Of a stretch of 64,000 bases of DNA, positions 1 through 64,000 are shown one piece after another (the first letter of the stretch is position 1; each line of letters opens with the position of its first letter). The position numbers and the translations under genes are program-made. The notes under the pieces were generated by a model that was not told the DNA's origin, made no database searches, and saw nothing but the letters and a program-made list of their open reading frames with translations. The DNA is from Zootoca vivipara (Eukaryota): NCBI RefSeq assembly GCF_963506605.1, contig NC_083291.1, positions 36,332,001 through 36,396,000 on the forward strand, given 5' to 3'.

Positions 1-280
1 AACTGCCACCATCTTGATTTATTTGCATGTACATCTTGGGTATAAACACATGGATAAACACATTCATCCACCACCTGTACATGTCCACAGATTGCATCCA
101 TATGCACACAATGTAACACCTGGTTGACTAAGTGTTTTATTACCCACAGGGCTTCATGGCGGCAGAAGCCCTGCCTCTCAAATTAAGAGCATTGCTCTGC
201 CTTGATGCCTCACACTGTGTTTTGGCTACTACATTGCCTCAGAGCACAGCCCCTGCCTTTTCCCTGGGGATCCTTTAGAG

Positions 281-416
281 CAGTGGTCCTCAACCTTGGG
301 CATTCAGATGTTTTTGGCCTACAACTCCCATGATCCCCAGCTAGCAGGACCAGTGGTCAGGGATGATGGGAATTGTAGTCTCAAAACATCTGGAGGCCCA
401 AGATTGAGGACCACTG
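281..416. mobile_element. hAT MITE (about 136-bp family)
   Basis: TIRs CAGTGGTCCTCAA/TTGAGGACCACTG; 8-bp TSD CTTTAGAG. Confidence 0.9.
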
Positions 417-965
417 CTTTAGAGAACAAACTGCCTTGGGGGACTGGTTGCTCTAATTTCAATTCAAAAAGATATGAGCAGTCTCTTCTGGTTCTGAGAG
501 GCTGGTGATTCACTCTCATCTTTGGAGAGTTCCATTCAGAATCCAGGCTTGGTGGATTTAGGTGCCTTGAGACCTCCTGGCAAATGGTCCAGGCTCTTGG
601 TAAAAGGTGTGGCTAACAGAGGAATTAAAAGCTTTCCTCTTGGCAACATCCTCACCTAACTTATTATCCTCATGCCAATTGTTCCCTCAGGGGAAGAAAA
701 GCAGGAAAAATACATGAGAGTGTGAACTGTGCAGCATGCCCTCTTGAATATTGCCTTAGAACAGTGTCTGCCTAACTCAGTGTTCCCCATATTTCTGACA
801 CCTGAGGCACACAATTTTTCCAAATGAAAACTGGAAGCATGTGTCCCTCTCAAACCCAAAAGGACCAGAAGGAGATGGGCAGGTTGGACGTCTTATGATT
901 CTGGCACTCAATGGTCTCTACTTTAGGTGTATTTGGATCATTCCATTGCTCCAGATGTAGAGAGA

Positions 966-967
<2 letters not shown>

Positions 968-1017
<50 letters not shown>
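968..1017. repeat. (GT)25 microsatellite
   Basis: Direct reading. Confidence 0.98.
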
Positions 1018-1019
<2 letters not shown>

Positions 1020-2224
1020 CATTTATTGCCATCTCAAAGGATGGTGAGTTGAATGAGACTTCCTGGGAAACTATCGTTATTTTAACAGCATATTATTCAT
1101 GGTACATTGTGTATCACAACACAAAGATACACATGGTGTATCTCAACACAAAGATTGGGAGAGACTGACCCTACTAACCTAGCATGGTTTGCCTGATGAG
1201 GGTAGAGTTCAAATCCATTTCAAATTAGCGTAGGGGGACTTCTAACGTAGGCAAGAATTAGGCCTCAGTTTTTCGTCTTCAAGATGCCGAGTCTATAGCT
1301 CCAGAAGCCATACAGTGCTAACTAGCAGAATGAGGAGCCTACCTTTGCCCAAATGCCTGCCTGAACCTCTCCAGGGCCACCACAAAGTTCTTAAACAGCC
1401 CAGCAAGTTGCAGCAGGCAATGCACCCCACCCAGTGTTGGCAGTTCATCTGGCTTCTAGAACCTCAGCTCTGAGGTCGCCCTGTGATGTCACAGCCTGTC
1501 ACCACTGCCCTTGAAGAGTCAGGCCCAGTCTCTCAATTCTGGGCCAAGATGGTTTTTGCTGCCTAAAGCAGAGCACCAAATAGTGCTTCCACGCCACCCT
1601 GGGATCTTGCTGCATCTTTCAGACACTATTTTCTGCTTTCATCTGCATTCTTCTAAAAGCCTCCATCTGCTTCACCTGATTGCATGATAGAACTGGTGCT
1701 GCAGTCTATAGGTCCTGAAGTACAATTACTACCAGCACTAGAAAACATGGTCAATGGCCAGTGGGACTGTGACCCACTAGCTCTGCTCCTAACCTCTGCA
1801 TCAGCTGGCCTCACTCCCAACCTCCAAACGTGCAGTAGAAGTGGGGAATGGGCTGTATGCTTGGGCAGTTGTACACATGTAGAGCCTGTTCTTATCTTCT
1901 GGTGAATGTACTAAGTCAGGTCAGTGGAAGTGCAGAGGTCAAGAACACAGCCACGAGGCATAATCCTAATCACCCTTCATGTTTTCAGTCTACATGTAAA
2001 TCTAAGGGGGAGAATACACACTTTCTACACTCCCAACCACACAAATCAAAAGTCACCTTGAAGCAGCAGGGGCTGCTGGCTTTGCTATGTCCTTTCTGGA
2101 CCATCAAACACTTAAAGGCACACACAGCATGAATGAATCCCATCCCTGTGGTAGAACTATAAATGAGATAAAATTCCTAAGGAGATAATAGCAACAAGAA
2201 AAAGTTGGGTTAGGAAAAGGCATC

Positions 2225-2268
2225 AAAATGGGTCAAGAATGCAGCGTTCTGCATTCTTGACCCATTTT
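2225..2268. repeat. Perfect 20-bp inverted repeat with 4-nt loop
   Basis: AAAATGGGTCAAGAATGCAG-CGTT-CTGCATTCTTGACCCATTTT. Confidence 0.95.
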
Positions 2269-2872
2269 TTTTGCATGCTCAAAGGAAGCATGTGGAAAAA
2301 ATAGCAATTTGATCCTTTCCTACCTTAGAGGCAGCAAACATGGACATCATTTAGGGAGCTACAAGGAAGACCTCTGTGTGAGTGTTCCTTAGGAACACCT
2401 ACATTTCTATCCAACTCCCTGGTTCTTCATGCTGAGTTCATGATGGCTAGGTTCTGTCTTTGCTGTTGAAGAAGGCAGAATCACTGGTGGAGACATTACC
2501 GTGGCATTCAGTTCCTGCTTGCAGGCTTCCCAGATGCATCTGGTTGGCCACTGCTAAGAACAGGATGCTGGACTACATGGTCCCTTGGTCTGATCTAGCA
2601 GGGTTCTTATGTGGAAGGCCAGACTACCACCAGGCAGAGTGAGGCAGCCGCCTTTGGCAGCAAGGCACTGAGTGGTGGACAGCTGCTGCATTCCCTGTGC
2701 TGGTTTGCGGCCATCTGATGTGGTGGAAGATGTTGTTCCATCACTAACGTTGGCTTGAAGTCATATTCAAATGCCAGAGATAACCATCTTTTCCTTTGCC
2801 TCACCTTGTGTGTGACCTTCGTGAATAACATTTATTTATGAAATATAAAAATATAACAAGTGCTCTTAAGAT

Positions 2873-3052
2873 AAAGGTAAAGGGACCCCTGACCATTAGG
2901 TCCAGTCATGGACAACTCTGGGGTTGCGCTGCTCATCTCGCTTTACTGGCCATGGGCGTCATGTGGCCAGCATGACTAAGCTGCTTCTGGCGAACCAGAG
3001 CAGCACACGGAAATGTCGTTTACCTATTTATCTACTTGCACTTTGACGTGTT
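2873..3052 (-). mobile_element. Sauria SINE, partial and internally deleted
   Basis: AAAGGTAAAGGGACCCCTGACC is the reverse complement of the (ACCTTT)n tail; body matches the other copies. Confidence 0.85.
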
Positions 3053-3825
3053 TTCTTAAATACATCCCAGAGTGGGAGTTTAGGATTTCCATTTTGGGAA
3101 CTCTCCCACCACAGTGTAGCCATATTTAGGGAACAGCCAACACACTTGAGGATGGGGCAAAATTGTCTTCATCTCTGTGCAGGTTCCCTGCAGACATTCT
3201 CTTGAACATGCACCCTTCTGGGGCAGAAACTGCCACCACAATGCTACTGCAGCCTGTGCCATACCTCTAGTTCATTGTGCCTCTAATGGATGCCTCTATA
3301 GGACTACCCAGACTAAATTCTCCCCCTACTGAAAACTGAAATGTCACCCCAGCTGCACCCTTACTAGTTTGACTAGTGAAGGAGAAGAAAATTTGCAATC
3401 AGTACTCCTCCTAGCTGCAAAAGTGGGCTGGAGCCCATCAATTAGACTCATTCATTGGATTCAAAGAATCAACACTGTGGTCAAGACTTAACTATGATTT
3501 GTAAAAGCTTATTGACATATAGCGCTATGGGAGGGCTAGAGATTATTCTTTGCTGCCATCTGCCACCACCCCCATACCTTGTGCCATCTCCTGAGGGCAC
3601 AGCCTCTCCTCGCCACGTACGATTGCCAATTAGTAATAATGAGGAAGGCTGCCCACTGGGACCTAGAGGAAGGCTTAGCAATCACAAGGGCCTAATCACA
3701 TTAAACTGCAATCGAAGGGCAATCAGCACAGCAGCAACAGTCAATGCACAATTTCAGGGCTCATCCTTCTACTAACTTCCCAGAAGCTTTGGGGAGTTGC
3801 GGGGAGCCACACAGGCTGTATAAAG

Positions 3826-3961
3826 CAGGCATCCCCAAACTTCAGCCCTCCAGATGTTTTGGACTACAATTCCCATCTTCCCCGACTACAGGTCCTGTTA
3901 GCTAAGGTTCATGGGAGTTGTAGGCCAAAATATCTGGAGGGCCGCAGTTTGGGGATGCCTG
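3826..3961. mobile_element. hAT MITE (about 136-bp family)
   Basis: TIRs CAGGCATCCCCAAAC/GTTTGGGGATGCCTG; TSD GTATAAAG. Confidence 0.92.
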
Positions 3962-5599
3962 GTATAAAGAAACAATACACAAGAGCACAAAGCATCCCAT
4001 TGCTGGACGAGACCATCTTCTAGCCCACCGTTACATTTCCGAAAGGGCCATCCAGATATTTCTGGGGTTGGACTAGATGACCCTCACGGTCCTTTCCCAA
4101 CTCTAATTCTATTTTTCTAAGGCACATGTGCAATGGCCACTCCCTGCTATTACTCCCCTGTACTCCGTGGTAGGGTTTCTGAACATGGAAATATTCTGTT
4201 CTATTATATCTATCTATACAGTCTATCCTCTGTACATCATGCTATCTATTCTAGCCCTTAAGTGAACTGCACATTGTGTGGAGGTTTATTTCATTATTCT
4301 CAGTCCTGAAGAACCTCTCAGCCATCAGTTTCATTGGGTGATTCCCAGAGAAAAACAGCAAAATGTCCCTCTCTTCCTTTGCAATAGCAACCAAGCAGGT
4401 GCAGAATTCTTGGATCACCGCAGGATTTCTAGGTTAGAGATGGTGAAGGTTAGAACTCTTTTGATAACCTACTGGACTTCCCTGTCCAGCCACCACCCAC
4501 ACTTAATGGCAGGCATGGCACTTGCGTGGCACAAAGCAGCCACCGGTGCCAGTGCTGTTATCTTTCATTACAGCGTGTCTGTTTTTAAAAGGGAGAGATT
4601 GGCTCCTCAGTGTTGGGGTGGCCTCAAGCAGTGCCCAGCCACACTAATCACACCTTGGGCCCTTTACCACTACCCTGCAAGCAATGGTGAGCTGGAAATG
4701 CTGGACTAGCTGCAGCCCTTACCTGCCAGACCAGTTGGCACCTTTGTCCCTCTGGAATTGCTTTTAAGCTCCACAATTGTGTCACAAAGACAAAAGCTTC
4801 AGCAGGGAAAACCCAAAGTGATAAGCAGTGGCCTGAAATGACCCCCACCTCACCCCTGTTAGGACAGCAGGGAGGACAGCAGTGGATCTGAGTGTGGAGA
4901 TGCTTTTGGACTGGCTGGAAGGGCTGCAGACGCTGCAAGTCAATTCCAAGGGGGATGTGGAAAGCAGAGAGCTTTTCAAGGGCCTCTCTGTGGACTGGTT
5001 GGTTCCTGCTGTTCCAAGGGATTTGCCTTGACAATAGAAAGTTATGATTGCTGGAACCTTATCCCAGGTGATGGGTTCAGGGCGGGCTGCCACCCACAGA
5101 GTGTTGTCAAGGAAGGCATCAATTCAACACACTCACAGAGCAATTGGCATACCTCGGGAAGTCAAGGTGTGCACACCACTCCAAGAGACCTGCAAAACTC
5201 TTGTAAACATAAACACACACATACTCACAAGTGCATCGCAGGGAACTGTAACAAAGCAATGCAACAACCCTCCACATGCAGACATATGTGTCCATTCAGC
5301 AGCATTTTCACAGAGCATCTAGGCACATTTATAACCTGCACAAATAACTTTTAAAGTAACTCCACTGCACAAATTCACATTCCAGACTGCACATATACCC
5401 AGAGTTCCAGTATCCTTCCACTCCACATGCCTTGCCTGGCCTGGCCCCATTCCCTTGATGTGAACATCCCTTCTCTTCCCTACCCCACCCCCCACTCCCT
5501 CCTGCTCCTAGCCATCTCCATCCTGGGAGGGGGTGCTCCAGGCCAAGGGGTGGGAGGCGACAAGGCAAAGCCGCACCCTCCACACGTAAGACAGACAAC

Positions 5600-5640
5600 C
5601 GGGGGGGGGGGGAGGTGACGTCAGAACTGGCTTAAAAGTT
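5600..5640 (+). promoter_or_regulatory. PROP1 proximal promoter: G-run, full CRE (TGACGTCA 5616-5623), TATA-like TTAAAA (5632-5637)
   Basis: Motifs read directly 35-60 nt upstream of the PROP1 ATG. Confidence 0.5.
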
Positions 5641-5672
5641 TGGTGGGGGGGACACAGCAAGGATCAAAGGAG

Positions 5673-5751
5673 ATGGAGGGTGGACGAACAGGGAAAAGGA
5701 AGAGCGCAGGGCTCACAGATGTATACCCCGAGACTGTCAGCTCCACAGCTG
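5673..5751 (+). CDS. PROP1: PROP1 exon 1 (MEGGRTGKRKSAGLTDVYPETVSSTA)
   Basis: ATG in GAGATGG context; donor G|GTGAGT at 5751/5752; phase 1 fits the exon 2 acceptor (G|AT = Asp). Confidence 0.8.
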
Positions 5752-6419
5752 GTGAGTTTGGGGAAGCTTTGGTCTACAGACATGAGGAGGGGCACAGGGA
5801 GGCCATCTAGACCAAAGATGGTCCAGATGCTACGGAACATATGGGCGGAGGAAAAGCTGCATGTGAGAATGTGCCACTACCACACCAAGGGTTGTGCAGA
5901 GGGGGACTTGCACAGCTCTGAGCAGGATTGGACTTGAAAACTGTGTGGGAAGAAGTCTACAAAAGCCTTCAGGAAATATTTGCAGGGCTTCCTTTCTAGA
6001 GCTTTTTATTAAAACCAAAAACCAGGGTCAAGCAGGTCTAGGGTGATCATTGTTTTTGTATGTTGTTTCTGTATTAAATGGGAAGTGATATTTTTGTGGC
6101 TTTTCTTCTTCTTACACGATTGTTGAGCTTTGGAGGAAAGATGGACAGTGACATGGGAATATTCCAGGGCGGTATGTCTCTAGCTCTTCTCCTGCTGACC
6201 TATGCATTGAGCATCTATCCTTATTTGCTTATGTGTTAGATTATATCCAGTCTCTATTGAGAATTCATTATTTGTAGGCCGGTTACATGGCAATGAGCAT
6301 TCATCCTGATTTGCTTGCAAAGTTTTTATATCTCTTCCCATTCATCATTTGTACATTCCACACTTCTCAGTGCATCTCCCTGTTCTTTTCCTAATCACAG
6401 AAAATCCATCTCTTTCTTA

Positions 6420-6590
6420 CTTTATTATATTTATATGCCCCCTATTCCTCCAAGGAGCTCAATGTGGTTTTCAGAGTTCTCCTGCTCCCAGTTTTCTCCT
6501 CACAACAATCCTGCAAAGTAGGTTAGGCTGAGGGACAGTGACTGGCCTAAGATCAGCCAGTAAGCTTGTGGCTGGGTAGGGATGTGAACC
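6420..6590 (-). mobile_element. Degenerate Squam3/MIR-like SINE
   Basis: cctcacaacaatcctg...gtgactggcctaagatcagccag, reverse of the CORE SINE body. Confidence 0.65.
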
Positions 6591-6950
6591 AACAGGTACA
6601 CTACATTGACTTTATTAAAGTGGTCGTTGTGCTAGAATGGAGCACTTTAATCACTTTTAATTGTAAACCTAAATTTCTCAGTATGCGCTTGAACCCCTTC
6701 CACAGAATACTGACAGTCTGGAGACACTTTGAGGTTGGGGTTTGGTAGGAGAGAATATCAGGAGAGCTTATTTGAATACTGTCTCTGGCTTTCAGAACTA
6801 TCTTCTGTGCTCATCACAACACTAATCACAAACTTAATTCTGATCCGAGACCAAATTCCATGAAACCACCAGCAGATGGTGCCTCCTGGCCTTTTTGCAA
6901 CCCCAAATCAACCCCAAATTTGTGATGGAAGCGGAAAGCAATGTAACTGT

Positions 6951-7118
6951 GGTTGCATGCACACCATACATTTCAAAGCACATGACTCCTTTAAAAGGAA
7001 TCCTGGGAACTGGAGTTTGTTAAGGGTGCTGGGAATCATAGTTCTGTGAGAGGTAAGCTACCGTTCTCAAGATGCTTTGAGGAAAGTCATGTGCTTTAAA
7101 TGTATGCTGCATGTGCAG
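6951..7118. mobile_element. Old palindromic MITE
   Basis: Degenerate inverted arms (catacatttcaaagcacatgact / agtcatgtgctttaaatgtatg). Confidence 0.6.
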
Positions 7119-8003
7119 TTTCGGTCCCTTGGTTTCCTGGAAGGGGCAACCCTTCCATGCATAGTCAAGGAACCATCTGTCCTAGTTCCAGATCTTGTTC
7201 AGTGTGATTTTAGCCAGGAGGTCTTTTAGGAGGGGAAGAGTTGCCACAGTCTCCACAAAAGCAGAAAAATTGTCCCAAGGAAAGAGCAAACTCATTTTCC
7301 ACATGACAGCCTCTAAGGAGCTGTAGAAGATTGCTGAGTAGCAGGAGACTGAAACAGGCTGGAGGGGGGCTTGTAATCCCTTGGGGGCAGCCTCTCCCCA
7401 AACACTCGGATGCAAAGACATTAATGAGAAAGCTGTTTGGGCTCAGATCCCTGGGGACTCAAATTCCTCTATGCTGGGGTCCCAAATTAATTAGCTTTTC
7501 AGGTGAGCCTATTGTGCTCCCCTCACTCTCACGATCTCGGGTTCTCCCAGGGAGTGGGGGCTGGAGAATCATGTTCCCCACGGTTAATCCTAGGGATTGC
7601 AGGAAGGAATTGGGGAAAGGGTGTGGGGAAATAATGTTACCATTCCGGCACTTCATTATCAGTACAAGAGGTAAAGGTTCACAACACCTGATGCTGCCAG
7701 GTGCGGCTTCTGAAAAATTATTTGAAACGCTCACAGAACTTACAAAGCAGGAGAAGAGACAGTTGCAACACAGCTTTTTGCAGCTAGCTGAAGCAATATC
7801 CAAGTGGTTCTAAGAAATATAAGGTCTGCTTGCTGACACCCACCAGGATCACATACCGGGGTTGGCTCAAGCTACAGTATTCTGTCCTGAGCCAAAAATA
7901 ACAATTTAAAAAATCATTCTACAGGGTGGGAAGTGTGGGGAGCCCCCACAAAATGCAGGAGGAAGAGGGCTCCCTTTCAAGGGTCGTCCCATTTCCAGCT
8001 CTT

Positions 8004-8142
8004 TCATAGAATCATGGAACTGTAGAGTTGGAAGGGATCCCGAGGGTCATCTAGTCCAACACCCTGCAATGCAGGAATATGCAGGTGGCCCGTATGGGGA
8101 TCAAACCTTGATGTTCTCAGCACCACACTCTAACCAGCTGAG
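8004..8142 (-). mobile_element. tRNA-head SINE with CR1-type tail
   Basis: Minus strand GCTCAGCTGGTTAGAG head, then ggactagatgaccctc...ccttccaactc...attctatg; related remnant at about 62532-62650. Confidence 0.7.
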
Positions 8143-8476
8143 CAGAAGTATGTAAGGTCCAAACTACACGGGGCATGCAAACATGCATAAATGGAACCCC
8201 CAAGAGCATTCCCAAAAGGAAAAGCCGCTTTGGGAGGGAATGATCCAGAGTAAAGAAGCAAGACCAAACAGACCTCACAGCTGCAGAGTTCTTCTTGTAG
8301 CAATGTCACATTAAGAGGAGTAAATGTAGGCAGAGGGGAAGGTGGGGGTGAGGGTGGGGTAAAGGAATAGGGGTTGGAATGTGTTCAGTCCTGAGGGGCG
8401 CTGGCAAAGTTTTGGATAAAGGTGACTTGTAGGTCAAGACAGAGAGATGCCAGTGGATCCTCTTCTTGCCTTCCAG

Positions 8477-8715
8477 ATGTGGAAGTTCCCCTCTACAAGA
8501 AGTTCCCCCATGTACCAGAACTGGCTGGGGTCTCTCCGGCTGCACCTTCCTCCCTTCACACAGCTGCCACCCCTACCAGGAGACGTCACCGAACTACCTT
8601 CAGCCAGGACCAGCTAGATCACCTGGAGGCAACTTTTGCAAAAAACCATTACCCTGATATTTACTGCCGAGAGGAGCTGGCCAGGGCTATCAAACTCAAT
8701 GAGGCTCGCATCCAG
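8477..8715 (+). CDS. PROP1: PROP1 exon 2 (homeodomain up to ...EARIQ)
   Basis: Acceptor cttcttgccttccag|; encodes RRRHRTTF...EARIQ; donor CAG|GTACC at the canonical paired-like homeobox intron position. Confidence 0.95.
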
Positions 8716-9710
8716 GTACCTGCTCAGTACTTAATGGCCCCAAGAACATATGGGCACTGCCATATTGGATGTGTTGAAAGCAGCCTGCAAGGGGCCTTTT
8801 GGAAACTGGGTCTCCAAGGCACTTACGTTCTGTGCCTTTCTACAACCATGGGACAAAGAAAGTGTGCTTTTTAAAGTCACATTTAGAACTACTTTTCCCC
8901 TTTGGTGTTTTTCATTCTAAGTTAACTGTTTTCCTAATAGTGAGGCAGTATTTTACTAACTGCATTAATGGGTGTATGAACTTGAAGCTCTGAGTTTATG
9001 TAAACTTAAACAGTTCTGTTACATGTATTTCTTTATAAAAAATATTTATAGACCACTAATTTATATTAAAAAATCAGAGTGCTTCACGACAGTTGTACAT
9101 AAAAATACATACAACAAAACCCACAGAAAATAGTTAAAATCAGAAACGAGGTAACTATTGTGGAAAGATGCATTCTTAATTGCCTGAAGGAATGGAAAAG
9201 TTTTCAGCAGGCATTTAAAAGTTGAAACAGAAGGCGCAGGGCCAGACCAATGTTACTGGTTACATGTTGTTGTAACATAGATTCTATACGAGAAACTGAG
9301 GCATCCCCCTCCCAATACCTACTACTTTTAATTTCAACAACAACCAAAAATATTAACCAGAGAACCAGCTGAGTGTGCAAAGTCCAGAAAGCTGCTAAGA
9401 ATCTGCTTGGGCCCACAATTCCAATCTGCCGATACCTATGTATAAATGTGCATCGTTCCCCTTTTGCCTATTGTTTTGAAAGTATAACGAGTCCATCCCA
9501 AACACACTGCACAAGCTTATCTCATAATTTCCTGCTTCTGGCAGATGTTTACCTTCTGCTGATGTTCCATAACGTTCTTGGTTTTCCAAAGGCTTGCACT
9601 GACAAGTTATGAATTTTCAGGAATAATTCTATTCTAAACATCATTGCCGAGATGCCTTGCCCATGGAATACGATTCACAATATGCATTCTCTCTCTCCTT
9701 GTGCTGACAG

Positions 9711-10064
9711 GTTTGGTTCCAGAACCGGCGAGCCAAGCAGCGAAAGCAGGAACGAGCGCTGCCCAAACCAGGCCCCCCTGGTATCCTCTGCCCCCTGCCT
9801 ACACCCCCACCTCGGCAGTACCAATACCCCCCCACTCTTGGGTCACATCATCACCTGCCTCGCTTTCCCTCCACCTACGCTCTGCCACCCCCACCTCCCC
9901 CTGCTACTTCTGCCCAGTTTTCCTGTCCTGCCCCCCACCACCCTCAACCCTCCCATGCTCACGAAGACTGGTACAGCCCTCTGCGCTCCATTGGCTCCCC
10001 CACAGCTGCTCCGCCACCTCCTGTGCTCTCTCTGAGTCTCGACCCCAGCACCCACTGGAACTAA
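9711..10064 (+). CDS. PROP1: PROP1 exon 3 (VWFQNRRAK..., Pro-rich tail, stop TAA)
   Basis: Acceptor ctctctccttgtgctgacag|; open frame to TAA 10062-10064, ending DPSTHWN*. Confidence 0.95.
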   Translation, partial: VWFQNRRAKQRKQERALPKPGPPGILCPLPTPPPRQYQYPPTLGSHHHLPRFPSTYALPPPPPPATSAQFSCPAPHHPQPSHAHEDWYSPLRSIGSPTAAPPPPVLSLSLDPSTHWN

Positions 10065-10586
10065 GAGCTACTTCTCTGCAGCAGATTGACAAGGGGCAGG
10101 AACACAGGGCAGGGGAAATTATCATAAAGATACCCAAAGATGTGCACCATTGTCTTGCTTATTCTGCTGGTAGTGGCTTCCATTAAGCAATTGGGCTGCA
10201 TGGGTCTGACTGTTCCGGTGATAAACAACAACTGGTCTGGGGGAAGAGCATCTGGGGAAGATGACACCCCCTACACATGGTACATATACATATACATATA
10301 CATGTACATGTACATATACACACACACCACTGCCAAACAGTGATATGCAGGGTATCTGAAGAACAAACTCAGTGTAACACCCTGTTTAAGCCACGTCAAC
10401 GTATCTGCTGAAGAAACCCTGCCCCTTTGCTACAAAACGCCTGTGCTTCTCAAAGTCTTCTCGAATGGAGAGAGAGCACTTGGTCCATGTAAGGTGCTGC
10501 CCGGGCCAGTCGGGCCTAACCTTCACATGAACAACTTAAGAGAGCAACCTAGAACCCCAAACTTCTCAGTACCTGCAATTTGAAAG

Positions 10587-11199
10587 TAGGGTGACCCTTT
10601 TCGCATTGCCAAAAAAGAGAATTTGCAGCACCAAAAAAAGAGGGCACTGGTTTGCATAAAATTTGCATATGGTAATTTATATGTATAGACACAAATCTAG
10701 AAGTAATTATTATAATTTAAATAAAATTATAAAACAACTCACCATAGTGGAGAAGATGCCAGGCAGCAGGTGCTACTAAATGTTGATGGGCAGCTTCAAG
10801 GTCCTTCTAGCTCTCCTTGTACAGTGGTGCCTCGCTAGATGAATTTAATTCGTTCCACAGGTCTTTTCTTATAACGAAAAATTTGTCTAGCGAATCCCAT
10901 AGGAATGCATTGAATTATTTTTTATTTATTTTTTTTGCCCATAGGAACGCATTAATTGAATTTCAATGCATTCCTATGGGAAACCGCGATTTGCTAGACG
11001 AATTTTTCATAAAATGAATTCGTCTAGCGAGGCAACCTCTGCTCGGAAAATCCTTTCGTTAAGCGGAAATTTCGTTAGGCAGGGCATTCGTTAAGCGAGG
11101 CACCACTGTAGCTCCTTTTTTAATTCGATTTGAATTGGACAACCCTCAAACAGCTTCAGTTAAAGGACTGTCCTTTTCAAAGGACATGTGGCTACCCTA
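10587..11199. mobile_element. Old hAT (Blackjack-like) non-autonomous element hosting a nested MITE
   Basis: Ends TAGGGTGACC...GGCTACCCTA; TSD not preserved. Confidence 0.55.
10822..11108. mobile_element. Tc1/mariner (Tigger-like) MITE
   Basis: TIRs CAGTGGTGCCTCGCT/AGCGAGGCACCACTG with TA TSD; near-identical to 20867-21116. Confidence 0.9.
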
Positions 11200-11971
11200 A
11201 CTGCAGGGGAAGATCAGCAATGGTGAGCAAACTGCCTTTGAGAAAGCCCTGATAAACTGCTGAACACTGGAGGTTTCCATTAGAGAGAGACATGCATATC
11301 TGAGCAGAATGAAAAATTGAACTGTTCTATTTTAATTTGTTCTGAAATAAATTGATAGATATGAACTTGTATTAATAGAGCACCAGGAACAGACTCCAGA
11401 ATCAGTTCAAACAAATAGCAGAACTATGAAGACAAATGTGAATACCTAAACAAATGTAACTGCAACAGACGAAGAGACAGACAAAAGTTACTTGTACAAA
11501 TCAATAATTAATGAGATCTTAAATAACAAAATGAATGACATTAGGAAATTGGTGGGTGTTGGAGATCTTGCAAATCCCTGTTCCCAAAAATGCAGTCTGA
11601 AAACCATGGCTTTATGCTCTTGGAGGACAGATATAGCCCAAGAGATTCCTCACAAGTTCATCAAATATTTGCACCATTGTCTGTTTTTGTGTAATTTCAG
11701 GGATGCTATTCAAACCAGGGGGAAAAAACACATTTTAAAAAGGTACATAAAATTTTAATACACCACTGCCACAATTAATCCCATCTAAAAATTTCAGCTC
11801 ACCCATCAGAAGATCTTACACAGCAGCTGCTGGATGAAGCTTAGATAGTCCACCTCGGCTATCACACAAAATGCCTGTACAGTATATTTTCATATACCCG
11901 TTATGCCTTTTAAAACAGTTTAAGTTAATAGGCCTGCTATTTTTCCGCTTCAGCCTCTCTTTCATTACACC

Positions 11972-11988
11972 CAGGGTGAATAAAAATC

Positions 11989-12040
<52 letters not shown>

Positions 12041-12644
12041 TTTTTTTATTTAAATCAGATTTCTTTTTAAAAAAAATAATAATCAGATTTTTAAAATAAA
12101 ATGCTTTTGGAGGGAAAATATTTCTAAAGATAGTTTGTTATTTAAGTTACGTTATAGCCCAAAGGCTATTCATCAGGAAATAAGGATTTGTTTTCAGTTT
12201 TTCATGTGTGCTAAAACTAAGTCTAAGGTGTTTTGTTTTTATCGTTTAACCACATCAGTTAACAAACATGGATACATATGCTATGTTAGTGTTTTAGTTA
12301 AATAAATTGTTATTAAGGAAAGGATTTTTTTCCTTCCGATAAAGTACAGCAGAAAAGTAGTCCAAATATAAACAGTAAACTCATTAAACTTCACAATAAT
12401 TTCATAATTATCTGTCAATGTATTTCTAATAGTATAACCAAATCAGCAATTTTTGATATAACTGTAAAAACTACTCTGAAAATTTATTATTCCAAAAATG
12501 AATCTTCATCTGGTAGTAAATATTAAGATTATACCGGCCAGAATGAGTCTTTCTGTAAAAAAATATATGATTTAAATCAAGTCTTACTGACTAGTGATTT
12601 AAATCGTGATTTAAATCAATTTGATTTAAATCAAATCCACCCTG
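11972..12644. mobile_element. hAT non-autonomous element
   Basis: TIRs CAGGGTG.../...CACCCTG, subterminal GATTTAAATC repeats, perfect 8-bp TSD ATTACACC; contains (AT)n. Confidence 0.9.
11992..12036. repeat. (TA)n microsatellite
   Basis: Direct reading; inside the hAT element. Confidence 0.97.
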
Positions 12645-13470
12645 ATTACACCCTTGCAAAGTGTTTATGTATTTAGCTTTTAGACCTTGCAGGATCTGAG
12701 ATGGATGGTGGTGGATGTATTTCAGTGTACCGGTACCTTCAAACCCTCCCACATTTCAGAGATGAAAATTGTATATGTGTGACGTGCCTTGAGTGGCACA
12801 TCACAAATCAGAATGATTTTGTCCCTCCTCTGCCACCACACATTATGTACTGCTGAAAGTTATTTTTGGCCTACTACTCCAGATTTCATTCATTTGCTCT
12901 GAAATGGCCTGTCTAGTCTAGCACTGGCTTCTAAAAGAGTGAAGCAGGATATATTAGTAAACTTAACAGTTTTCAGTTTGTTTGTTTTATTAAAAAGACT
13001 TTAATGTTTAATAAAATGCTAAATGCTAAAATGGATCTGCTGGTTTTTGTTACAGAACAGTTGCAACTCAAACATAATTTCCCCCCCACAGTGATATCTA
13101 CTGTACCGTATATACCGTATCAGCATTGTTTGGAGTGGGAAAAGATGGAAGGAAAGTGGCATCGAGGGATTTTATGTCTGTATAATTTGCATGCTTGTGC
13201 CTTAAATAGATGCATGTCCAGATGCATCTACCCACCTATTGGGAGCTTTAATTAATCTAGAGGAGCTGAACCATGAAGAATTCTAGTGCATGTGTGTGCA
13301 AATTAATATAATCTTGCAAATGCATTCCCCAAAGACATAACAAGGATGGTACCTTTCAAGAGAATGATACAAGAACAATAAGGACTACCAGTAACTTTTA
13401 CCAAGTGACTGCTGGAATCTGCTCACCTGGACTCAAATGCATATGCATGTAAACAACTGCACATGGAACA

Positions 13471-13472
<2 letters not shown>

Positions 13473-13515
<43 letters not shown>

Positions 13516-14200
13516 TACTATTTTGACTTATTAATCACTTGTTATCTAAGAAGACCTCCAAGAGACTTATAGTATATTTAAAAGCATAAACAAGAGCACA
13601 TTATTGCATAAAAGATAAATAAAAAGTCATTATTATTATTATTAAACTTTTACATTTTTTACAGTAATTTGAAACAATCCTTCCCAGCTGCAACAGAAAA
13701 CTTTTACATCACAATAATAATAAAACATAATCAACACAGACCATCAAAAGTCAGGGGGGAGAGGTACATTTTTACCTGGTGCTGAAAATACGTCAGTGAG
13801 TGCCAGGCAGACCTCTGGAGAAAGCATTCCACTGTTGGGAAGCCAAAGCTGAAAAGGCCCTCTCCTTTGTCATCACCCTTCAAGTTTCCCTCAGAGGAGA
13901 CCAGAGGATGGAGCTCAACTCAAGTGAAGATATAACAGTCTAGGTTTATACTGTGAGAGGCATAAAAAGACATAAAGATATTTAAAAGTAAAAAACAGCA
14001 CTTTGCATTAGGCTTGCAAGCAAATAAATATATATGTAGCCAGTGTGATTGGAGCAGTACTGGTATGCTTGCTTCAAACCTATGAGAAGTTAGGCAGCCG
14101 TGTTCTGCACTAATTGAAGCTTCTGCACTATGTTCAAATGCATCCTCACATAAAGCTCATTACAATAATCCAATCTTAAGGTTACCATGTTGTTGGTATT
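13473..14200 (-). mobile_element. Old L2 LINE 3' fragment
   Basis: LRLDYCNELY...KLQLVQNTAA; (ATT)n tail 13473-13520. Confidence 0.75.
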
Positions 14201-16154
14201 TGTCCGTCTCAAGAGACAATGCAGTGTGCCTGTGGGGGTGAAGTCAAACTGCTGCATTTGCAGCACCAAAGTGACCTCCCCAGGGCACAAGCCTGGGTGG
14301 TGTGTATGGAGGTCCTTGGCTATCCAGATGACAAGAACCCCCTCTTGGCCTCACTGATGTGGTCCAAAGGAAAGCAGAGAAGTAGGTATGTTTGGTACCA
14401 GCGTAGCTGCAGTTGCTGAAAGGAGGCATACAAGGCACCATCCAACTGTCTTAAGAGTCTCCACTCCGGATTTGTGTAGGGTTTCCTCTTTAGCCTTCTT
14501 TTCCTGAAAATAGCCTGCAAGGCAGAGGAGGGTTAGAATCAGTTTTCTTTCCCCCAGATGAACTACCTTCCCAAGCTGATGAGCCCCAACTGCCCCTCAC
14601 TTCTCTCTACAGCATGTGCAGAAACTGCCTTCTTCACCACTGGATTCACTATTGGTCTCGTTCGTAGTGTTGTAAAAATCCTGCCAATTGCTCAGGCTGC
14701 CTCTGTATTCCACAGCTTTACTAGGACTTCAAAATATAAGACAACCATGCCAACTAGAAAAGTCCCCAGAGCTCTCTGGAAACCAAGTGGACCCATGAGC
14801 GTACAAACTACCACTTCATATATTTTAGTTGATTGAGATTTATTTTCCACTGTTGATAATCAGATGCTATAATAAGGCAATTGTGATTTTTCTAAAAGGG
14901 AAACATTTTCCAAATACAACATGCTACAGCTTGAGAAGACCCTATAGTAATGTGTAACAGTGTGGGCCAAAAGGCTCAAGCATAATACAATTACAGCACA
15001 CAAAAGCATCCTTATTGTCATTTTGTGACATGTTGCAGGGCAGTTATTTTATTACTAATTCCAGAAAGCTAGCAGTGCCTGTTGCAACAGTCTTCCCATG
15101 CAAATTTACTCAGGAGCAAGTATTTCAGTGGTATTTCTTCATTGTGCAAGTTTTTTAAGGATCAGCAACACTGAATTCAGTAGAACTTGTTTCGGGGTAA
15201 ACATACTTAAAGGTTTGGACTGCAGTTTGAGCACAAGGGAGCAAATTGCAGTCTAATGCGAAGTCCTCCAAGCAAACTGACAGAAAATGGAGCAGAACCC
15301 CGCAAGACTACCATGGCAACAGCCTCTTTTAAAAGGCAATGTCATAAATCTTATAGTATCAGGTTTCGTGCGTTAGAAATGAAAAGGTTGATAATGCTTT
15401 CTTGAGGTTACGATGCACGAGGTGATGAATCTCAGAAACTATGAGCTATCTGGGTCCCATTTGTAGGTGGTCCGTTTAATTTAATGTCGTGGGCAAAAGC
15501 TAGAAATATGTAGGAATTCACTCCCGAAAGCAATAGTTTAAAAATTATGTTTATAAGGAACAGCTAACATGTCCACGGAATAGAGAGCAAGCTGTTATTG
15601 TATTGACGGCGACTGTTTCGGTGCTACCGAATATTGCAATTTCTGCTATCGCGTTCTTTACCCATGGCTTTTCATTTTGAATACAGACCGGACCGTTTGG
15701 CCTACGTCCACATATGCAGAAGGGCGCTGCTGGCCTCGGAAACGGAGGTATTCCAGAAGCCTGCGGGGGAAGCGTCTCAAGCCTCCTCGGAAAGAGAGCA
15801 AAGGGGTTGCGAAGGTAGAACCGCCTACGCGGATCGAGGCCCGAACCAGGGCCAGGCGGGCTACCAGCGCGTGACACACGTCAATCGGCTTCACCAACGT
15901 CGGAACGTGCGGCTCCCCTTCGCCTCCCCTAAGCCCTGCGAGGCAGCCCCCGCAAAATTGGGAATAATAATTTTATTAATGATTTATTCCCCGCTCATCT
16001 GGCTGGGTTTCTCCAGCCACTCTGGGCGGCTTCCAGGACATAAAACATTGTAAAACGTCAAACATAAAAAATTTCCAGATACTAATAATATTGTCCACGG
16101 AGAAACCTGTTTAGGGTCTCACATTATTTTCTCACATTATTTTCAGCTGCTTGA

Positions 16155-16194
16155 GGTATCTGAAGAAGTGTGCATGCACACGAAAGCTCATACC
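16155..16194 (+). ncRNA. Minimal type I hammerhead ribozyme (Penelope-like element type)
   Basis: GGTAT-CTGAAGA-A-GTGTG(CATG)CACAC-GAAA-GC-TC^ATACC: stem I GGTAT/ATACC, core CUGANGA, stem II hairpin, GAAA, minimal stem III, UC cleavage site. Confidence 0.75.
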
Positions 16195-16260
16195 AAAATA
16201 ATATTTAAAAAAACTTAGTTGGTCTTTAAGGTGCTGCTGGAATGAATTTTATTATTATTT
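16155..16260 (+). mobile_element. Penelope-like element terminal fragment
   Basis: Hammerhead motif followed by ttagttggtctttaaggtgctgctgga and a T-rich tail, the typical end of reptile PLEs (recalled). Confidence 0.65.
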
Positions 16261-16489
16261 CCTCGGTTTGTCTTTCAAGGCACCACAAAACCCGCCTTGC
16301 TTCAAAAAAAAAAAAAAAGCGCGAATCAAACGTCCCGCCCTTAACGGTTGGCGCTCTTCGTCTTCCTTCTTGTCCTTCTCCCTCCCTGCCCGTAAAAAAG
16401 TCTTCCTTCAGAAATGGAGGGAACAAGAATGACCATTTCGCAAAGCACAGCCGTGGAAACAGGCATCCGCCTCAATTAACCCGTCGCTC

Positions 16490-16800
16490 CCCCGCCCTAC
16501 AATCCAGCCAGAACCGGAAGTGCAGGTCTCTATTACTGTATGTGGAAAGGATGAGGAGGTGGAAGCCTCGCGCGAGTGAACAAAGGCCCCGGATGCAACT
16601 CTCTTTTTGGAGGGAAAAAGTTGAACGGATCCCCGGATGTCGCAGCGACCTCTCCCGCACCACAGGCGCAACGGCCGTGCGTAGTAGGCGCATGCGTAGT
16701 TTGCGCACTTAACCCTAGGAAGGCGCGGCGTTCATCACGTGACCTGCCGCGGTGGGCGGGACGCTATAAAAGCGTAGCGCGGGCGGTGCCTCGGCCGCAT
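16490..16800 (+). promoter_or_regulatory. RBM3 CpG-island TATA promoter
   Basis: ETS CCGGAAGT at about 16514; NRF1-like GCGCATGCG 16688-16696; E-box TCACGTGAC 16735-16743; GC box 16754-16759; TATAAAA 16765-16771; Inr-like CATTTT at about 16798. Confidence 0.75.
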
Positions 16801-18008
16801 TTTCAGCTGCTTGAGCCAAGGAAGCTTCTCTTCGGTAAGGCGGAGTGGCGGTCTTGCGGGCTCCCTTTGTTGTTGGTGAAATGCACGGTGCGGGGGGGTG
16901 GGGTGTTCCGACGCTTCCGTTCAAACAAGTACGGCAAGTAACGAGGTAACGGTGGCCGTTCCTCAGTAGCGATGACGTGAGGGGGTGGCAGTGGGGGCCG
17001 CGGCACTAAAGCGCACGCGCGTTCGGAGCAGCGTTCCGAATGCTGATGATATGCGCATGCGGCAGAGGAGCCCTGTTCCCCTCGCGCCGCGGGAGAGGGA
17101 AAACAGCGGTCTGGCGTGGCGCGCGTTGGTTTTGGAACGGGGGGGGCGAGGCGGACATGAGAAGAAGCAGAGCAAGGAAATGGCGGAGGGGGTCCCGGCG
17201 GGCGGGTGGGTGGGGCGCATTCGCGAGGCCATGCAGCGGGCTTCGGCGCCTGCCGCCATCTTTGGTCGTCCGGATTGCCCCTCTTTAAGCTGGGGGTGAA
17301 CAAGATGGCGCTCGAGGCGGGGAAATGGAGGGCGGCCTCGAGGCGGGGAGGGAGAAGTGCCGTTTCCTTCGCTCTCGCGCCACCCCCACCTCTCGCCTTC
17401 CGCTAAGTTTCTCTTCGGGAACGGGCAGTTGAAATATAAACTGAGGCGGGGGCGTGGCTTAAGGTTTGTTCCTTTTTATTTGTTTTTTTTAAAGCCCAAC
17501 AGCAACTCTGAACTCGAAGCTTGTAGGTGCTTGAAGTGGGTCAGATTTAGCAACTGCTTCTGTGACGCGAAGGGCGGGGACGTATTTGCACGGCCATGGG
17601 AAGCTTTCATTTTCCGATTGGAAGTAATGCGCAACCACATGGAGTTTGGCTAGGCGAGGATTGGGGTGGGGAGATGGGGACCTGCAACAGGTTTTCTTAT
17701 TGTGACACCACATGCAGGGTGACTTCTAAAGGAGGGGGAATTAAGCCATATTTGATGAATGAGTGAACAGAGCAAGAGTACTGAAAATATTGGGACTGAT
17801 ACTTAAGTGTGTAGCTTCTCTGGAGAGTTGGGAGTTTAAATTCTTCGCGAACTGGGAAGGGTTGTTTGCAGCTGGATTTTGCTAACTTGCTCTGCAATAA
17901 GCTTTGGTGATTCCTCAAATTCTCGTAATGGAATTGTTCCAGTTTTGGACCTCTGATCCACAGTTGTGCACATTTCTCTTCTTTAGACTCCTCCCTACCA
18001 CCATTATT

Positions 18009-18111
18009 ATGTCTTCTGAAGAAGGAAAGCTGTTTGTTGGGGGGCTGAATTTTGACACTGATGAGCAAGGCCTGGAGCAGCATTTCAGCTCTTTTGGACC
18101 CATTTCTGAAG
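18009..18111 (+). CDS. RBM3: RBM3 exon 2, coding part (RNP2)
   Basis: Acceptor before 17987, ATG 18009, donor G|GTAAGC; 103 coding nt. Confidence 0.95.
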
Positions 18112-18199
18112 GTAAGCAAGTGTGGTGTTGGGGGTGGAGTTTTCCCCTGGGGTCAACATAAAATTGGATAACTTCAGCTATTTTGTTTTCTGTTCTTAG

Positions 18200-18306
18200 T
18201 TGTTGTGATCAAGGATAAAGAGACCCAGAGATCAAGGGGCTTTGGCTTTATCACCTTTGCCAATCCTGAGCACGCATCAGATGCCATGAGAGCCATGAAT
18301 GGAGAG
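18200..18306 (+). CDS. RBM3: RBM3 exon 3 (RNP1 RGFGFITF)
   Basis: ttcttag| acceptor, GAG|GTGAGT donor; 107 nt. Confidence 0.95.
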
Positions 18307-19281
18307 GTGAGTATTTCATTGTGGTGTGATCTGTTACCTGTTCTACTGTGTCTCGGCTGCTTTAATTATATGAGACTAAACAAAAAGGTTTCCCAGGAAA
18401 CGTACTGCTTTGATTTTAGTTTTTGTGAAATGCCTTTAATTAAACTATTTTAGAAAATGGCCTTTTCTTGCTTGCAAGTGTCAACCCAATAGTAGGGAGC
18501 TCTTGCAGTGTATGCACGTTACCTAAATGCACATGTGGTGATAATGCTTCTGATTTAGTGTCAAGGTGAGCGGCTATTTATGTCATAAACTGGTGAGAGA
18601 CAGCTATATTGGTAACAGGCACAGATGCTGCTGGACTTTTGCTTCTTTCAACATTTGACTATTGGCCATACTGTAATGCCTGAGATCTGGCTCTTCTTGG
18701 GGAGCTGGATCCTGCATTCTTCCAGATGTATTGAAAGCTCATTGAGTGGCATTGCTAGTTCACGTTTCCACTACCCTTTTTTACTTTCAGACAAGAACAA
18801 TAATAAGAATTATACCCCACCCCTCTGGCTGAGTTTCCGCAGCCACTCTGAGACAAGCTACTCTCAGATTATTTACCACTCACCTTTACAGTGTTTCCTC
18901 CCAACAGGAATCAGCAGCAGGACTGCTTTCTGTGATTCCAGAGGTTTTTCAGAATACTGACTATCTTTGGGAAATTATTTTTAAGTGGTTCAATTTGCTG
19001 TGTGAAGTGCAAGTTCCAGAATAGCTGCTTTTGCTTGTAGATCTTGTGTAATGCAGGGGGCAGGTACCCAAACTTACACAGGTGGGGAACTTCAGAACTC
19101 AATTTGGAAATAAATCTTCTGAACTCTACAGTATCTTAATAAGAGCAATAGTAATTGGTGAAAAGTCATGTTTTATTAACAATTGGTTATGTGCATATGA
19201 AAATTCATGTAAATAGTTGCTTTGTTTGATCAGCTAATTAGTTAAGCAATGGTCATAATTAAAGTACTTGTTCATTATCAG

Positions 19282-19387
19282 TCTGTAGATGGGCGCCAGA
19301 TAAGAGTTGATCATGCAGGGAAGTCTTCCCGTGGATCTAGAGGTGGCTACTTTGGAGGCAGGGGGCGAGGCCGTGGTTATTCCAGAG
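19282..19387 (+). CDS. RBM3: RBM3 exon 4 ([19 protein letters not shown] region)
   Basis: atcag| acceptor, G|GTGAGT donor; 106 nt. Confidence 0.95.
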
Positions 19388-19496
19388 GTGAGTATAAGGA
19401 GATTGAAACAAACACTTGCATGCATTGGGGTAATGAGGTGGGTGGGTTGCTGGTGGCTTAGCTGTCACTGAAATGGTTTTCTTTTCCTCCTCGGAG

Positions 19497-19572
19497 GTGG
19501 TGGAGACAGAAGCTATGGTGGGCGATACGACAACAGAAGTGGAGGCTACAGCGGTTCCCGGGACTACGGCAG
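19497..19572 (+). CDS. RBM3: RBM3 exon 5 ([24 protein letters not shown])
   Basis: Polypyrimidine tract followed by an unusual GAG| acceptor; AG|GTAATT donor; frame consistent. Confidence 0.88.
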
Positions 19573-19649
19573 GTAATTGTACTGATGTGTTCTCCTTTAA
19601 TGTTCAGTTTTAGGTGAGCAGATATAAAACACAAATGCTTTGTTTTCAG

Positions 19650-19716
19650 AAGTCAGGGAGGTTATAACGATCGCTACTCTTCAGGAGGCTCTTACAGAGA
19701 CAACTATGACAACTGA
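19650..19716 (+). CDS. RBM3: RBM3 exon 6, coding part (..SYRDNYDN*)
   Basis: ttttcag| acceptor; TGA 19714-19716, then G|GTAAGT donor. Confidence 0.93.
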
Positions 19717-20866
19717 GGTAAGTGGATTTTGGGAAGGGAGTGAAAATGCTGTCTTGCCAAAACGCTTGTGAACTTTCAGTGTTCCGACTTTACACTGAGT
19801 AACAGCAGTAACTACAGCTCCCTACTGAGTTGTCAGTATCAAAGATGTTTCTTTTCTTTTTTGTTTATCTGCCATTTGCTCAAATCTAAAACATTGCAGC
19901 CCTCAGTTCACATTACTGGTAAATAACTTTAAGTGCATGTTGGACCTTAAAGAACTCTTAAATTCAAATTGCAAAGTTGTCAGTGCTAACTGGGGGAGGG
20001 CCTGAGATTCCTAGCATCACTAATCTAAAAAAGTCTAGGAGTGGTGAATTGCTGCAACATGTCCGTATGCTTGTGCCTTTATGATTGTACCTGCTTCTTG
20101 TCCTCAGCTCACACCGAGTAAAAATCCTTCCTGAATCAAGATCGTCCTTCCAATGGCCGTATTTATAAAGATTTTTGGAGCTTCGCTGAATCTTGTTTAG
20201 TTACCTACTTGTATCTTCCCCCATATAGCTTTTGTCACATGCAGCCCGAAAGCTTCCTCTACAAGATGGCCTGTTTAGACTTTGCTCAAGAGTTGGTTTT
20301 TTCAAGAGTGGTTTTTAAGCATTTTTGAAATCGGTTTTATTTGTCTTGCTTTCTCAATCCAAGGTTTCTTTTAACGTGACACATGGGGCCCTACAACTTT
20401 AAACAGCTGGAAGCTGAGCAAACCTTTTTTGAAATAGTGCAGTGCAAGAGTTCAACTCCTAGCATAGTAAGGGAGGGCAACAAATGCAAACCACCTTGGT
20501 ATTAGTAAAAGAATTAAATGATTCACGCTGGTTTAGTAAAAAGCTATTTTACTGTACAAAGTAAATCCAGAAATCAAAACTGAACGCTTTGAGAGGTTCT
20601 TGAAAATGTTTGTTTATATTGTCCTTTTTTTACTGGAAGAAACGTGCATAATTCAATTGACATTGTATTTGAAGTGGATAAGGAAGTTCCTGTACTGAGT
20701 TTTTGGCTTTACGAAGCCCATTAAAATCCCATCTGAAACAATTCTCTGCTCTTGACGTTTGACATCACATTGCACCGCACAACTTTGATAGCGACAAGGA
20801 AGCAGAAGCACGTTGGGCCTCACCTAGGTAAATCCCAGGGTTGGTACCCAAGTAATAAATTTGATA

Positions 20867-21116
20867 CAGTGGTGCCTCGCTAGACGAATTTAATTCGTTC
20901 CATGGGTCTTTTCTCATAACAAAAATTTCGTCTAGCGAATCCCATAGGAATGCATTGAATTAATTGAATTTCAATGCATTCCTGTGGGAAACCGCGATTT
21001 GCTAGACGAATTTTTCTTAAAACGAATTCGTCTAGCGAGGCAACCTCCACTAGAAAAAACTTTTCATTAAGCAGAAATTTCATTAAGCAGGGCATTTGTT
21101 AAGCGAGGCACCACTG
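20867..21116. mobile_element. Tc1/mariner (Tigger-like) MITE
   Basis: Same TIRs, TA TSD. Confidence 0.9.
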
Positions 21117-23224
21117 TATACACTAATACTTAAGCGGTTGGTGTGAAATGGTGGAAACAGGAAATCTTCAACATGGGGAAGTGGAAACATGTCTGTTCCT
21201 TAAACTGGCTATAGGATATTTTAGCATGACTTTAAGCTATAACTGTAGCATCTTGTTAGTCATGTTGTATCTGAATAATTTTGTATCTAAATGTTAATAT
21301 ATTACCCTTCTCTGCATCAACCAACACATGATTCCCTAGAATGTTTATAGCTGTGCCAGTGCTATCCTGGGGCAATGAATCTGGGTAGTGGCTGGTGGCG
21401 GTGAAATACCTGTGGAGTCTTGTGTTTCAAACAAGGATCCCAGTGGAGTTCAATACAGTGTTAACTGCAAATCTTGGGCTTTCTTTCTTAGTCTTCAAAC
21501 AGTGAATTATTTAGCTGAGCCTTTATTAGTGAAGGCAAATCATTATTTTTGGTTTGGGAGTCACTACAGAGGGACCAAAATATGGGATGCCAAGCCAAAA
21601 CACGTGTGATGCAAAACCCTGTGCCCTATGCTTAAACCTTCATTTAAGTTCAGTGTTAAAACCTAGAATGGGTTGGTTCTCCTTGCTACAATAGTAGTAC
21701 ACAGTATTGCTGTTGCTGGAGAGGAAGACTTTGGAAGGACCTGCCTCCTTATACAAATGCTAAAGTAGGATAATGTGTCCTACTACAATTGGAAAATTTC
21801 AGCTGTCAGATGAGCTGGTGGAGAGGGAAGTTTTTGGAACTGGGGGGCCTTGAGGCTTTGTTCAGGGTTAAGGCTGAACTGATATTGGGCCTAGATGGGC
21901 CTACCTGTAGTTAGCTCTGTCCTGTTCTTACACTGTGAGAATTCTCTGCTAGCGTGTGGAAGCCAGTGTCCTTGGAGACCCCGAAGTGTGTTGTGCCTCC
22001 TTCAGTGCGATCCATGTGAGACGAAAGCTGCTCTTGGCTAGTTCATTTGTGGAAATAGTCCTGTATTTCGAGGTAACTTTTTTGCTCATGTCTGCATCTT
22101 CCCTCCCACAGAGCTCCATTCTTGTGGCTACAGCAAATCACTGATTCTTATTTCTTTGACAAACGAACTGGGCAAGTTTGGGGTCTTCTCAGACCCCCCA
22201 AGAACTTGGACTGAATCTGCTCCTTTTTTTTTATCTGGGGTGGGAGGGCCTATCTGGCTGTTGCGACTTGAGATTTGCTTTCAAAAACTTAAAGGGAAGG
22301 TAGTTGGCCAAACAGTACTTGGGTTCATCCAGCTGCATTTGCTGTTTTGTCCAATATCTTGTAATTGTGCCTTGTGCTGACCTTGGACTGTTAATTGGGA
22401 AGACTTCCGATTGCAACATTGTTTGGGTGTGGGAGGCTTCTATTTCCACTTAAAACTTTTCCAATTTTTAGTGCATATGGTGGCTTTTGGACAGGAATCT
22501 AAAAGTGGGAGAAAAATCTGAACTTAATAACTTGGGGAATCTCCCAAGGGCTAGGTGAACAGCATCACCTAGGCTTGGAATATCCTGTTAGACATGTATA
22601 ATCTGAACACAATGAGAATTTGAATGAACTTGTGTTAAGTGACACTGCCTTGTTTTTGACAGGTTAGAAGAGATGATGGTGGCTATTCTATCCTGAAAAA
22701 GTGTTGGCCACACTATCTTGAAAGAAGTGATGGAATGGAACAGGGACTACTACTCTTTGGATCCTGAACTTCAGCTACGAAATAAACTTTCTCCCGCATA
22801 AAAGTAAACACATATTCTTAAAAGAAAACTCCTTTGCTTTCGTATTCAGTAGTTTAAGCATGGCTATGTGTTCCTGTGCCATTAAATTGCGGCTATGGTA
22901 CAAATTGATTTTGGCTATGCAAAAGTAAATAGATCAAACTTCCATTGGAGATGATCAGAAGCATGTTACTAGTGAATTGGTACTTCACTAAGCAGTATAG
23001 TGTTCTGCTTGTGCAAGAAGTGATGGCAGTGAATAGCTATGGTCACTTGTTCCTTGTAGCACTTGATGAAAGTAACGTGGCCCATACCTTGTATATGATA
23101 AACTTGTGACCAACTTGCTCATTTGGATGCCACAGAAGTTACCATTTAAATTTTCTAACTTTAATAAGCAATTGCCAGTAGTTTTTTTCTTCAAAACCAG
23201 AAACTTCATGCCTCAATGCTCACA

Positions 23225-23468
23225 CAGTGGTGCCTTGACTTACGAATTTAATCCGTTCCGAAGGCACCTTCGTAGGTCGAAAAATTCACAAGTCGAAAAA
23301 CACCATTGGAAATGCGATTTCCCATAAGAATGCATTGGAAACGGAAAAATACGCGGTATCTAAAACCGCCACAGTTTCCTTTCGGATGTCGTAAGCGCGC
23401 GGCCATTAGTCCCATTCGTAAGTCAAAAAATTAGGTTGTCGAGATGTTCGTAAGTCAAGGTACCACTG
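23225..23468. mobile_element. Tc1/mariner (Tigger-like) MITE
   Basis: TIRs CAGTGGTGCCTTGACTTACGAA/TTCGTAAGTCAAGGTACCACTG-TA. Confidence 0.85.
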
Positions 23469-26400
23469 TATCTGCTTTTTTCATATCTAGGGCACCATTA
23501 TATAATGACTGACCCATTCTTTTCTTGCAGGGTTCCTATAGCTACTGGAATATTAAGTGGACAAGAGGAAGATGCCTCTTGCAGAGACTTGTTCAGCCAT
23601 CCAGTCAGGTTTGTTTATTTTTTAAAACCCATTAAATTAGATTTATCTGACGGGAACAGGAGCAGCAAGTTCAATTGGTTTGAGTTTAGGTTGGATTTCT
23701 GTGTTAAAAGGTCTTTGCACAAACTCCTGTAAGAGAGTATTAACTGACTTTATCACATTAAATCTGAGTTCTGTGTGCTAATTTGTTTTCTTGCATTCCG
23801 TATTAGGTTAAGTGTCATTACTGGAATGAACTTATCAGCTGGCAGCCCAGTGGAGCAAGTAGATTACTACGGGCCGAGCATTCAATACTGTTGGAATATA
23901 AGTGCTTGTCAGGAGGCTGACTGGCTAAGAAGTGGGAAGTGCTCAAACGTGAACTGAATTTAAAGAATTGTGGGTGCTCAATCATGTGAAACAGCACTTT
24001 CTGAAATGTTTAATATGATTTGTAAAATATGAAAGCTGTATGTGTGTGTGTGTGTTTTGGGGTAGGCTTGTGCAGCACTTGAGCTAAAATCTTTTAATGA
24101 GACATAACTGGAAGAATGTCTTAAATCCTAACACCAAATGATGTAAAATTTAAATAAAACAACTATTCTGCATGTGCTTTGAATTCCAAATATGTTGAAC
24201 TATGGCTTCTAATAAAAATGAAACAATAACTGACTTTAGTGTTGTGTTCAGCTTGCTTTCTACACATCAGTCTTAACACATCTACAACCTTATAGGGTAA
24301 GCAGCTGATTAACATTAAAGTAGGGTGCATTGACTGTACCAACTCCTTGCATATCGGACAAGAGTAGGCAAAGGACTACAAGTGTGGACTTAAATGTGTA
24401 TATATGATAGGTATTCTATCATACCTCGAAAAATGTGTATAAGAAATGCAGAACATGCCTCAGTAGAAAAGACAGGAACCCTCATGACTTGGATTAACTA
24501 GCTATGTGCATGATTTTCTATTTGGGAATTTATTTAGTGATCAGAATGCATAACATCAGTCACTCCTAAATTCGGATCCACAGGGATATGGACTGTTGAG
24601 GTACTTGTCAACCAAAGTACACTTGGGGCAAATAAACACATCCCCTCAGAAAACTACATATAGCTACTAAGGCTAGAACTCAAACCCCCTGAAATATTTA
24701 CATCCTATTCCCAGACTTTGTCCATTAGAAATTCAAATCAAAATGGATACAAGAAAGCAATAGCTATTCACAAGTTCTAGTGAGTTTTTTTTTTCCTATA
24801 TACTTTTGCTTTGGGTGGTAGCTTGGTTCAATTATTACTGGTCTCAGTAACCTGCAGGAAATGCTGTAGCATGCTTGAAAAGAGGGAATAAAAGGTCTGG
24901 AATGGGCAAGTCCACTGTGAGGTTTCATAATGCAAGTAGAAGCAATGTTTAATAAACGTTCAAAATTGCCTTCCATTAGGAACTTGAATTAACCTTGCAC
25001 CAGAATGTAAATTGTTTTGCTGCATTGCACTAGTTCTGCCTTCAGATTTGCTTTATCTAGTCCTATTGCAATGTGAAATCCTACATGGGAAATTCATTGT
25101 TGAATGGAAAACATACAAGTCTAAATCTGAGAGTACTGTGCAAAATTAGCTAGGCACCAGGCACATTTTGCACCTGTCTTTTGACCGCTTGTGACCAAGT
25201 GAAGATGTCTGGGCGCAAGGGCGCACCTTATGTTTTCACCATCTGGAGGGGTGTGTCTGGGAATCCTTGGATGTGGACTGTTGTCACACACTAATAGGCT
25301 ATTCCTGTGGAATTCCGAGTTATACTTTATTTGCACAATCAGAATGAATTTCGGGAACTATAATGCTTTTTCTGTGCATCCTGGAGCCATTAAGAAAAAA
25401 GATAGGACTAGGCCAATATATATGTGAATTGTTCCTGGATAAAGTGACTTCTCATAGCTCTTAACCTAGCTCACATTTCATCCAAAAATGCCAACTGAAC
25501 ATTTAATTTTCGCAACTGCAACCTTTGTTCAAAGAGCCATTTGGCACCCAGATTATGTATCTTTAACACTGGGAGTGCTGGATGTTGCTTCATCCTCTAA
25601 ACCGCCCATGGCAAAGTTAGGACAACTAGCAAGATTTCACTCATGTTCTTGCCTATTGTGATGGGTGTGCTCCTTTTCACCTGTTCTCCATATTGTTTGG
25701 TAATATGCTTCCATGGAAGATTTAGTGTCTTTGATTCCATTTGCACATGAAGAGTGTTGTAACATGCCTAGTTTCTAAGCATGTATCCATAACAAAGAAT
25801 GATACTCATAAAATAGGGATCTGGGCTGTTTCCATTTCTGTACATAAACTTGACAGTTATATTAAGAGCCTTTGTTTTTTACACTGGTTTTCACAAAGCT
25901 TACACGTACTGCTCCTTAAGAGAGCTCATGAGCAATGAAAGTCTTCCGTTCCTTTCAGCGGAACACATTTTCCTACTGAGTGATCAAGATTAGTATAAAA
26001 TCGTAACTTAAGCAAATACCCTCTCTTGTAAAGTGTATGAAACTTGAGAGGAATCTGGGCGATGGCTTAATTTAGCCTTGATCACCATCAACTAGCAACC
26101 AGGCGGGCACAAATTTTTCCTTTGTTTTCTTGGCGCTCTCACATGGGAAGGGCCTGGTTCATTGTCACGGCGTCCGCCTCACGGGCTCCAAGCTCCATCC
26201 CCAGCAGCATCTCCATGTGGGCTTGGGAGAGCAACCCGGCCCGAAACCCTCCGAGAAAAAGCAGCTGCCAGTCCGTGTAGAGCAGAGGCAGGCAACCTCC
26301 GGTCCCTGGAGCCTCACGAGGCAGACCCCTGCCATCATACACGTCCGGCGGGTAAAACTTTGGCTCCATTAGCATCACCCCCTTCATCCAACTCCCTCCT

Positions 26401-26689
26401 TGAAACCCTGGAGAGCCGCTGCCAGCCAGGGCAGGCAAAGCGGAGCTAAATGGGCCAACGGCCAGAGTTCGGCATAAGGCGGCTTCCCGGCGCGTTCCTG
26501 TCTCTCGAGATGGGGGGGGGGCGAAGGTCTCGCGCCCTTGAGCGGGGCCCTCCGGAAGGATTCCTCCTTCCCGCATTGTTTGGGCCGCAGCCTTTTCTCG
26601 CCTTCCGAATGAAGACCTGCTGGCGAAGGGCGCGCTTCCTCAGGAGAAAGCGAGGCGAGCTCGAGTAGGCCGCGGCTTTTGTCAGTTAT

Positions 26690-26900
26690 CTTTTGAAAGA
26701 GGGGAGGGGTGGGATGCGGAGGGGGAGGGGCAGCGCGCACGCGCACGTGAGGCGAGGAGGCCGCGGATATGAAATGGGGTAGCGGGAAGGAGGGGGAGGC
26801 GTGGTCGCCATTGTGATTTGGCCCCGCCTTCCGCGCGCCCAGCCAATCCCGGCTCGGGAGCTGCGTGTCGGGCGTGGCCTAGCCGCAGCCTCACTTTCAT
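26690..26900 (+). promoter_or_regulatory. TATA-less CpG-island promoter of the CIRBP-like paralog
   Basis: E-box CACGTG 26744-26749, GC boxes, CCAAT 26843-26847; YY1-type AAAATGGCGG and GCGGCCATTTT in intron 1. Confidence 0.65.
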
Positions 26901-26914
26901 TCTCCTCGCTTGCG

Positions 26915-26936
26915 TCTCTCTCTCTCTCTCTCTCTT
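26915..26936. repeat. (TC)n tract in exon 1/5'UTR of the paralog
   Basis: Direct reading. Confidence 0.9.
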
Positions 26937-29605
26937 TCGGCGCCATCGCGATACCCTCTTGCCTCAGTGGCTAACGGCTCTCTTCGCATCCTGCTCAGAG
27001 ACCGGCTTCGGTGAGTGCTTTGACGCCGGGGAAGCCCCAGGCCGCTGCAGGAAAGCCGTAGGAGGGGCGCTGCATCGAGCATGGAAGGGGAGCAGGGAGA
27101 GTAACGGGGAAGAAAGCTACCTCTTCGCCGTGTGGGGCGGGGGAGGCTGAAGGGAGAGACGCTACACAAAATGGCGGCGGCTGCTCATAAAGAACGAGAG
27201 GGCCCCTCTGCGCACACTTGTGTTTGAAACGCCGTTCTCTCAGTCTCCTTCGCAAGGAGTAAAGTGCGTTGCTGAAGACCACCAGGAAGGGAGGAAATTG
27301 TTCCAGGGGGATGGAGAGCATTAGACGTGGCCAAGTCCGCTGTAGCAGCGGGTTTAACGCGGGGGCGGGAGAGGAGGAGCCCTTGGCTTACTGCGCCTGC
27401 GCGAAGGCTGTTCGCGGAGCGCGGGACAGCAGCGGGGTAGTCTTTGCGCATGCCTGCTGGGGTCTCAGTCCGTAGAACGTGAAACGCGCTGAGCTCGCCT
27501 TCCCGCATTCTGTTCAGACCACGTGTTCGCGGCCATTTTAGCAGGGGGGAGGGGTGGACTGGTTGGGGCAAAGAATGGAAGCCCATTCTCTCTGCAGGTC
27601 TGCGTTGATAAGCCGTCGGGAGCCACTGCAACACTCACATCGAACCTTCCTTCGATGACTTGCTCCTGATATTGATGCACTAAGATTTCAGGATCTTACC
27701 ATACGCACCTGATAGATGAAAGCTGCCTCAGGTCGTCAGCCGCATGTTACCAAAATTATTGACCACAGCATTCTAGTAGTTGCTGCTCAAGGTGGAGTCA
27801 ATACCAGGCTTCATAAGATGGTTCGAGAAGCCCTGATCTTACATATTTTTTGCTTGAAAGCAAGATCCACCTGTATGGCTGAGGACTTAATCCAAGCAGA
27901 TACTCATTTTCCCGTAAACTAGAAAACGCGCTGAACGATTGTTGGGGTTCATCATTGCACATGGGTGTAAAACATGTCAAGCCGGAAGGGTGGTAAATAA
28001 GCTATAACAACAATTAGCCCTCATAAAATACTAGTTACAATGAGGTTGCCATAATAATAATATTTTATTTATACCCTGCCCATCTGGCTGGGTTTCCCCA
28101 GCCACTCTGGGTGGCTTCCAACAAAATATTAAAAATAAAAAAACAACTTGATTCAAAGTGTGTTCACCCTAATGCACTTTAATCATAAATAGTATTAAAG
28201 GTAGGGAAGTGGCTTAACACTGCCACCTCCTTTTCATATGTGAAAAAGACTGCCTGCATGCTTACTTCATTTAGCCATCCATTTTTCTGAAGCAGGCATT
28301 GATGAAAATTGAGAAGTGCTTATTAGCATTTGGCCTTGGCATGTCCAAACCTCAACGTCTGCCTGATAGCTTATCTGACGCTCTGGACTGGAGAAAGCAA
28401 TTCAGATAGGCACTTCGAGTGGGGGAAATAAGCATCTTCCATCTCTGTTTGGCAATTAACACAGTTATATCACTGGGAAAACAAATTAACTGCTCATTTG
28501 TAGCTAATTCACTCCTGCCTGCTTATAGCTAACCCCAGTCACCTGTATCTTAATTACCTCTAGAATAATGAAGAACTGTTAACAGCTAGGCTCATTCTGT
28601 GTCCAGTAAAATGTACTTTTATGCACTCATAAGACTGTCCTTTACTGTAGAAGGCACAAGATATAAACACTTCTAACATTAAAAGTAATGGCACAAGAAC
28701 ACCTTGTCTGGTATTAAGATGAAGCACCAAAAGAACAAGAGGGCAACATTAGCAGTCCTACCTTTGAGTAAACTTTTTAGAAAATTCTTTACTCCTGCAA
28801 ATGGCCACACACATATATCCACTTTTTGACCACAGTATATGCTGCCTTATTGCATGTTTATTTGAGAGTCAGTCACATTGTTTTCAGTGATGCTTATTCC
28901 CAGATAAGTTTGCACAGGATTACAGTTAAGACTAGTTCTGTGCACAATCGCTTGGGAGTAAGATCTACTGGAAATAAAAAATAGGCAACATTGATTTTTC
29001 AGTTTGTTGCTTCCAGATAAATAAATGGCTGCAAATAAAAACAGAAGAAGTAATTTTTCAGCTTCACCATGTCTCTGCCTCAGGGCATTCAGGGGAAAGT
29101 AAACATGTTAAGTTTACAATGCTCAGTTGACAAAGATAATTATGGGTCTCAGTTCAGTGGTAAACAGATAGTAAAACAAAGTTAAGAGGCACCCGGCCTG
29201 GAAGTGAGACTGCTACTGGAAGTCAGGCAACTAATGAAGATAAGCTACAAAAGGAAGGTGTTACCCTGGTCAATATGCGCAACCTATACATCAGTGGTGA
29301 TGATCATACAGCAGATTAAGAAGAAGCCTGGCTTTGTACCATATTATTCATTGGTTTAATGAATATTAATTTGCCCCAGTCCAGCAGAAGGAAGGAAACT
29401 GGTTTACAAAAGAGCAGCAGGCCTTGGATGTTTTGCTGACAGGCAAATTAATGATAATTTGTTTTCCTGGAAAATGAAAACGGGATGTTAGTTGTTGGTG
29501 AGCAGCTACTTGTAAATTGCTAGTGTAGCCTGTTACCTTTTGTCCTTATTCCCACATATGTTTGCCATATCTAAACACATTTCTTCCCTACAGATCACTT
29601 CAACA

Positions 29606-29708
29606 ATGGCATCAGATGAAGGAAAACTCTTCATTGGAGGGCTCAGTTTTGACACCAATGAGCAGAATCTGGAGCAGTTGTTCTCCCCCTATGGAGACAT
29701 TGCAGAAG
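29606..29708 (+). CDS. CIRBP-like paralog exon 2, coding part
   Basis: cttccctacag| acceptor before 29594, ATG 29606, G|GTGAGG donor; 103 nt. Confidence 0.93.
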
Positions 29709-30510
29709 GTGAGGAAGGGTGTCGCACCTGATTTTATTCTGTCATTACAGAAGTTCTGAATCTGTTAATGTTTCTGCACCAGGAAACCAATTGGTAGGGA
29801 TTTGGAGTTTGCAAGTGCATACACTCAAACAATGATAGCAACTATACTACCGGTATGATAAGTTAAAAGACTTGTCACATCTGGCATTCAAGGCATGACA
29901 ACTCTTTGGATGAGGCAGAAAATCACCATTCATTCTTGTGGCAAGCAAGAGCCACCATCCCTGATAGAGAGCCCTCAATGACCACATTTGGCCTCACCCC
30001 TGTGTTAATGTCAGCAACCTTGAACGATTTACTAGCAATTCCTGTGCTGTATCACTTCAGATCACAGCTGGAGTTTGCCTGCTTATTCATGTAAAATCCT
30101 TTTTTCTGAACATTCAAAATCAGTGTGTGACGAAGACTGTCCAACTATGTTCATATTGAACAAATGGGGTTTTGTTAACATGAGAGAGCACTTGATACAT
30201 ATCTGCATTCTGAAGTGATACTCCTGGCAATATAAAGTTAATGATGTGCATCTTGCTTTCTCCAAATTGTGTTGTCATTAATACTATGGCTTGCTCATTT
30301 GATTTGTTTCAATATTAATCTAATTAAACTGAAATAGCAAAGCTTGCCATTCAGTCCCATGGCTTGCTTTAGTCATTACCAAACACATCCAGCCTTTCCC
30401 CCAATCCTCTCTAAAACAGTTCTGTAAATACAATAGTTTCCTAGCCCTGTTTAATTTCCTCATCCCTTCCTCTCAACTCTATTTACACTCTTGTGATGTG
30501 AGAAAACCAT

Positions 30511-30737
30511 GAATCATAGAATCCTAGAGTTGGAAGAGAACACAAGGGCCATCCAGTCCAACCCCCTGCGCCAAGCAAGAAACACCATCAAAGCATTCCT
30601 GACAGATGGCTGTCAAGCCTCCGCTTAAAGTCCTCCAAAGAAGGAGACTCCACCACACTCCTTGGAAGCAAATTCCACTGTTGAATAGCTCTTACTGTCG
30701 GGAAGTTCTTCCTAATGTCAGGAAGTTCTTCCTAATG
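30511..30737 (-). mobile_element. CR1 LINE 3' fragment
   Basis: GAATCATAGAATC tail repeat, CR1 3' hairpin region and RT C-terminal remnant. Confidence 0.8.
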
Positions 30738-30803
30738 AAGTCAGCCTGCTTCCTTCCCCTACCCCACAGGTTATGAAAGCATCCTTTACTATATGTTTTA
30801 GCA

Positions 30804-30940
30804 CAGGCTTCCTCAACCTCAGCCCTCCAGATGTTTTTGAGACTACAATTCCCATCATCCCTGACCACTGGTCCTGCTAGCTAGGGATCATGGGAGTTGT
30901 AGGCCAAAAACGTCTGGAAGGCCAAGGTTGAGGAAGCCTG
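30804..30940. mobile_element. hAT MITE (about 136-bp family)
   Basis: TIRs CAGGCTTCCTCAACC/GGTTGAGGAAGCCTG; TSD TTTTAGCA. Confidence 0.92.
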
Positions 30941-31485
30941 TTTTAGCACAATGTTTCAATATAGCCTTAATTTTATAAAACCTTGATCCAAAGTGGTCTT
31001 GATTATTTATAGCTGGCAAAGTGGGATGAGGGGCATGTATAGGTTATATTTGAAGAATGCCAATGATACATGGCTGGATCTTCCTAATTTTCAAAGTGAT
31101 AAATTGTATTGAAAAAATACAAAGGTATCAAGATGTCTAGTTGGGAAGGATTGTGCGTCGATATTACAGACCTCTTGATGTATAGATTTGAGCTTTCCTG
31201 GAAGCAAGCCCTTGTAATTGAGAGATTGGTTAATAAATTACATGAGCTCATTAATAACAGCATCTTATTTCCCCAGTAAGATAGACAGCAGGGTTTTTCT
31301 TATTCTTCAGCATCCAATTCTTGAAGCTTATTTCCCAGATGCCCCCGTGTGGCTATAATGTCCTTCCAAGCAGTCTTTGAGTCTGAAGTGGGGCTAAAGA
31401 CGGAACCTGGCAAGGGACACTGGCTGTCAACTACATGCAGAAAAAGAGCCAGGAAAATAATCTGTTAAAATTTTTCTCTCTCCAG

Positions 31486-31592
31486 TGGTTGTGGTGAAAG
31501 ACAGGGAGACGCAGCGGTCCAGGGGTTTTGGTTTTATTACCTATTGCCGTCCTGAAGATGCCAAGGATGCCATGAGGGCTATGAATGGAGAG
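31486..31592 (+). CDS. CIRBP-like paralog exon 3 (RNP1)
   Basis: ctctctccag| acceptor, GAG|GTAAGT donor; 107 nt. Confidence 0.93.
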
Positions 31593-31643
31593 GTAAGTGT
31601 CGCCCGCATAGATTGTTCACCATTTCTTATTCATTCTCTATTG

Positions 31644-31779
31644 CAGGCATCCCCAAACTTCGGCCCTCCAGATGTTTTGGACTGCAGTTCCCATCATCCC
31701 TGACCGCTGGTCCTGTTAGCTAGGGATCATGGGAGTTGTAGGCCAAAACATCTGGAGGGCCGCAGTTTGGGGATGCCTG
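31644..31779. mobile_element. hAT MITE (about 136-bp family)
   Basis: TIRs as at 3826; TSD CTCTATTG. Confidence 0.92.
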
Positions 31780-32383
31780 CTCTATTGCATCCACTTTCTT
31801 TGCAACTTCCTAGAATATGGAAGGCTATTAGATGTGATCTGTCATGATTGTATTGCAAAATGTTGTAACTACCTACTCTTACTTTGGTGGGTGTGCAGCA
31901 CAGTGAGCAGCAATAATTTTTAGTCCTGAATTACAGCTCCAGGATTGCTTAATTCACCTTTTGTTACAGCAACTTCATGATGCTCTTCTAAACTCGGGTG
32001 GGGAACCTGTGGCTTGTCAGCCCAGAATCCACATTTGGCCCATGATGCCATTTCACTCCCAAGTTACACTCAACTGATGTCATAAGTGATGTCAGTTGTG
32101 TGGAAAAGTCAGGTCTGTTTGGTTGGGGTGCACCAACCAATGAGATACACAAAACTGGTTGTCCTGAATTCAGCTTTAAAAAAAAATTCAATAATAAAAT
32201 TTATTTAAATATTTAATTTAATTAAATATATATTCTGTGGGTATTCCATAGCATTCAGCAGAACAGGGATTTGTTCTGCTTCCCAGTGGCAGAGGATGCA
32301 AATCATTCAAAACAAAATTTTAATCCAAGCTTTGATTATATTGGACTCCTGCCTCCTTGTTAGCAGGTTGGAAGAGTAGCATA

Positions 32384-32709
32384 AAAAGGTAAAGGGACCC
32401 CTGACCATTAGGTCCAGTCATGACCGAGTTGGGGGTTGCGGCGCTCATCTTGCCGGCGTACAGCTTCCATGTGGCCAGCATGACAAAGCCGCTTCTGGCA
32501 AACCAGACAAACTGAAACACTGTTTACCTTCCCGCTGTAGCGGTACCTATTTATCTACTTGCACTTTGACGGGCTTTCGAACTGCTAGGTTGGCAGGAGC
32601 TGGGACCAAACAACGGGAGCTCACCCTGTTGCGGGGATTCAAACCGCCGACCTTCGGATTGGCAAGCCCTAGGCTCTGTGGCTTAACTCACAGCACCACC
32701 CGCGTCCCT
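32384..32709 (-). mobile_element. Sauria SINE
   Basis: tRNA-derived head and ACCTTT tail; 16-bp TSD TTGGAAGAGTAGCATA. Confidence 0.93.
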
Positions 32710-32776
32710 TTGGAAGAGTAGCATACATCTTGGTTAAAAGCTCTGGCTCTGATTTGTTCTCTTGCTTCTCCCCAAG

Positions 32777-32870
32777 TCTGTGGATGGGCGTCAGATCAGA
32801 GTGGACCAGGCTGGAAAATCCTCCCGTGGCTCTTCTGGAGGCAGAGGGCGTGGACGTGGATTCTCCAGAG
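32777..32870 (+). CDS. CIRBP-like paralog exon 4
   Basis: cttctccccaag| acceptor, G|GTGAGT donor; [16 protein letters not shown]. Confidence 0.92.
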
Positions 32871-32954
32871 GTGAGTGGCTTGTGCCCTTCAGTGCTAACT
32901 GCTTAGTGGTGTGGGAGCAAATAGGCTTGATAAACATTCATATCTTTGCTGCAG

Positions 32955-33033
32955 GCGGTGGAGGATATGGAGGTGGCCGTTATGATAACAGAAGCGGTGG
33001 CTATGGTGGATCTAGAGACTATTATGGCAGCAG
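32955..33033 (+). CDS. CIRBP-like paralog exon 5
   Basis: gctgcag| acceptor, AG|GTAAGA donor; [25 protein letters not shown]. Confidence 0.9.
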
Positions 33034-33714
33034 GTAAGACCAACACACGCACCTAAGAGATACTTGGTTGCAGCAGATTGTGGTACCTACAAATATGATG
33101 TTGAGATCATGATCCTTTGTGTTCTGTATTAGAATAACAGTTTGAGAGTTCCTTCTGAACCATTAAACTTTTCCTTAGAGGTAGCAAAAGAGAGCTGTTG
33201 AAGTGCTCCTGATTATTTTAGCATTTGGAAATAGGCTTAGCCCGCTGTATGCTGCTATGGCATGGAAGCTGCAGGTATTGCATGCTGTTTTAGTAACAAC
33301 AGGCTATCATGTAGAAAGGAAGATTCGTCCTGCCATGCCTCAGTTTTTACTCAGTTTTTATAACCTCCTTACTAAATTGGTCCTCTCTTAATGACCAATT
33401 TATATACAGCACTTAAATAAGAATGAGGTTTATAAATGAGCATTTCCGTAAAGGTTCTTTTTGTAATTTTGTCATAATATTGATATTTTAATATGCCTAC
33501 CTGTACAATGGGACAGCAGCCCCAAAATAAGTTCTGGGTGGTTCTTCAGGTCCCCAGAGCAGATTTTTTTTCATGGGCGGGAGGAGGCAAAGAAGAATCC
33601 CCACTGCATGAGTGGATGGATGCCTGCTCATACTACACTGAATCTCACTCAATGTATAGCATCTAGCAGCAGCTCAGCAGTGACATATCAGTCTTCTGTT
33701 CTTTTTCCCTCAAG

Positions 33715-33778
33715 GAATCAAGGAGGCTATGGAGACCGTTACTCTGGGAGCTCCTACAGAGACAACTACGATAACTAG
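33715..33778 (+). CDS. CIRBP-like paralog exon 6 (..SYRDNYDN*)
   Basis: ttccctcaag| acceptor; TAG 33776-33778 directly followed by the GTAAGT donor. Confidence 0.9.
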
Positions 33779-35331
33779 GTAAGTGTATGTCTAAGCACCA
33801 TCTGCTTCTTATATCAGGATAGCTACTAAAGCATAGGACTTAGTTCTCTCACGTCACAGACTAACTTTGTCAGCAAAACTCCTTTCCTCATCAGCAAGTC
33901 TAGCATAATTGCGTATGCAGAATTGGCCTGTTGCTGGAGTAAAGCAAAAAATAAAAATGGGACAGTTAAACCCATCCACACACTTTGTTTTTAAGGGACA
34001 CTGTTGAGCCAGCCTATAAAAACCATGACTACAGCCTTTTACACACGGAAACTTTCTCCGAACCGTAAGTTTATGGGAATTAAACCTCTACATTCCTAAT
34101 ACGGTCTTGCTTTTGTTGAAAAACAAAAAAGGTGTATGCGAATACTCTTTATTGGCAGATAATTTCCCCCCTGCATCATCTCCAAGGCTGCGAACAGTTG
34201 CCCTGGGCTGGGAGGAGGGAATCTAGGTTAGCATCAAGCACCAATGTTCTTCAGTGTACTTTATGATCTGTACCTGCTTCTTGTCCTCAGCTTGCACCGA
34301 GCATAAATCCTTCCTGAATCAAGATCGTCCTTCCAATGGCCGTATTTATAAAGATTTTTGGAGCTTCGCTGAATCTTGTTTAGTTCTCTACCTGTATCTT
34401 CCCTTTTTGTAGTCTTACCACAAGCAGCCCAACAGCTTCTGCTACAGGATGGCCTGTTAGAGCTTTCTGAAGGAAAACATTTTAATTTGCCTTTTTTTTT
34501 TACAGGTGTGTTTAAGCATTTTTGAATACATACTTTTATTGCTTTCCCCCACCTCCACCCCCTGGATTTCTTTTAACACACCAAGATGGGGGTTCTGACC
34601 TATTCTTCACCTAAAATTCCCCAGAGTCTGAGCAAGGTGTGAGGATCCTCCTTGTTTTTATAAATGCATTAATACCTTGTAGTTTTGTAAAAGTCCTATG
34701 GTGTAGCAAGCAAGGGGTATGGTGGAAGGCAAAACCCCCTTGATTATAAAGGGAGACGTGTGTTTGATCTTCAGAAATCAGAATTTATACTGTATGATGT
34801 ACCTAGAACCGAAGCTTGCAGAACTTGCAAGTTGTTCTTGAAAAACCGTTTGTTTATATTTTTTTTTAAACTGGAAGACACACATGTAACTCGATATTGT
34901 ACTAAAAGTGGTTAAGGAATTCCTGTATTCAGTTCTTTGGCTTCACGAAGCCTATTAAATGCCCTTCTGAAAATGAAATTTGTTCTTGACGTTTTAACAC
35001 TTCAACTATGCCCAATTTAAAGCCATAATACATGGCACATATTTTAAACTGCTGTGTATTTGTTAAACGGATACCTTGGAGAGGAGATGCCAAGGAATTT
35101 CAGTACTTAGTTCAGTGGGCTAAAGCCTACAAGCATTTGTATTTGGGTGCTTTGTATATTGTCAGTTTGAAAGATTGTGCCTTGTGTTTGGGATTCTTTC
35201 TATATTGGCTTGTGTGCCACAGAACCTCTGCCGTTGAGGTATTCTGGGGTAAGCATGTAAGATACCAGCCTGGCCTGTGGAGCCTGAACTGGATGTATCC
35301 ATGAATATAGGCTATCATCCCTTGGGTGGTA

Positions 35332-35567
35332 CAGTGGCACCCTGGGTTGCGGACCCGATCTGTTCCGGGGTGCCGTTCGCACAACGAAAAGTCCACACCC
35401 CGAGCGGCGCTTTTGCGCATGCGCGATAGAGCGCTTCTGCACGCAGTGCCCAGAACGCTTCTGCGCATGCGCACGCGGTGAAACCCAGAAGTAAACACTT
35501 TCGGGTCCGCCGCGTTCGTAACACAAAAAAATGCAACCCTCAGTGGACACAACACGAGGTATGACTG
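35332..35567. mobile_element. Tc1/mariner (Tigger-like) MITE
   Basis: TA-CAGTGGCACC...GAGGTATGACTG-TA; CpG-rich GCGCATGCGC interior. Confidence 0.75.
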
Positions 35568-36412
35568 TATTCGGGTTGAGTTTTACCAAAAAGTATACCC
35601 ATTGATAACAAAGTTTGCCCTTTAATTTCAGTAAGTTTTCTCTGAGTAAACTTTGTTGGATACCACTCCTTGTTTGACTACATCACAGAGGAATATCTGT
35701 AACAGTGGGCAATCTGTCTTAATAGGGCAGGTTATCTGCTGTTGCCAATATTTCCACTCAGGTAGCTAAGAAAAGGGTCCCAAAGCAGTGTGTGAAAACC
35801 ACTGAGCTAACGTGTAGGTGGGGCTCTATGCCATGAGCTCATGGGAGTTAAGACACCACCACCTTTCCTTCCAAATTTGTGACTTGCAGAAAATACCAGA
35901 CTTTGATTTTTAAAAATAAGAGAAAAACATGTTTTAGCATTGACAATATGCCTGAATATATTTGGGGAGAGGGGAGTTTACCTACTAAAATCTCAGAAGT
36001 TGCTATCTCATCGTGGGCCCAGGACTTGAAGTGCTTTGCACGCCTTCTTGCTTTTCCCTGTGGCTAGCAAAACTAGATCAAGTCATGCAGTGTAAACATT
36101 CATTGCACAATTGAAATAAGTGCATATGCAAATTTGCTTCTTTTGCATTGTGTGTCCTAGATATAGAATGCAGCTGTTTTGCACAGACTGTGCAAGGGTA
36201 CACAGACCTTTGCATAGGCCGTATTTTCATAGCCAACCTGCTTTTTGTCACATATACATCAAGGCTTGTTTTGTGATAAATCTCAGGGAACTATTGTGAG
36301 ACACTGAAAAGGGCTGGGGCAACAAATACATGGGCTTCAGAACAGTCAATACTTCATTGGAAGGGATTCTTGTTGTGGCTTCTGGTGTCCTGTCCTTTCC
36401 TGCTGGAAGAGT

Positions 36413-36413
<1 letters not shown>

Positions 36414-36463
<50 letters not shown>
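36414..36463. repeat. (CTG/CAG)16 trinucleotide repeat
   Basis: Uninterrupted 50-nt tract. Confidence 0.98.
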
Positions 36464-36641
36464 AGCACTTACTGATCTTGGTGGTGCCTGAGGTAGTGCC
36501 TCCTGCTTCACTGCTTTTTCTGTTCTTTATTTCTTTATAATTTACTGGAGCTACCACAAGCCTGGTTCCTTGGTTGGGTACGGTTTTGAGGCAGATACAA
36601 GAGAGTTTCCACTGTTGGCTTTTTAAGCCATTTATATACAC

Positions 36642-36777
36642 CAGGCATCCCCAAACTTCGGCCCTCCAGATGTTTTGGAATACAATCCCCATCATCCCTG
36701 ACCACTGGTCTGCTTAGCTAGGGATCATGGGAGTTGTAGGCCAAAACATCTGGAGGGCTGCAGTTTGGGGGTGCCTG
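36642..36777. mobile_element. hAT MITE (about 136-bp family)
   Basis: TIRs; TSD ATATACAC. Confidence 0.92.
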
Positions 36778-39700
36778 ATATACACCCTTCATAAACACGT
36801 ATGCCAGTATGATTTTCAGTACAATTTAACATCTTAGCGACAATGAAAATACACAATAAGACATTAAAAATCAAGAGTAATTAAATGACAGTGGAAAAAA
36901 TAAAATTGGCAGTAGTTTCAAAATATGGACTGTTTTAGTAGGCAAGCTCCACCAATGGTATTTTGGCATCTTAATGAGTGGGAGACAGCTTTCTGACCAC
37001 AGTAAACTGGTTTCTTTGCTTTGTTTAGATGGGGCAGAAAGCAAACTCCACAAAGCGAAAAGTCTTGAGTGGGGTGGTTGGTTGATTGGTTGTGTTTCAA
37101 AGAAAGTATTTTTGAATCTGAAATTATAGTACTGTAAAACCATTCCCATAAAATAAAACCTGGGGTGTGGGTGGGTGTGACAGACACCTTGTAGGTATTT
37201 TGATGGGAATGGTAAGCACACATTGCCATGACTTTAAAATCTTAGGAAATCACTCTGGACTTGTTTGATGATACTGTAGATGAAAACTAATGGGTGTCTG
37301 CCACTTTACCTGCATCTGATGAAACCAGATTTAAATACATCTTGTTTTAGTCGTAGTGAGAGGAGCTAATGGTACAAGAGTCGAGAACATTCTATAAATT
37401 GCTGCATCAAGTGTAGGATTGTTGATAATGCTTATAGATTATCAAACTTGTGCAATCCTCGTGTAGCCAGGTTGTTTCAGTGGCCCATTGGCTTAGTTAG
37501 GCAATGGTTTCTTGTGGTTGCTTTTAAAACCATGGTGATCCCAACCTTTTGCTCCGATCCCGTTTTGTGAGTAGAGGATAAAAATACCCTGTCTTCAAGA
37601 AGGAAGATGGAATGCCTGTAAAATATTTAATGTGGATTAAACCCAAGACACCGGAATTCAGAAGGCAAGGATCCATTGACAAGATAGTCATGGTATTGAG
37701 CCAGAATTGTAACATGGCTTTATTTGGCAGGTGGAAGGGGCACCCCTGGATCCGGAAGTGAGTTTACCTCAAGGCTGGAGTTGAGAAAAGACTTTCCCTT
37801 TGGGTACCTCTCTGGAGCTCCTGTCTTGTGCGTATATTAATGTGGTCATTCTAAAATATGAGGGGCAAACCTTCCAATAAAATGAAGTTAGGCTGTGGGG
37901 GGGTGGGATGAGTACTAATAAAGTAATGCAAGTACACTTGCACACAGACACATCAACAGTGGCATCTGCACCATCTTAAAAGTGCTCCCCCCCCATCAAA
38001 ACTAGTCAAATTTTTACTCAGTTTTTATTAAAACTTAACTCCATGAGGAGTAAAAACCAGTGTTTTCCCCTTGTCCCCACATCGGCATCTTCCATCCAGT
38101 GAGAGAGCATTCTCTGTAAATTGCTGCTTGAGTTGGTCCATGAGTGTTCATTGAGAATGCCTAGAATGTCTTGTGACTCGTGCAGTTTTTGTGTGTTGAG
38201 GTTATTTTGGTGGCCCCTCCAGTCTTGGGCACTGGCTTCTTGTGGGTGCAGCCTACTTAAGAGCAGGACAGTTTACCCATCTCTGCTCCTTGTGTATAAA
38301 GTTTCCTCTCCCTACTGCTTTTCATTGTGCAGCCAAAATAGTGCAACTTCTGTCAAATCTTTTAGAGCCTCCTTCATTTTGGCTCGTAAGCTGGAAGCAG
38401 GAACGCTGCTACTGCTTGATAGCATTACTCTCCCATTCCTCTCGCCAACGGCCAGGATGGGAAGCTCATTTTCCTTCCGAGCCCAAGAGCTGAACACACT
38501 TCTTAGCTGTAGTTTGTTAGAAAGCTGCAGAACCTGATCCACGTACACATGAAAGGCCTGGGTGACGCCAGAAAATGAATGGGGCATAGTTACCTCATCC
38601 CCATCCTGTTCTAGAGCTTTGGGTCTCTGGCTAAGAGTAGGCTGTAACAAGATTTGTCTCCTCTCTTGTCCTAAGTGGCCACCACTCCATTTAAAATTCA
38701 ACCCACTGACCTCAGGACCTTAAACTGCTGGGGTTTTCATGAGAGCACCCTCAGTTCTTGTTGAGTTTAGTTTTGAATTTCTTGTTGGTGTTTCTAGCCC
38801 TCCCCTAAGTGTGTGGGGGGTGTAGTGTTGCTGAGAGCACCCTTTAATTCTCTACTGTGGGAGCTTGCTTTTGGCCCTCACGAAGTGATTTTGTGGCCTA
38901 GCACTTTTGCTTGATTTATGGTGTTTTCTTGTACTTTAGTGTATATTTTGTGTTTAAAGAGTACACCACTTCAAGGCTCCTCTAGGATGAAAAGCAGTAT
39001 ATAAATATACGATAACAATGGGATCAGGACAGGCATGGAGAGGAACTTAATCCTTTCCTCCCCTTCTGTGGTCCGGGGGGGGGGGATTCCTCTTCTGAAG
39101 AGGAAGTCTCATCTGTTGGTGCTGAGGAAATCCTTCCCCCACCCCAAATGCAAATCGCATCTTTGGAGAAGGGATTTTCCTCAGGATGAGTAGAAATGAA
39201 TGAGAAAAGGGGTTACATTCCCTCTCTGATCCCACCAGCTGATTCAATATCCATTTTTGTAAAAAAAGATGCTGGTTAAATGCTAAGGTGCATTTGTCCT
39301 GAGACTAGGTTGTGAATTTTTAAAATCTTCACGCTTAGAAGGCTTCCAAAAGCTGTAAAGCGTCGATAAATAAATTATTTTCCTTTCTTTTCTTTTAAAA
39401 AGGCACATGCCCTGTTGCAGACCAGCTTAGATTTTCCTGTTGGAAGTCAGTTATGTGGTGCACACATTTAATTGAAGTGGAGCACACAATGCAGTTGCAA
39501 TTGGAATTTCAGCTCAGGGATGGGGAGATAAGGAAGGCTCCTTACTCTTCGGAGGAACAGAATCCTGCTGGATGTCTCTTTGTAGCTTTGGTATCCCTCT
39601 GCATTGCACAGTGGCACTTGAGAACTCTCCGCTGACAGGCTAACTCAGAAACTGATGCTGTTCCTACACCTTCAACCACTGATGGTGCCCCACCTCAAAG

Positions 39701-40423
39701 CAGCCTGGAAGAAAGTCCTCCCTTAAATCATTAGTAGGGTGGCAGAAAGGTAAAGAGCCTGACTGAGTTCTGCTGTGAAGGGACGGGGCAATGCAAGGTG
39801 GGTGTAATTGCGTGTGTGGTCTTCCCCTCCCCCCAGGAGGCGATCTGTTCCAGAGGTGAGTAGATGTTTGAAGACCAAAAGTATTGTGCTTCCTTTCTTT
39901 GTCTTTCAGAGTGAGCCAGTGAGAGATCCTGAGAAGGACTGCCGCTACCACGCAAGTCCTGAAGAAGCAGCCTTAGCAAATGCTGCTTTTCAGAGAAAAG
40001 GCAGGCTGTATTAGTGCTTAGAATCAGATGAAATACTGGGGAGCATTGAAGGAAGGTGCCCTTTACCTTCATGCCCTAACTTTCCTTTTTGTCCCCTGTT
40101 CCCCCACCCCGTCATTCCAGGGGCAATTTGGCAAGCAGGGTTGTGAAGCCCCATCAAAGTAGCGGGGACTTACTCTTGGAGATTATGATTCTCAGCCAAA
40201 CCACTTAAAATCCTGGCGTGCCACTATCAGCGTAAGATGAAGTCTTCAAGCATTTTGCCAGAAATGTTATTTTTTTTTACAATAAACATCTTCCAGAAAT
40301 CATTAGGTACCTTGTTTTGAAGAATTTATTTTATATTGCTCAACTCAAGCAATATAAAGGTGCTGAAGCCTGTGGCAACATCTCAGCTCCAGAGGGTTTT
40401 GAACGATCTGGATTATTCTATTC

Positions 40424-40720
40424 CAGGCACGTCCAACAGGTAGATCGTGATCTACCGGTAGATCACTGGACGTCTGTGGTAGATCACTGGCTCCCCCCAA
40501 AGAAGCTCAACAACTTTGGCTCCCCTAAAAAACGCTCAACATTTTAGCCATTCACCCCCAAAAAACAGGGCTCAACAACTCTGACCTGAACCCCTAAAAA
40601 TGGGCCTTCCTAAAAAAAAATCTCAACAACTTTGATCTGAACTCCCCAAGAGGGGGTAGATCACTGCCAGTTTTTAATTCTGTGAGTAGATCACAATCTC
40701 TTCAGACTTTGCTACCCCTG
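40424..40720. mobile_element. hAT MITE with internal tandem repeats
   Basis: CAGG...CCTG ends, GTAGATC subterminal repeats, four CTCAACAAC-like units; degenerate TSD TTCTATTC/TTCCAATC. Confidence 0.7.
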
Positions 40721-42822
40721 TTCCAATCTGGCTACTAGCCCAAATCTAGGACCAAGACATCCTCCAACCCTCAGATAATCTACACCAGGGACTAGTAGGG
40801 TGGGGCGAGTCTATCCCTGTTCAGTCTGGTTATTATCCTCAACCATAGTATCCTTCCACAACGCCTGGCTGGGGAGAGTAGACCCTTTTGTGGCAGAAGT
40901 CTATCTAGATGTGAAATGGGATATTTGCAATTAGGATACCCTGTGGCTTTAAAAAAAAGCAGAGTGGTATTTCCTAAAATTTATGCATGATGATGATGAT
41001 AATAATTTTTTATTATTTTACTATTTATACCCCACCCATCTTGCTGGGTTTCCCCAGCCACTTTGGGTGGCTTACAGCACATATAAAACATAGTAAAATA
41101 TCAAACATTTTAAAAAGGGGGAACCATCTAAGCAGTTTACAAAAAAGCAAGAAAATCAATTTTAAAATTACAACAACAATATAAATCAGGTTAAAATACT
41201 AGGATACATTATAGACTAGTTTGAGCATTCTGTGTCACTCAACAATTAGATCTAAGGAACCAAATAATGACTCCTTATTTCTACCTGATTATTTCAGGTA
41301 TCTTTGATATGCATGGAGTCAGATTGAAATCAACAGGCAGAAAACTAGGTCTTGGGTTAGAAATAGATACCTTACCTTCTGCCTCACTAGCAAGTTCCTG
41401 ATCTGGATTGGGGGCTCCCACCTCCAATCTACAGTTTTTCTATTTATTTTTTATAGAACTAATTGTGGAAGGGTTGTATTGTTTACTTTTGCCTCCTAAA
41501 TGTTTCCTGTCAGCAAGAAACTGGTGAAGAGCAAATTGAGGTAGTTTAGATTCAGTCAAGATAGCTTTTTTCCAACTGAAAACAGCAATCTAACTGCCCT
41601 AACTGAAACAGCAATCTAAAACACTATATTTTTTGTGTCACAAGGGAGCTTAGAGTTGGCAACTTGACCAGGAAGAAAATGAATTCTCTGGAACCAGAAA
41701 CGTTTAAAAAAAAAATTTAGAAGTAGGGCGTGCCTGAAAGATGCCAACTCCATTTCCTGTTGAGAAGCAGTGTCAATAGTCTTATATTTCCTCATAGGAA
41801 AAAAAATTCTGAAGATCTGAAGAGCTCAGAATTTTTTTTATTATTTTAACTGCTTTTGCAAATTGTGCAGTTCCTTTGATAGCAATACATTTTTTCAGTA
41901 TTGTGCATTTGACTTGTGCTCAGAGATACTCTTGTCAAAGGTACAGCCCCTATTTTCTGGTACTTGTTGCTGGTAATTACTGTGCCCCCCACTTTTTTTG
42001 CCTTTTGGGAATGTCCTATTAAATTTTTGTTGAGTGGTGACATTCTCAAGGTTTCAGCTTCTTTCAAGAACACACAATTCTCTTGAGAAGAGGGGCAGCT
42101 GCAACTTTTTAAATGCACAAGCAACTAAAAGCACAGATGTTAAACTGCAAGGTGCTGTGTACTGCACAACTGGCCATTTCACACTGCTAGAAGTGTTGCT
42201 TCAAAAAATAGAGAACAGGCTCTTTTTCTACTATTACTTGTACCAAGAGAACAATTGCCCCCTTACAGCAGCCGCAGAAAGGAGGGGAGTTGAGGGAGGC
42301 ATTTTAAATGAGAAATTATATTCTAGAGTTCAACTCTGCTGTAGAGACACAAAGTTCCAAAGTCTGGGAGCAGCCACCAAGAAGGCCCTGTCCCATGGCC
42401 CTGCCAGTTGTGAGGGTGGTGGGACCTAAAGAGGGCCCTCCCCCAAAGATCTCAGAACAAAGATCTCAGAACCTGGCCGGGTTCATAGGAGGTAATAGTA
42501 TCTTGAAGGTGTAGATTGAATGCAGATGGGGAAGGACAGCACTGGTCAGTCCAGCCCCAAGCTGCAGGGGTTAAACTGACCACCTGTGTAATCTTTACAT
42601 AGGGACAAGCTTTATGCATGTAGGCTGTGTACAAGGGCTTGGGAGCTGTGCACAAAAACATGAACATACACAGATTCAGATGTGTATACAGGGGCTTGTC
42701 ATCTCTACCTCCCCCCTTCCGGGCACATGCCCCCCCCCCCGGGACACCCCTGCAGCTATCAGCTCATGTGGTGTTAACCTCTTTGCCTCATTCCTAAAGA
42801 TTTATTCCCCTTTTATGAATTC

Positions 42823-43280
42823 ACAGTCGTGCCTCGGAAGTCGAACGGAGTCCATTACCGAAGTCCGTTAGACTTCCAAAACTTTTTGAAACCAAGGTGC
42901 GTCTTCCAATTGGCTGCAGGAAGCTCCTGCAGCCAATCGGAAGCAGCATCAGACGTTCGGGTTCCAAAGAATGTTCACAAACCGGAACACTCCCAGGTTT
43001 GCGGCATTCGGGAGCCAAAACATTTGACTCGCAAGGCATTTGACTTACACCAGGGGTCGGCAAGGCTTACCAGGCATGGGCTGGATTACTCTGTGCATGT
43101 CTGTGGTGCTGAAAATGGCTTCTGCGCAGGCGCAATTTTCAGTGTCTGGGCATGCGCATAAGTGATTTCCGGAGCCGCAGAAGAGTGTCCCCGTGCTGCA
43201 CTGCGCCGGTTTAGAGCAGCGTGCAGGGACTTGCCGAGCGGGTGGCTTGGTTCAGGGGCGGCTCGTGGGCCCGTTAAACG
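42823..43280. mobile_element. Truncated Tigger-like MITE followed by a hAT MITE fragment
   Basis: CAGTCGTGCCTCGG start; CAGGGGTCGGCAA start at about 43052; second ends not found. Confidence 0.55.
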
Positions 43281-43486
43281 GAGTGCTCCTCTTCAGGGTT
43301 CCAGCCACCAGCAGCTTCTGTGGTGCTCCATTCCCCCTTTCCTTTGCTCAAGTCAGTCCATATTGAGCTGCTTCTGGGTTTTCCCTTTTGAGATTCCTCC
43401 CTCCCGTAATAATTTGGGGAACCTTGGGGTTCCTGTAAGCCTTGCTGCTATTTCCCTCTTCTGTGGGGAGGGGCAGTTTTGTCTGG

Positions 43487-43821
43487 GTAAAGGTAAAGGG
43501 ACCCCTGACCATTAGGTCCAGTCGTGACCGACTCTGGGGTTGCGGCGCTCATCTCGCATTATTGGCCGAGGGAGCCGGCGTACAGCTTCCAGGTCATGTG
43601 GGCAGCATGACTAAGCCGCTTCTGGTGAACCAGAGCAGCACATGGAAACGCTGTTTACCTTCCCACTGTGGCGGTACCTATTTATCTACTTGCACTTTGA
43701 CGTGCTTTCGAACTGCTAGGTTGGCAGGAGCTGGGATTGAGGAAAGGGAGCTCACCCCCCCCCCCCGTCGCAGGGATTCGAACTGCCTCCCTTCTGATCA
43801 GCAAGCCCTAGGCTCTGTGGT
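43487..43821 (-). mobile_element. Sauria SINE, slightly 5'-truncated
   Basis: Same family sequence. Confidence 0.9.
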
Positions 43822-44235
43822 TTTTCCACAATTGGAAAAATGTGTTTGCTGCTTTGCACAGCAGGAGTGCGAACAATGTTTCTGAGTTCAAGAACAGGAA
43901 CCTATAGTAAGAGGAGCTTTATTTAGAGGAGCCTCTTAAGACCTGCTGCTAAAACTGAAAGGCCTAAGGAGCTGGCTCAAGTTGTGCGATTCCAGGGCAA
44001 GTCCTCAGGCTGCCCCTTCCAGAGCATTAAAGGGGGACCAACAAATCGCAAAAACTCATTGCCCTCTGGGCAGTCTGCAGCTCACATTCCCTGCTGCTGC
44101 CTCCCCTGAGTGCTTTTCACCTGGATGGAATGTAGCTTGAAACACAAAAATAAAAGCCAGTTTTGTTTCTCTGCCAACTTTTGGCTTTGCGCCTGTCCAC
44201 TACTGGCATTTGGCCCCCAGAAGGTTGCCCAAGAG

Positions 44236-44371
44236 CAGGCATCCCCAAACTGCGGCCCTCCAGATGTTTTGGCCTACAACTCCCATGATCCCTAGCTAAC
44301 AGGACCAGTGGTCAGGGATGATGGGAATTGTAGTCCAGAACATCTAGAGGGCCGAAGTTTGGGGATGCCTG
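44236..44371. mobile_element. hAT MITE (about 136-bp family)
   Basis: TIRs; TSD CCCAAGAG. Confidence 0.92.
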
Positions 44372-45199
44372 CCCAAGAGAGAGAATGCAGCCCTCCAGCT
44401 TTAAAAGTGTCCCTGCCTCTGGTATAGAAGTTTGTGCATACTCTGCCTCCCCCTTGTGGCAATACCTTGCCATTGCAATGCAGCCAAAAGCACATCTTTT
44501 GTCCCCAAAGCCTCCTTTTGGATGGAAATGAAATGCACCCCACAACATGGTGGCCTCTGCAATGAGGTTCTGGCCCACAAAACAGCCTCAGTGAGGGACT
44601 GTTAAGAGTTTGCTTTGGAGTTGCTGAAGATGCATCTCTACATGGTCTTTGACCCCCGAGACATGTTTTAGGATTCTCCCTATTTTGACTATTTTGTTTT
44701 AATACAGTATTTTTAAATTGCTGTAACCCAACCTGGGGCTTTGTGGTCAAGATCACCAGAAATAGAATTTTTTAAAAATGAAGATGATGATGCCTAGTGG
44801 TGCACTTATAAACCTGCTAACACATTTGCAAAACTAAGCAAGGTCCAGTGTGGTTTCAAATGGGATGGGAAACTGTATGCAGATTTCTACATTGTAGGGC
44901 AGAGCTTTCCAAACTTTTCATGTTGGTGAAACGCTTTTTAGACATGCATCATTTGGCAACACAGTAATTTAGTTTTACTAGCAAACCAGAGGTTAAAACT
45001 GACCCTTTTCCAGCCCTTTGAGGAGAGTGGGGAGTGCTTGCGCAACACACACACAAACTGCAGCCGACACTAATGTGTCATGGCACAGTTTTCTATGATG
45101 CAAACCAACCACAAGCCTTTCTATTTCTAAAATGGAAATGCAACAATTTTTCTTGATGTTCTTTTTATCTTTTTGTAAACCACTTTGAAAAAAATAAAT

Positions 45200-45820
45200 A
45201 GGGTCTCAGCTGGCATACTAAACAGAGCTGATAGGCAGCCACCCTGGACACAGAATTGACTTGTACCTCCATGGACAGCTGAGAGTCCAAAATGACTCCC
45301 AGACTGCGCACCTGGTCCTTCCGGGGCACAGTTACCCCATTCAGGATCAGGGATTCCTCACACCTGCCCCGCCCCCCCCCAAAAAAACAATGTTTCTGTC
45401 TTGTCAGGACTCAACCTCAATCCATTAACTGCCATCCATCTTCCAACCACCTCCAGACACACAGGACGCTCACCACCTTTACTGGTTCCAATTTTTAAAA
45501 AGGTAGAGCTGGGTATCATCCACATACTTATCCCAAACCCCGATGATCTGTCCCAGAGGCTTCATATAGATGTTAAAAAACATGGAGAGGACAGAGCCCT
45601 GAGGCACCCCACAAGTGACTTCCCAGAGGTCTGAACACTCGCCCCCACAACACTACTTTTCTGGATACAGCCCAGGAGGAGGGATAAGAATCACTGGTAT
45701 GGTACCAAAGGCTACTGAGAAATCCAGCAGGACTAGGAGGCAGCTTTCACCTCTTTCCATAGCCTGCTGCAGATCATAAACCAGTGCAAAACCAAGGCAG
45801 TTTCAGTCCTGCGATGGGGC
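45200..45820 (-). mobile_element. L2 LINE RT fragment
   Basis: Minus-strand remnants of RT motifs (ETALV, GVPQGSVLSP, VRSLGVILDSQL). Confidence 0.75.
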
Positions 45821-47418
45821 AATAAAGACAGAGGTTAAATCATTAATTTAGGACAACACAAATGGGATACAAATAGGTCAGTTTTGAAGGGAAAGTTAAG
45901 GGTGTAGAGATAGGAGGAGAAATTCTCAAAGCCTTTCAGAGCTTGTCAAATTGCTTTTATTTTTATGCCTGCCTTCTCCCATCAGTACAGCAGGAACCTC
46001 TCCATCTTTCACTTAGAGGCAGAGAATGAATTTCACTTCATATGTAAACTCAACGTTCATCGTTATACCACCTTATTTCTATGCCTTCCCATATCTCCCT
46101 CCTCTGGAGGCAAGATTCAGAAGCCATATTGCAGAACTCAAACACATCCTATTCCAGCAGAGAAAAGACATTTGGATGGAAAGGTGGAAGCTTTTCTCAG
46201 GATTTCTGGGCTCCAAGAACCAGACACAATTCCAACTCCTCGAGATCGTGGACCCGCAAAGCTGTATTCTGTTTCAAGCTTTTCCTGCATAATGAAGTTG
46301 TATGTCACATTTAGCATATGGCTTACCAGAGAAATGTTGAGCATTTCAAACCAGAGCTACAATAAACCAACTCTTCTTTTACCTAAACATGGAATCAGAT
46401 GCTACTTTAGAACACTTCCCACTTCATGTACCACATACTGTGGTTGAAGAACAGACAACCAGTGCTTCAAAATGATTTTTTTATTTACCAGTTGGTACCT
46501 GCTTTCTCTCACACACACATACATTAAAAATGGAAATAATTCATAATGTAGGTGGAATCTGCTTAGGCTTAAGTTCTATTGTTGAAACATTGTAAAATGC
46601 AAAAAATAAAATAAAATAAATGGAAACAATTCCAGTAGTAACAGACCATATTTTTTGGACAAGATATGAAAATGATAAAGCAACCCCAAACCCAATTCAA
46701 TACTTTTTGGGAAAATAACATTTTTAGCCTCACAGTATTCATGGGGTCTGTACGTTTATTGCTGTTTTAGCCCCAGATGTTGGTTTCAAATATCCGCTGC
46801 ATATTGACTTAACAGTATTATCACCTTACTGTCACCAAAATACGTAGAGTCCCCATTTGACGCTTCTCATTCCAAAGTATCTTGGATGATCAGCGGCAGA
46901 GAACTGAAATGTCTATAAAATCCACAAAGGCGGAGCTTGGCCTGTTCCTTTATTCCCCCTTGATTTCTGAATGAAGACCAAGGTTCCTATTAGCAACTGG
47001 ACTCTAGCTAGTTTCAGCTCCCCTCCCCAACAGCATCATCCGATCTAGAACAGCGCACTCTTCCGCTGGATCAACTTCGGAACTTGATTCAGGACTGGGC
47101 AAGGTGGGACAGCCAGTGCCAATCTCAAGTCACCAAGAGGACCACCAAAAGGGCAAACCTTTGCCAAATCCCCACAGGGGAAAGCTTTAATGCTGCTCAG
47201 GCAAAGCCAGACAGCTCCCTTAAAGAGAGGCTTCGTACAGCAGAAAGATCAACAAGTTTTACATCCACAGCGTATGTATAAAATGTGCGGTGCACCTTTC
47301 AACAACAACGAATGAACTTTCCCTGCCTGCTTTGGTAGGTTTAAGAATAGACTGAGTCTGCTTGGCTTAGCAGCTAAACCAGGATCAGCAGCAAGTCTGA
47401 CTTTCCAGAGGACAAGCA

Positions 47419-47757
47419 CTACTGTTGGATATTGAAGATCTTGGATAGCAGAGAGCTGTTTGACTGGGATTTCTGTTGGATCTCAGCAGCCCGGGCCAAC
47501 TGCTTCTTCAGGCGCTTGTTCCCTTTGCTGGTCTGGATTTCTTCCTCCGTCTGGCGCTGGACAAAGCCCCAGCTCTTCTCCTCCTGTCCTCCCCGACTGC
47601 CCTTTTCCGAAAAGCGCTTGCTCTTCTCCACATTCTGCAGGTAGAAATTGGTCTCGCGCTTGGCCAGTGAAACTTCGGCCCGCATGCGCTGCTGCCGCAC
47701 CTGACGCTCGTAGGCCAGTCGCTCACTCAGGTGAGTCCACTTGAAGCGGTGCAGATA
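47419..47757 (-). CDS. ABT1: ABT1 last coding exon
   Basis: ttttgtccccag| acceptor; YLHRFKW...KIFNIQQ* (TAG). Confidence 0.95.
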   Translation of the reverse strand, partial: YLHRFKWTHLSERLAYERQVRQQRMRAEVSLAKRETNFYLQNVEKSKRFSEKGSRGGQEEKSWGFVQRQTEEEIQTSKGNKRLKKQLARAAEIQQKSQSNSSLLSKIFNIQQ

Positions 47758-48661
47758 CTGGGGACAAAAGAGAAGGGAACTTAAGGCCAAAGGCCCACCG
47801 AGTCCAGCACCCTGCTTCTCACCGTGGCCAACCAGAAGCCCCTATGGGAAGCTTGAAAGAGGGATCTGAACCCAAGACCACGTCCTCCACTGGCCACTCT
47901 CAGCAACAGCATTTAAAGGCATGCTGCCTCCAGCAGCAGAGGTACAGCATCTTCTTAACACTTTCTAAAAGTGATACTTTATACGGTGCATAGAGTCCTG
48001 TGGTCTCTTTTCCTTCCCTTTATTAAAAACGTAGGCTTAAAAGATTTGACAATCGTGCAACCAGGAATGGCCAATGTCTGAATGATCAAGAAGCACCTCT
48101 GTTCTCCAGACATTAGTCCGGGGCACATCACGCAGCATTAAACATTGTAGTGATATGGAGAACTTTTACTTGGATGATCTGACATCCTTAAAAGGAGCTG
48201 GAATGGGAGCAGAGAAATGAATATACTCCCCCAAAAGGATCCCCTCATGACGTACATTTGGAAGCAGCCCATTGCTATTCCAGAATGTAGCTGATTTGCC
48301 AATGCAACGCTGTTCGCATATGAAAAGATACCCATATGGATTCATTGTTTCTTCTCCTTGGAAGTGAAATATTACTTTGAGGGTCAACTCTGGATTTGAC
48401 CATCCCTGTTTCCCCACCCCAGCTCACTGGGCTTTTGGGTGCAAGAAGCATTGTGATATTTGTGCCCGCTCATCCAAGCATAGTTTTGCAAAGCAGTTTG
48501 TTTTGCACCACATTAATGAATAGAAGGTGGATGAGAGAGAGGCTTTTGCAAACTCATGACTCCATCCAATGAGAGTGCGAGAGGGAGAGGGGAAGGCCCG
48601 GTAACTTCAGAAGGCCACTTTACACCTCATTCCTTCAACTGAGAGTTTTAAGTCACAAGAT

Positions 48662-49147
48662 CAGCGTTTCTCAACCGCTGTTCCGCGGCACACTAGTGTG
48701 CCGCGAGACACTGGCTGGTGTGCCGCGACGTGCGGCGACGAGAAGGGTGATTTGCATTGTCACGTGCCTGGCGGCCGCCAATATAAAAAAACTGACCCAC
48801 CGGAAAGGAAGCCGGCCGGGTCACGACGCGGGGCGAGCGCAGCTCTCAACAGCCACCACCACAGGAGGGTGGTTTTAGACAAACTTAAAGAAGCTGGCTG
48901 GATGAGCTCAACCTGAAACTTGCTGAGCAAAGGATTGTGCTGGCAGAGAAATCAGCGGCTTGTGAAGCCTTATTACAGGAGATTGCAACCAACACAGCAA
49001 TTGGCAAGTGTTTCTTACAGTCATAATTATATAGTCAATATAGGGCGGCACAGAGTTAATTTTTTTAATTTTTTTAATGGTGGTGTGCCTCGTGATTTTT
49101 TTCATGGAACAAGTGTGCTTTGGCCCAAAAAAGGTTGAGAAACACTG
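48662..49147. mobile_element. hAT MITE in ABT1 intron
   Basis: TIRs CAGCGTTTCTCAACC/GGTTGAGAAACACTG; TSD CACAAGAT. Confidence 0.9.
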
Positions 49148-49214
49148 CACAAGATCAACAAGATGCGAAGGGAGTAATCCTTATTTACTGGTGCAGCCCT
49201 CAGCACCCGCTTAC

Positions 49215-49390
49215 CTTCATATTCCAGAGGTCATAATGGAATCGGCTCCTCCTGCGGACACCCATGGGCGTATTGTGCAAACTGGCAGCTACCACCTTTG
49301 CCACACGCTTATCCCTGAATTCTACCCAGCCTTCAGTGAAGTTCTTGGCATTGCTACCCGCTTTCTTCTTTTTCTTTCGTATAAATCGCT
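49215..49390 (-). CDS. ABT1: ABT1 second coding exon
   Basis: ttcctgcag| acceptor, AAG|GTAAGC donor; 176 nt. Confidence 0.95.
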
Positions 49391-49778
49391 CTGCAGGAAC
49401 ACAGAGAGGAGGGTTACAGGTTTGTACAGAATGTGACAATGGCCTAGTTTTAAATGCAACCTCAGTCCACACATCCACTGGCTTCTAGATTTCTCGCTCA
49501 ACTGTAGTTTCTTCATACCCTTTGAAAAAGTAAGAATTGTACAACACTTCAATTAACGTGGCATACAGATCATAAATCAAATAACACACTGAAATCAGCT
49601 TCTCTACACAAATCTCCCCGTCTTTCATACGCTTCCCATACCAGATGCTGACAGCAGTTCTAAGACACCTGCATCCAAATGGTATTTTGCTTTGTTTATT
49701 CTGCCTGACCCTATTCAGACGACTGGCAGACCCACCCACCCCTGTCCACTGCTCCCCAATACACATAAAGGCTCTCAC

Positions 49779-50043
49779 CTTCAGGCTGCAGGAAAATACG
49801 TCCTACTTCACCATGCACACTAAGCAAGTTACGAACGTGTCGTGGCCGGAAGCGAGGAGGGATGTGACCAAGGTAAATTATGCCTGGCACAACTTTTTTG
49901 CCGCCATCTTCAGTGGAGAGATCCAACTGAGCCTCACTTCCTTCTTCCTTCTGGTCAGTCACTGCCTCTTCCTCTTCACTGTCCATTACCAAGTCTTCAG
50001 CTCTTGGTGTCTCCTGACACTTCTCTACACCTTGATCAGCCAT
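49779..50043 (-). CDS. ABT1: ABT1 first coding exon
   Basis: ATG 50043-50041, in-frame upstream TAG, donor G|GTGAGA; phase 1. Confidence 0.92.
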
Positions 50044-50063
50044 CCAAGCGTTGCTCTAACCGC

Positions 50064-50096
50064 TATTATTATTACTATTATTACTATTATTATTAT
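50064..50096. repeat. (ATT/ACT)n microsatellite in ABT1 5'UTR
   Basis: Direct reading. Confidence 0.9.
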
Positions 50097-50410
50097 TTTA
50101 CTGGGTGGCGTCGGGGAAAGAAGGGAAGGTTGCGCTGGAAAGTTGCTTTCTTCCTGCAAGGATAAAAGACATTTCAAAAAATAACAACACTCAGGAATCT
50201 GCAAGGGAGAGAAAGCCTCTTGTTAACACCCAGACCCGCACTGCCACCCATGGGGATCCCTCAGTGTCTCAGTCCATAACATTTATTGACACTTGACATT
50301 TATACTGCTCCTTATCCCATAAGCCCCAGGTGGCAGCAGACATCTGCGCCACTCCTGGGCAGGATGATGGGAGTCTGCTTCTTGGGCTCTATACTGTGGC
50401 CTGGCAGACT

Positions 50411-50500
50411 CATAGCTGCCAAGTTTTCCCTTTTCTCGCGAGGAAGCCTATTCAGCATAAGGGAAAATCCCTTTAAAAAAGGGATAACTTGGCAGCTATG
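50411..50500. mobile_element. 90-bp hAT MITE
   Basis: TIRs CATAGCTGCCAAG/CTTGGCAGCTATG; perfect TSD GGCAGACT. Confidence 0.9.
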
Positions 50501-50659
50501 GGCAGACTGAACACAATGCTAACAATACAGCATAAAGCAGTGGTTCTCAAAGGGTGTGGCAGGTACAATCAAGGGCGCTTACACGTGCTGCTGCCCTGCA
50601 TGATGTTGCGCGCACGCCTTCACACGTGTACATGCCAGGCAGGTCTAAGCCTTAAACCT

Positions 50660-50900
50660 CCATGCCCCTCCGCTGCCCTGCCTCGCCCGTGTCCCGTCCC
50701 CCGCCCCTCGCTCCCTTCCGTACCCACGAAGAACTCGCACGCCCGACGCCCTCGTGGAATCTGCGCGGAGCACTTCCGGTGCTCACTTACGGCAGCTGTC
50801 GCAAAAGGAAGGCGGTCAAAGGCAGTTTAAGCCCCGCCTCCCCACCCCGTAGAGATAGGAAAAGGGAAGAGTGGCACGCATGCGCAGCTACTCCGGCTCC
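50660..50900 (-). promoter_or_regulatory. ABT1 CpG-island promoter
   Basis: CpG-rich; NRF1-like GCGCATGCG at about 50877-50885; GC box; ETS CCGGAAGTG 50771-50779; pyrimidine-rich start candidates. Confidence 0.6.
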
Positions 50901-51561
50901 ATTCAAAAGGAGAAGCCGCCTGTGGTCTGGCAGGACTCAGCCAGAAGATTTTTTAGGCCCGCCTGAAGATGTATTTTTATTGATGTATTTACTTATTTAT
51001 TTTTCCTTTATTTGCACAAAGCAGCTAAACAACCGCTTTAAAAACAAGCACCTCCGAGCGGTGATGCAAGCTGCCGCAATTCCTGCCAAAGCGCAAAAGC
51101 AGCAGGAGTCCGATTCTCTGATTTGCAGGATCGAGCAATGCAGCCCCTTGATCCGCTATTGACACGAGCAGGGCGCAGCTCCCCTGGGCGGACATATGGC
51201 AAACGGAGGGAAAGGCATGATTTTTGCAGAATTGCTCTGATATACAGTATTTTAATGCCTCCCCCTCCGCGCTCATTTCCAGCTTCCCTCTTCTATTATT
51301 GTATCCCTTCTGCGAAGCCCACGACACCTCCCGGTCACCTACATTGTTCCCATCCGCTGTCCACCAAAATGCGGTTCCCCATTTCTCTCCTGTTGCGTTT
51401 TATTCTTTTCCTAAACTATGTGCAAAATTAATAGTTGGGTTTTTTAAATAAAAAAATTAAATTAAATAAAAAAGGCCGGCTTTGAGGTTGCAAGGTACGG
51501 GTGAGGGCCAGGAGGGCCAGCTTGGCTCCGTGACTGTGGGTACCCAGGGCCATGGGTGCCA

Positions 51562-52241
51562 CAGTGCCGGATTTACGTATAAACTAAACAAGTTATAGCT
51601 TAGGGAGCCACTCCCTTGGGGGGGGCCAAAAAAAATTTAAAGGGAAAAAAAACACTGGATGCACATTTCCAAAATATAAGTTCAACAATTACTTTCATAA
51701 AATACATATTTTGTTATGTGCAAATGGCTTTAGATACCTATTAGGTCCATCAATTACCATATAGGTAAAGGTAAATGGGCCCCTGACCATCAGGTCCAGT
51801 CGTGTCCGACTCTGGGGTTGCGGCGCTCATCTCGCTCTATAGGCCAAGAGAGCCGGCGTTTGTCCGCAGACAGCTTCCGGGTCATGTGGCCAGCATGACA
51901 AAGCTGCTTCTGGAGAACCAGAGCAGTGCACGGAAACGCCGTTTATCTACTTGCACTTTGATGTGCTTTCGAACTGCTAGGTTGGCAGGAGCTGGGACCG
52001 AACAACAGGAGCTCACCCCGTTGCAGGGATTCCAACCGTCAACCTTCTGATCAGCAAGCTCTAGACTCTGTAGTTTAACCCACAGCGACACCTGGGTCCC
52101 TATAATCAATTACCATATAGCATACTGTATATTCAACACAAAAACAGCAACAATTTGTTGTTGACAAAGGACAGATGGACATATTAAGGGCCCCATTACC
52201 TTCAGTAGCTTAGGGCCTCATCAAACCTAAATCCGGCCTTG
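51562..52241. mobile_element. hAT MITE interrupted by a Sauria SINE
   Basis: TIRs CAGTGCCGGATTTA/TAAATCCGGCCTTG; degenerate TSD around GGTGCCA. Confidence 0.75.
51765..52104 (-). mobile_element. Sauria SINE nested in a hAT MITE
   Basis: 16-bp TSD ATCAATTACCATATAG. Confidence 0.93.
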
Positions 52242-52502
52242 GTGCCATGCAGCGTAAATGGCCCTGGCACTGAAATTTGTGGGTGCCTGGCCCCTTCAAA
52301 GGGAATTTGGCACACACGGCCCCAGGGGGTTGGCACCTATGGTGGGGGCGCTCCAAGCCCTTATCCTATCAATGGCAAAACCTCTTGCACTTTGCTGATG
52401 CACTTGTGGTCCAATCCATGTTCCAGAAGTGCCTGGTAGCACAGTGACAACGCATTCTCCCGATTGGATTTGTTCATAAGTCTATGACTTTTCTGTGTCT
52501 CC

Positions 52503-52743
52503 GCCAGTGTGGTGTAGTGGTTAAGAGCGGCAGACTCGTAATCTGGGGAACCGGGTTCGTGTCTCTGCTCCTCCACATGCAGCTGCTGGGTGACCTTGGG
52601 CTAGTCACACTTCTCTGAAGTCTCTCTGTCCCACTCACCTCACAGAGTGTTTGTTGTGGGGGAGGAAGGGAAAGGAGATTGTTAGCTGCTTTGAGACTCC
52701 TTCGGGTAGTGATAAAGCGGGATATCAAATCCAAAAAACTCTC
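52503..52743 (+). mobile_element. tRNA-derived CORE-type SINE (Squam3/MIR-like)
   Basis: A box TGGTGTAGTGG, B-box-like GGTTCG, CORE-like GGGTGACCTTGGGCTAGTCAC, L2-like tail. Confidence 0.8.
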
Positions 52744-53179
52744 CCTGGGAAGGAAGGCGTGTGTCCTGTTTTGAATACAGAACCTGGACAGAAGGAAGGA
52801 GCTCGCGAGGCCAAGCATGCAAAAAGGGGCCTCGGAAATGATCTTGAAAAGCTGGGTGCAAAAAGGGCCTTGGGAAATATGAAGGGGGGGACAAAGTTAT
52901 GACTTCATGGGGGGCTTAGTTTGGGGGGGGAACGTGGGGGAAGCTAGAAAGAGGAGACGTGATCAGAGGAGCATAAAATTAATCATGGGGTGTGGAGAAA
53001 GTGGATAGTGATAAAAGGAAAGGAAAGGAAAGCCTCTTCAAAAAGAGTCCCAGAACCACTTCTTGATCTTTGGAGGAAGGGTGGTATATAAACTTAATAA
53101 ATAAGTAAGACTCAGGACAGGCAAAATAATTTCACCCTGTGGAACGCAGATGTCAACAAAATGAATACAACCTTTAGAA

Positions 53180-53315
53180 CAGGCATAGGTAAACTCGGCC
53201 CTCCAGATGTTTTGGGACTACAACTCCCATCATCCCTGACCACGAGTCTTGTTAGCTAGGGATGATGGGAGTTGTAGTCCCAAAACATCTGGAGGGCCGA
53301 GTTTGCCTATGCCTG
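53180..53315. mobile_element. hAT MITE (about 136-bp family)
   Basis: TIRs CAGGCATAGG/CCTATGCCTG; TSD CTTTAGAA. Confidence 0.92.
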
Positions 53316-53750
53316 CTTTAGAAGACATCTATCGGCAGCCCCATATAGGGAAGCCTTTTAATGTGTGATGTTCTATTATGTTTTCATATGTGTTAGAAGT
53401 CTCCCAGAGTGGCTGGGGCAACCCAGTCAGATGGGCGGGGTACAAATACATTATTATCATTGTTAATTGTTATTTGAATTGGCTCCAGCAAGAGGCAGGG
53501 ATGGCCACCAACCCAGATAGCTTTAAAAGGGGATTAAAGGCAGGTTTGCAGAGGAGCCAGCTACCAACATGGCTACAAGCCACACCATGGCTGTTCCACC
53601 TCCATGGTCGAGGCAGCACACCTCTAAATACCACTTGCTGGGGAGTGTGCTATTGCTCCCTTGTGGGCTTCCTAGATAAGTCATCCTTGTAAGTGTAGGG
53701 TGTAGTTCTGCCCTGGGTTAAGCTATGCAAACCCCTCGAGTAGCCACTTA

Positions 53751-55458
53751 GGTAAAGGTAAAGGACCCCTGACAGTTAAGTCCAGTCGCAGACGACTCTC
53801 GGGTTGCAGCACTCATCTCACTTTATAGGCTGAGGGAGCCGGCGTTTGTCCGCAGACAGGTTTTCCGGGTCATGTGGCCAGCATGACTAAGCTGCTTCTG
53901 GTGAACAAGAGCAGCACAAAGAAATGTCGTTTACCTTCCCGCCGAAGCGGTACCTATTTATTTACTTGCACTTCGAGCTTTCGAACTGCTAGGTTGGCAG
54001 GAGCTGAGACCGAGCAACGGGAGCTCACCTCGTCACAGGGATTCGAACCGCCAACCTTCTTTTTTTAAAATAATTTTTTATTGATTTTACACATTACAAA
54101 ACAATACATACATAACATATTCTCCACCTTCTTCCCACCCCCCCTCCACGGTCCCTCTCCTGCCACGAGAGAATCCCGTGCAAGTAGGCAGTCAAAGGTG
54201 GTCCATTTTATAGTTGGATTTGTGCCCTCCTCCCTCTCCCCCGCCCCAGTGCCCCCTTCTGCCACCAGAGAGCTCCAGGATAACAAGGCAGAAAGAAGGA
54301 GAGTGTCCACCCAACTATTTATCCATATGCACTTTTTAAATTCATACTAAAAAAGAATAACAAAAGAAGAAGAAAGGAAAAACGACTAAAAAGAAAAACC
54401 CCCCAACCCCCCCTAAAAAAAAGAAAAAGAAGAAAATTTATAATCATTCATTTTCAATAAACATTGTAAGGGCTTCCCCGATCTCCCCCCACTCTGATTT
54501 TCATTTCCATGTCACATTTAACAGTTTTCTTATCATTATTCCCATTCTATTTATCAAAATCACATTCTAAATTTGATATTCTTATTTCCAGATATTATCA
54601 TAATTCCATCTAGTCAATCTTTCTTTTCTTCCCTTGCCTAAATTTTTATCCTCCAAGTACTTCCATTCTTTTTAAACCATTTAATCATTCCAAATTTTAA
54701 TTTACTATATATCTATTTGGTAACACCTGTATACCTGTTCTTCCCCTGGCCCCAGCCAACCAACCACCCCCCCCCAGTCCAGCAAGTTCCATAGTCATCA
54801 GTCCAGTTTTCAATCCTTTTAATCTGTCCTGCTAACAAATTGTCCATTCTTACTTCACCCCACCCCCTTTTTCCAATGTTTTACAGTCCAACCTTTCTTA
54901 TGGCCCCCCTGAATTTTCCCACTTCTTTGCACCACCATTTCCTTGCGTGTCTTCTGTACTCCAAAAAGTTCCATCACTTTGGTCAGTCCGAGAATTTCTT
55001 GTCCTTCCCCCAGTGTAGGAGGAATAAATTCCAATCCTTCTTGTTGAGCGTGCTCCTCATTTCTTTCCTCTATCTCTTCCTGTTGAACTTCATCTTGTTT
55101 TTCGATATCACTGTCATTTGATGCATTGTATCTACTGTCTTCCTCTGCTATTACAATGTTCATGTCCTTTGACTGTAAAGATTGTCTCCATTCTTGCAAT
55201 AATAATTCCTCATGGTAGATTCCGATTCTCAGTTCCCACAAGCATCTCAAAACATCTTGCTGGAACACAGATGGGTATACTTTTGTTGACATTCTCAGGC
55301 CCTTTCAAGGTCACTTGTCTTGGGAGTCAGGCAATGTTTACTCCTTATTTCACCAACCACATTTTACAAAACTGGCTGCCATATTTATCACAGCGAACCG
55401 CCAACCTTCTGACCGGCAAGCCCGAGAGGCTTAGCGGTTTAGACCACAGCGCCACCCG
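53751..55458 (-). mobile_element. Sauria SINE split by a 1.33-kb insertion (parts 53751-54060 and 55394-55458)
   Basis: The SINE sequence resumes exactly after the duplicated 17-mer. Confidence 0.9.
54061..55393 (-). mobile_element. L1/Tx1-type retro-insertion (probably 3'UTR of a 5'-truncated LINE)
   Basis: AATAAA and A tail on the minus strand; 17-bp TSD CGAACCGCCAACCTTCT (54044-54060, 55394-55410); nick site TTCT/GA. Confidence 0.8.
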
Positions 55459-56183
55459 TGTGAGTAGCCACTTGCCGGTACATAGCACTAAAAAAAAGAG
55501 GAAATGTGTCACACCAAAAAAGGGCCACATACAGATTTGTATTTAAAAGAAAAGCATGGTAAATTTTATATGTGCATAGCGGCAAATATAGATATGATCA
55601 CTATCTGTAATAATGAAACACAAGGGTTGGACTTCAGTGTTGCACTACTGCAAATGTTCAATCTGTACAAATGTATCAGCCTGTCAAATGTAACCATCTT
55701 CCCTCTCCCTATATGCTGTTTTGGGGACTCCGCAAGTCAATTTCAGGGGGAAGGCGAGGAAAGTCGCATTGCAAGGAGAAGCTCTTGTGCAGGGCTTCTG
55801 CTGACAGAGTTTCTAGGTGAAATCCTGCCCAAGACGTCTCAGCAGGTGACCTTTATGGCAGCTCAGGTGCTTATAATTGTTGATAGGTAACTTCAGAGCC
55901 TCTCCAACCTTCTTTTCTTAAGATTCTTCATTTTGAAACTGTATTTGGACCAGGCAGACCGCCCTTCAAATGGAGAACTGCCTTCTGTCAAGAAGGCCAG
56001 ACGAATTAACCACAAAGGTCCGAAACATCATGCGAAAATGTCCCCATTCAATAATAATATTGTTACATATCACCCCAGTCTCTGCCGAGTAGTGCGCAAT
56101 ACTTCAAGAATGCCTGGTGTTCACCCGGGGTTTAAGCTTCCTTTGGAAAATTAAGAACCACAGAGGCTGTAGAGTGTCTTTGT

Positions 56184-56436
56184 CATGGGTAGGCAAACTA
56201 AGGCCCGGGGGCCGGATGTGGCCTGGTCGCCTTCTAAATCCAGCCCGCAGACGGTCCGGGAATCAATGTGTTTTTACATGAGTAGAATGTGTCCTTTTAT
56301 TTAAAATACACCTCTGGGTTGTTTGCGGGGCATAGGAATTCGTTCATTCCCCCCCCCCCAAAAAAAATAGTCCGGCCCCCCACCAGGTGTGAGGGACAGT
56401 GGACTGGCCCCTGCTGAAAAAGTTTGTTGACCCCTG
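56184..56436. mobile_element. hAT MITE
   Basis: Ends CATGGGTAGGCAAACT/AGTTTGTTGACCCCTG; TSD GTCTTTGT/GTCTTTAT. Confidence 0.8.
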
Positions 56437-56445
56437 GTCTTTATG

Positions 56446-56798
56446 GTAAAGGTAAAGGGACCCCTGACATTAGGTCCAGTCGTGACCGACTCTGGGGTTG
56501 CGCGCTCATCTCGCATTATTGGCCGAGGGAGCCAGCGTATAGCTTCCAGGTCATGTGGCCAGCATGACAAAGCCGCTTCTGGCAAACCAGAGCAGCACAT
56601 GGAAACGCCGTTTACATTCCCGCTGTAGCGGTTCCTATTTATCTACTTGCATTTTGACGTGCTTTCGAACTGCTAGGTTGGCAGGAGCTGGGACCAAGCA
56701 ACGGGAGCTCACCCCGTCACAGGGATTCGAACTGCTGACCTTCTGATCAGCAAGCCCTAGGCTCAGTGGTTTAACCCACAGCGCCACCTGGGTCCCAT
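56446..56798 (-). mobile_element. Sauria SINE
   Basis: Full length; 12-bp TSD CTGGTCTTTATG. Confidence 0.93.
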
Positions 56799-56959
56799 CT
56801 GGTCTTTATGATATATGGTTTATTTACACAAATGTACTACCTGAGCCTGCTTACAGTGGGGCTCTCAGTCACAGCAGCAGCAGCATAAAAAGCACCAGCT
56901 CATGTCCTACTAAGAGCATCAGTATCCCTTACCTTACACTGCGTGGTGCATCCCAACTA

Positions 56960-57598
56960 AACTCCATCTGGTACGCAGGCTGAGACCCTACCTGCCTGCA
57001 GACTGTCTCGCCAGAGTGGTGCATGCTCCAGTTATCTCCCGCTTGGACTATTGCAATGCGTTCTACGTGGGGCTACCATTGAAGGTGACCCGGAAACTGC
57101 AATTAATCCAGAATGTGGCAGCTAGACTAGTGACTGGGAGTGGCCGCCAGGACCACATAACACCGGTCTTGAAAGATCTACATTGGCTCCCAGTACGTTT
57201 CCGAGCACAATTCAAAGTGTTGGTGCTGACCTTTAAAGCCCTAAATGGCCTCAGTCCAGTATACCTGAAGGAGCGTCTCCACCCCCATCGTTCTGCCCGG
57301 ACACTGAGGTCCAGTGCCGAGGGCCTTCTGGCAGTTCCCTTGTTGCGAGAAGCCAAGTTGCAGGGAACCAGGCAGAGGGCCTTCTCGGTAGTGGCGCCCA
57401 CCCTGTGGAACGCCCTCCCATCAGATGTCAAAGAGAAAAACAGCAACCAGATTTTTAGAAGACCTCTGAAGGCAGAGGCTTTTAATGTTTAATAGATTGT
57501 TTTATTTCATTTTTCTGTTGGAAGCCGCCCAGAGTAGCTGGGGAAACCCAGCCAGATGGGCGGGGTATAAATAATAAATTATTATTATTATATTATTA
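56960..57598 (+). mobile_element. L2 LINE 3' end
   Basis: VISRLDYCNA...LQLIQNVAARLVTG...LHWLPV...RAFSVVAPTLWNALP, then the gccgcccagag...gggcggggtataaataataa (TAT)n tail. Tail-only copies at about 15965-16040, 18800-18850, 28055-28125, 41010-41075 (all minus) and 53395-53460 (plus). Confidence 0.92.
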
Positions 57599-58056
57599 AA
57601 CTCCAAGCCCATTGCTTCTCCCCTGGCATAAATTCTGGTCTCTTTTATAACCCAGGGGAAGGTCCCTCCTTCAATGGGCTAAAGCTCCTTATCTCAAAGG
57701 GGATTAGCTTTTCACACCTATTCATACTTTTCCCTTTCAATGCTTTGAACCTCAAATCCCCCCAGGTGGTCACCTCACAAGGAAACTGGTCTTTTCAATT
57801 AACACTTGTCATTTGGTGAAGATTACTGTCCTAGTACACAACCCAGGAAGTGTGCCTGCTTCAGTAGCTTTTACATGTGATAATTGCAGAGGCTTATCAT
57901 TGGGACCACTTACTACCTCCAATACACACTTGGGTCTGCCCCCCCCTCCTAACATACCAGTTCTAATTAAATCCTAACACTGACTGAACCCAAGCATTTT
58001 GCACCCACAGATCTACAGCAACATATAAAAACCTCTACAGCTCCCAAACAGGTGGG

Positions 58057-58466
58057 CAGGGCCGTCTTAAGCCCATCCAGCGCCCTGGTGCTAGGTCCCT
58101 CCAGCGCCCCCCTCCAGAGCCTCTCCAAGGGCCCAGGAGTGCTTAGCGGACCGCGGCAGCAGCGGGAGGCCACCTCTGAGGACTCCGCGCTGCGCCTCCT
58201 TCTCGTTTCCCCAGCGCTGGGTTCCGCTCAGTCAAGCTTCGCCACCAGCGCTTGGGCGCTGTGCGCGCGCTGGTGGTGAAGCTTGACTGAGCGGAACCCA
58301 GCGCTGGGGAAACGAGAAGGAGGCGCAGCGCGGAGTCCTCGGAGAAGGAGCGCAGTCCTGGCCAGATCGCCGGAACCCTGCGCTCACTTGGCGCCTTTCC
58401 AGCGCCCTCCAGCGCGCGGCGCCGTGGTTCTCCGTGCCACTAGCGTCTATGGCTAGGACGGGCCTG
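58057..58466. mobile_element. GC-rich hAT MITE with long internal inverted repeat
   Basis: TIRs CAGGGCCGTCTTA/TAGGACGGGCCTG; perfect TSD CAGGTGGG. Confidence 0.88.
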
Positions 58467-59655
58467 CAGGTGGGGACAAGCAGATTCCCACCTCAACGTA
58501 AGGGAAAGATGACATCTACACTAACTCAACACCCTCCAGCTTCATAATGGGTTGGTCCACACTTCTGCTTGCCCCATGTTTTGTAGCCACGAGTCCAAAC
58601 AGTTTTGCCCTTCCACTGCTGCATTTCCCCAGAAAACCTGCTCTTTAGCGCTAATCAGAACAAACAGCAATTCACAGAATACCCAGCTGGTGTTAGTTCC
58701 TAATTTAGCACTAAACTCTGGGTTTCCCCAGGGGAAAGCGGCAAGGCAAACCAAGTGTGGATAAGCCCTACGTTTCAGGAATTTTGATCTGCCACTGCAG
58801 CCTTTTATGAGCCCACAAAAGGCTCATCATCAGGACCCCCAGAATAATCTGCTTTGTGTGATCATGAAATAGGATGAGCTGGCACGTAAGATCCAGTGAG
58901 TTAAAAAAGGGTAAGCAATACAAATAATTGAGAAATAAATGGATGCCCAGATGCAAGATCAGAAAGCCTTGGATGCCAAGTGCTTAGAGATCTATGGCAA
59001 CTTTCTTCTTCTTTAATTAAGAAAGTGAGTATGTGGCACATAAAAGAGCATCTTTGAAGCAGCGTCATGCAACTTAACAGAGGTCCTCATTAAATGCAGC
59101 CCTGGTGTGATGCTCTTAGAAAAGGCAAGCCTATAAATAGCACCAGTCAAGTGGTAATGTGGAAACAGTTTCGGGGGTGGGAATTACTCGGGTATCTGAA
59201 GCAGAAATTGGACCAGCACACACAAAAAGATTTTGCAGAAGCTTTGGGCAATTAATTGGCCTTAGGATAATCTCTATGGTATTTCTCTGTGTACAGGGCA
59301 ATTAAATTTGCATTTTAATGAAATCGTACCAGTCAAAATGATAATGCCGTCGAGATCTCCCAGGTTCCTGGTGATAAGCAAAGTGTAGCAAGTGACTCAA
59401 CTGGCATGCAAATGAGTCATGGAGGAGAGTGACAACTGGTTCATTCGCTTCTGAGGTCATAGAAGTGATCCCCTTGGTCCAATACTGGAGACAGTGAAGC
59501 CGGCAACAGGAGAAAGTTTGGGCAGGGTGGGAAAATCCATGGCAAATGGCAATGAATAGGAATGTCAGAGGCAACAGTAAGAAGAATTCATGCAAAGTAC
59601 AATCGCTCCTACTTGCATCTACTGAATACTGTGTTCAGTAGTATCCATAAAGTGT

Positions 59656-60360
59656 TGTTGTTTAGTCGTTTAGTCGTGTCCGACTCTTCGTGACCCCATG
59701 GACCAGAGCACGCCAGGCACTCCTGTCTTGCACTGCCTCCCGCAGTTTGGTCAAACTCATGTTTGTAGCTTCGAGAACACTGTCCAACCATCTCGTCCTC
59801 TGTCGTCCCCTTCCCCTAGTGCCCTGAATCTTTCCCAACATCAGGGTCTTTTCCAAGGATTCTTCTCTTCTCATGAGGTGGCCAAAGTATTGGAGCCTCA
59901 GCTTCACGATCTGTCCTTCCAGTGAGCACTCAGGGCTGATTTCCTTCAGAATGGATAGGTTTGATCTTCTTGCAGTCCATGGGACCATAATTCAAAAGCA
60001 TCAATTCTTCAGCGATCAGCCTTCTTTATGGACCAGCTCTCACTTCCATACATCACTACTGGGGAAACCATAGCTTTAACTATACGGACCTTTGTAGGCA
60101 AGGCGATATCTCTGCTTTTTAATATGCTGTCTAGGTTTGTCATTGCTTTTCTCCCAAGCAGCAGGTGTCTTTTAATTTCGTGACTGCCGTCACCATCTGC
60201 AGTGATCAAGGAGCCCAAGAAAGTAAAATCTCTCACTGCCTCCATTTCTTCCCCTTCTATTTGCCAGGAGGTGATGGGACCAGTGGCCATGATCTTGGTT
60301 TTTTTGATGTTGAGCTTCAGACCATATTTTGCGCTCTCCTCTTTCACCCTCATTAAAAAG
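59656..60360 (-). mobile_element. BovB/RTE LINE 3' fragment
   Basis: GLKLNIKKTKIMA...YFGHLMRREESLEKTLMLGKI...WRALVHGVTKSRTRLND; (CAA)n tail; TSD TAAAGTGT; internal deletion near 59985. Confidence 0.93.
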
Positions 60361-60749
60361 TAAAGTGTAGAATTGTTAAAATTTAGTAAGCCATAATATA
60401 TTATGGAATAATTCCCACAGTCAGGACCTCCTATTCATTTCCCCCTCACTAGGTGGAGCTGGTCCATCAGCTTTCCAACCTCATTGTCTGCGAAACATTT
60501 CTAGATGCTAAAATAGGAGAGAAGTCCCCACTGAGCTGCATATTAAAAGCACCACATACTCCTTCCAGGCTCAGGCCGAGACTCTCCTAGGCAAGGACAA
60601 TTAGCAGGGAACCAAAAAGAATGTAAATGCTCTGCATGCTTTCACTACCCATGAGCAATGATGGTCTCTCTCATGTTGTAAGTGTTTTCTGTGCCTTTAG
60701 AGAGGGCCCAGGCAAGGGCAAGTGAAAGGAGAAACATCACTCAGGCTGA

Positions 60750-61260
60750 AAGTCTCAATCTCAATATACTTTATTCGACCGATAGTCAGAAACAAAAAAC
60801 ATTTCTCAATACAAAGATAAACATATAAAACTGAAGGCATCAGAGGGATACATAAAAATATAAAAATATAAAACTGAAGGCATCGGAGGGATACATAAAT
60901 GGGGTATGACCGCGCTACTAAACCTCCTACAGATAACCCACATCAAGACATTCGATTATACGTTTCCGACACTTGAGCGCCAGGAAGAGGAATTTAGCCA
61001 CTGAGAAGGTTATTTTCCCAGTGGGCTTGTTGAGCAAATATGCTGCCTGCCGTTCTCTTGGTCGGGAACTAAACTGAGATAAATACGGGTCTATAAGATA
61101 TTGCCTTAAATCATTATAAAAGGGACAACTCAGTAGAATGTGTTCTGTCGATTCTACCTCACCCAAGGCACAATGGCACATTCTCTGACCGTATGGGAAA
61201 GTCCAGGAGCTACAAGTTTGTGACGGAGGGAAACTGATGCTTGATTATGTTTGTGCCAGC
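60750..61260 (-). mobile_element. RTE-X-like LINE 3' fragment
   Basis: C-terminal CCHC motif CHCALGEVESTEHILLSCPFY...; AATAAA and (ATTGAG)n-like tail; internal duplication of about 33 bp. Confidence 0.7.
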
Positions 61261-61342
61261 TTCTTTCCCTGCATTTATACGGAAAATCCTGAACTTGCGA
61301 GGTTTGCTGAAGCAGTTTTAGAACAGAGCAGGCAACATTCTG

Positions 61343-61800
61343 TTTTTTTGGGGTGTGTGTGTTGTTTTGTTTGTTTTTTGTTTTGGTAAGCAATTTATTA
61401 TTTTTATAATAACAAAAGAAGAAAAGAAAAAAACACCATAAACAACATTTCAAACCACAATTATTTGCTTGATTTCCCTCCATTTCCCCTCTTGGTTCCA
61501 TAAAACCTTATATTCTTAACAGTTCAATTTTAAGACATTCTTCATCTTATTACAAGTGACTTTTAAAAGTTCTACTAATGTAAAAATCTACACACAAAGC
61601 TTTAAAAAATATGCATTAAACAGTTCCCTTTTTAAAAATAAAATAAAATAAAGTCCTCTTTCTTGAGTTACCGATTATCTAATTTGTTCTGCATAGTTCG
61701 CTAATTTGTTTTGCCAATCTTCTTTATCTCCTTCCTTCTGTAGGTCTTGGCCTGGCATCCCCTCTCAAATACAGGGACAAAGTCTTTCACTCTATAGGAA
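61343..61800 (-). mobile_element. L1 3' fragment
   Basis: 14-bp TSD CAGGCAACATTCTG; A-rich tail on minus; KEDWQNKLANYAE ORF2-like remnant. Confidence 0.75.
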
Positions 61801-62263
61801 CAGGCAACATTCTGAACTGTCAGCTGCTGATTCAGAGTGAGCCAGAGACTTTCTGGAGAAAGTGTGCGTGTGTCTATGTTTGCTTGTGTGTGCGTGCAAG
61901 AAACTCAAACCTGTCACTCAAGAGAGAGGAGCATACCTCCCTGTGTGAAATGCTCTCTCGATAACCATTAAGTCCCAGAGTCCTGCTGATATTTCCTGTG
62001 AGCAGGCAGATAGAGCCAGCAAGGTATGGCAACAGGTGGAGGCAAGACAAGCACCCCAAGAACTAAGGACCCTGAGAACCTAGGACTGTGCAACTTAACA
62101 GCTGGTACCTGCTCTGATAGGTTACACAAGCCTGTGAATATATGAGTGTAGCCACTGATATCCTGAGCGTACCAAATAATTAACTGTAGGGACCGTGTCT
62201 AATGGACATTTGTCATTTGTGTACAGTTAAGATGCAACCAAGCCACACTGGCCTATAAATATA

Positions 62264-62360
62264 CAGTGGTACCTCGGTTTATGAACACAATTGGTTCCGG
62301 AAGTCTGTTCATAAACTGAAGCGTTCATAAACTGAAGCGAACTTTCCCATTGAAAGTAAT
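62264..62360. mobile_element. Truncated Tigger-like MITE
   Basis: TA-CAGTGGTACCTCGG terminus; other end absent. Confidence 0.6.
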
Positions 62361-64000
62361 GTTGTTGCTGCTGCTGCTGCTGCTGGGGGAAACTAGCTTC
62401 ATGGTAAGGGGATTCATGGTGTGCAAAGCCACTGCTTGCCAGGGAATGGGGTTTCTTGCTTCCAACTGTCCAGGAAAGAGAGCATAAATCATTGCCACTG
62501 TCCAGGAAGACACAAGGCAAGAGGAGCCCATGGAATCATGGAGTCGTAAGGGACCGCGAGGGCAATCTAGTCCAACTCTTTGCAATGCAAGAACCTTTTG
62601 GGGTTGAACCCACAACCCTGAGATTAAGAGGCTCTTGCCAAACTGGACCTTGCCAAATCGGGCACCAGCCTGAGTGTTTGTGTGGCCTAACCAGCTTAGC
62701 CAAGTGCTCACATGAGCTGTCATTCCAGAACAAGGCTGGTCAACATGACCCCCCTCCCCTTATGTTGCTGGCTTGGGCTGCTGGAAGTTGCAGTCCAAAA
62801 CCTCCGGAGAGCACCAGGTTGGCTACCACTGCACATGGTCCGGAACCCTCTGCAATGTGCCGGTATTGTTCGCCGTTCCTCATCAGGCAAGAGAATGTGA
62901 ACAAAGGGTGATATTTAACTGAGAACAAGGTCCTAACACAGCAGCGGAACTTCTCCCCCTGTCCTCCAAATTCTTCTCTGGGGGGTTTGGATGACGAGGT
63001 GACCGTAATAGGTTTGGCAGGCATGCAGGTTAGCAGTGGGGGAAGAGTCTCATTGTGCAAGCAGACTTTGTTCCTTGCACACATAACCCCACTAAGCACA
63101 ACATTGAACCTATTGCGTTTGCTGAAATCTGGATGTTTGGGAATCACTCCTCTGGGGAAGGCAGGAATTTAAGATCAAATATTAATTGTAATGTTGGGGG
63201 CACACAAATACCACAATTCTATTTCCAGACTTACCATATACATCCGGAAGCATGTGGATAATACATCCATCAGTCTCGCGCTGCCTCAGTTTCCCTCCAC
63301 TTTAATGGGGAGATAATCATATTTCCCAGCCTCATTAATGCTGGTGGGGGATCACCTTAACATCGGTCCATGGAAGAAGCTGGAGGATTAGTCTTATAGT
63401 GGAATTCTCCCTCCTTGCTCTCTGCATAGTCGTAATCCTGTGTGACATCCCGGTGGGTTCTGGCGGGAAATGGCTGTGATGGGGACACAGGATTATGTCT
63501 GGTGAAACCCACAAAGGAAGCCAGCGCTGGGAGGAGATGGCGTGTCAGGGGAAATCGTCTTAGTGACAGAAACAAACCTCTGAGAAGGGGAAGTGTGGGA
63601 AGCGATTGCCACAAACATGGAATCTATGCTGATTTGTATACAGCGCGGCATATCGAGTATGTGGTCCCCCCACCCCACCCCAAGCAGCACTCTGTACGAA
63701 GCACACACCACGATGGTCCTGCTTGCCAGCCAGACTCATATCCCCTCATTCCATTTATGACACTGAGCTCACACAGATGACAGACTTTATCACACATTTT
63801 ACCACAACCAGGGCTATCTTAAGCATATCTGGCGCCATGGTGCAAAGCTCCCTCCGCTGCCAGTGGGGCTGGAGGAGGCAGGTGGCGGCTGGAGGTCGGC
63901 TCCTCTGGCGGGGAAGAGGCGGAGGCTGGCCGCTTCGTGCCACGGTAGCCACGGCAGACAGATGCTCCAGGCACGGCACTGCTTTGGTGCGGCTTGGTGG

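What the first reader, a model, noticed from the sequence alone, without database searches (positions are those of the whole stretch)
16799..34975. Tandem pair of cold-shock RNA-binding protein genes (RBM3 and a CIRBP-like paralog) in a lizard
Seen: two intact, same-strand 7-exon genes about 6 kb apart with identical intron positions and phases; 19 of the first 86 residues differ. Copy 1 has RBM3-type residues ([30 protein letters not shown]). Copy 2 has CIRBP-type residues ([25 protein letters not shown]) but ends in the RBM3-type YRDNYDN*. Known: mammalian RBM3 and CIRBP are unlinked single genes, and RBM3 is usually discussed as mammalian. Inference: copy 2 is a third family member, an old tandem duplicate at the RBM3 locus that kept ancestral residues. 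That could give an ectotherm two thermally responsive RBPs with different set points.
Basis: partly seen in the sequence, partly recalled or inferred. Interest (0 to 1): 0.85.

Follow-up and report, generated by a model that had tools for sequence, protein, structure and literature searches.

The report
Ancient RBM3 and CIRBP-like gene pair
This lizard has two intact neighbouring cold-shock RNA-binding protein genes, RBM3 and an old sister gene found in reptiles and egg-laying mammals but not in placentals or marsupials, which databases variously label CIRBP, CIRBP-like or RBM3, so reptile "CIRBP" temperature studies may be mixing two genes.

Summary
Two same-strand genes (152 and 148 aa) have five coding exons each, all with GT-AG introns in identical phases. 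In both, the stop codon lies 1 nt before a 3'UTR intron. 19 of the first 86 residues differ.

The core inference also holds.
- Copy 1 is RBM3. It is 100% identical to the lacertid RefSeq protein "RBM3-like X1".
- Copy 2 is not CIRBP. Other squamates have a separate 171-176 aa CIRBP.
- Copy 2 groups with RBM3 in trees (support 96/90 to 100/99). An AU test rejects a copy 2 + CIRBP clade (p=0.002 on full length, 0.06 on the RRM alone).
- Copy 2 orthologs exist in geckos, snakes, lizards, turtles, platypus and echidna. Accession numbers next to RBM3's and two chimeric gene models point to the same tandem layout.
- The duplication therefore predates the mammal-sauropsid split. Synonymous sites are saturated (dS about 1.8).
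- No copy 2 was seen in therians, birds or crocodilians.
- RBM3 changed faster, which is why copy 2 looks CIRBP-like.

The pair is already annotated under inconsistent names, but I found no paper that describes it.

The parts
16760..16850 (+). Copy 1 (RBM3) exon 1, 5'UTR; boundaries approximate
   Evidence: Two reading frames here match the in-frame N-terminal extensions of the Liasis (P0112) and Pogona (P0384) RBM3 gene models. The region lies in a GC-rich stretch. No reads were available.
18009..19716 (+). Copy 1 (RBM3) coding region: exons 18009-18111, 18200-18306, 19282-19387, 19497-19572, 19650-19716; 152 aa
   Evidence: The protein is 100% identical to P0381, RefSeq 'RBM3-like isoform X1' of lacertids. 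It has RRM_1 at E 5.7e-25. Its best solved relative is the RBM3 RRM 7eb1.
20108..20745 (+). Copy 1 exon 7 (3'UTR), with conserved blocks and ATTAAA at 20720
   Evidence: The acceptor motif ends at 20107. The stretch 20077-20290 is 87.6% identical to 34259-34472, and a second block containing the poly(A) signal is also shared.
26900..27020 (+). Copy 2 (CIRBP-like) exon 1, 5'UTR; boundaries approximate
   Evidence: The frames here resemble the N-terminal extension of the Vipera latastei model P0082. The region is GC-rich, 0.576 over 26-28 kb.
29606..33778 (+). Copy 2 (CIRBP-like) coding region: exons 29606-29708, 31486-31592, 32777-32870, 32955-33033, 33715-33778; 148 aa
   Evidence: The protein is 100% identical to P0336 (UniRef H9GVK5_ANOCA, shared by 9 Bifurcata taxa). 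It has RRM_1 at E 2.1e-24.
34291..34975 (+). Copy 2 exon 7 (3'UTR), with ATTAAA at 34954
   Evidence: It has the same acceptor motif and the same conserved blocks as copy 1.
8581..10061 (+). Upstream neighbour PROP1 (homeodomain exon and last exon)
   Evidence: Pfam Homeodomain matches. The homeodomain exon is 100% identical to Zootoca vivipara 'prophet of Pit-1-like' P0393. In several reptiles PROP1 sits on contigs of the same length as the RBM3 pair.

Best explanation
The stretch holds a conserved tandem pair. Upstream is RBM3. Downstream is its sister paralog, which databases call CIRBP, CIRBP-like or RBM3 and which I call copy 2. The two arose by tandem duplication before mammals and sauropsids split. 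Afterwards the RBM3 RRM diverged faster, while copy 2 stayed close to the ancestral, CIRBP-like sequence. Copy 2 is retained in lepidosaurs, turtles and monotremes. It was not seen in therians or archosaurs.

Both genes encode a single RRM followed by an Arg/Gly/Tyr-rich disordered tail, so both should act as small mRNA-binding chaperones or regulators like mammalian RBM3 and CIRBP. The two share a stop-adjacent 3'UTR intron and a 3'UTR block that is better conserved than the coding sequence, which suggests shared post-transcriptional control.

What is shown: the gene models, intactness, age, phylogenetic placement and taxonomic spread. What is inferred: expression, temperature responsiveness and any division of labour between the two.
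For: - Gene models and intact RNP motifs.
- Copy 1 equals lacertid RBM3-like X1. Copy 2 equals a protein identical across 9 squamate taxa, 1 aa from the gecko protein, 97% identical to turtle and 89% to echidna.
- Age: the paralogs are 72-81% identical in coding DNA, with dS about 1.8, dN 0.15 and dN/dS about 0.08.
- Trees: an RBM3 + copy 2 clade has support 99/98, 98/91, 96/90 and 100/99. The copy 2 clade includes platypus and echidna. An AU test rejects copy 2 + CIRBP at p=0.0023.
- Shared derived features of RBM3 and copy 2 against CIRBP, amphibians and fish: I52, R65 and E70 in the RRM, a shorter exon 4, and a stop right after YDN (sequences).
- A separate CIRBP exists in squamates, turtles and platypus.
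- Adjacency elsewhere: consecutive accession numbers in Varanus, Chrysemys, platypus, Pogona and Heteronotia, equal contig lengths, and chimeric Terrapene and Sphenodon models (RBM3 RRM plus copy 2 tail).
- Hint of expression: small assemblies, guessed to be RNA, hold 0.19-0.43 of the sampled words of 29500-34975. The exonic fraction of that stretch is about 0.21.
Against: - There is no direct RNA evidence.
- On the RRM alone the AU test is only marginal (p=0.06). The tails are low-complexity and could have been homogenised between neighbours.
- By plain similarity the copy 2 RRM scores higher against CIRBP (150.7 bits) than against RBM3 (126.9 bits).
- Absence from archosaurs and therians is only absence from hit lists.
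- A separate CIRBP was not looked for in this genome itself.
- No amphibian or fish ortholog of the RBM3 + copy 2 lineage was identified, so the lower bound of its age is open.
Confidence: 0.8

Rival explanations
1. The pair is much older than amniotes. A tandem arrangement of CIRBP-family genes would date to early jawed vertebrates, and amphibian and fish co-orthologs of RBM3 and copy 2 exist but are hidden among slowly evolving 'cirbp' genes.
For: Fused two-unit gene models in skates (Rhinoraja, Narcine) and bonefish (Albula) show same-strand neighbouring family members in other vertebrates. Frogs and caecilians have two or three 'cirbp' genes on one chromosome-sized contig. Amphibian and fish sequences form an unresolved grade.
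Against: No amphibian or fish sequence falls inside the RBM3 + copy 2 clade, which has 100/99 support. The two skate units group together, so they look like independent duplications.
Confidence: 0.1
2. The grouping of copy 2 with RBM3 is an artefact of gene conversion between neighbours. Copy 2 would really be an older paralog or CIRBP-derived, partly overwritten by RBM3.
For: The strongest support comes from full-length alignments that include the repetitive tails. On the RRM alone the AU test gives p=0.06. A 3'UTR block is 87.6% identical between the copies. The copy 2 RRM is more similar to CIRBP than to RBM3.
Against: Coding exons are only 72-81% identical with saturated dS, so there has been no recent conversion of them. 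The RRM-only trees still give 98/91 and 96/90. Three RRM positions are shared derived states. Intron 3 shows no similarity between the copies.
Confidence: 0.05
3. Copy 2 is the lizard's only CIRBP, moved next to RBM3 by translocation, and is not a third member.
For: It has CIRBP-type N-terminal residues, and CIRBP is the best solved-structure match. Several databases name it CIRBP.
Against: True CIRBP of 171-176 aa, with the longer exon 4 and an ATHNE-type tail, exists in many squamates, turtles and platypus alongside copy 2. The AU test rejects the clade.
Confidence: 0.02
4. Copy 2 is an unexpressed relic or pseudogene.
For: No RNA reads could be examined.
Against: The ORF and splice sites are intact. 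The protein is 100% identical across 9 squamate taxa and 97% to turtles despite saturated synonymous change. Word shares in small assemblies match the exonic fraction.
Confidence: 0.02

Closest known systems
RBM3 (mammalian cold-inducible RNA-binding motif protein 3; RRM structure 7eb1)
   Same: Copy 1 has 160.9 bits to 7eb1, with nearly every RRM residue shared. It sits in the RBM3 clade at 100/99. It has the same YRDNYDN end. Copy 2 is the sister lineage of RBM3 and shares the short exon 4, the stop position and the I52, R65 and E70 states.
   Different: The lizard locus is linked to PROP1. Therian RBM3 lies on Xp11.23 next to WDR13 and TBC1D25 (my knowledge; PMC7841431 reports no RBM3 in the chicken WDR13/TBC1D25/EBP block). 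Therians have no neighbouring copy 2. Cold induction and the RBM3 poison exon were not shown here, and intron 3 of the two copies shares no sequence.
CIRBP (cold-inducible RNA-binding protein; RRM structures 1x5s, 5tbx)
   Same: The copy 2 RRM is closest to CIRBP by similarity (150.7 bits). It has the MASDEGKLF start, [15 protein letters not shown] and VDQAG.
   Different: Copy 2 is not an ortholog. It falls outside the CIRBP clade, and AU rejects that placement. It is 148 aa against 171-176 aa, lacks the extra RGG segment of exon 4, and ends at YDN instead of a ...SYATHNE-type tail. True CIRBP co-exists with it in squamates, turtles and platypus.
Database entries for the same gene: H9GVK5_ANOCA / XP_003224509.1 (Anolis 'CIRBP'), A0A8C3S5Z0_CHESE (Chelydra 'RBM3'), XP_028922921.1 (platypus 'CIRBP-like')
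   Same: These are identical or near-identical proteins (0-16 differences) and so are orthologs of copy 2.
   Different: Their names conflict (CIRBP, CIRBP-like, RBM3, RBM3-like, RRM domain-containing). No paper found in the library treats it as a separate family member.

Membership tests
CIRBP/RBM3 glycine-rich cold-shock RBP family | A single N-terminal canonical RRM with intact RNP2 (KLF[VI]GGL) and RNP1 (RGFGFIT[FY]) | tested here: met
   RRM_1 matches at E 5.7e-25 (copy 1 equivalent, P0381) and 2.1e-24 (copy 2 equivalent, P0336). Each RRM exon also hits on its own. The motifs were read directly.
CIRBP/RBM3 glycine-rich cold-shock RBP family | A short Arg/Gly/Tyr-rich low-complexity C-terminal tail, with a total length of about 150-175 aa | tested here: met
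   The translations are 152 and 148 aa with RGRGRG, GGY and RDNYDN tails.
CIRBP/RBM3 glycine-rich cold-shock RBP family | Induction by mild cold or temperature-dependent splicing | not testable with these tools
No temperature series was available.
RBM3 orthology (copy 1) | Falls in the RBM3 clade with mammalian RBM3 | tested here: met
   The RBM3 clade has 100/99 support in all trees.
RBM3 orthology (copy 1) | Therian neighbours WDR13 and TBC1D25 | tested here: inconclusive
   The only neighbour identified by a tool is PROP1 upstream. ABT1-like ORFs downstream were recognised from memory only. The window was not searched systematically for WDR13 or TBC1D25.
CIRBP orthology (copy 2) | Groups with CIRBP orthologs in a tree | tested here: not met
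   Copy 2 groups with RBM3 (96/90 to 100/99). AU rejects copy 2 + CIRBP at p=0.0023 on full length and 0.06 on the RRM only.
CIRBP orthology (copy 2) | Is the only CIRBP-type gene in the lineage | tested here: not met
   A separate 171-176 aa CIRBP exists in Varanus, Anolis, Elgaria, Python, Rhineura and Crotalus, and also in turtles and platypus. This was not checked in this genome itself.
Amniote-wide third paralog (copy 2 lineage) | Orthologs in several amniote orders, lying next to RBM3 | tested here: met
   Orthologs were found in geckos, skinks, lacertids, agamids, iguanians, varanids, snakes, five turtle families, platypus and echidna. Adjacency is only indirect: consecutive accession numbers, equal contig lengths and chimeric models.

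The most novel reading that the evidence does not exclude
Copy 2, not true CIRBP, may be the gene (or part of the signal) reported as warm-induced 'CIRBP' in reptile sex-determination and sex-reversal studies. On this reading the RBM3/copy 2 pair is a two-gene thermal sensor with opposite or offset set points. Its loss in therians, and apparently in archosaurs, would track lineages with endothermic ancestry.

Supporting hints are few. Pogona 'CIRBP' is about 10-fold up at 36 C (PMC8049264), and turtle Cirbp is up at the warm temperature (PMC5352168), the opposite of mammalian CIRBP. The copy 2 ortholog is named CIRBP in the Pogona, Anolis, Chelonia and Varanus annotations. Nothing here shows which paralog those studies measured.
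Probability: 0.12. Interest if true: 0.8.

Novelty: new member of a known kind. Interest (0 to 1): 0.45.

Why it matters
RBM3 and CIRBP are the two classic vertebrate cold-shock proteins, studied for neuroprotection, circadian control and reptile temperature-dependent sex determination. If ancestral amniotes had three genes, several things follow.

- RBM3 was born as one half of a tandem pair and then diverged quickly.
- Therians lost the conservative half.
- Reptile and monotreme studies that quantify 'CIRBP' or 'RBM3' need paralog-aware mapping, because the third gene carries all of these names in current annotations.
- The pair offers a natural system for asking how duplicated thermosensitive RNA-binding proteins divide their work in ectotherms.
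- The 3'UTR block, kept at about 88% identity (with a run of about 100 nt almost unchanged) while synonymous sites saturated, is a candidate shared regulatory element.

Tried and rejected
Adjacency elsewhere rests on accession order, contig lengths and chimeric models.
No read evidence exists.
- The joined spliced proteins were not sent to any search tool. I searched exon by exon by reference and used database proteins identical to the spliced models (P0381, P0336) for full-length work. The spliced models were built only inside scripts.
- The search of protein representatives was dominated by multi-RRM proteins. It was useful only for finding fish and skate outgroups.
- Rfam found nothing in the window.
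- The atlas, Pfam and PDB searches did not confirm the ABT1-like ORFs.
- Intron 3 of the two copies shows no similarity above shuffled controls, so they share no poison-exon sequence.
- Paper searches found no description of a third paralog.
- The snapping-turtle CIRBP paper (PMC4858799) is not held.
Full report
**Observation**

The window holds two same-strand genes of the CIRBP/RBM3 family. I located the coding exons from stop-free frames and splice sites.
- Copy 1: 18009-18111, 18200-18306, 19282-19387, 19497-19572, 19650-19716; 152 aa.
- Copy 2: 29606-29708, 31486-31592, 32777-32870, 32955-33033, 33715-33778; 148 aa.

Every intron is GT-AG, and positions and phases match between the copies. 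In both, the stop codon (TGA in copy 1, TAG in copy 2) sits 1 nt before a donor, so a 3'UTR intron follows.

Each RRM exon hits Pfam RRM_1 by itself.

Exon 7 begins at 20108 in copy 1 and 34291 in copy 2, behind an identical acceptor motif. Homologous ATTAAA signals lie at 20720 and 34954. Exon 1 is placed only approximately, at 16.76-16.85 kb and 26.9-27.0 kb, from N-terminal extensions of snake and agamid gene models. The gap between the genes is about 6 kb.

**What the copies are**

I searched exon by exon by reference. The joined spliced proteins were never sent to a search tool. Full-length work used database proteins that proved identical to the spliced models.

Copy 1 is 100% identical to P0381, RefSeq 'RNA-binding protein 3-like isoform X1' of Lacerta and Podarcis. 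It is 1-4 residues from the Anolis, Elgaria, Varanus and gecko RBM3 proteins. The upstream PROP1 exon is 100% identical to the Zootoca vivipara protein. The window is therefore probably from a lacertid.

Copy 2 is 100% identical to P0336, a protein shared unchanged by nine squamate taxa (UniRef H9GVK5_ANOCA; Anolis XP_003224509.1, and Varanus and Liasis entries). It is 1 residue from the gecko, agamid and Tiliqua proteins, 97% identical to turtle proteins and 89% to echidna.

Sources name this gene in conflicting ways: CIRBP, CIRBP-like, RBM3, RBM3-like or just RRM protein.

**Is copy 2 the CIRBP ortholog?**

No. Squamates (Varanus, Anolis, Elgaria, Python, Rhineura, Crotalus), turtles and platypus also have a 171-176 aa CIRBP with a longer exon 4 and an ATHNE-type tail.

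Maximum-likelihood trees place copy 2-type proteins with RBM3:
- 99/98 on full length;
- 98/91 on the RRM only;
- 96/90 on the RRM with skate outgroups;
- 100/99 on full length with monotremes, fish and skates.

The RBM3 clade has 100/99 support throughout. The copy 2 clade, including platypus and echidna, has support from 87/83 to 95/86.

On the 78 RRM columns it is marginal (p=0.06).

Direct characters agree with the trees. RBM3 and copy 2 share I52, R65 and E70 against CIRBP, amphibians and fish. They also share the shorter exon 4 and the stop straight after YDN.

Copy 2 keeps the ancestral state at 8 RRM positions where RBM3 changed, against 3 the other way. This explains why it scores higher against the CIRBP RRM (150.7 bits) than against the RBM3 RRM (126.9 bits) in the PDB search.

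**Age and selection**

Coding exons of the two copies are only 72-81% identical. Over the first 88 codons, dS is about 1.8 (saturated) and dN is 0.15. With monotreme orthologs in both clades, the duplication predates the mammal-sauropsid split. Both genes are under strong purifying selection.

No copy 2 ortholog appeared from therians, birds or crocodilians in the ranked lists, although RBM3 and CIRBP from those groups did. That is absence from annotation, not proof of loss.

**Tandem arrangement elsewhere**

- Consecutive accession numbers for the pair in Varanus (KAF7243843/44), Chrysemys (XP_005312003/04), platypus (XP_028922920/21), Pogona (XP_020653247/48) and Heteronotia.
- Equal contig lengths for the two genes in Tiliqua, echidna, platypus and others.
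- Ensembl models in Terrapene and Sphenodon that join the RBM3 RRM to a copy 2-type tail. That needs same-strand neighbours.
- PROP1 on contigs of the same length as the pair in lacertids, Eublepharis, Varanus, Sceloporus, Paroedura, Lerista, Hemicordylus and Caretta.

**Regulatory hints**

The start of exon 7 together with its acceptor is 87.6% identical over 217 nt between the paralogs, with about 100 nt almost unchanged. A second block carrying the poly(A) signal is 77% identical. Both blocks are at least as conserved as the coding sequence.

Intron 3 of the two copies shares nothing above shuffled controls (places 32194-32232 left out).

Rfam has no match in the window.

**Expression**

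I sent none of those letters anywhere afterwards.

The look-up of sequencing runs gives only a hint. Small assemblies of the same organism, guessed to be RNA, hold 0.22-0.43 of the sampled words of 29500-34975. Assemblies of three other organisms hold 0.19-0.20. The exonic share of that stretch is about 0.21.

**Literature**

No paper in the library describes a third family member or an RBM3 tandem pair.

Reptile studies report 'CIRBP' as up at warm temperatures: Pogona about 10-fold at 36 C (PMC8049264), and turtles (PMC5352168, PMC11025153). They do not say which paralog was counted. The snapping-turtle paper was not available.

PMC7841431 notes that RBM3 is missing from the chicken block holding WDR13, TBC1D25 and EBP. 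This fits a different location for sauropsid RBM3.

**Verdict**

It is already present in public annotation under muddled names, so this is a new member of a known kind rather than a new kind. The functional idea of two thermal set points is untested.

Noticed in passing
window 8581-8722 and 9708-10061 (+): PROP1 (prophet of Pit-1) lies about 7 kb upstream of RBM3. Its homeodomain exon is 100% identical to the Zootoca vivipara protein. In many reptiles PROP1 sits on contigs of the same length as the RBM3 pair, whereas human PROP1 (5q35) and RBM3 (Xp11.23) are unlinked (the human positions are from my own knowledge).
   Followed up: partly
window 47422-47841, 49203-49484, 49714-50055 (-): These ORFs look to me, from memory, like exons of ABT1/ESF2 (for example a [17 protein letters not shown] stretch). 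Pfam, PDB and the protein atlas gave no confirmation.
   Followed up: partly
window 20077-20290 vs 34259-34472; 20596-20760 vs 34834-34994: The 3'UTR blocks of the two paralogs are 87.6% and 77% identical although synonymous sites are saturated. About 100 nt after the exon 7 acceptor are almost unchanged. The second block holds the ATTAAA poly(A) signal of both genes.
   Followed up: partly
window 19645-19652 (+): The acceptor of copy 1 exon 6 is a NAGNAG site (CAGAAG). This would explain the RefSeq X1 and X2 isoforms of 152 and 151 aa, which differ by one Arg.
   Followed up: no
P0006 (Terrapene) and P0013 (Sphenodon) database proteins: These Ensembl 'RBM3' models are chimeras of RBM3 exons 2-3 with the copy 2-type exons 4-6. 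They are either read-through transcripts or mis-joined predictions across the tandem pair.
   Followed up: partly
P0191 (Rhinoraja), P0200 (Narcine), P0202 (Albula) database proteins: These predicted proteins contain two complete CIRBP-family units in a row. Neighbouring same-strand family members therefore also occur in skates, rays and a bonefish.
   Followed up: no
window 59665-60434 (-) and 56914-57489 (+): Long ORFs here look like LINE reverse-transcriptase and retroelement remnants (recognised from memory). Pfam found nothing for 56914-57489.
   Followed up: no
window 36360-36480: There is a long CAG/CTG-type trinucleotide run, which reads as poly-Q or poly-A in different frames, downstream of copy 2.
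   Followed up: no

Follow-up and report, generated by a model that had tools for sequence, protein, structure and literature searches.

A candidate poison exon in intron 3 of a lizard RBM3 gene and its faint likeness to mammalian exon 3a

The mammalian RBM3 gene carries a heat-included poison exon, exon 3a (PMC10165353, PMC10350819, PMC12446472), which serves as the switch for cold induction of the neuroprotective RBM3 protein and as a drug target, as described in passages of PMC10165353. The passages of these papers drawn on here call the exon conserved, either in placentals or in mammals. The lizard locus analysed in this work, part of a 64,000-nt stretch of Zootoca vivipara DNA (the window), raises the question of whether the corresponding reptilian intron holds a related exon. 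A preliminary description had proposed one, and its account of the mammalian mechanism agrees with the passages of PMC10165353 and PMC10350819. Temperature-controlled splicing older than endothermy has already been published for CIRBP and for CLK kinases (PMC11346455, PMC11570493, in part); as these show such control outside mammals, the surprise of a lizard switch is limited. Among titles, opening parts of abstracts and text passages, nothing on a reptilian RBM3 poison exon was found. Related literature, likewise drawn on in part, includes bioRxiv 10.64898/2025.12.18.694734, PMC5021741, and PMC13077969.

The region 16796-20700 on the forward strand is a seven-exon gene, gene A, whose product of 152 residues contains an RRM plus RGG. 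Its structure was compared with three raw RNA runs (X20, X21, and X22) that carry the same species label, belong to one study, and were each read at about 6%. The features of gene A are as follows.

16796..16834, forward strand: 3' part of non-coding exon 1, donor TCG/GTAAGG; the 5' end of a retrocopy aligns here, and loose RNA ends before exon 2 carry its sequence
17987..18111, forward strand: exon 2, with the ATG at 18009 (sequence, RNA reads)
18200..18306, forward strand: exon 3, phase 0 at its end (sequence, RNA reads)
18307..19281, forward strand: intron 3, 975 nt; exon 3-exon 4 reads number 152 (X20), 457 (X21), and 683 (X22)
19282..19387, forward strand: exon 4 (sequence, RNA reads)
19497..19572, forward strand: exon 5 (RNA reads)
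19650..19717, forward strand: exon 6, second acceptor at 19653, TGA stop 1 nt before the last junction (sequence, RNA reads)
20108..20700, forward strand: last exon, 3' UTR, end approximate (RNA reads)

The junctions are fixed by RNA reads and exon 1 by the retrocopy, and 18307-19281 is therefore intron 3; exons 2 and 3 together hold 210 coding nucleotides (phase 0). In a tree of 38 rows and 92 columns, made of 36 rows picked among the 120 matches listed and the window's two genes, gene A clusters with therian RBM3 in a clade of 17 rows (support 99/98), and both CIRBP and a tandem paralog, gene B, fall elsewhere. The best protein matches to gene A bear the name RBM3, and an RBM3-like protein from Lacerta and Podarcis agrees with it over the 95 residues shown, as suits a lacertid lizard. 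Gene A is a true RBM3 ortholog and, because it groups with therian RBM3, its intron 3 is orthologous to the mammalian one; the tree, the junction reads, and the retrocopy thus place the proposed exon in the right gene and the right intron.

Several other observations were made around gene A. The tandem acceptors of exon 6 at 19650/19653 (CAGAAG) are both well used (93/33, 416/340, and 518/315 reads), and other squamates have matching pairs of isoforms with 152 and 151 residues. In a single low-depth contig from run X1, exon 2 follows directly on an alternative 5' exon that lies in intron 1 (17240-17463, donor AAG/GTTTGT). Two copies without introns occur elsewhere, namely a full-length processed RBM3 copy with an open frame of 151 codons (L002 1147-1650, G000:C11) and a 5' fragment copy (L003 1460-1660, G000:C12). 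Upstream of RBM3, 8395-8871 encodes a homeodomain (Pfam PF00046, E 5.7e-13), the sole match in a Pfam run on 45 of the 253 open reading frames of the window.

Gene B lies in tandem, 11.6 kb downstream of RBM3 (region 27010-35000, ATG at 29606), and encodes 148 residues.

29606..33778, forward strand: coding span of gene B, a third RBM3/CIRBP lineage (tree, searches)

It groups with snake, gecko, turtle, and echidna proteins in a clade of seven rows, with support (85/84) under the starred level, and no therian protein of its type occurs among the best 120 of 451 matches. The RBM3/gene B pair likely predates the mammal-reptile split, because in platypus and Heteronotia the accessions of the two types are consecutive or nearly so and lie on one contig. 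Gene B is thus likely, judging from these sequences, a third, amniote-wide RBM3/CIRBP paralog, and a literature search found no published account of it. Genes A and B are also alike in non-coding sequence: 20077-20290 and 34259-34472, which cover the last acceptor and the start of the 3' UTR, are 87% identical over 216 nt, and a second block (20596-20760 and 34834-34994) reaches 76% over 171 nt. These blocks reflect either strong constraint or gene conversion. At position 20119 of the shared 3' UTR, gene B-type reads account for 951 of the 970 reads in X20, 442 of the 2202 in X21, and 153 of the 2209 in X22, and the balance between the paralogs is strongly different between these samples.

The candidate exon and the signals around it in intron 3 are the following.

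18454..18565, forward strand: candidate poison exon, longest form 112 nt, 42% G+C (sequence; no junction read)
18490..18508, forward strand: AG cluster containing the TAG stop at 18490, weakly like the start of the short mammalian exon 3a (comparison by hand, Table EV1)
18524..18526, forward strand: TAA stop for starts 18479, 18500, and 18509 (sequence)
18550..18571, forward strand: end of the candidate and donor AAG/GTGAGC, like the mammalian exon 3a end (score 7 by hand)
18810..18850, no strand assigned: dispersed repeat that attracts unrelated reads (genome search, reads)

The splice signals proposed in the preliminary description are all present: the donor AAG/GTGAGC at 18565/18566, and acceptors for starts at 18454 (TTTTAG, 112 nt), 18479 (TGCAAG, 87 nt), and 18509 (TTGCAG, 57 nt). 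The first start leads in frame to TAG at 18490 and the other two to TAA at 18524, as had been claimed; further possible starts, absent from that earlier list, lie at 18493/18496. The candidate is located between exon 3 and exon 4 and introduces a premature stop with junctions downstream, as exon 3a does. Such a stop is not diagnostic, because each of the 12 AGs that lie between exon 3 and 18565 leads to one, and an in-frame stop falls within 61-84% of arbitrary 57-112-nt stretches of intron 3. The acceptors and stops are at chance level. The donor is the sole AG/GTRAG in intron 3; among 5000 simulated introns of the same composition, MAG/GTRAG arises by chance in 6.1% and AG/GTRAG in 11.2%, so that the donor is mildly above chance. 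Pyrimidines at -20 to -4 number 11 of 17 for start 18454, 13 for 18479, and 7 for 18509, and the real RBM3 acceptors of exons 3-7 have 10, 11, 14, 14, and 16 of 17. Start 18509 has three other AGs at most 20 nt upstream. The acceptor for 18479 ends in AAG, which is not fatal because gene B uses two AAG acceptors.

The chance levels of AGs and stops, together with a donor expected in 6-11% of such introns, favor the view that the candidate is a pseudo-exon arisen by chance, in which a donor-like site and common AGs in an ordinary intron are never used and the likeness to exon 3a is coincidental. On the minus strand of the window, MAG/GTRAG occurs at eight sites. In line with that view, the candidate shows no unusual fold (z +1.11) and no Rfam match. 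A search of the lizard's own genome with 18380-18780 returned the locus itself only, with no retrocopy containing the candidate seen. Two other donors in intron 3, CTG/GTGAGA at 18592/3 and CAG/GTACCC at 19063/4, have zero reads. In organism B the G at 19064 is an A (one low-depth contig), and a G-rich 23-nt insertion at 18621, 56 nt past the candidate donor, occurs in one low-depth X1 contig and is absent from nine X20 reads.

The likeness to the mammalian exon weighs on the other side. Mammalian exon 3a is 268-271 nt long, with flanks of 119 and 228 nt (Table EV1, PMC10165353), and its internal acceptor is at position 107 (PMC10165353). The alignment to human and mouse exon 3a was scored by hand (+1/-1, gap -2), so the scores may be lower bounds, and the window and scoring were chosen and the tests designed after the match was noticed. 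The last 25 bases of the candidate and of human/mouse exon 3a reach a local score of 7, the aligned part being the last 16 exon bases, 18550-18565; GTCAAG stands immediately before the GT in the lizard and 2 nt before it in mammals. A donor-anchored score of at least 7 occurs in 1.2% of 6583 genomic 25-mers preceding a GT and in 0.4-1.6% of simulated ends, the exact GTCAAG 6-mer lies at most 2 nt from a GT in 5 of the 6583, and 11 genuine exon ends taken from genes A and B score 1-3. When the lizard side is held constant and its partner is taken from the window or simulated, p is 0.004-0.016 for the donor-anchored score and 0.03-0.09 for the unanchored one, and the latter values also suit a chance pseudo-exon. 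Such a pseudo-exon needs two coincidences at one site, however, namely the best donor of the intron and a donor-anchored likeness with p of about 0.004-0.016.

A second collinear block, 18490-18508, also reaches a score of 7 when aligned to the mammalian bases from the internal acceptor onward, with p of 0.015-0.025 per single pairing before correction for several pairings. One of several equal alignments matches the mammalian acceptor to the lizard TAG at 18490-18492, which places the exon start at 18493. The gap between the two blocks is about 57 nt in the lizard versus about 145 nt in mammals, about 90 nt being missing, and the first acceptor is 147 nt past exon 3, compared with 119 nt for mammalian exon 3a. 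A third block upstream of 18479, seen by eye, was dropped as it brought no gain in score. Over the whole exon the score is 7, under the null median of 9. The proposed alignment to human and mouse exon 3a is thus borne out as a faint positive at the donor end, and the comparison of the whole exon is not significant. The likeness of the candidate to exon 3a appears faint but above chance, and is a hint, not proof, of homology to the short exon 3a form.

Like mammalian exon 3a in its long and short forms (E3a-L/E3a-S), as far as described in passages of PMC10165353, PMC10350819, and PMC12446472, the candidate lies in the orthologous gene and intron as a phase-0 insertion with premature stops, and several possible acceptors share one donor at a similar spacing from exon 3. 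Unlike the G-rich mammalian exon of 268-271 nt, it is 57-112 nt long with 42% G+C. In mammals the G-tracts R1 and R3 lie beside the exon 3a splice sites (PMC12446472, PMC10350819). In the lizard these G-tracts, including the hnRNPH1 site, are missing; the candidate has one GGG, and G4Hunter values are at most 0.48 over 18400-18650. No enhancer core M2 or M4 was visible by eye against Table EV1 (PMC10165353), and M2 sits outside the short exon 3a form in mammals also (PMC10165353). The lack of a G-tract or enhancer core fits a chance pseudo-exon, and because of it the candidate should not be filed as exon 3a. That it may work in the manner of exon 3a we only infer.

Introns of related genes were scanned in the same way. 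Intron 3 of gene B (31593-32776) has no counterpart of the candidate (best donor-anchored score 6 among 59 GT sites), and neither has intron 3 of CIRBP, a separate gene on contig C6 (L004), which has no GTRAG donor (best score 5 among 31 GT sites). Intron 3 of gene A has only a repeat in common with those of gene B and CIRBP.

The use of the candidate was examined in 7 of the 22 runs listed (X1, X3, X5, X6, and X20-22; X2, X4, and X7-X19 were left out). A joint was called at 3 or more reads, with depth tables covering what falls below 3. The two mappings of X20 used the identical 7.5 million records, about 6% of that run, and are therefore not independent. Reads that skip from exon 3 to exon 4 total 1,292, with 226 start places, in X20-22. 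The preliminary description had looked to reads joining 18565 to 19282 and exon 3 to the candidate acceptors; all three raw runs, made without an NMD block, contain none, and no joint or loose end falls at 18565 or at any candidate acceptor. These zero inclusion junctions against 1,292 skipping reads refer to samples with NMD active and with temperature and tissue not on record. The depth is zero across 18341-18602 in X21 and X22. In X20 it is zero over 18409-18516, and 18517-18732 totals 1,350 bases, equal to nine full 150-nt reads; every one of these nine X20 reads in the candidate region is intronic and unspliced. At 95% confidence, inclusion stays below 0.12% if reads are counted and below 0.66% if start places are counted.

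In human neurons without NMD block, exon 3a inclusion is 2.3% + 1.5% at 37 C and 0.2% + 0.1% at 32 C, according to passages of PMC10350819. The warm human level is excluded in the lizard runs. Inclusion at the cool human level would give 7.8 reads (P0 0.0004) or 1.4 starts (P0 0.26); it is excluded by reads and not by starts, is overall not clearly excluded, and lies near the detection limit of the lizard reads. The contig runs X1, X3, X5, and X6 show no inclusion form: X3, X5, and X6 have no contig piece over the candidate, and X1 has an unbroken intron contig. Since contigs lose rare forms, these runs cannot show absence. With zero inclusion reads and nine unspliced intron reads added to the sequence statistics, a chance pseudo-exon is nearly as likely as a real, normally skipped exon homologous to mammalian exon 3a, itself a tentative reading that falls a little short of an even chance.

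The intron reads also bear on another possibility, that lizards tune RBM3 through intron 3 retention instead of a cassette exon, with read-through stopping at TAG 18451 and leading to NMD. Nine X20 reads from 4 start places cross the end of exon 3 into intron 3 (versus 152 spliced reads), nine X20 sense-strand reads lie at about 18545-18724, and low-depth intron contigs occur in X1 and X5, runs whose RNA origin is a guess. However, the molecules are few, come from one of the three raw runs, and never extend across the 3' half of the intron, and ordinary pre-mRNA accounts for them; tuning by retention is improbable.

Truncated proteins were sought in other lineages. In the protein collection, 15 sequences carry the tail of mammalian exon 3a (GVEGSGRQSRAAWEATTGPA or close), those named being placental; all 14 members of one cluster have the GVEGSGRQSRAAWEATTGPA-type tail, and a bat protein has it in frameshifted form. 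Among the protein search matches there is no sauropsid form with a cassette-exon tail and none like the lizard's predicted tails, and the truncated sauropsid forms that were found mostly start the tail with valine, as intron read-through does. This negative result is weak, because reptiles are far less sampled and clustering hides members. Metagenome loci containing the exon 3 end were rejected as host DNA, as all six were 55-72% G+C and matched by pattern only. Organisms B and C yielded no contig covering the candidate. Mammal-type RBM3 fragments under penguin (flagged contamination) and bacterium names are likely database contamination.

The candidate may be compared with two known systems. 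The warm-induced NMD isoform of CIRBP (exon 7b/8) belongs to the same family and likewise couples temperature-linked splicing to decay, and its 3' splice site is conserved across vertebrates (PMC11346455, in the passages drawn on); it is an alternative 3' end, unlike a cassette exon in intron 3. The poison exons of SR-protein genes resemble the candidate as stop-containing cassette exons in genes for RNA-binding proteins, and differ in lying within ultraconserved elements (PMC11346455, in part), whereas the lizard candidate is at most faintly conserved.

A dead vestige, in which the site descends from an ancestral poison exon whose splicing was lost in lizards, would account for the faint likeness and the missing reads together. 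Mammals and lizards diverged about 320 million years ago, however, and over that time an unconstrained intron should lose its likeness; the neutral parts of intron 3 show none even to the tandem paralog. A vestige is therefore highly improbable.

In the preferred reading, that of a real, normally skipped exon, 18454-18565 would be short, poor in G, and related to the 3' part of exon 3a, through an ancestor shared with 3a-S. Its inclusion would stop translation within the RRM, at most 12 codons past exon 3 for the three named starts. A stop with exon junctions downstream triggers NMD, and with four junctions following the premature stop the transcript would probably be removed. If heat raises inclusion, CLK kinases and SR proteins would be the most likely route, since the lizard lacks both the G-tracts on which hnRNPH1 acts in mammals and the mammalian G-quadruplexes. 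CLK thermosensing is reported to be conserved and tuned to each organism's upper temperature (passages of PMC11570493), and the temperature response of RBM3 is lost on CLK inhibition (passages of PMC10165353). That the cold switch itself is kept in lizard RBM3, as the preliminary description proposed, is rather unlikely, since both a real exon and heat control are required. Similarly doubtful is the wider picture of an RBM3 poison exon as old as the amniotes, in which the short lizard core (acceptor cluster and donor end) would be included near the upper body temperature, and placentals would later have added a G-rich thermosensor and enhancer blocks and retuned the exon to 33-39 C.

If true, a lizard version lacking G-tracts would mean that the exon is older than endothermy and would make the old core separable from mammal-specific temperature tuning. 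It would also serve as a natural experiment on what sets the response: G-quadruplexes, hnRNPH1, or enhancers of the CLK/SR route.

What the first reader, a model, noticed from the sequence alone, without database searches (positions are those of the whole stretch)
20086..20202. Identical 81-nt 3'UTR block and 24-nt acceptor shared by two otherwise diverged paralogs
Seen: 20122-20202 equals 34305-34385 (81 of 81 nt), and 20086-20109 equals 34269-34292 (TGTACCTGCTTCTTGTCCTCAG|CT). This non-coding block is better conserved than the coding exons. It can pair CAAGAT/ATCTTG and TCCAA/TTGGA into an interrupted hairpin. From memory, GATCGTCCTTCCAATGGC also occurs at the start of the human CIRBP and RBM3 last exons. 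Inference: a deeply conserved cis-element controlling last-exon choice or mRNA stability, possibly an RNA thermometer. Gene conversion is the alternative.
Basis: partly seen in the sequence, partly recalled or inferred. Interest (0 to 1): 0.75.

Follow-up and report, generated by a model that had tools for sequence, protein, structure and literature searches.

The report
Ultraconserved last-exon switch of cold-shock genes
Three long-separated cold-shock RNA-binding genes (RBM3, a tandem RBM3-like gene and CIRBP) share a nearly unchanged ~115-base stretch around their last splice acceptor, which likely sets how efficiently the productive last exon is spliced rather than acting as a melting RNA thermometer.

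Summary
Gene A is RBM3. Gene B is a third family member also found in turtles, gecko, viper and echidna. The block also lies in this genome's unlinked CIRBP (74/81) and in a bird CIRBP (76/81). Two other organisms, 5-13% diverged in coding exons, give one 81-nt contig with 0 differences at exactly 20122-20202. Recent gene conversion is therefore not needed. The intronic acceptor is 19-20/20 identical across four genes; the other four acceptors are 3-11/20. This junction corresponds to the mammalian CIRBP exon 6-to-7a junction, whose competition with NMD exon 7b is temperature/CLK-controlled (PMC11346455, PMC7726792). Gene A keeps a 7b-like distal acceptor; B shows none. The hairpin folds no better than shuffles (z -0.16), has one non-significant compensatory pair, and is not predicted to melt on warming. 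Verdict: a real, ancient cis-element, most likely splice-regulatory, with an AU-rich core that may add decay control. Function untested.

The parts
18009..19717 (+). Gene A = RBM3, coding exons 18009-18111, 18200-18306, 19282-19387, 19497-19572, 19650-19717; the stop ends 1 nt before the last intron
   Evidence: Exon model; top homologs named RBM3; RBM3 clade 100/98; joints in RNA contigs
20078..20082 (+). Candidate branch-point motif (yUnAy type) about 27 nt before the acceptor; same register in B (34260-34264) and both CIRBPs
   Evidence: Alignment A6, motif scan; role inferred
20086..20107 (+). Invariant polypyrimidine tract and AG of the last (7a-type) acceptor of gene A; no U-run longer than 2
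   Evidence: 22/22 to B, 21/22 to both CIRBPs; other acceptors 3-11/20
20108..20121 (+). Exon-start spacer, remnant of the stretch that encodes the last residues and stop of CIRBP; non-coding and variable in A/B
   Evidence: 10/14 A vs B, 13/14 A vs CIRBP; CIRBP model
20122..20202 (+). 81-nt ultraconserved block of the RBM3 last exon (3'UTR)
   Evidence: 81/81 to B, 74/81 to own CIRBP, 76/81 to bird CIRBP; 81-nt zero-difference contigs in runs X6 and X7
20137..20195 (+). Possible weak hairpin: outer arms 20137-20142/20190-20195, inner arms 20148-20153/20175-20180, 21-nt loop
   Evidence: MFE -12.7 kcal/mol, z -0.16; alifold consensus; one compensatory pair, not significant
20160..20166 (+). 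AU-rich-element heptamer UAUUUAU, the only one in each of the three 3'UTRs scanned (A, B, own CIRBP); in the hairpin loop
   Evidence: also in bird CIRBP; ARE reading of the motif is recalled knowledge
20596..20760 (+). Second conserved 3'UTR block with proximal poly(A) signal ATTAAA at 20720; cleavage near 20741
   Evidence: retrocopy poly(A); poly(A) loose end at 20741 in X1
21908..22105 (+). CIRBP-type conserved block downstream of the proximal poly(A) site, kept by gene A
   Evidence: 80% over 205 nt to bird CIRBP, 77% to own CIRBP; alignment; covered by contigs in 4 of 4 runs
22653..22786 (+). Candidate distal (exon 7b-like) acceptor of gene A, exon start 22663, AATAAA at 22781
   Evidence: Shares the acceptor core with the own-CIRBP 7b candidate at L006:9311; 11/20 upstream identity; no exon 6-to-distal joint among those displayed; use not shown
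29606..33778 (+). Gene B = tandem third family member (RBM3-like/CIRBP-like), coding exons 29606-29708, 31486-31592, 32777-32870, 32955-33033, 33715-33778
   Evidence: clade with Chelydra, Caretta, Mauremys, Gekko, Vipera, Tachyglossus, support 86/79
34269..34385 (+). Gene B copy of the acceptor (34269-34290; exon start 34291) and of the 81-nt block (34305-34385)
   Evidence: B-type joint letters in X7; B retrocopy on C19

Best explanation
The block and its acceptor are one ancient element shared by RBM3, its tandem paralog and CIRBP, and it likely works on the pre-mRNA as a regulated 3' splice site plus exonic enhancer/silencer platform that sets how much transcript is spliced to the productive last exon. 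Shown: its position across the last intron-exon junction, use of the junction, near-identity across three paralog lineages and several species, and no such conservation at the other acceptors. From papers: in mammalian CIRBP this junction (exon 6 to 7a) competes with an NMD-linked exon 7b and with intron 6 retention, under temperature-sensitive CLK/SR-protein control. Inferred: sequence-specific splicing factors read the invariant branch point, short-U-run pyrimidine tract and the first ~95 exon bases together, so cold favours this acceptor, and a shared factor explains why paralogs cannot drift apart. After splicing, the AU-rich heptamer probably adds a constitutive decay signal. The temperature input would come from the proteins, not from melting of the RNA.
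For: Intronic part invariant: 19-20/20 across 4 genes versus 3-11/20 at the four other acceptors; an mRNA-only role cannot explain this. Conservation starts at the branch-point/acceptor and fades after +95. Same element in unlinked CIRBP and bird CIRBP. Retrocopies collect 3/81 and 5/61 changes in the block, so it is not a mutation cold spot. Gene A retains the CIRBP post-poly(A) block and a 7b-like acceptor. Contigs spanning the last intron are seen in X1, X6, X7 and X21 (A-type) and contigs carrying the B-type acceptor end in X6 and X24, beside spliced ones (RNA status is a guess). Papers (passages): 7a/7b choice is the temperature/CLK-regulated step, 10% vs ~70% to 7b at 34 vs 38 C (PMC7726792; PMC11346455; bioRxiv 2023.01.18.524578). 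Cold raises Cirbp common-UTR and lowers extended-UTR counts (PMC3690385 Table S8).
Against: Gene B keeps the element perfectly but has no detectable 7b-side block (nhmmer over the window: best other hit E 0.08), so 7a/7b competition cannot be the whole reason. No exon 6-to-distal joint was displayed for gene A (6 joints not shown). In mouse, Cirbp intron 6 did not make a heterologous reporter temperature-sensitive and the mapped element was intron 1 (PMC5066242). Mammalian RBM3 cold induction is reported to depend solely on poison exon 3a (PMC11346455), although the block appears to persist there. The published conserved region is the 7b side, not this block. No binding factor was identified and nothing was tested experimentally.
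Confidence: 0.55

Rival explanations
1. The 81-nt part is mainly an mRNA stability or translation element: an AU-rich heptamer, perhaps displayed in a weak hairpin loop, bound by decay factors or by family members; the acceptor is conserved for a separate reason.
For: Single UAUUUAU per UTR in A, B and own CIRBP, inside the block. Mouse Cirbp mRNA is short-lived with a predicted ARE; half-life 270 vs 90 min at 33 vs 38 C in one experiment (PMC5066242). Rbm3 mRNA rises log2 1.88 on Cirbp knock-down (PMC3690385 Table S6).
Against: Does not explain the intronic invariance. The Cirbp cDNA reporter had diminished temperature response, and qPCR half-lives were about 2 h at both temperatures. In the PAR-CLIP table no Cirbp or Rbm3 cluster starts in the first ~250 nt of the mouse Cirbp common UTR; the one Rbm3 cluster found lies at the poly(A) end (gene-name column of that table does not match its coordinates, so only coordinates were used).
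Confidence: 0.22
2. The block is a structured RNA thermometer: a hairpin, or a switch between the hairpin and pairing of the exon with the pyrimidine tract, that opens or hides the acceptor with temperature.
For: The 5-nt indel falls between arms. In gene A an acceptor-hiding pairing falls from 0.85 at 15 C to 0.44 at 42 C in one window.
Against: z-scores -0.32 to +1.08 in 9 of 9 folds. Covariation reached by 65 of 500 shuffles; 2 pairs broken. Outer stem 0.00-0.02 and acceptor-hiding pairing 0.00-0.10 in both CIRBPs; both depend on window size in A/B; the acceptor would be hidden in the cold, opposite to the known direction. Only 4 sequences, so power is low.
Confidence: 0.1
3. Identity of A and B comes from gene conversion between tandem copies, without function.
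For: A and B are 14 kb apart and are more alike (81/81) than A is to mammalian RBM3, which shows small insertions at protein level. An old conversion followed by selection is not excluded.
Against: Zero differences to other organisms in both paralogs, with the same boundaries, while exons differ 5-13%. B-specific spacer differences between acceptor and block persist across species. 66/68 core identity to bird CIRBP, which is neither tandem nor in this genome. Retrocopies decay.
Confidence: 0.04
4. It is a DNA-level enhancer or overlaps an antisense or non-coding gene.
For: Ultraconserved sequences are often enhancers (general knowledge). Not excluded by any search.
Against: Conservation edges follow splice anatomy in three paralogs at two loci. 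No Rfam family at E up to 1 in the block. Indels of 3 and 5 nt between the genes argue against a conserved reading frame.
Confidence: 0.06

Closest known systems
Mammalian CIRBP exon 7a/7b alternative 3' end switch (CLK/SR, AS-NMD)
   Same: Same junction: donor at the end of exon 6, proximal acceptor about 0.4-0.5 kb downstream, conserved block after the proximal poly(A) site, distal acceptor. The own-genome CIRBP has a 7b candidate giving a protein 4 residues shorter, as reported for human CIRBP-210.
   Different: Published conservation and deletions concern the 7b side. Here the 7a acceptor and first 95 exon bases are the most conserved part and are shared with RBM3 and a third paralog. In A and B the stop lies in exon 6, and B has no detectable 7b side.
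Ultraconserved splicing-regulatory elements of RNA-binding-protein genes (SR-protein and TRA2B poison exons)
   Same: Near-perfect non-coding identity spanning intron and exon in an RBP gene, at a regulated splice choice (PMC7726792 passage).
   Different: This marks the productive terminal exon, not a PTC cassette; 81 nt plus 22 nt is shorter than the classic 200-nt definition (recalled); NMD link not shown for A or B.
RBM3 poison exon 3a and its rG4 thermometer
   Same: Same gene, splicing-level temperature control (PMC10165353 passages; PMC12446472 search listing).
   Different: Different place (intron 3), G-rich; the block has no G-run longer than 2. No contig covered intron 3 of gene A at 80% likeness, which proves nothing.
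AU-rich elements (UAUUUAU core)
   Same: One heptamer in the 3'UTR, conserved in 4 of 4 genes aligned.
   Different: Single copy within a long invariant context; binding and decay untested.

Membership tests
CIRBP 7a/7b-type temperature-controlled alternative last exon | Proximal last-exon acceptor after exon 6, used in mRNA | tested here: met
   Retrocopy junction; joints in runs
CIRBP 7a/7b-type temperature-controlled alternative last exon | Conserved region after the proximal poly(A) site and a distal acceptor (gene A) | tested here: met
   21908-22105 at 77-80% to CIRBPs; acceptor at 22663
CIRBP 7a/7b-type temperature-controlled alternative last exon | Same distal region in gene B | tested here: not met
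   nhmmer --max over the window: only gene A hit, next E 0.08
CIRBP 7a/7b-type temperature-controlled alternative last exon | Exon 6 spliced to the distal acceptor | tested here: inconclusive
   No such joint displayed; 6 joints not shown; distal exon diverged between species
CIRBP 7a/7b-type temperature-controlled alternative last exon | Temperature/CLK dependence and NMD of the alternative form | not testable with these tools
   Only contigs, no raw reads or temperature series
RNA thermometer (structured cis-element) | Conserved structure supported by covariation | tested here: inconclusive
   1 compensatory pair, 65/500 shuffles reach the score, 4 sequences
RNA thermometer (structured cis-element) | Predicted melting of one shared fold over 15-42 C | tested here: not met
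   Hairpin probability rises with temperature in A/B and the outer stem is absent in CIRBPs
Rfam cis-regulatory families | Covariance-model match | tested here: not met
   0 of 9 matches at E up to 1 overlap either copy
AU-rich element | UAUUUAU core in the 3'UTR | tested here: met
   20160-20166
AU-rich element | Destabilises the mRNA through ARE-binding proteins | not testable with these tools
   Needs reporter or CLIP data
Gene-conversion tract | Paralogs closer within species than orthologs between species | tested here: not met
   Block identical between species and paralogs alike; bird CIRBP 76/81 vs own CIRBP 74/81

The most novel reading that the evidence does not exclude
The CIRBP-type 3' end switch is the ancestral cold-response module of the whole family. 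Reptile RBM3 still runs a 7a/7b choice, a little-noticed third amniote paralog keeps the same control element, and the invariant acceptor-plus-exon block (with an ARE in a weak, compensated hairpin) is the cis sensor on the productive side, read identically in all three genes and targetable with one oligonucleotide.
Probability: 0.2. Interest if true: 0.75.

Novelty: new variant of a known kind. Interest (0 to 1): 0.5.

Why it matters
Cold induction of CIRBP and RBM3 is described as using separate mechanisms (7a/7b versus exon 3a). A shared, nearly invariant element on the productive last exon points to a common ancestral control and names a precise ~115-nt target for minigene and antisense tests. 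This bears on neuroprotective RBM3 induction and on reptile temperature biology, where CIRBP is implicated in sex determination (PMC13077969 passage). The third paralog also means reptile 'CIRBP/RBM3' expression data can mix three genes that share an identical read-mapping stretch.

Tried and rejected
Collection scans for vertebrate copies: viral contigs 0, GTDB genomes 0, metagenomes 53 loci of which 1 was a true homolog (L020) and 52 chance matches of the short pattern. Protein searches with translations of the block: none in one frame, 4 chance repeat proteins, 1 unnamed CIRBP-type read-through in another frame (P0123). Four further hits were matches to the RGG tail and were dropped. Rfam: nothing in the block. 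Coding role for the block: rejected (indels of 3 and 5 nt). An acceptor-hiding pairing of the exon with the pyrimidine tract looked attractive in gene A but failed in both CIRBPs and changed with window size. Autoregulation by direct binding at the block: no supporting cluster in the mouse Cirbp table; one Cirbp cluster lies in the Rbm3 3'UTR but its place relative to the block was not determined. Synteny: 108 window ORFs against Pfam gave only an upstream homeodomain; the downstream ORF gave no Atlas hit. No contig cover of intron 3 of gene A: not evidence. Earlier scan notes: nothing. The CIRBP model ended exon 6 one base late (corrected); this affects only the last codons of its dS values.

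Full report
Observation. The two stretches are identical as stated: 81 of 81 and 24 of 24. They flank a 14-nt exon-start spacer with 4 differences, and identity falls to 66/88 just downstream and 36/56 just upstream. The coding sequences of the two genes are 74.5% identical with saturated synonymous sites (pS 0.72, dS about 1.9-2.4). Chance identity of 81 bases at coding-level divergence is about 4e-11.

The genes. Gene A (CDS 18009-19716) is RBM3: its retrocopy-derived protein finds squamate, turtle, crocodilian, bird and mammal RBM3 first. Gene B (29606-33778) is a separate lineage. A tree of the first 88 residues of 38 proteins (the three genes plus 35 of the 120 listed homologs, chosen by hand; two apparent A/B chimeric annotations, P0010 and P0011, left out; bootstrap not fully settled) gives three amniote groups: RBM3 (100/98), a B group with turtles, gecko, viper and echidna (86/79), and CIRBP (96/93). 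The A/B duplication therefore probably predates the mammal-reptile split. The genome holds 5 matches to the block (5 of 5 candidates scored): A, B, true CIRBP on contig C6, an intronless retrocopy of A and a transposon-broken retrocopy of B. In CIRBP the first exon bases encode the last residues and stop; in A and B the stop has moved into exon 6.

The junction is real. The A retrocopy joins exon 6 to 20108 and ends in poly(A) near 20741. A GT..AG joint at this place is seen in 3 of 4 runs (the fourth is DNA) and 4 of 4. All laid runs were contigs and their RNA status is the tool's guess.

Selection versus conversion. 22 of 24 listed runs hold the stretch or part of it; 15 hold all 8 sampled words, from 8 coded organisms and one metagenome (5 flagged as possible sources). 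In 2 of the 4 runs laid (X6, X7) the listed pieces include a contig of exactly 81 nt at 20122-20202 with 0 differences and a depth near the sum of A-type and B-type contigs. Those organisms differ from the window at 5 of 109 and 14 of 111 (X6) and 8-11% (X7) of coding-exon bases. The simplest reading is that both paralogs carry the same block with the same edges in those species. X1's list was cut and X8 gave one 290-nt piece with 17 differences whose places were not all listed. X24 shows A-type 0 differences over 20106-20151 and B-type 3 over 20085-20135. A bird CIRBP recovered from a metagenome (L020; best protein matches 143-144/145 to bird CIRBPs) is 76/81 identical to gene A (66/68 in the core), closer than this genome's own CIRBP (74/81). 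The retrocopies changed at 3/81 and 5/61 block positions, like their other parts. Two of 121 proteins scanned, mammalian RBM3 read-through isoforms, carry a translation of the block with small insertions. Conversion alone is rejected. An ancient conversion followed by selection remains possible because lizard A equals lizard B while mammalian RBM3 has drifted.

Splicing anatomy. The 20 bases before the last AG are 19-20/20 identical among A, B, own CIRBP and bird CIRBP; the four upstream acceptors score 3-11/20. A branch-point-like motif lies in the same register. Intronic invariance needs a pre-mRNA (or DNA) function. Papers place the regulated step here: human CIRBP exon 6 is joined to 7a, to NMD-linked 7b, or retained (bioRxiv 10.1101/2023.01.18.524578, passages); 7b use goes from 10% to almost 70% between 34 and 38 C under CLK control (PMC7726792, passages; PMC11346455, passages; PMC11570493, passages); intron retention shifts in hibernators (PMC7590145, passages). 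Gene A keeps the CIRBP block downstream of the poly(A) site (21908-22105; 77-80%) and a distal acceptor at 22663 resembling the own-CIRBP 7b candidate; contigs of 4 of 4 runs cover this region. No exon 6-to-distal joint was displayed, and gene B has no such region. Against the model: mouse intron 6 did not confer temperature sensitivity on a reporter and intron 1 did (PMC5066242, passages and Discussion), and mammalian RBM3 induction is attributed solely to exon 3a (PMC10165353, passages).

Structure. Alifold on 4 genes returns it (covariation term -0.12). Of 15 pairs, 11 never vary, 1 changes on one side, 1 is compensated and 2 are broken; 65 of 500 shuffles reach the score. Partition-function folds at 15-42 C give outer-stem probability 0.00-0.02 in both CIRBPs and rising values with temperature in A/B; an alternative acceptor-hiding pairing appears only in A/B and depends on the window. 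A shared melting thermometer is not supported, though four sequences cannot exclude a weak conserved hairpin.

Stability. The block holds the only UAUUUAU heptamer of each of three UTRs scanned. Mouse Cirbp mRNA is short-lived, with conflicting temperature effects on half-life. In PMC3690385 (passages and supplementary tables) Rbm3 mRNA rises on Cirbp knock-down and cold favours the Cirbp common UTR, but no CLIP cluster starts in the first ~250 nt of that UTR.

What is in print. Ten full-text searches listed no title or abstract opening that describes this shared block or the third paralog; most listed papers were seen only as listings. PMC5021741 (passages), PMC13077969 (passages), PMC3176834 (no occurrence), PMC11310781 (supplement, no occurrence) and bioRxiv 2025.06.17.659751 (passages) added nothing on it. 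Haltenhof 2020 and a recalled EvoFold-family paper were not held, and bioRxiv supplements were closed; genome-wide structure or ultraconserved-element lists may already contain the human sites. Rfam has no match.

Verdict. A real ultraconserved cis-element at the productive last-exon acceptor of the CIRBP/RBM3 family. It works like the splicing-regulatory ultraconserved elements of RNA-binding-protein genes and sits at a known temperature-regulated junction. Its sharing with RBM3 and a third amniote paralog, and the 7b-like region behind reptile RBM3, appear undescribed within the searches above. Mechanism inferred, not tested.

Noticed in passing
window 29606-33778: Gene B is a third CIRBP/RBM3 family member; its protein is identical to the viper homolog over its length and has an echidna relative. 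Databases name it either RBM3 or CIRBP-like, and tuatara and box-turtle entries (P0010, P0011) look like A/B chimeras, which suggests the same tandem layout there.
   Followed up: partly
window 21908-22105 and 22663-22786: Reptile RBM3 keeps a CIRBP-like post-poly(A) conserved block (with a donor-like site at 22073) and a 7b-like distal acceptor. In X21 a contig stops about 24 nt past that acceptor, a weak hint of a spliced form entering there.
   Followed up: partly
L006:9311-9399 (G000 C6): Candidate exon 7b of this genome's CIRBP with clean splice sites and an early stop, giving a 4-residue-shorter protein as in human CIRBP-210; equivalent at position 3846 of the L020 reverse strand.
   Followed up: partly
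L009:3665-4815 (-), L011:1710-3401, L010:4176-4389 (-): Three retrocopies: a nearly intact RBM3 retrocopy with an open 151-codon frame (dS 0.07 to gene A), a transposon-riddled copy of gene B, and a 5' fragment of gene A.
   Followed up: partly
window 19718-20107: The last intron of gene A is alignable between species (about 85-90% in laid contigs) and appears in RNA-guess contigs beside the spliced form, suggesting retention isoforms.
   Followed up: partly
window 19497 and 19650-19653: Exon 5 of gene A uses an unusual GAG acceptor; exon 6 has a tandem NAGNAG acceptor, and the retrocopy used the downstream AG.
   Followed up: no
window 8395-10064: Homeodomain gene upstream of RBM3, split by an intron; not identified.
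   Followed up: no
window 38315-38719 (-): Open frame that looks like an exon of a downstream minus-strand gene; no Pfam or Atlas hit.
   Followed up: partly
window 20862-21119: Palindromic transposon-like insertion just after the gene A poly(A) site; contigs of other organisms have shorter, different sequence across this interval.
   Followed up: no
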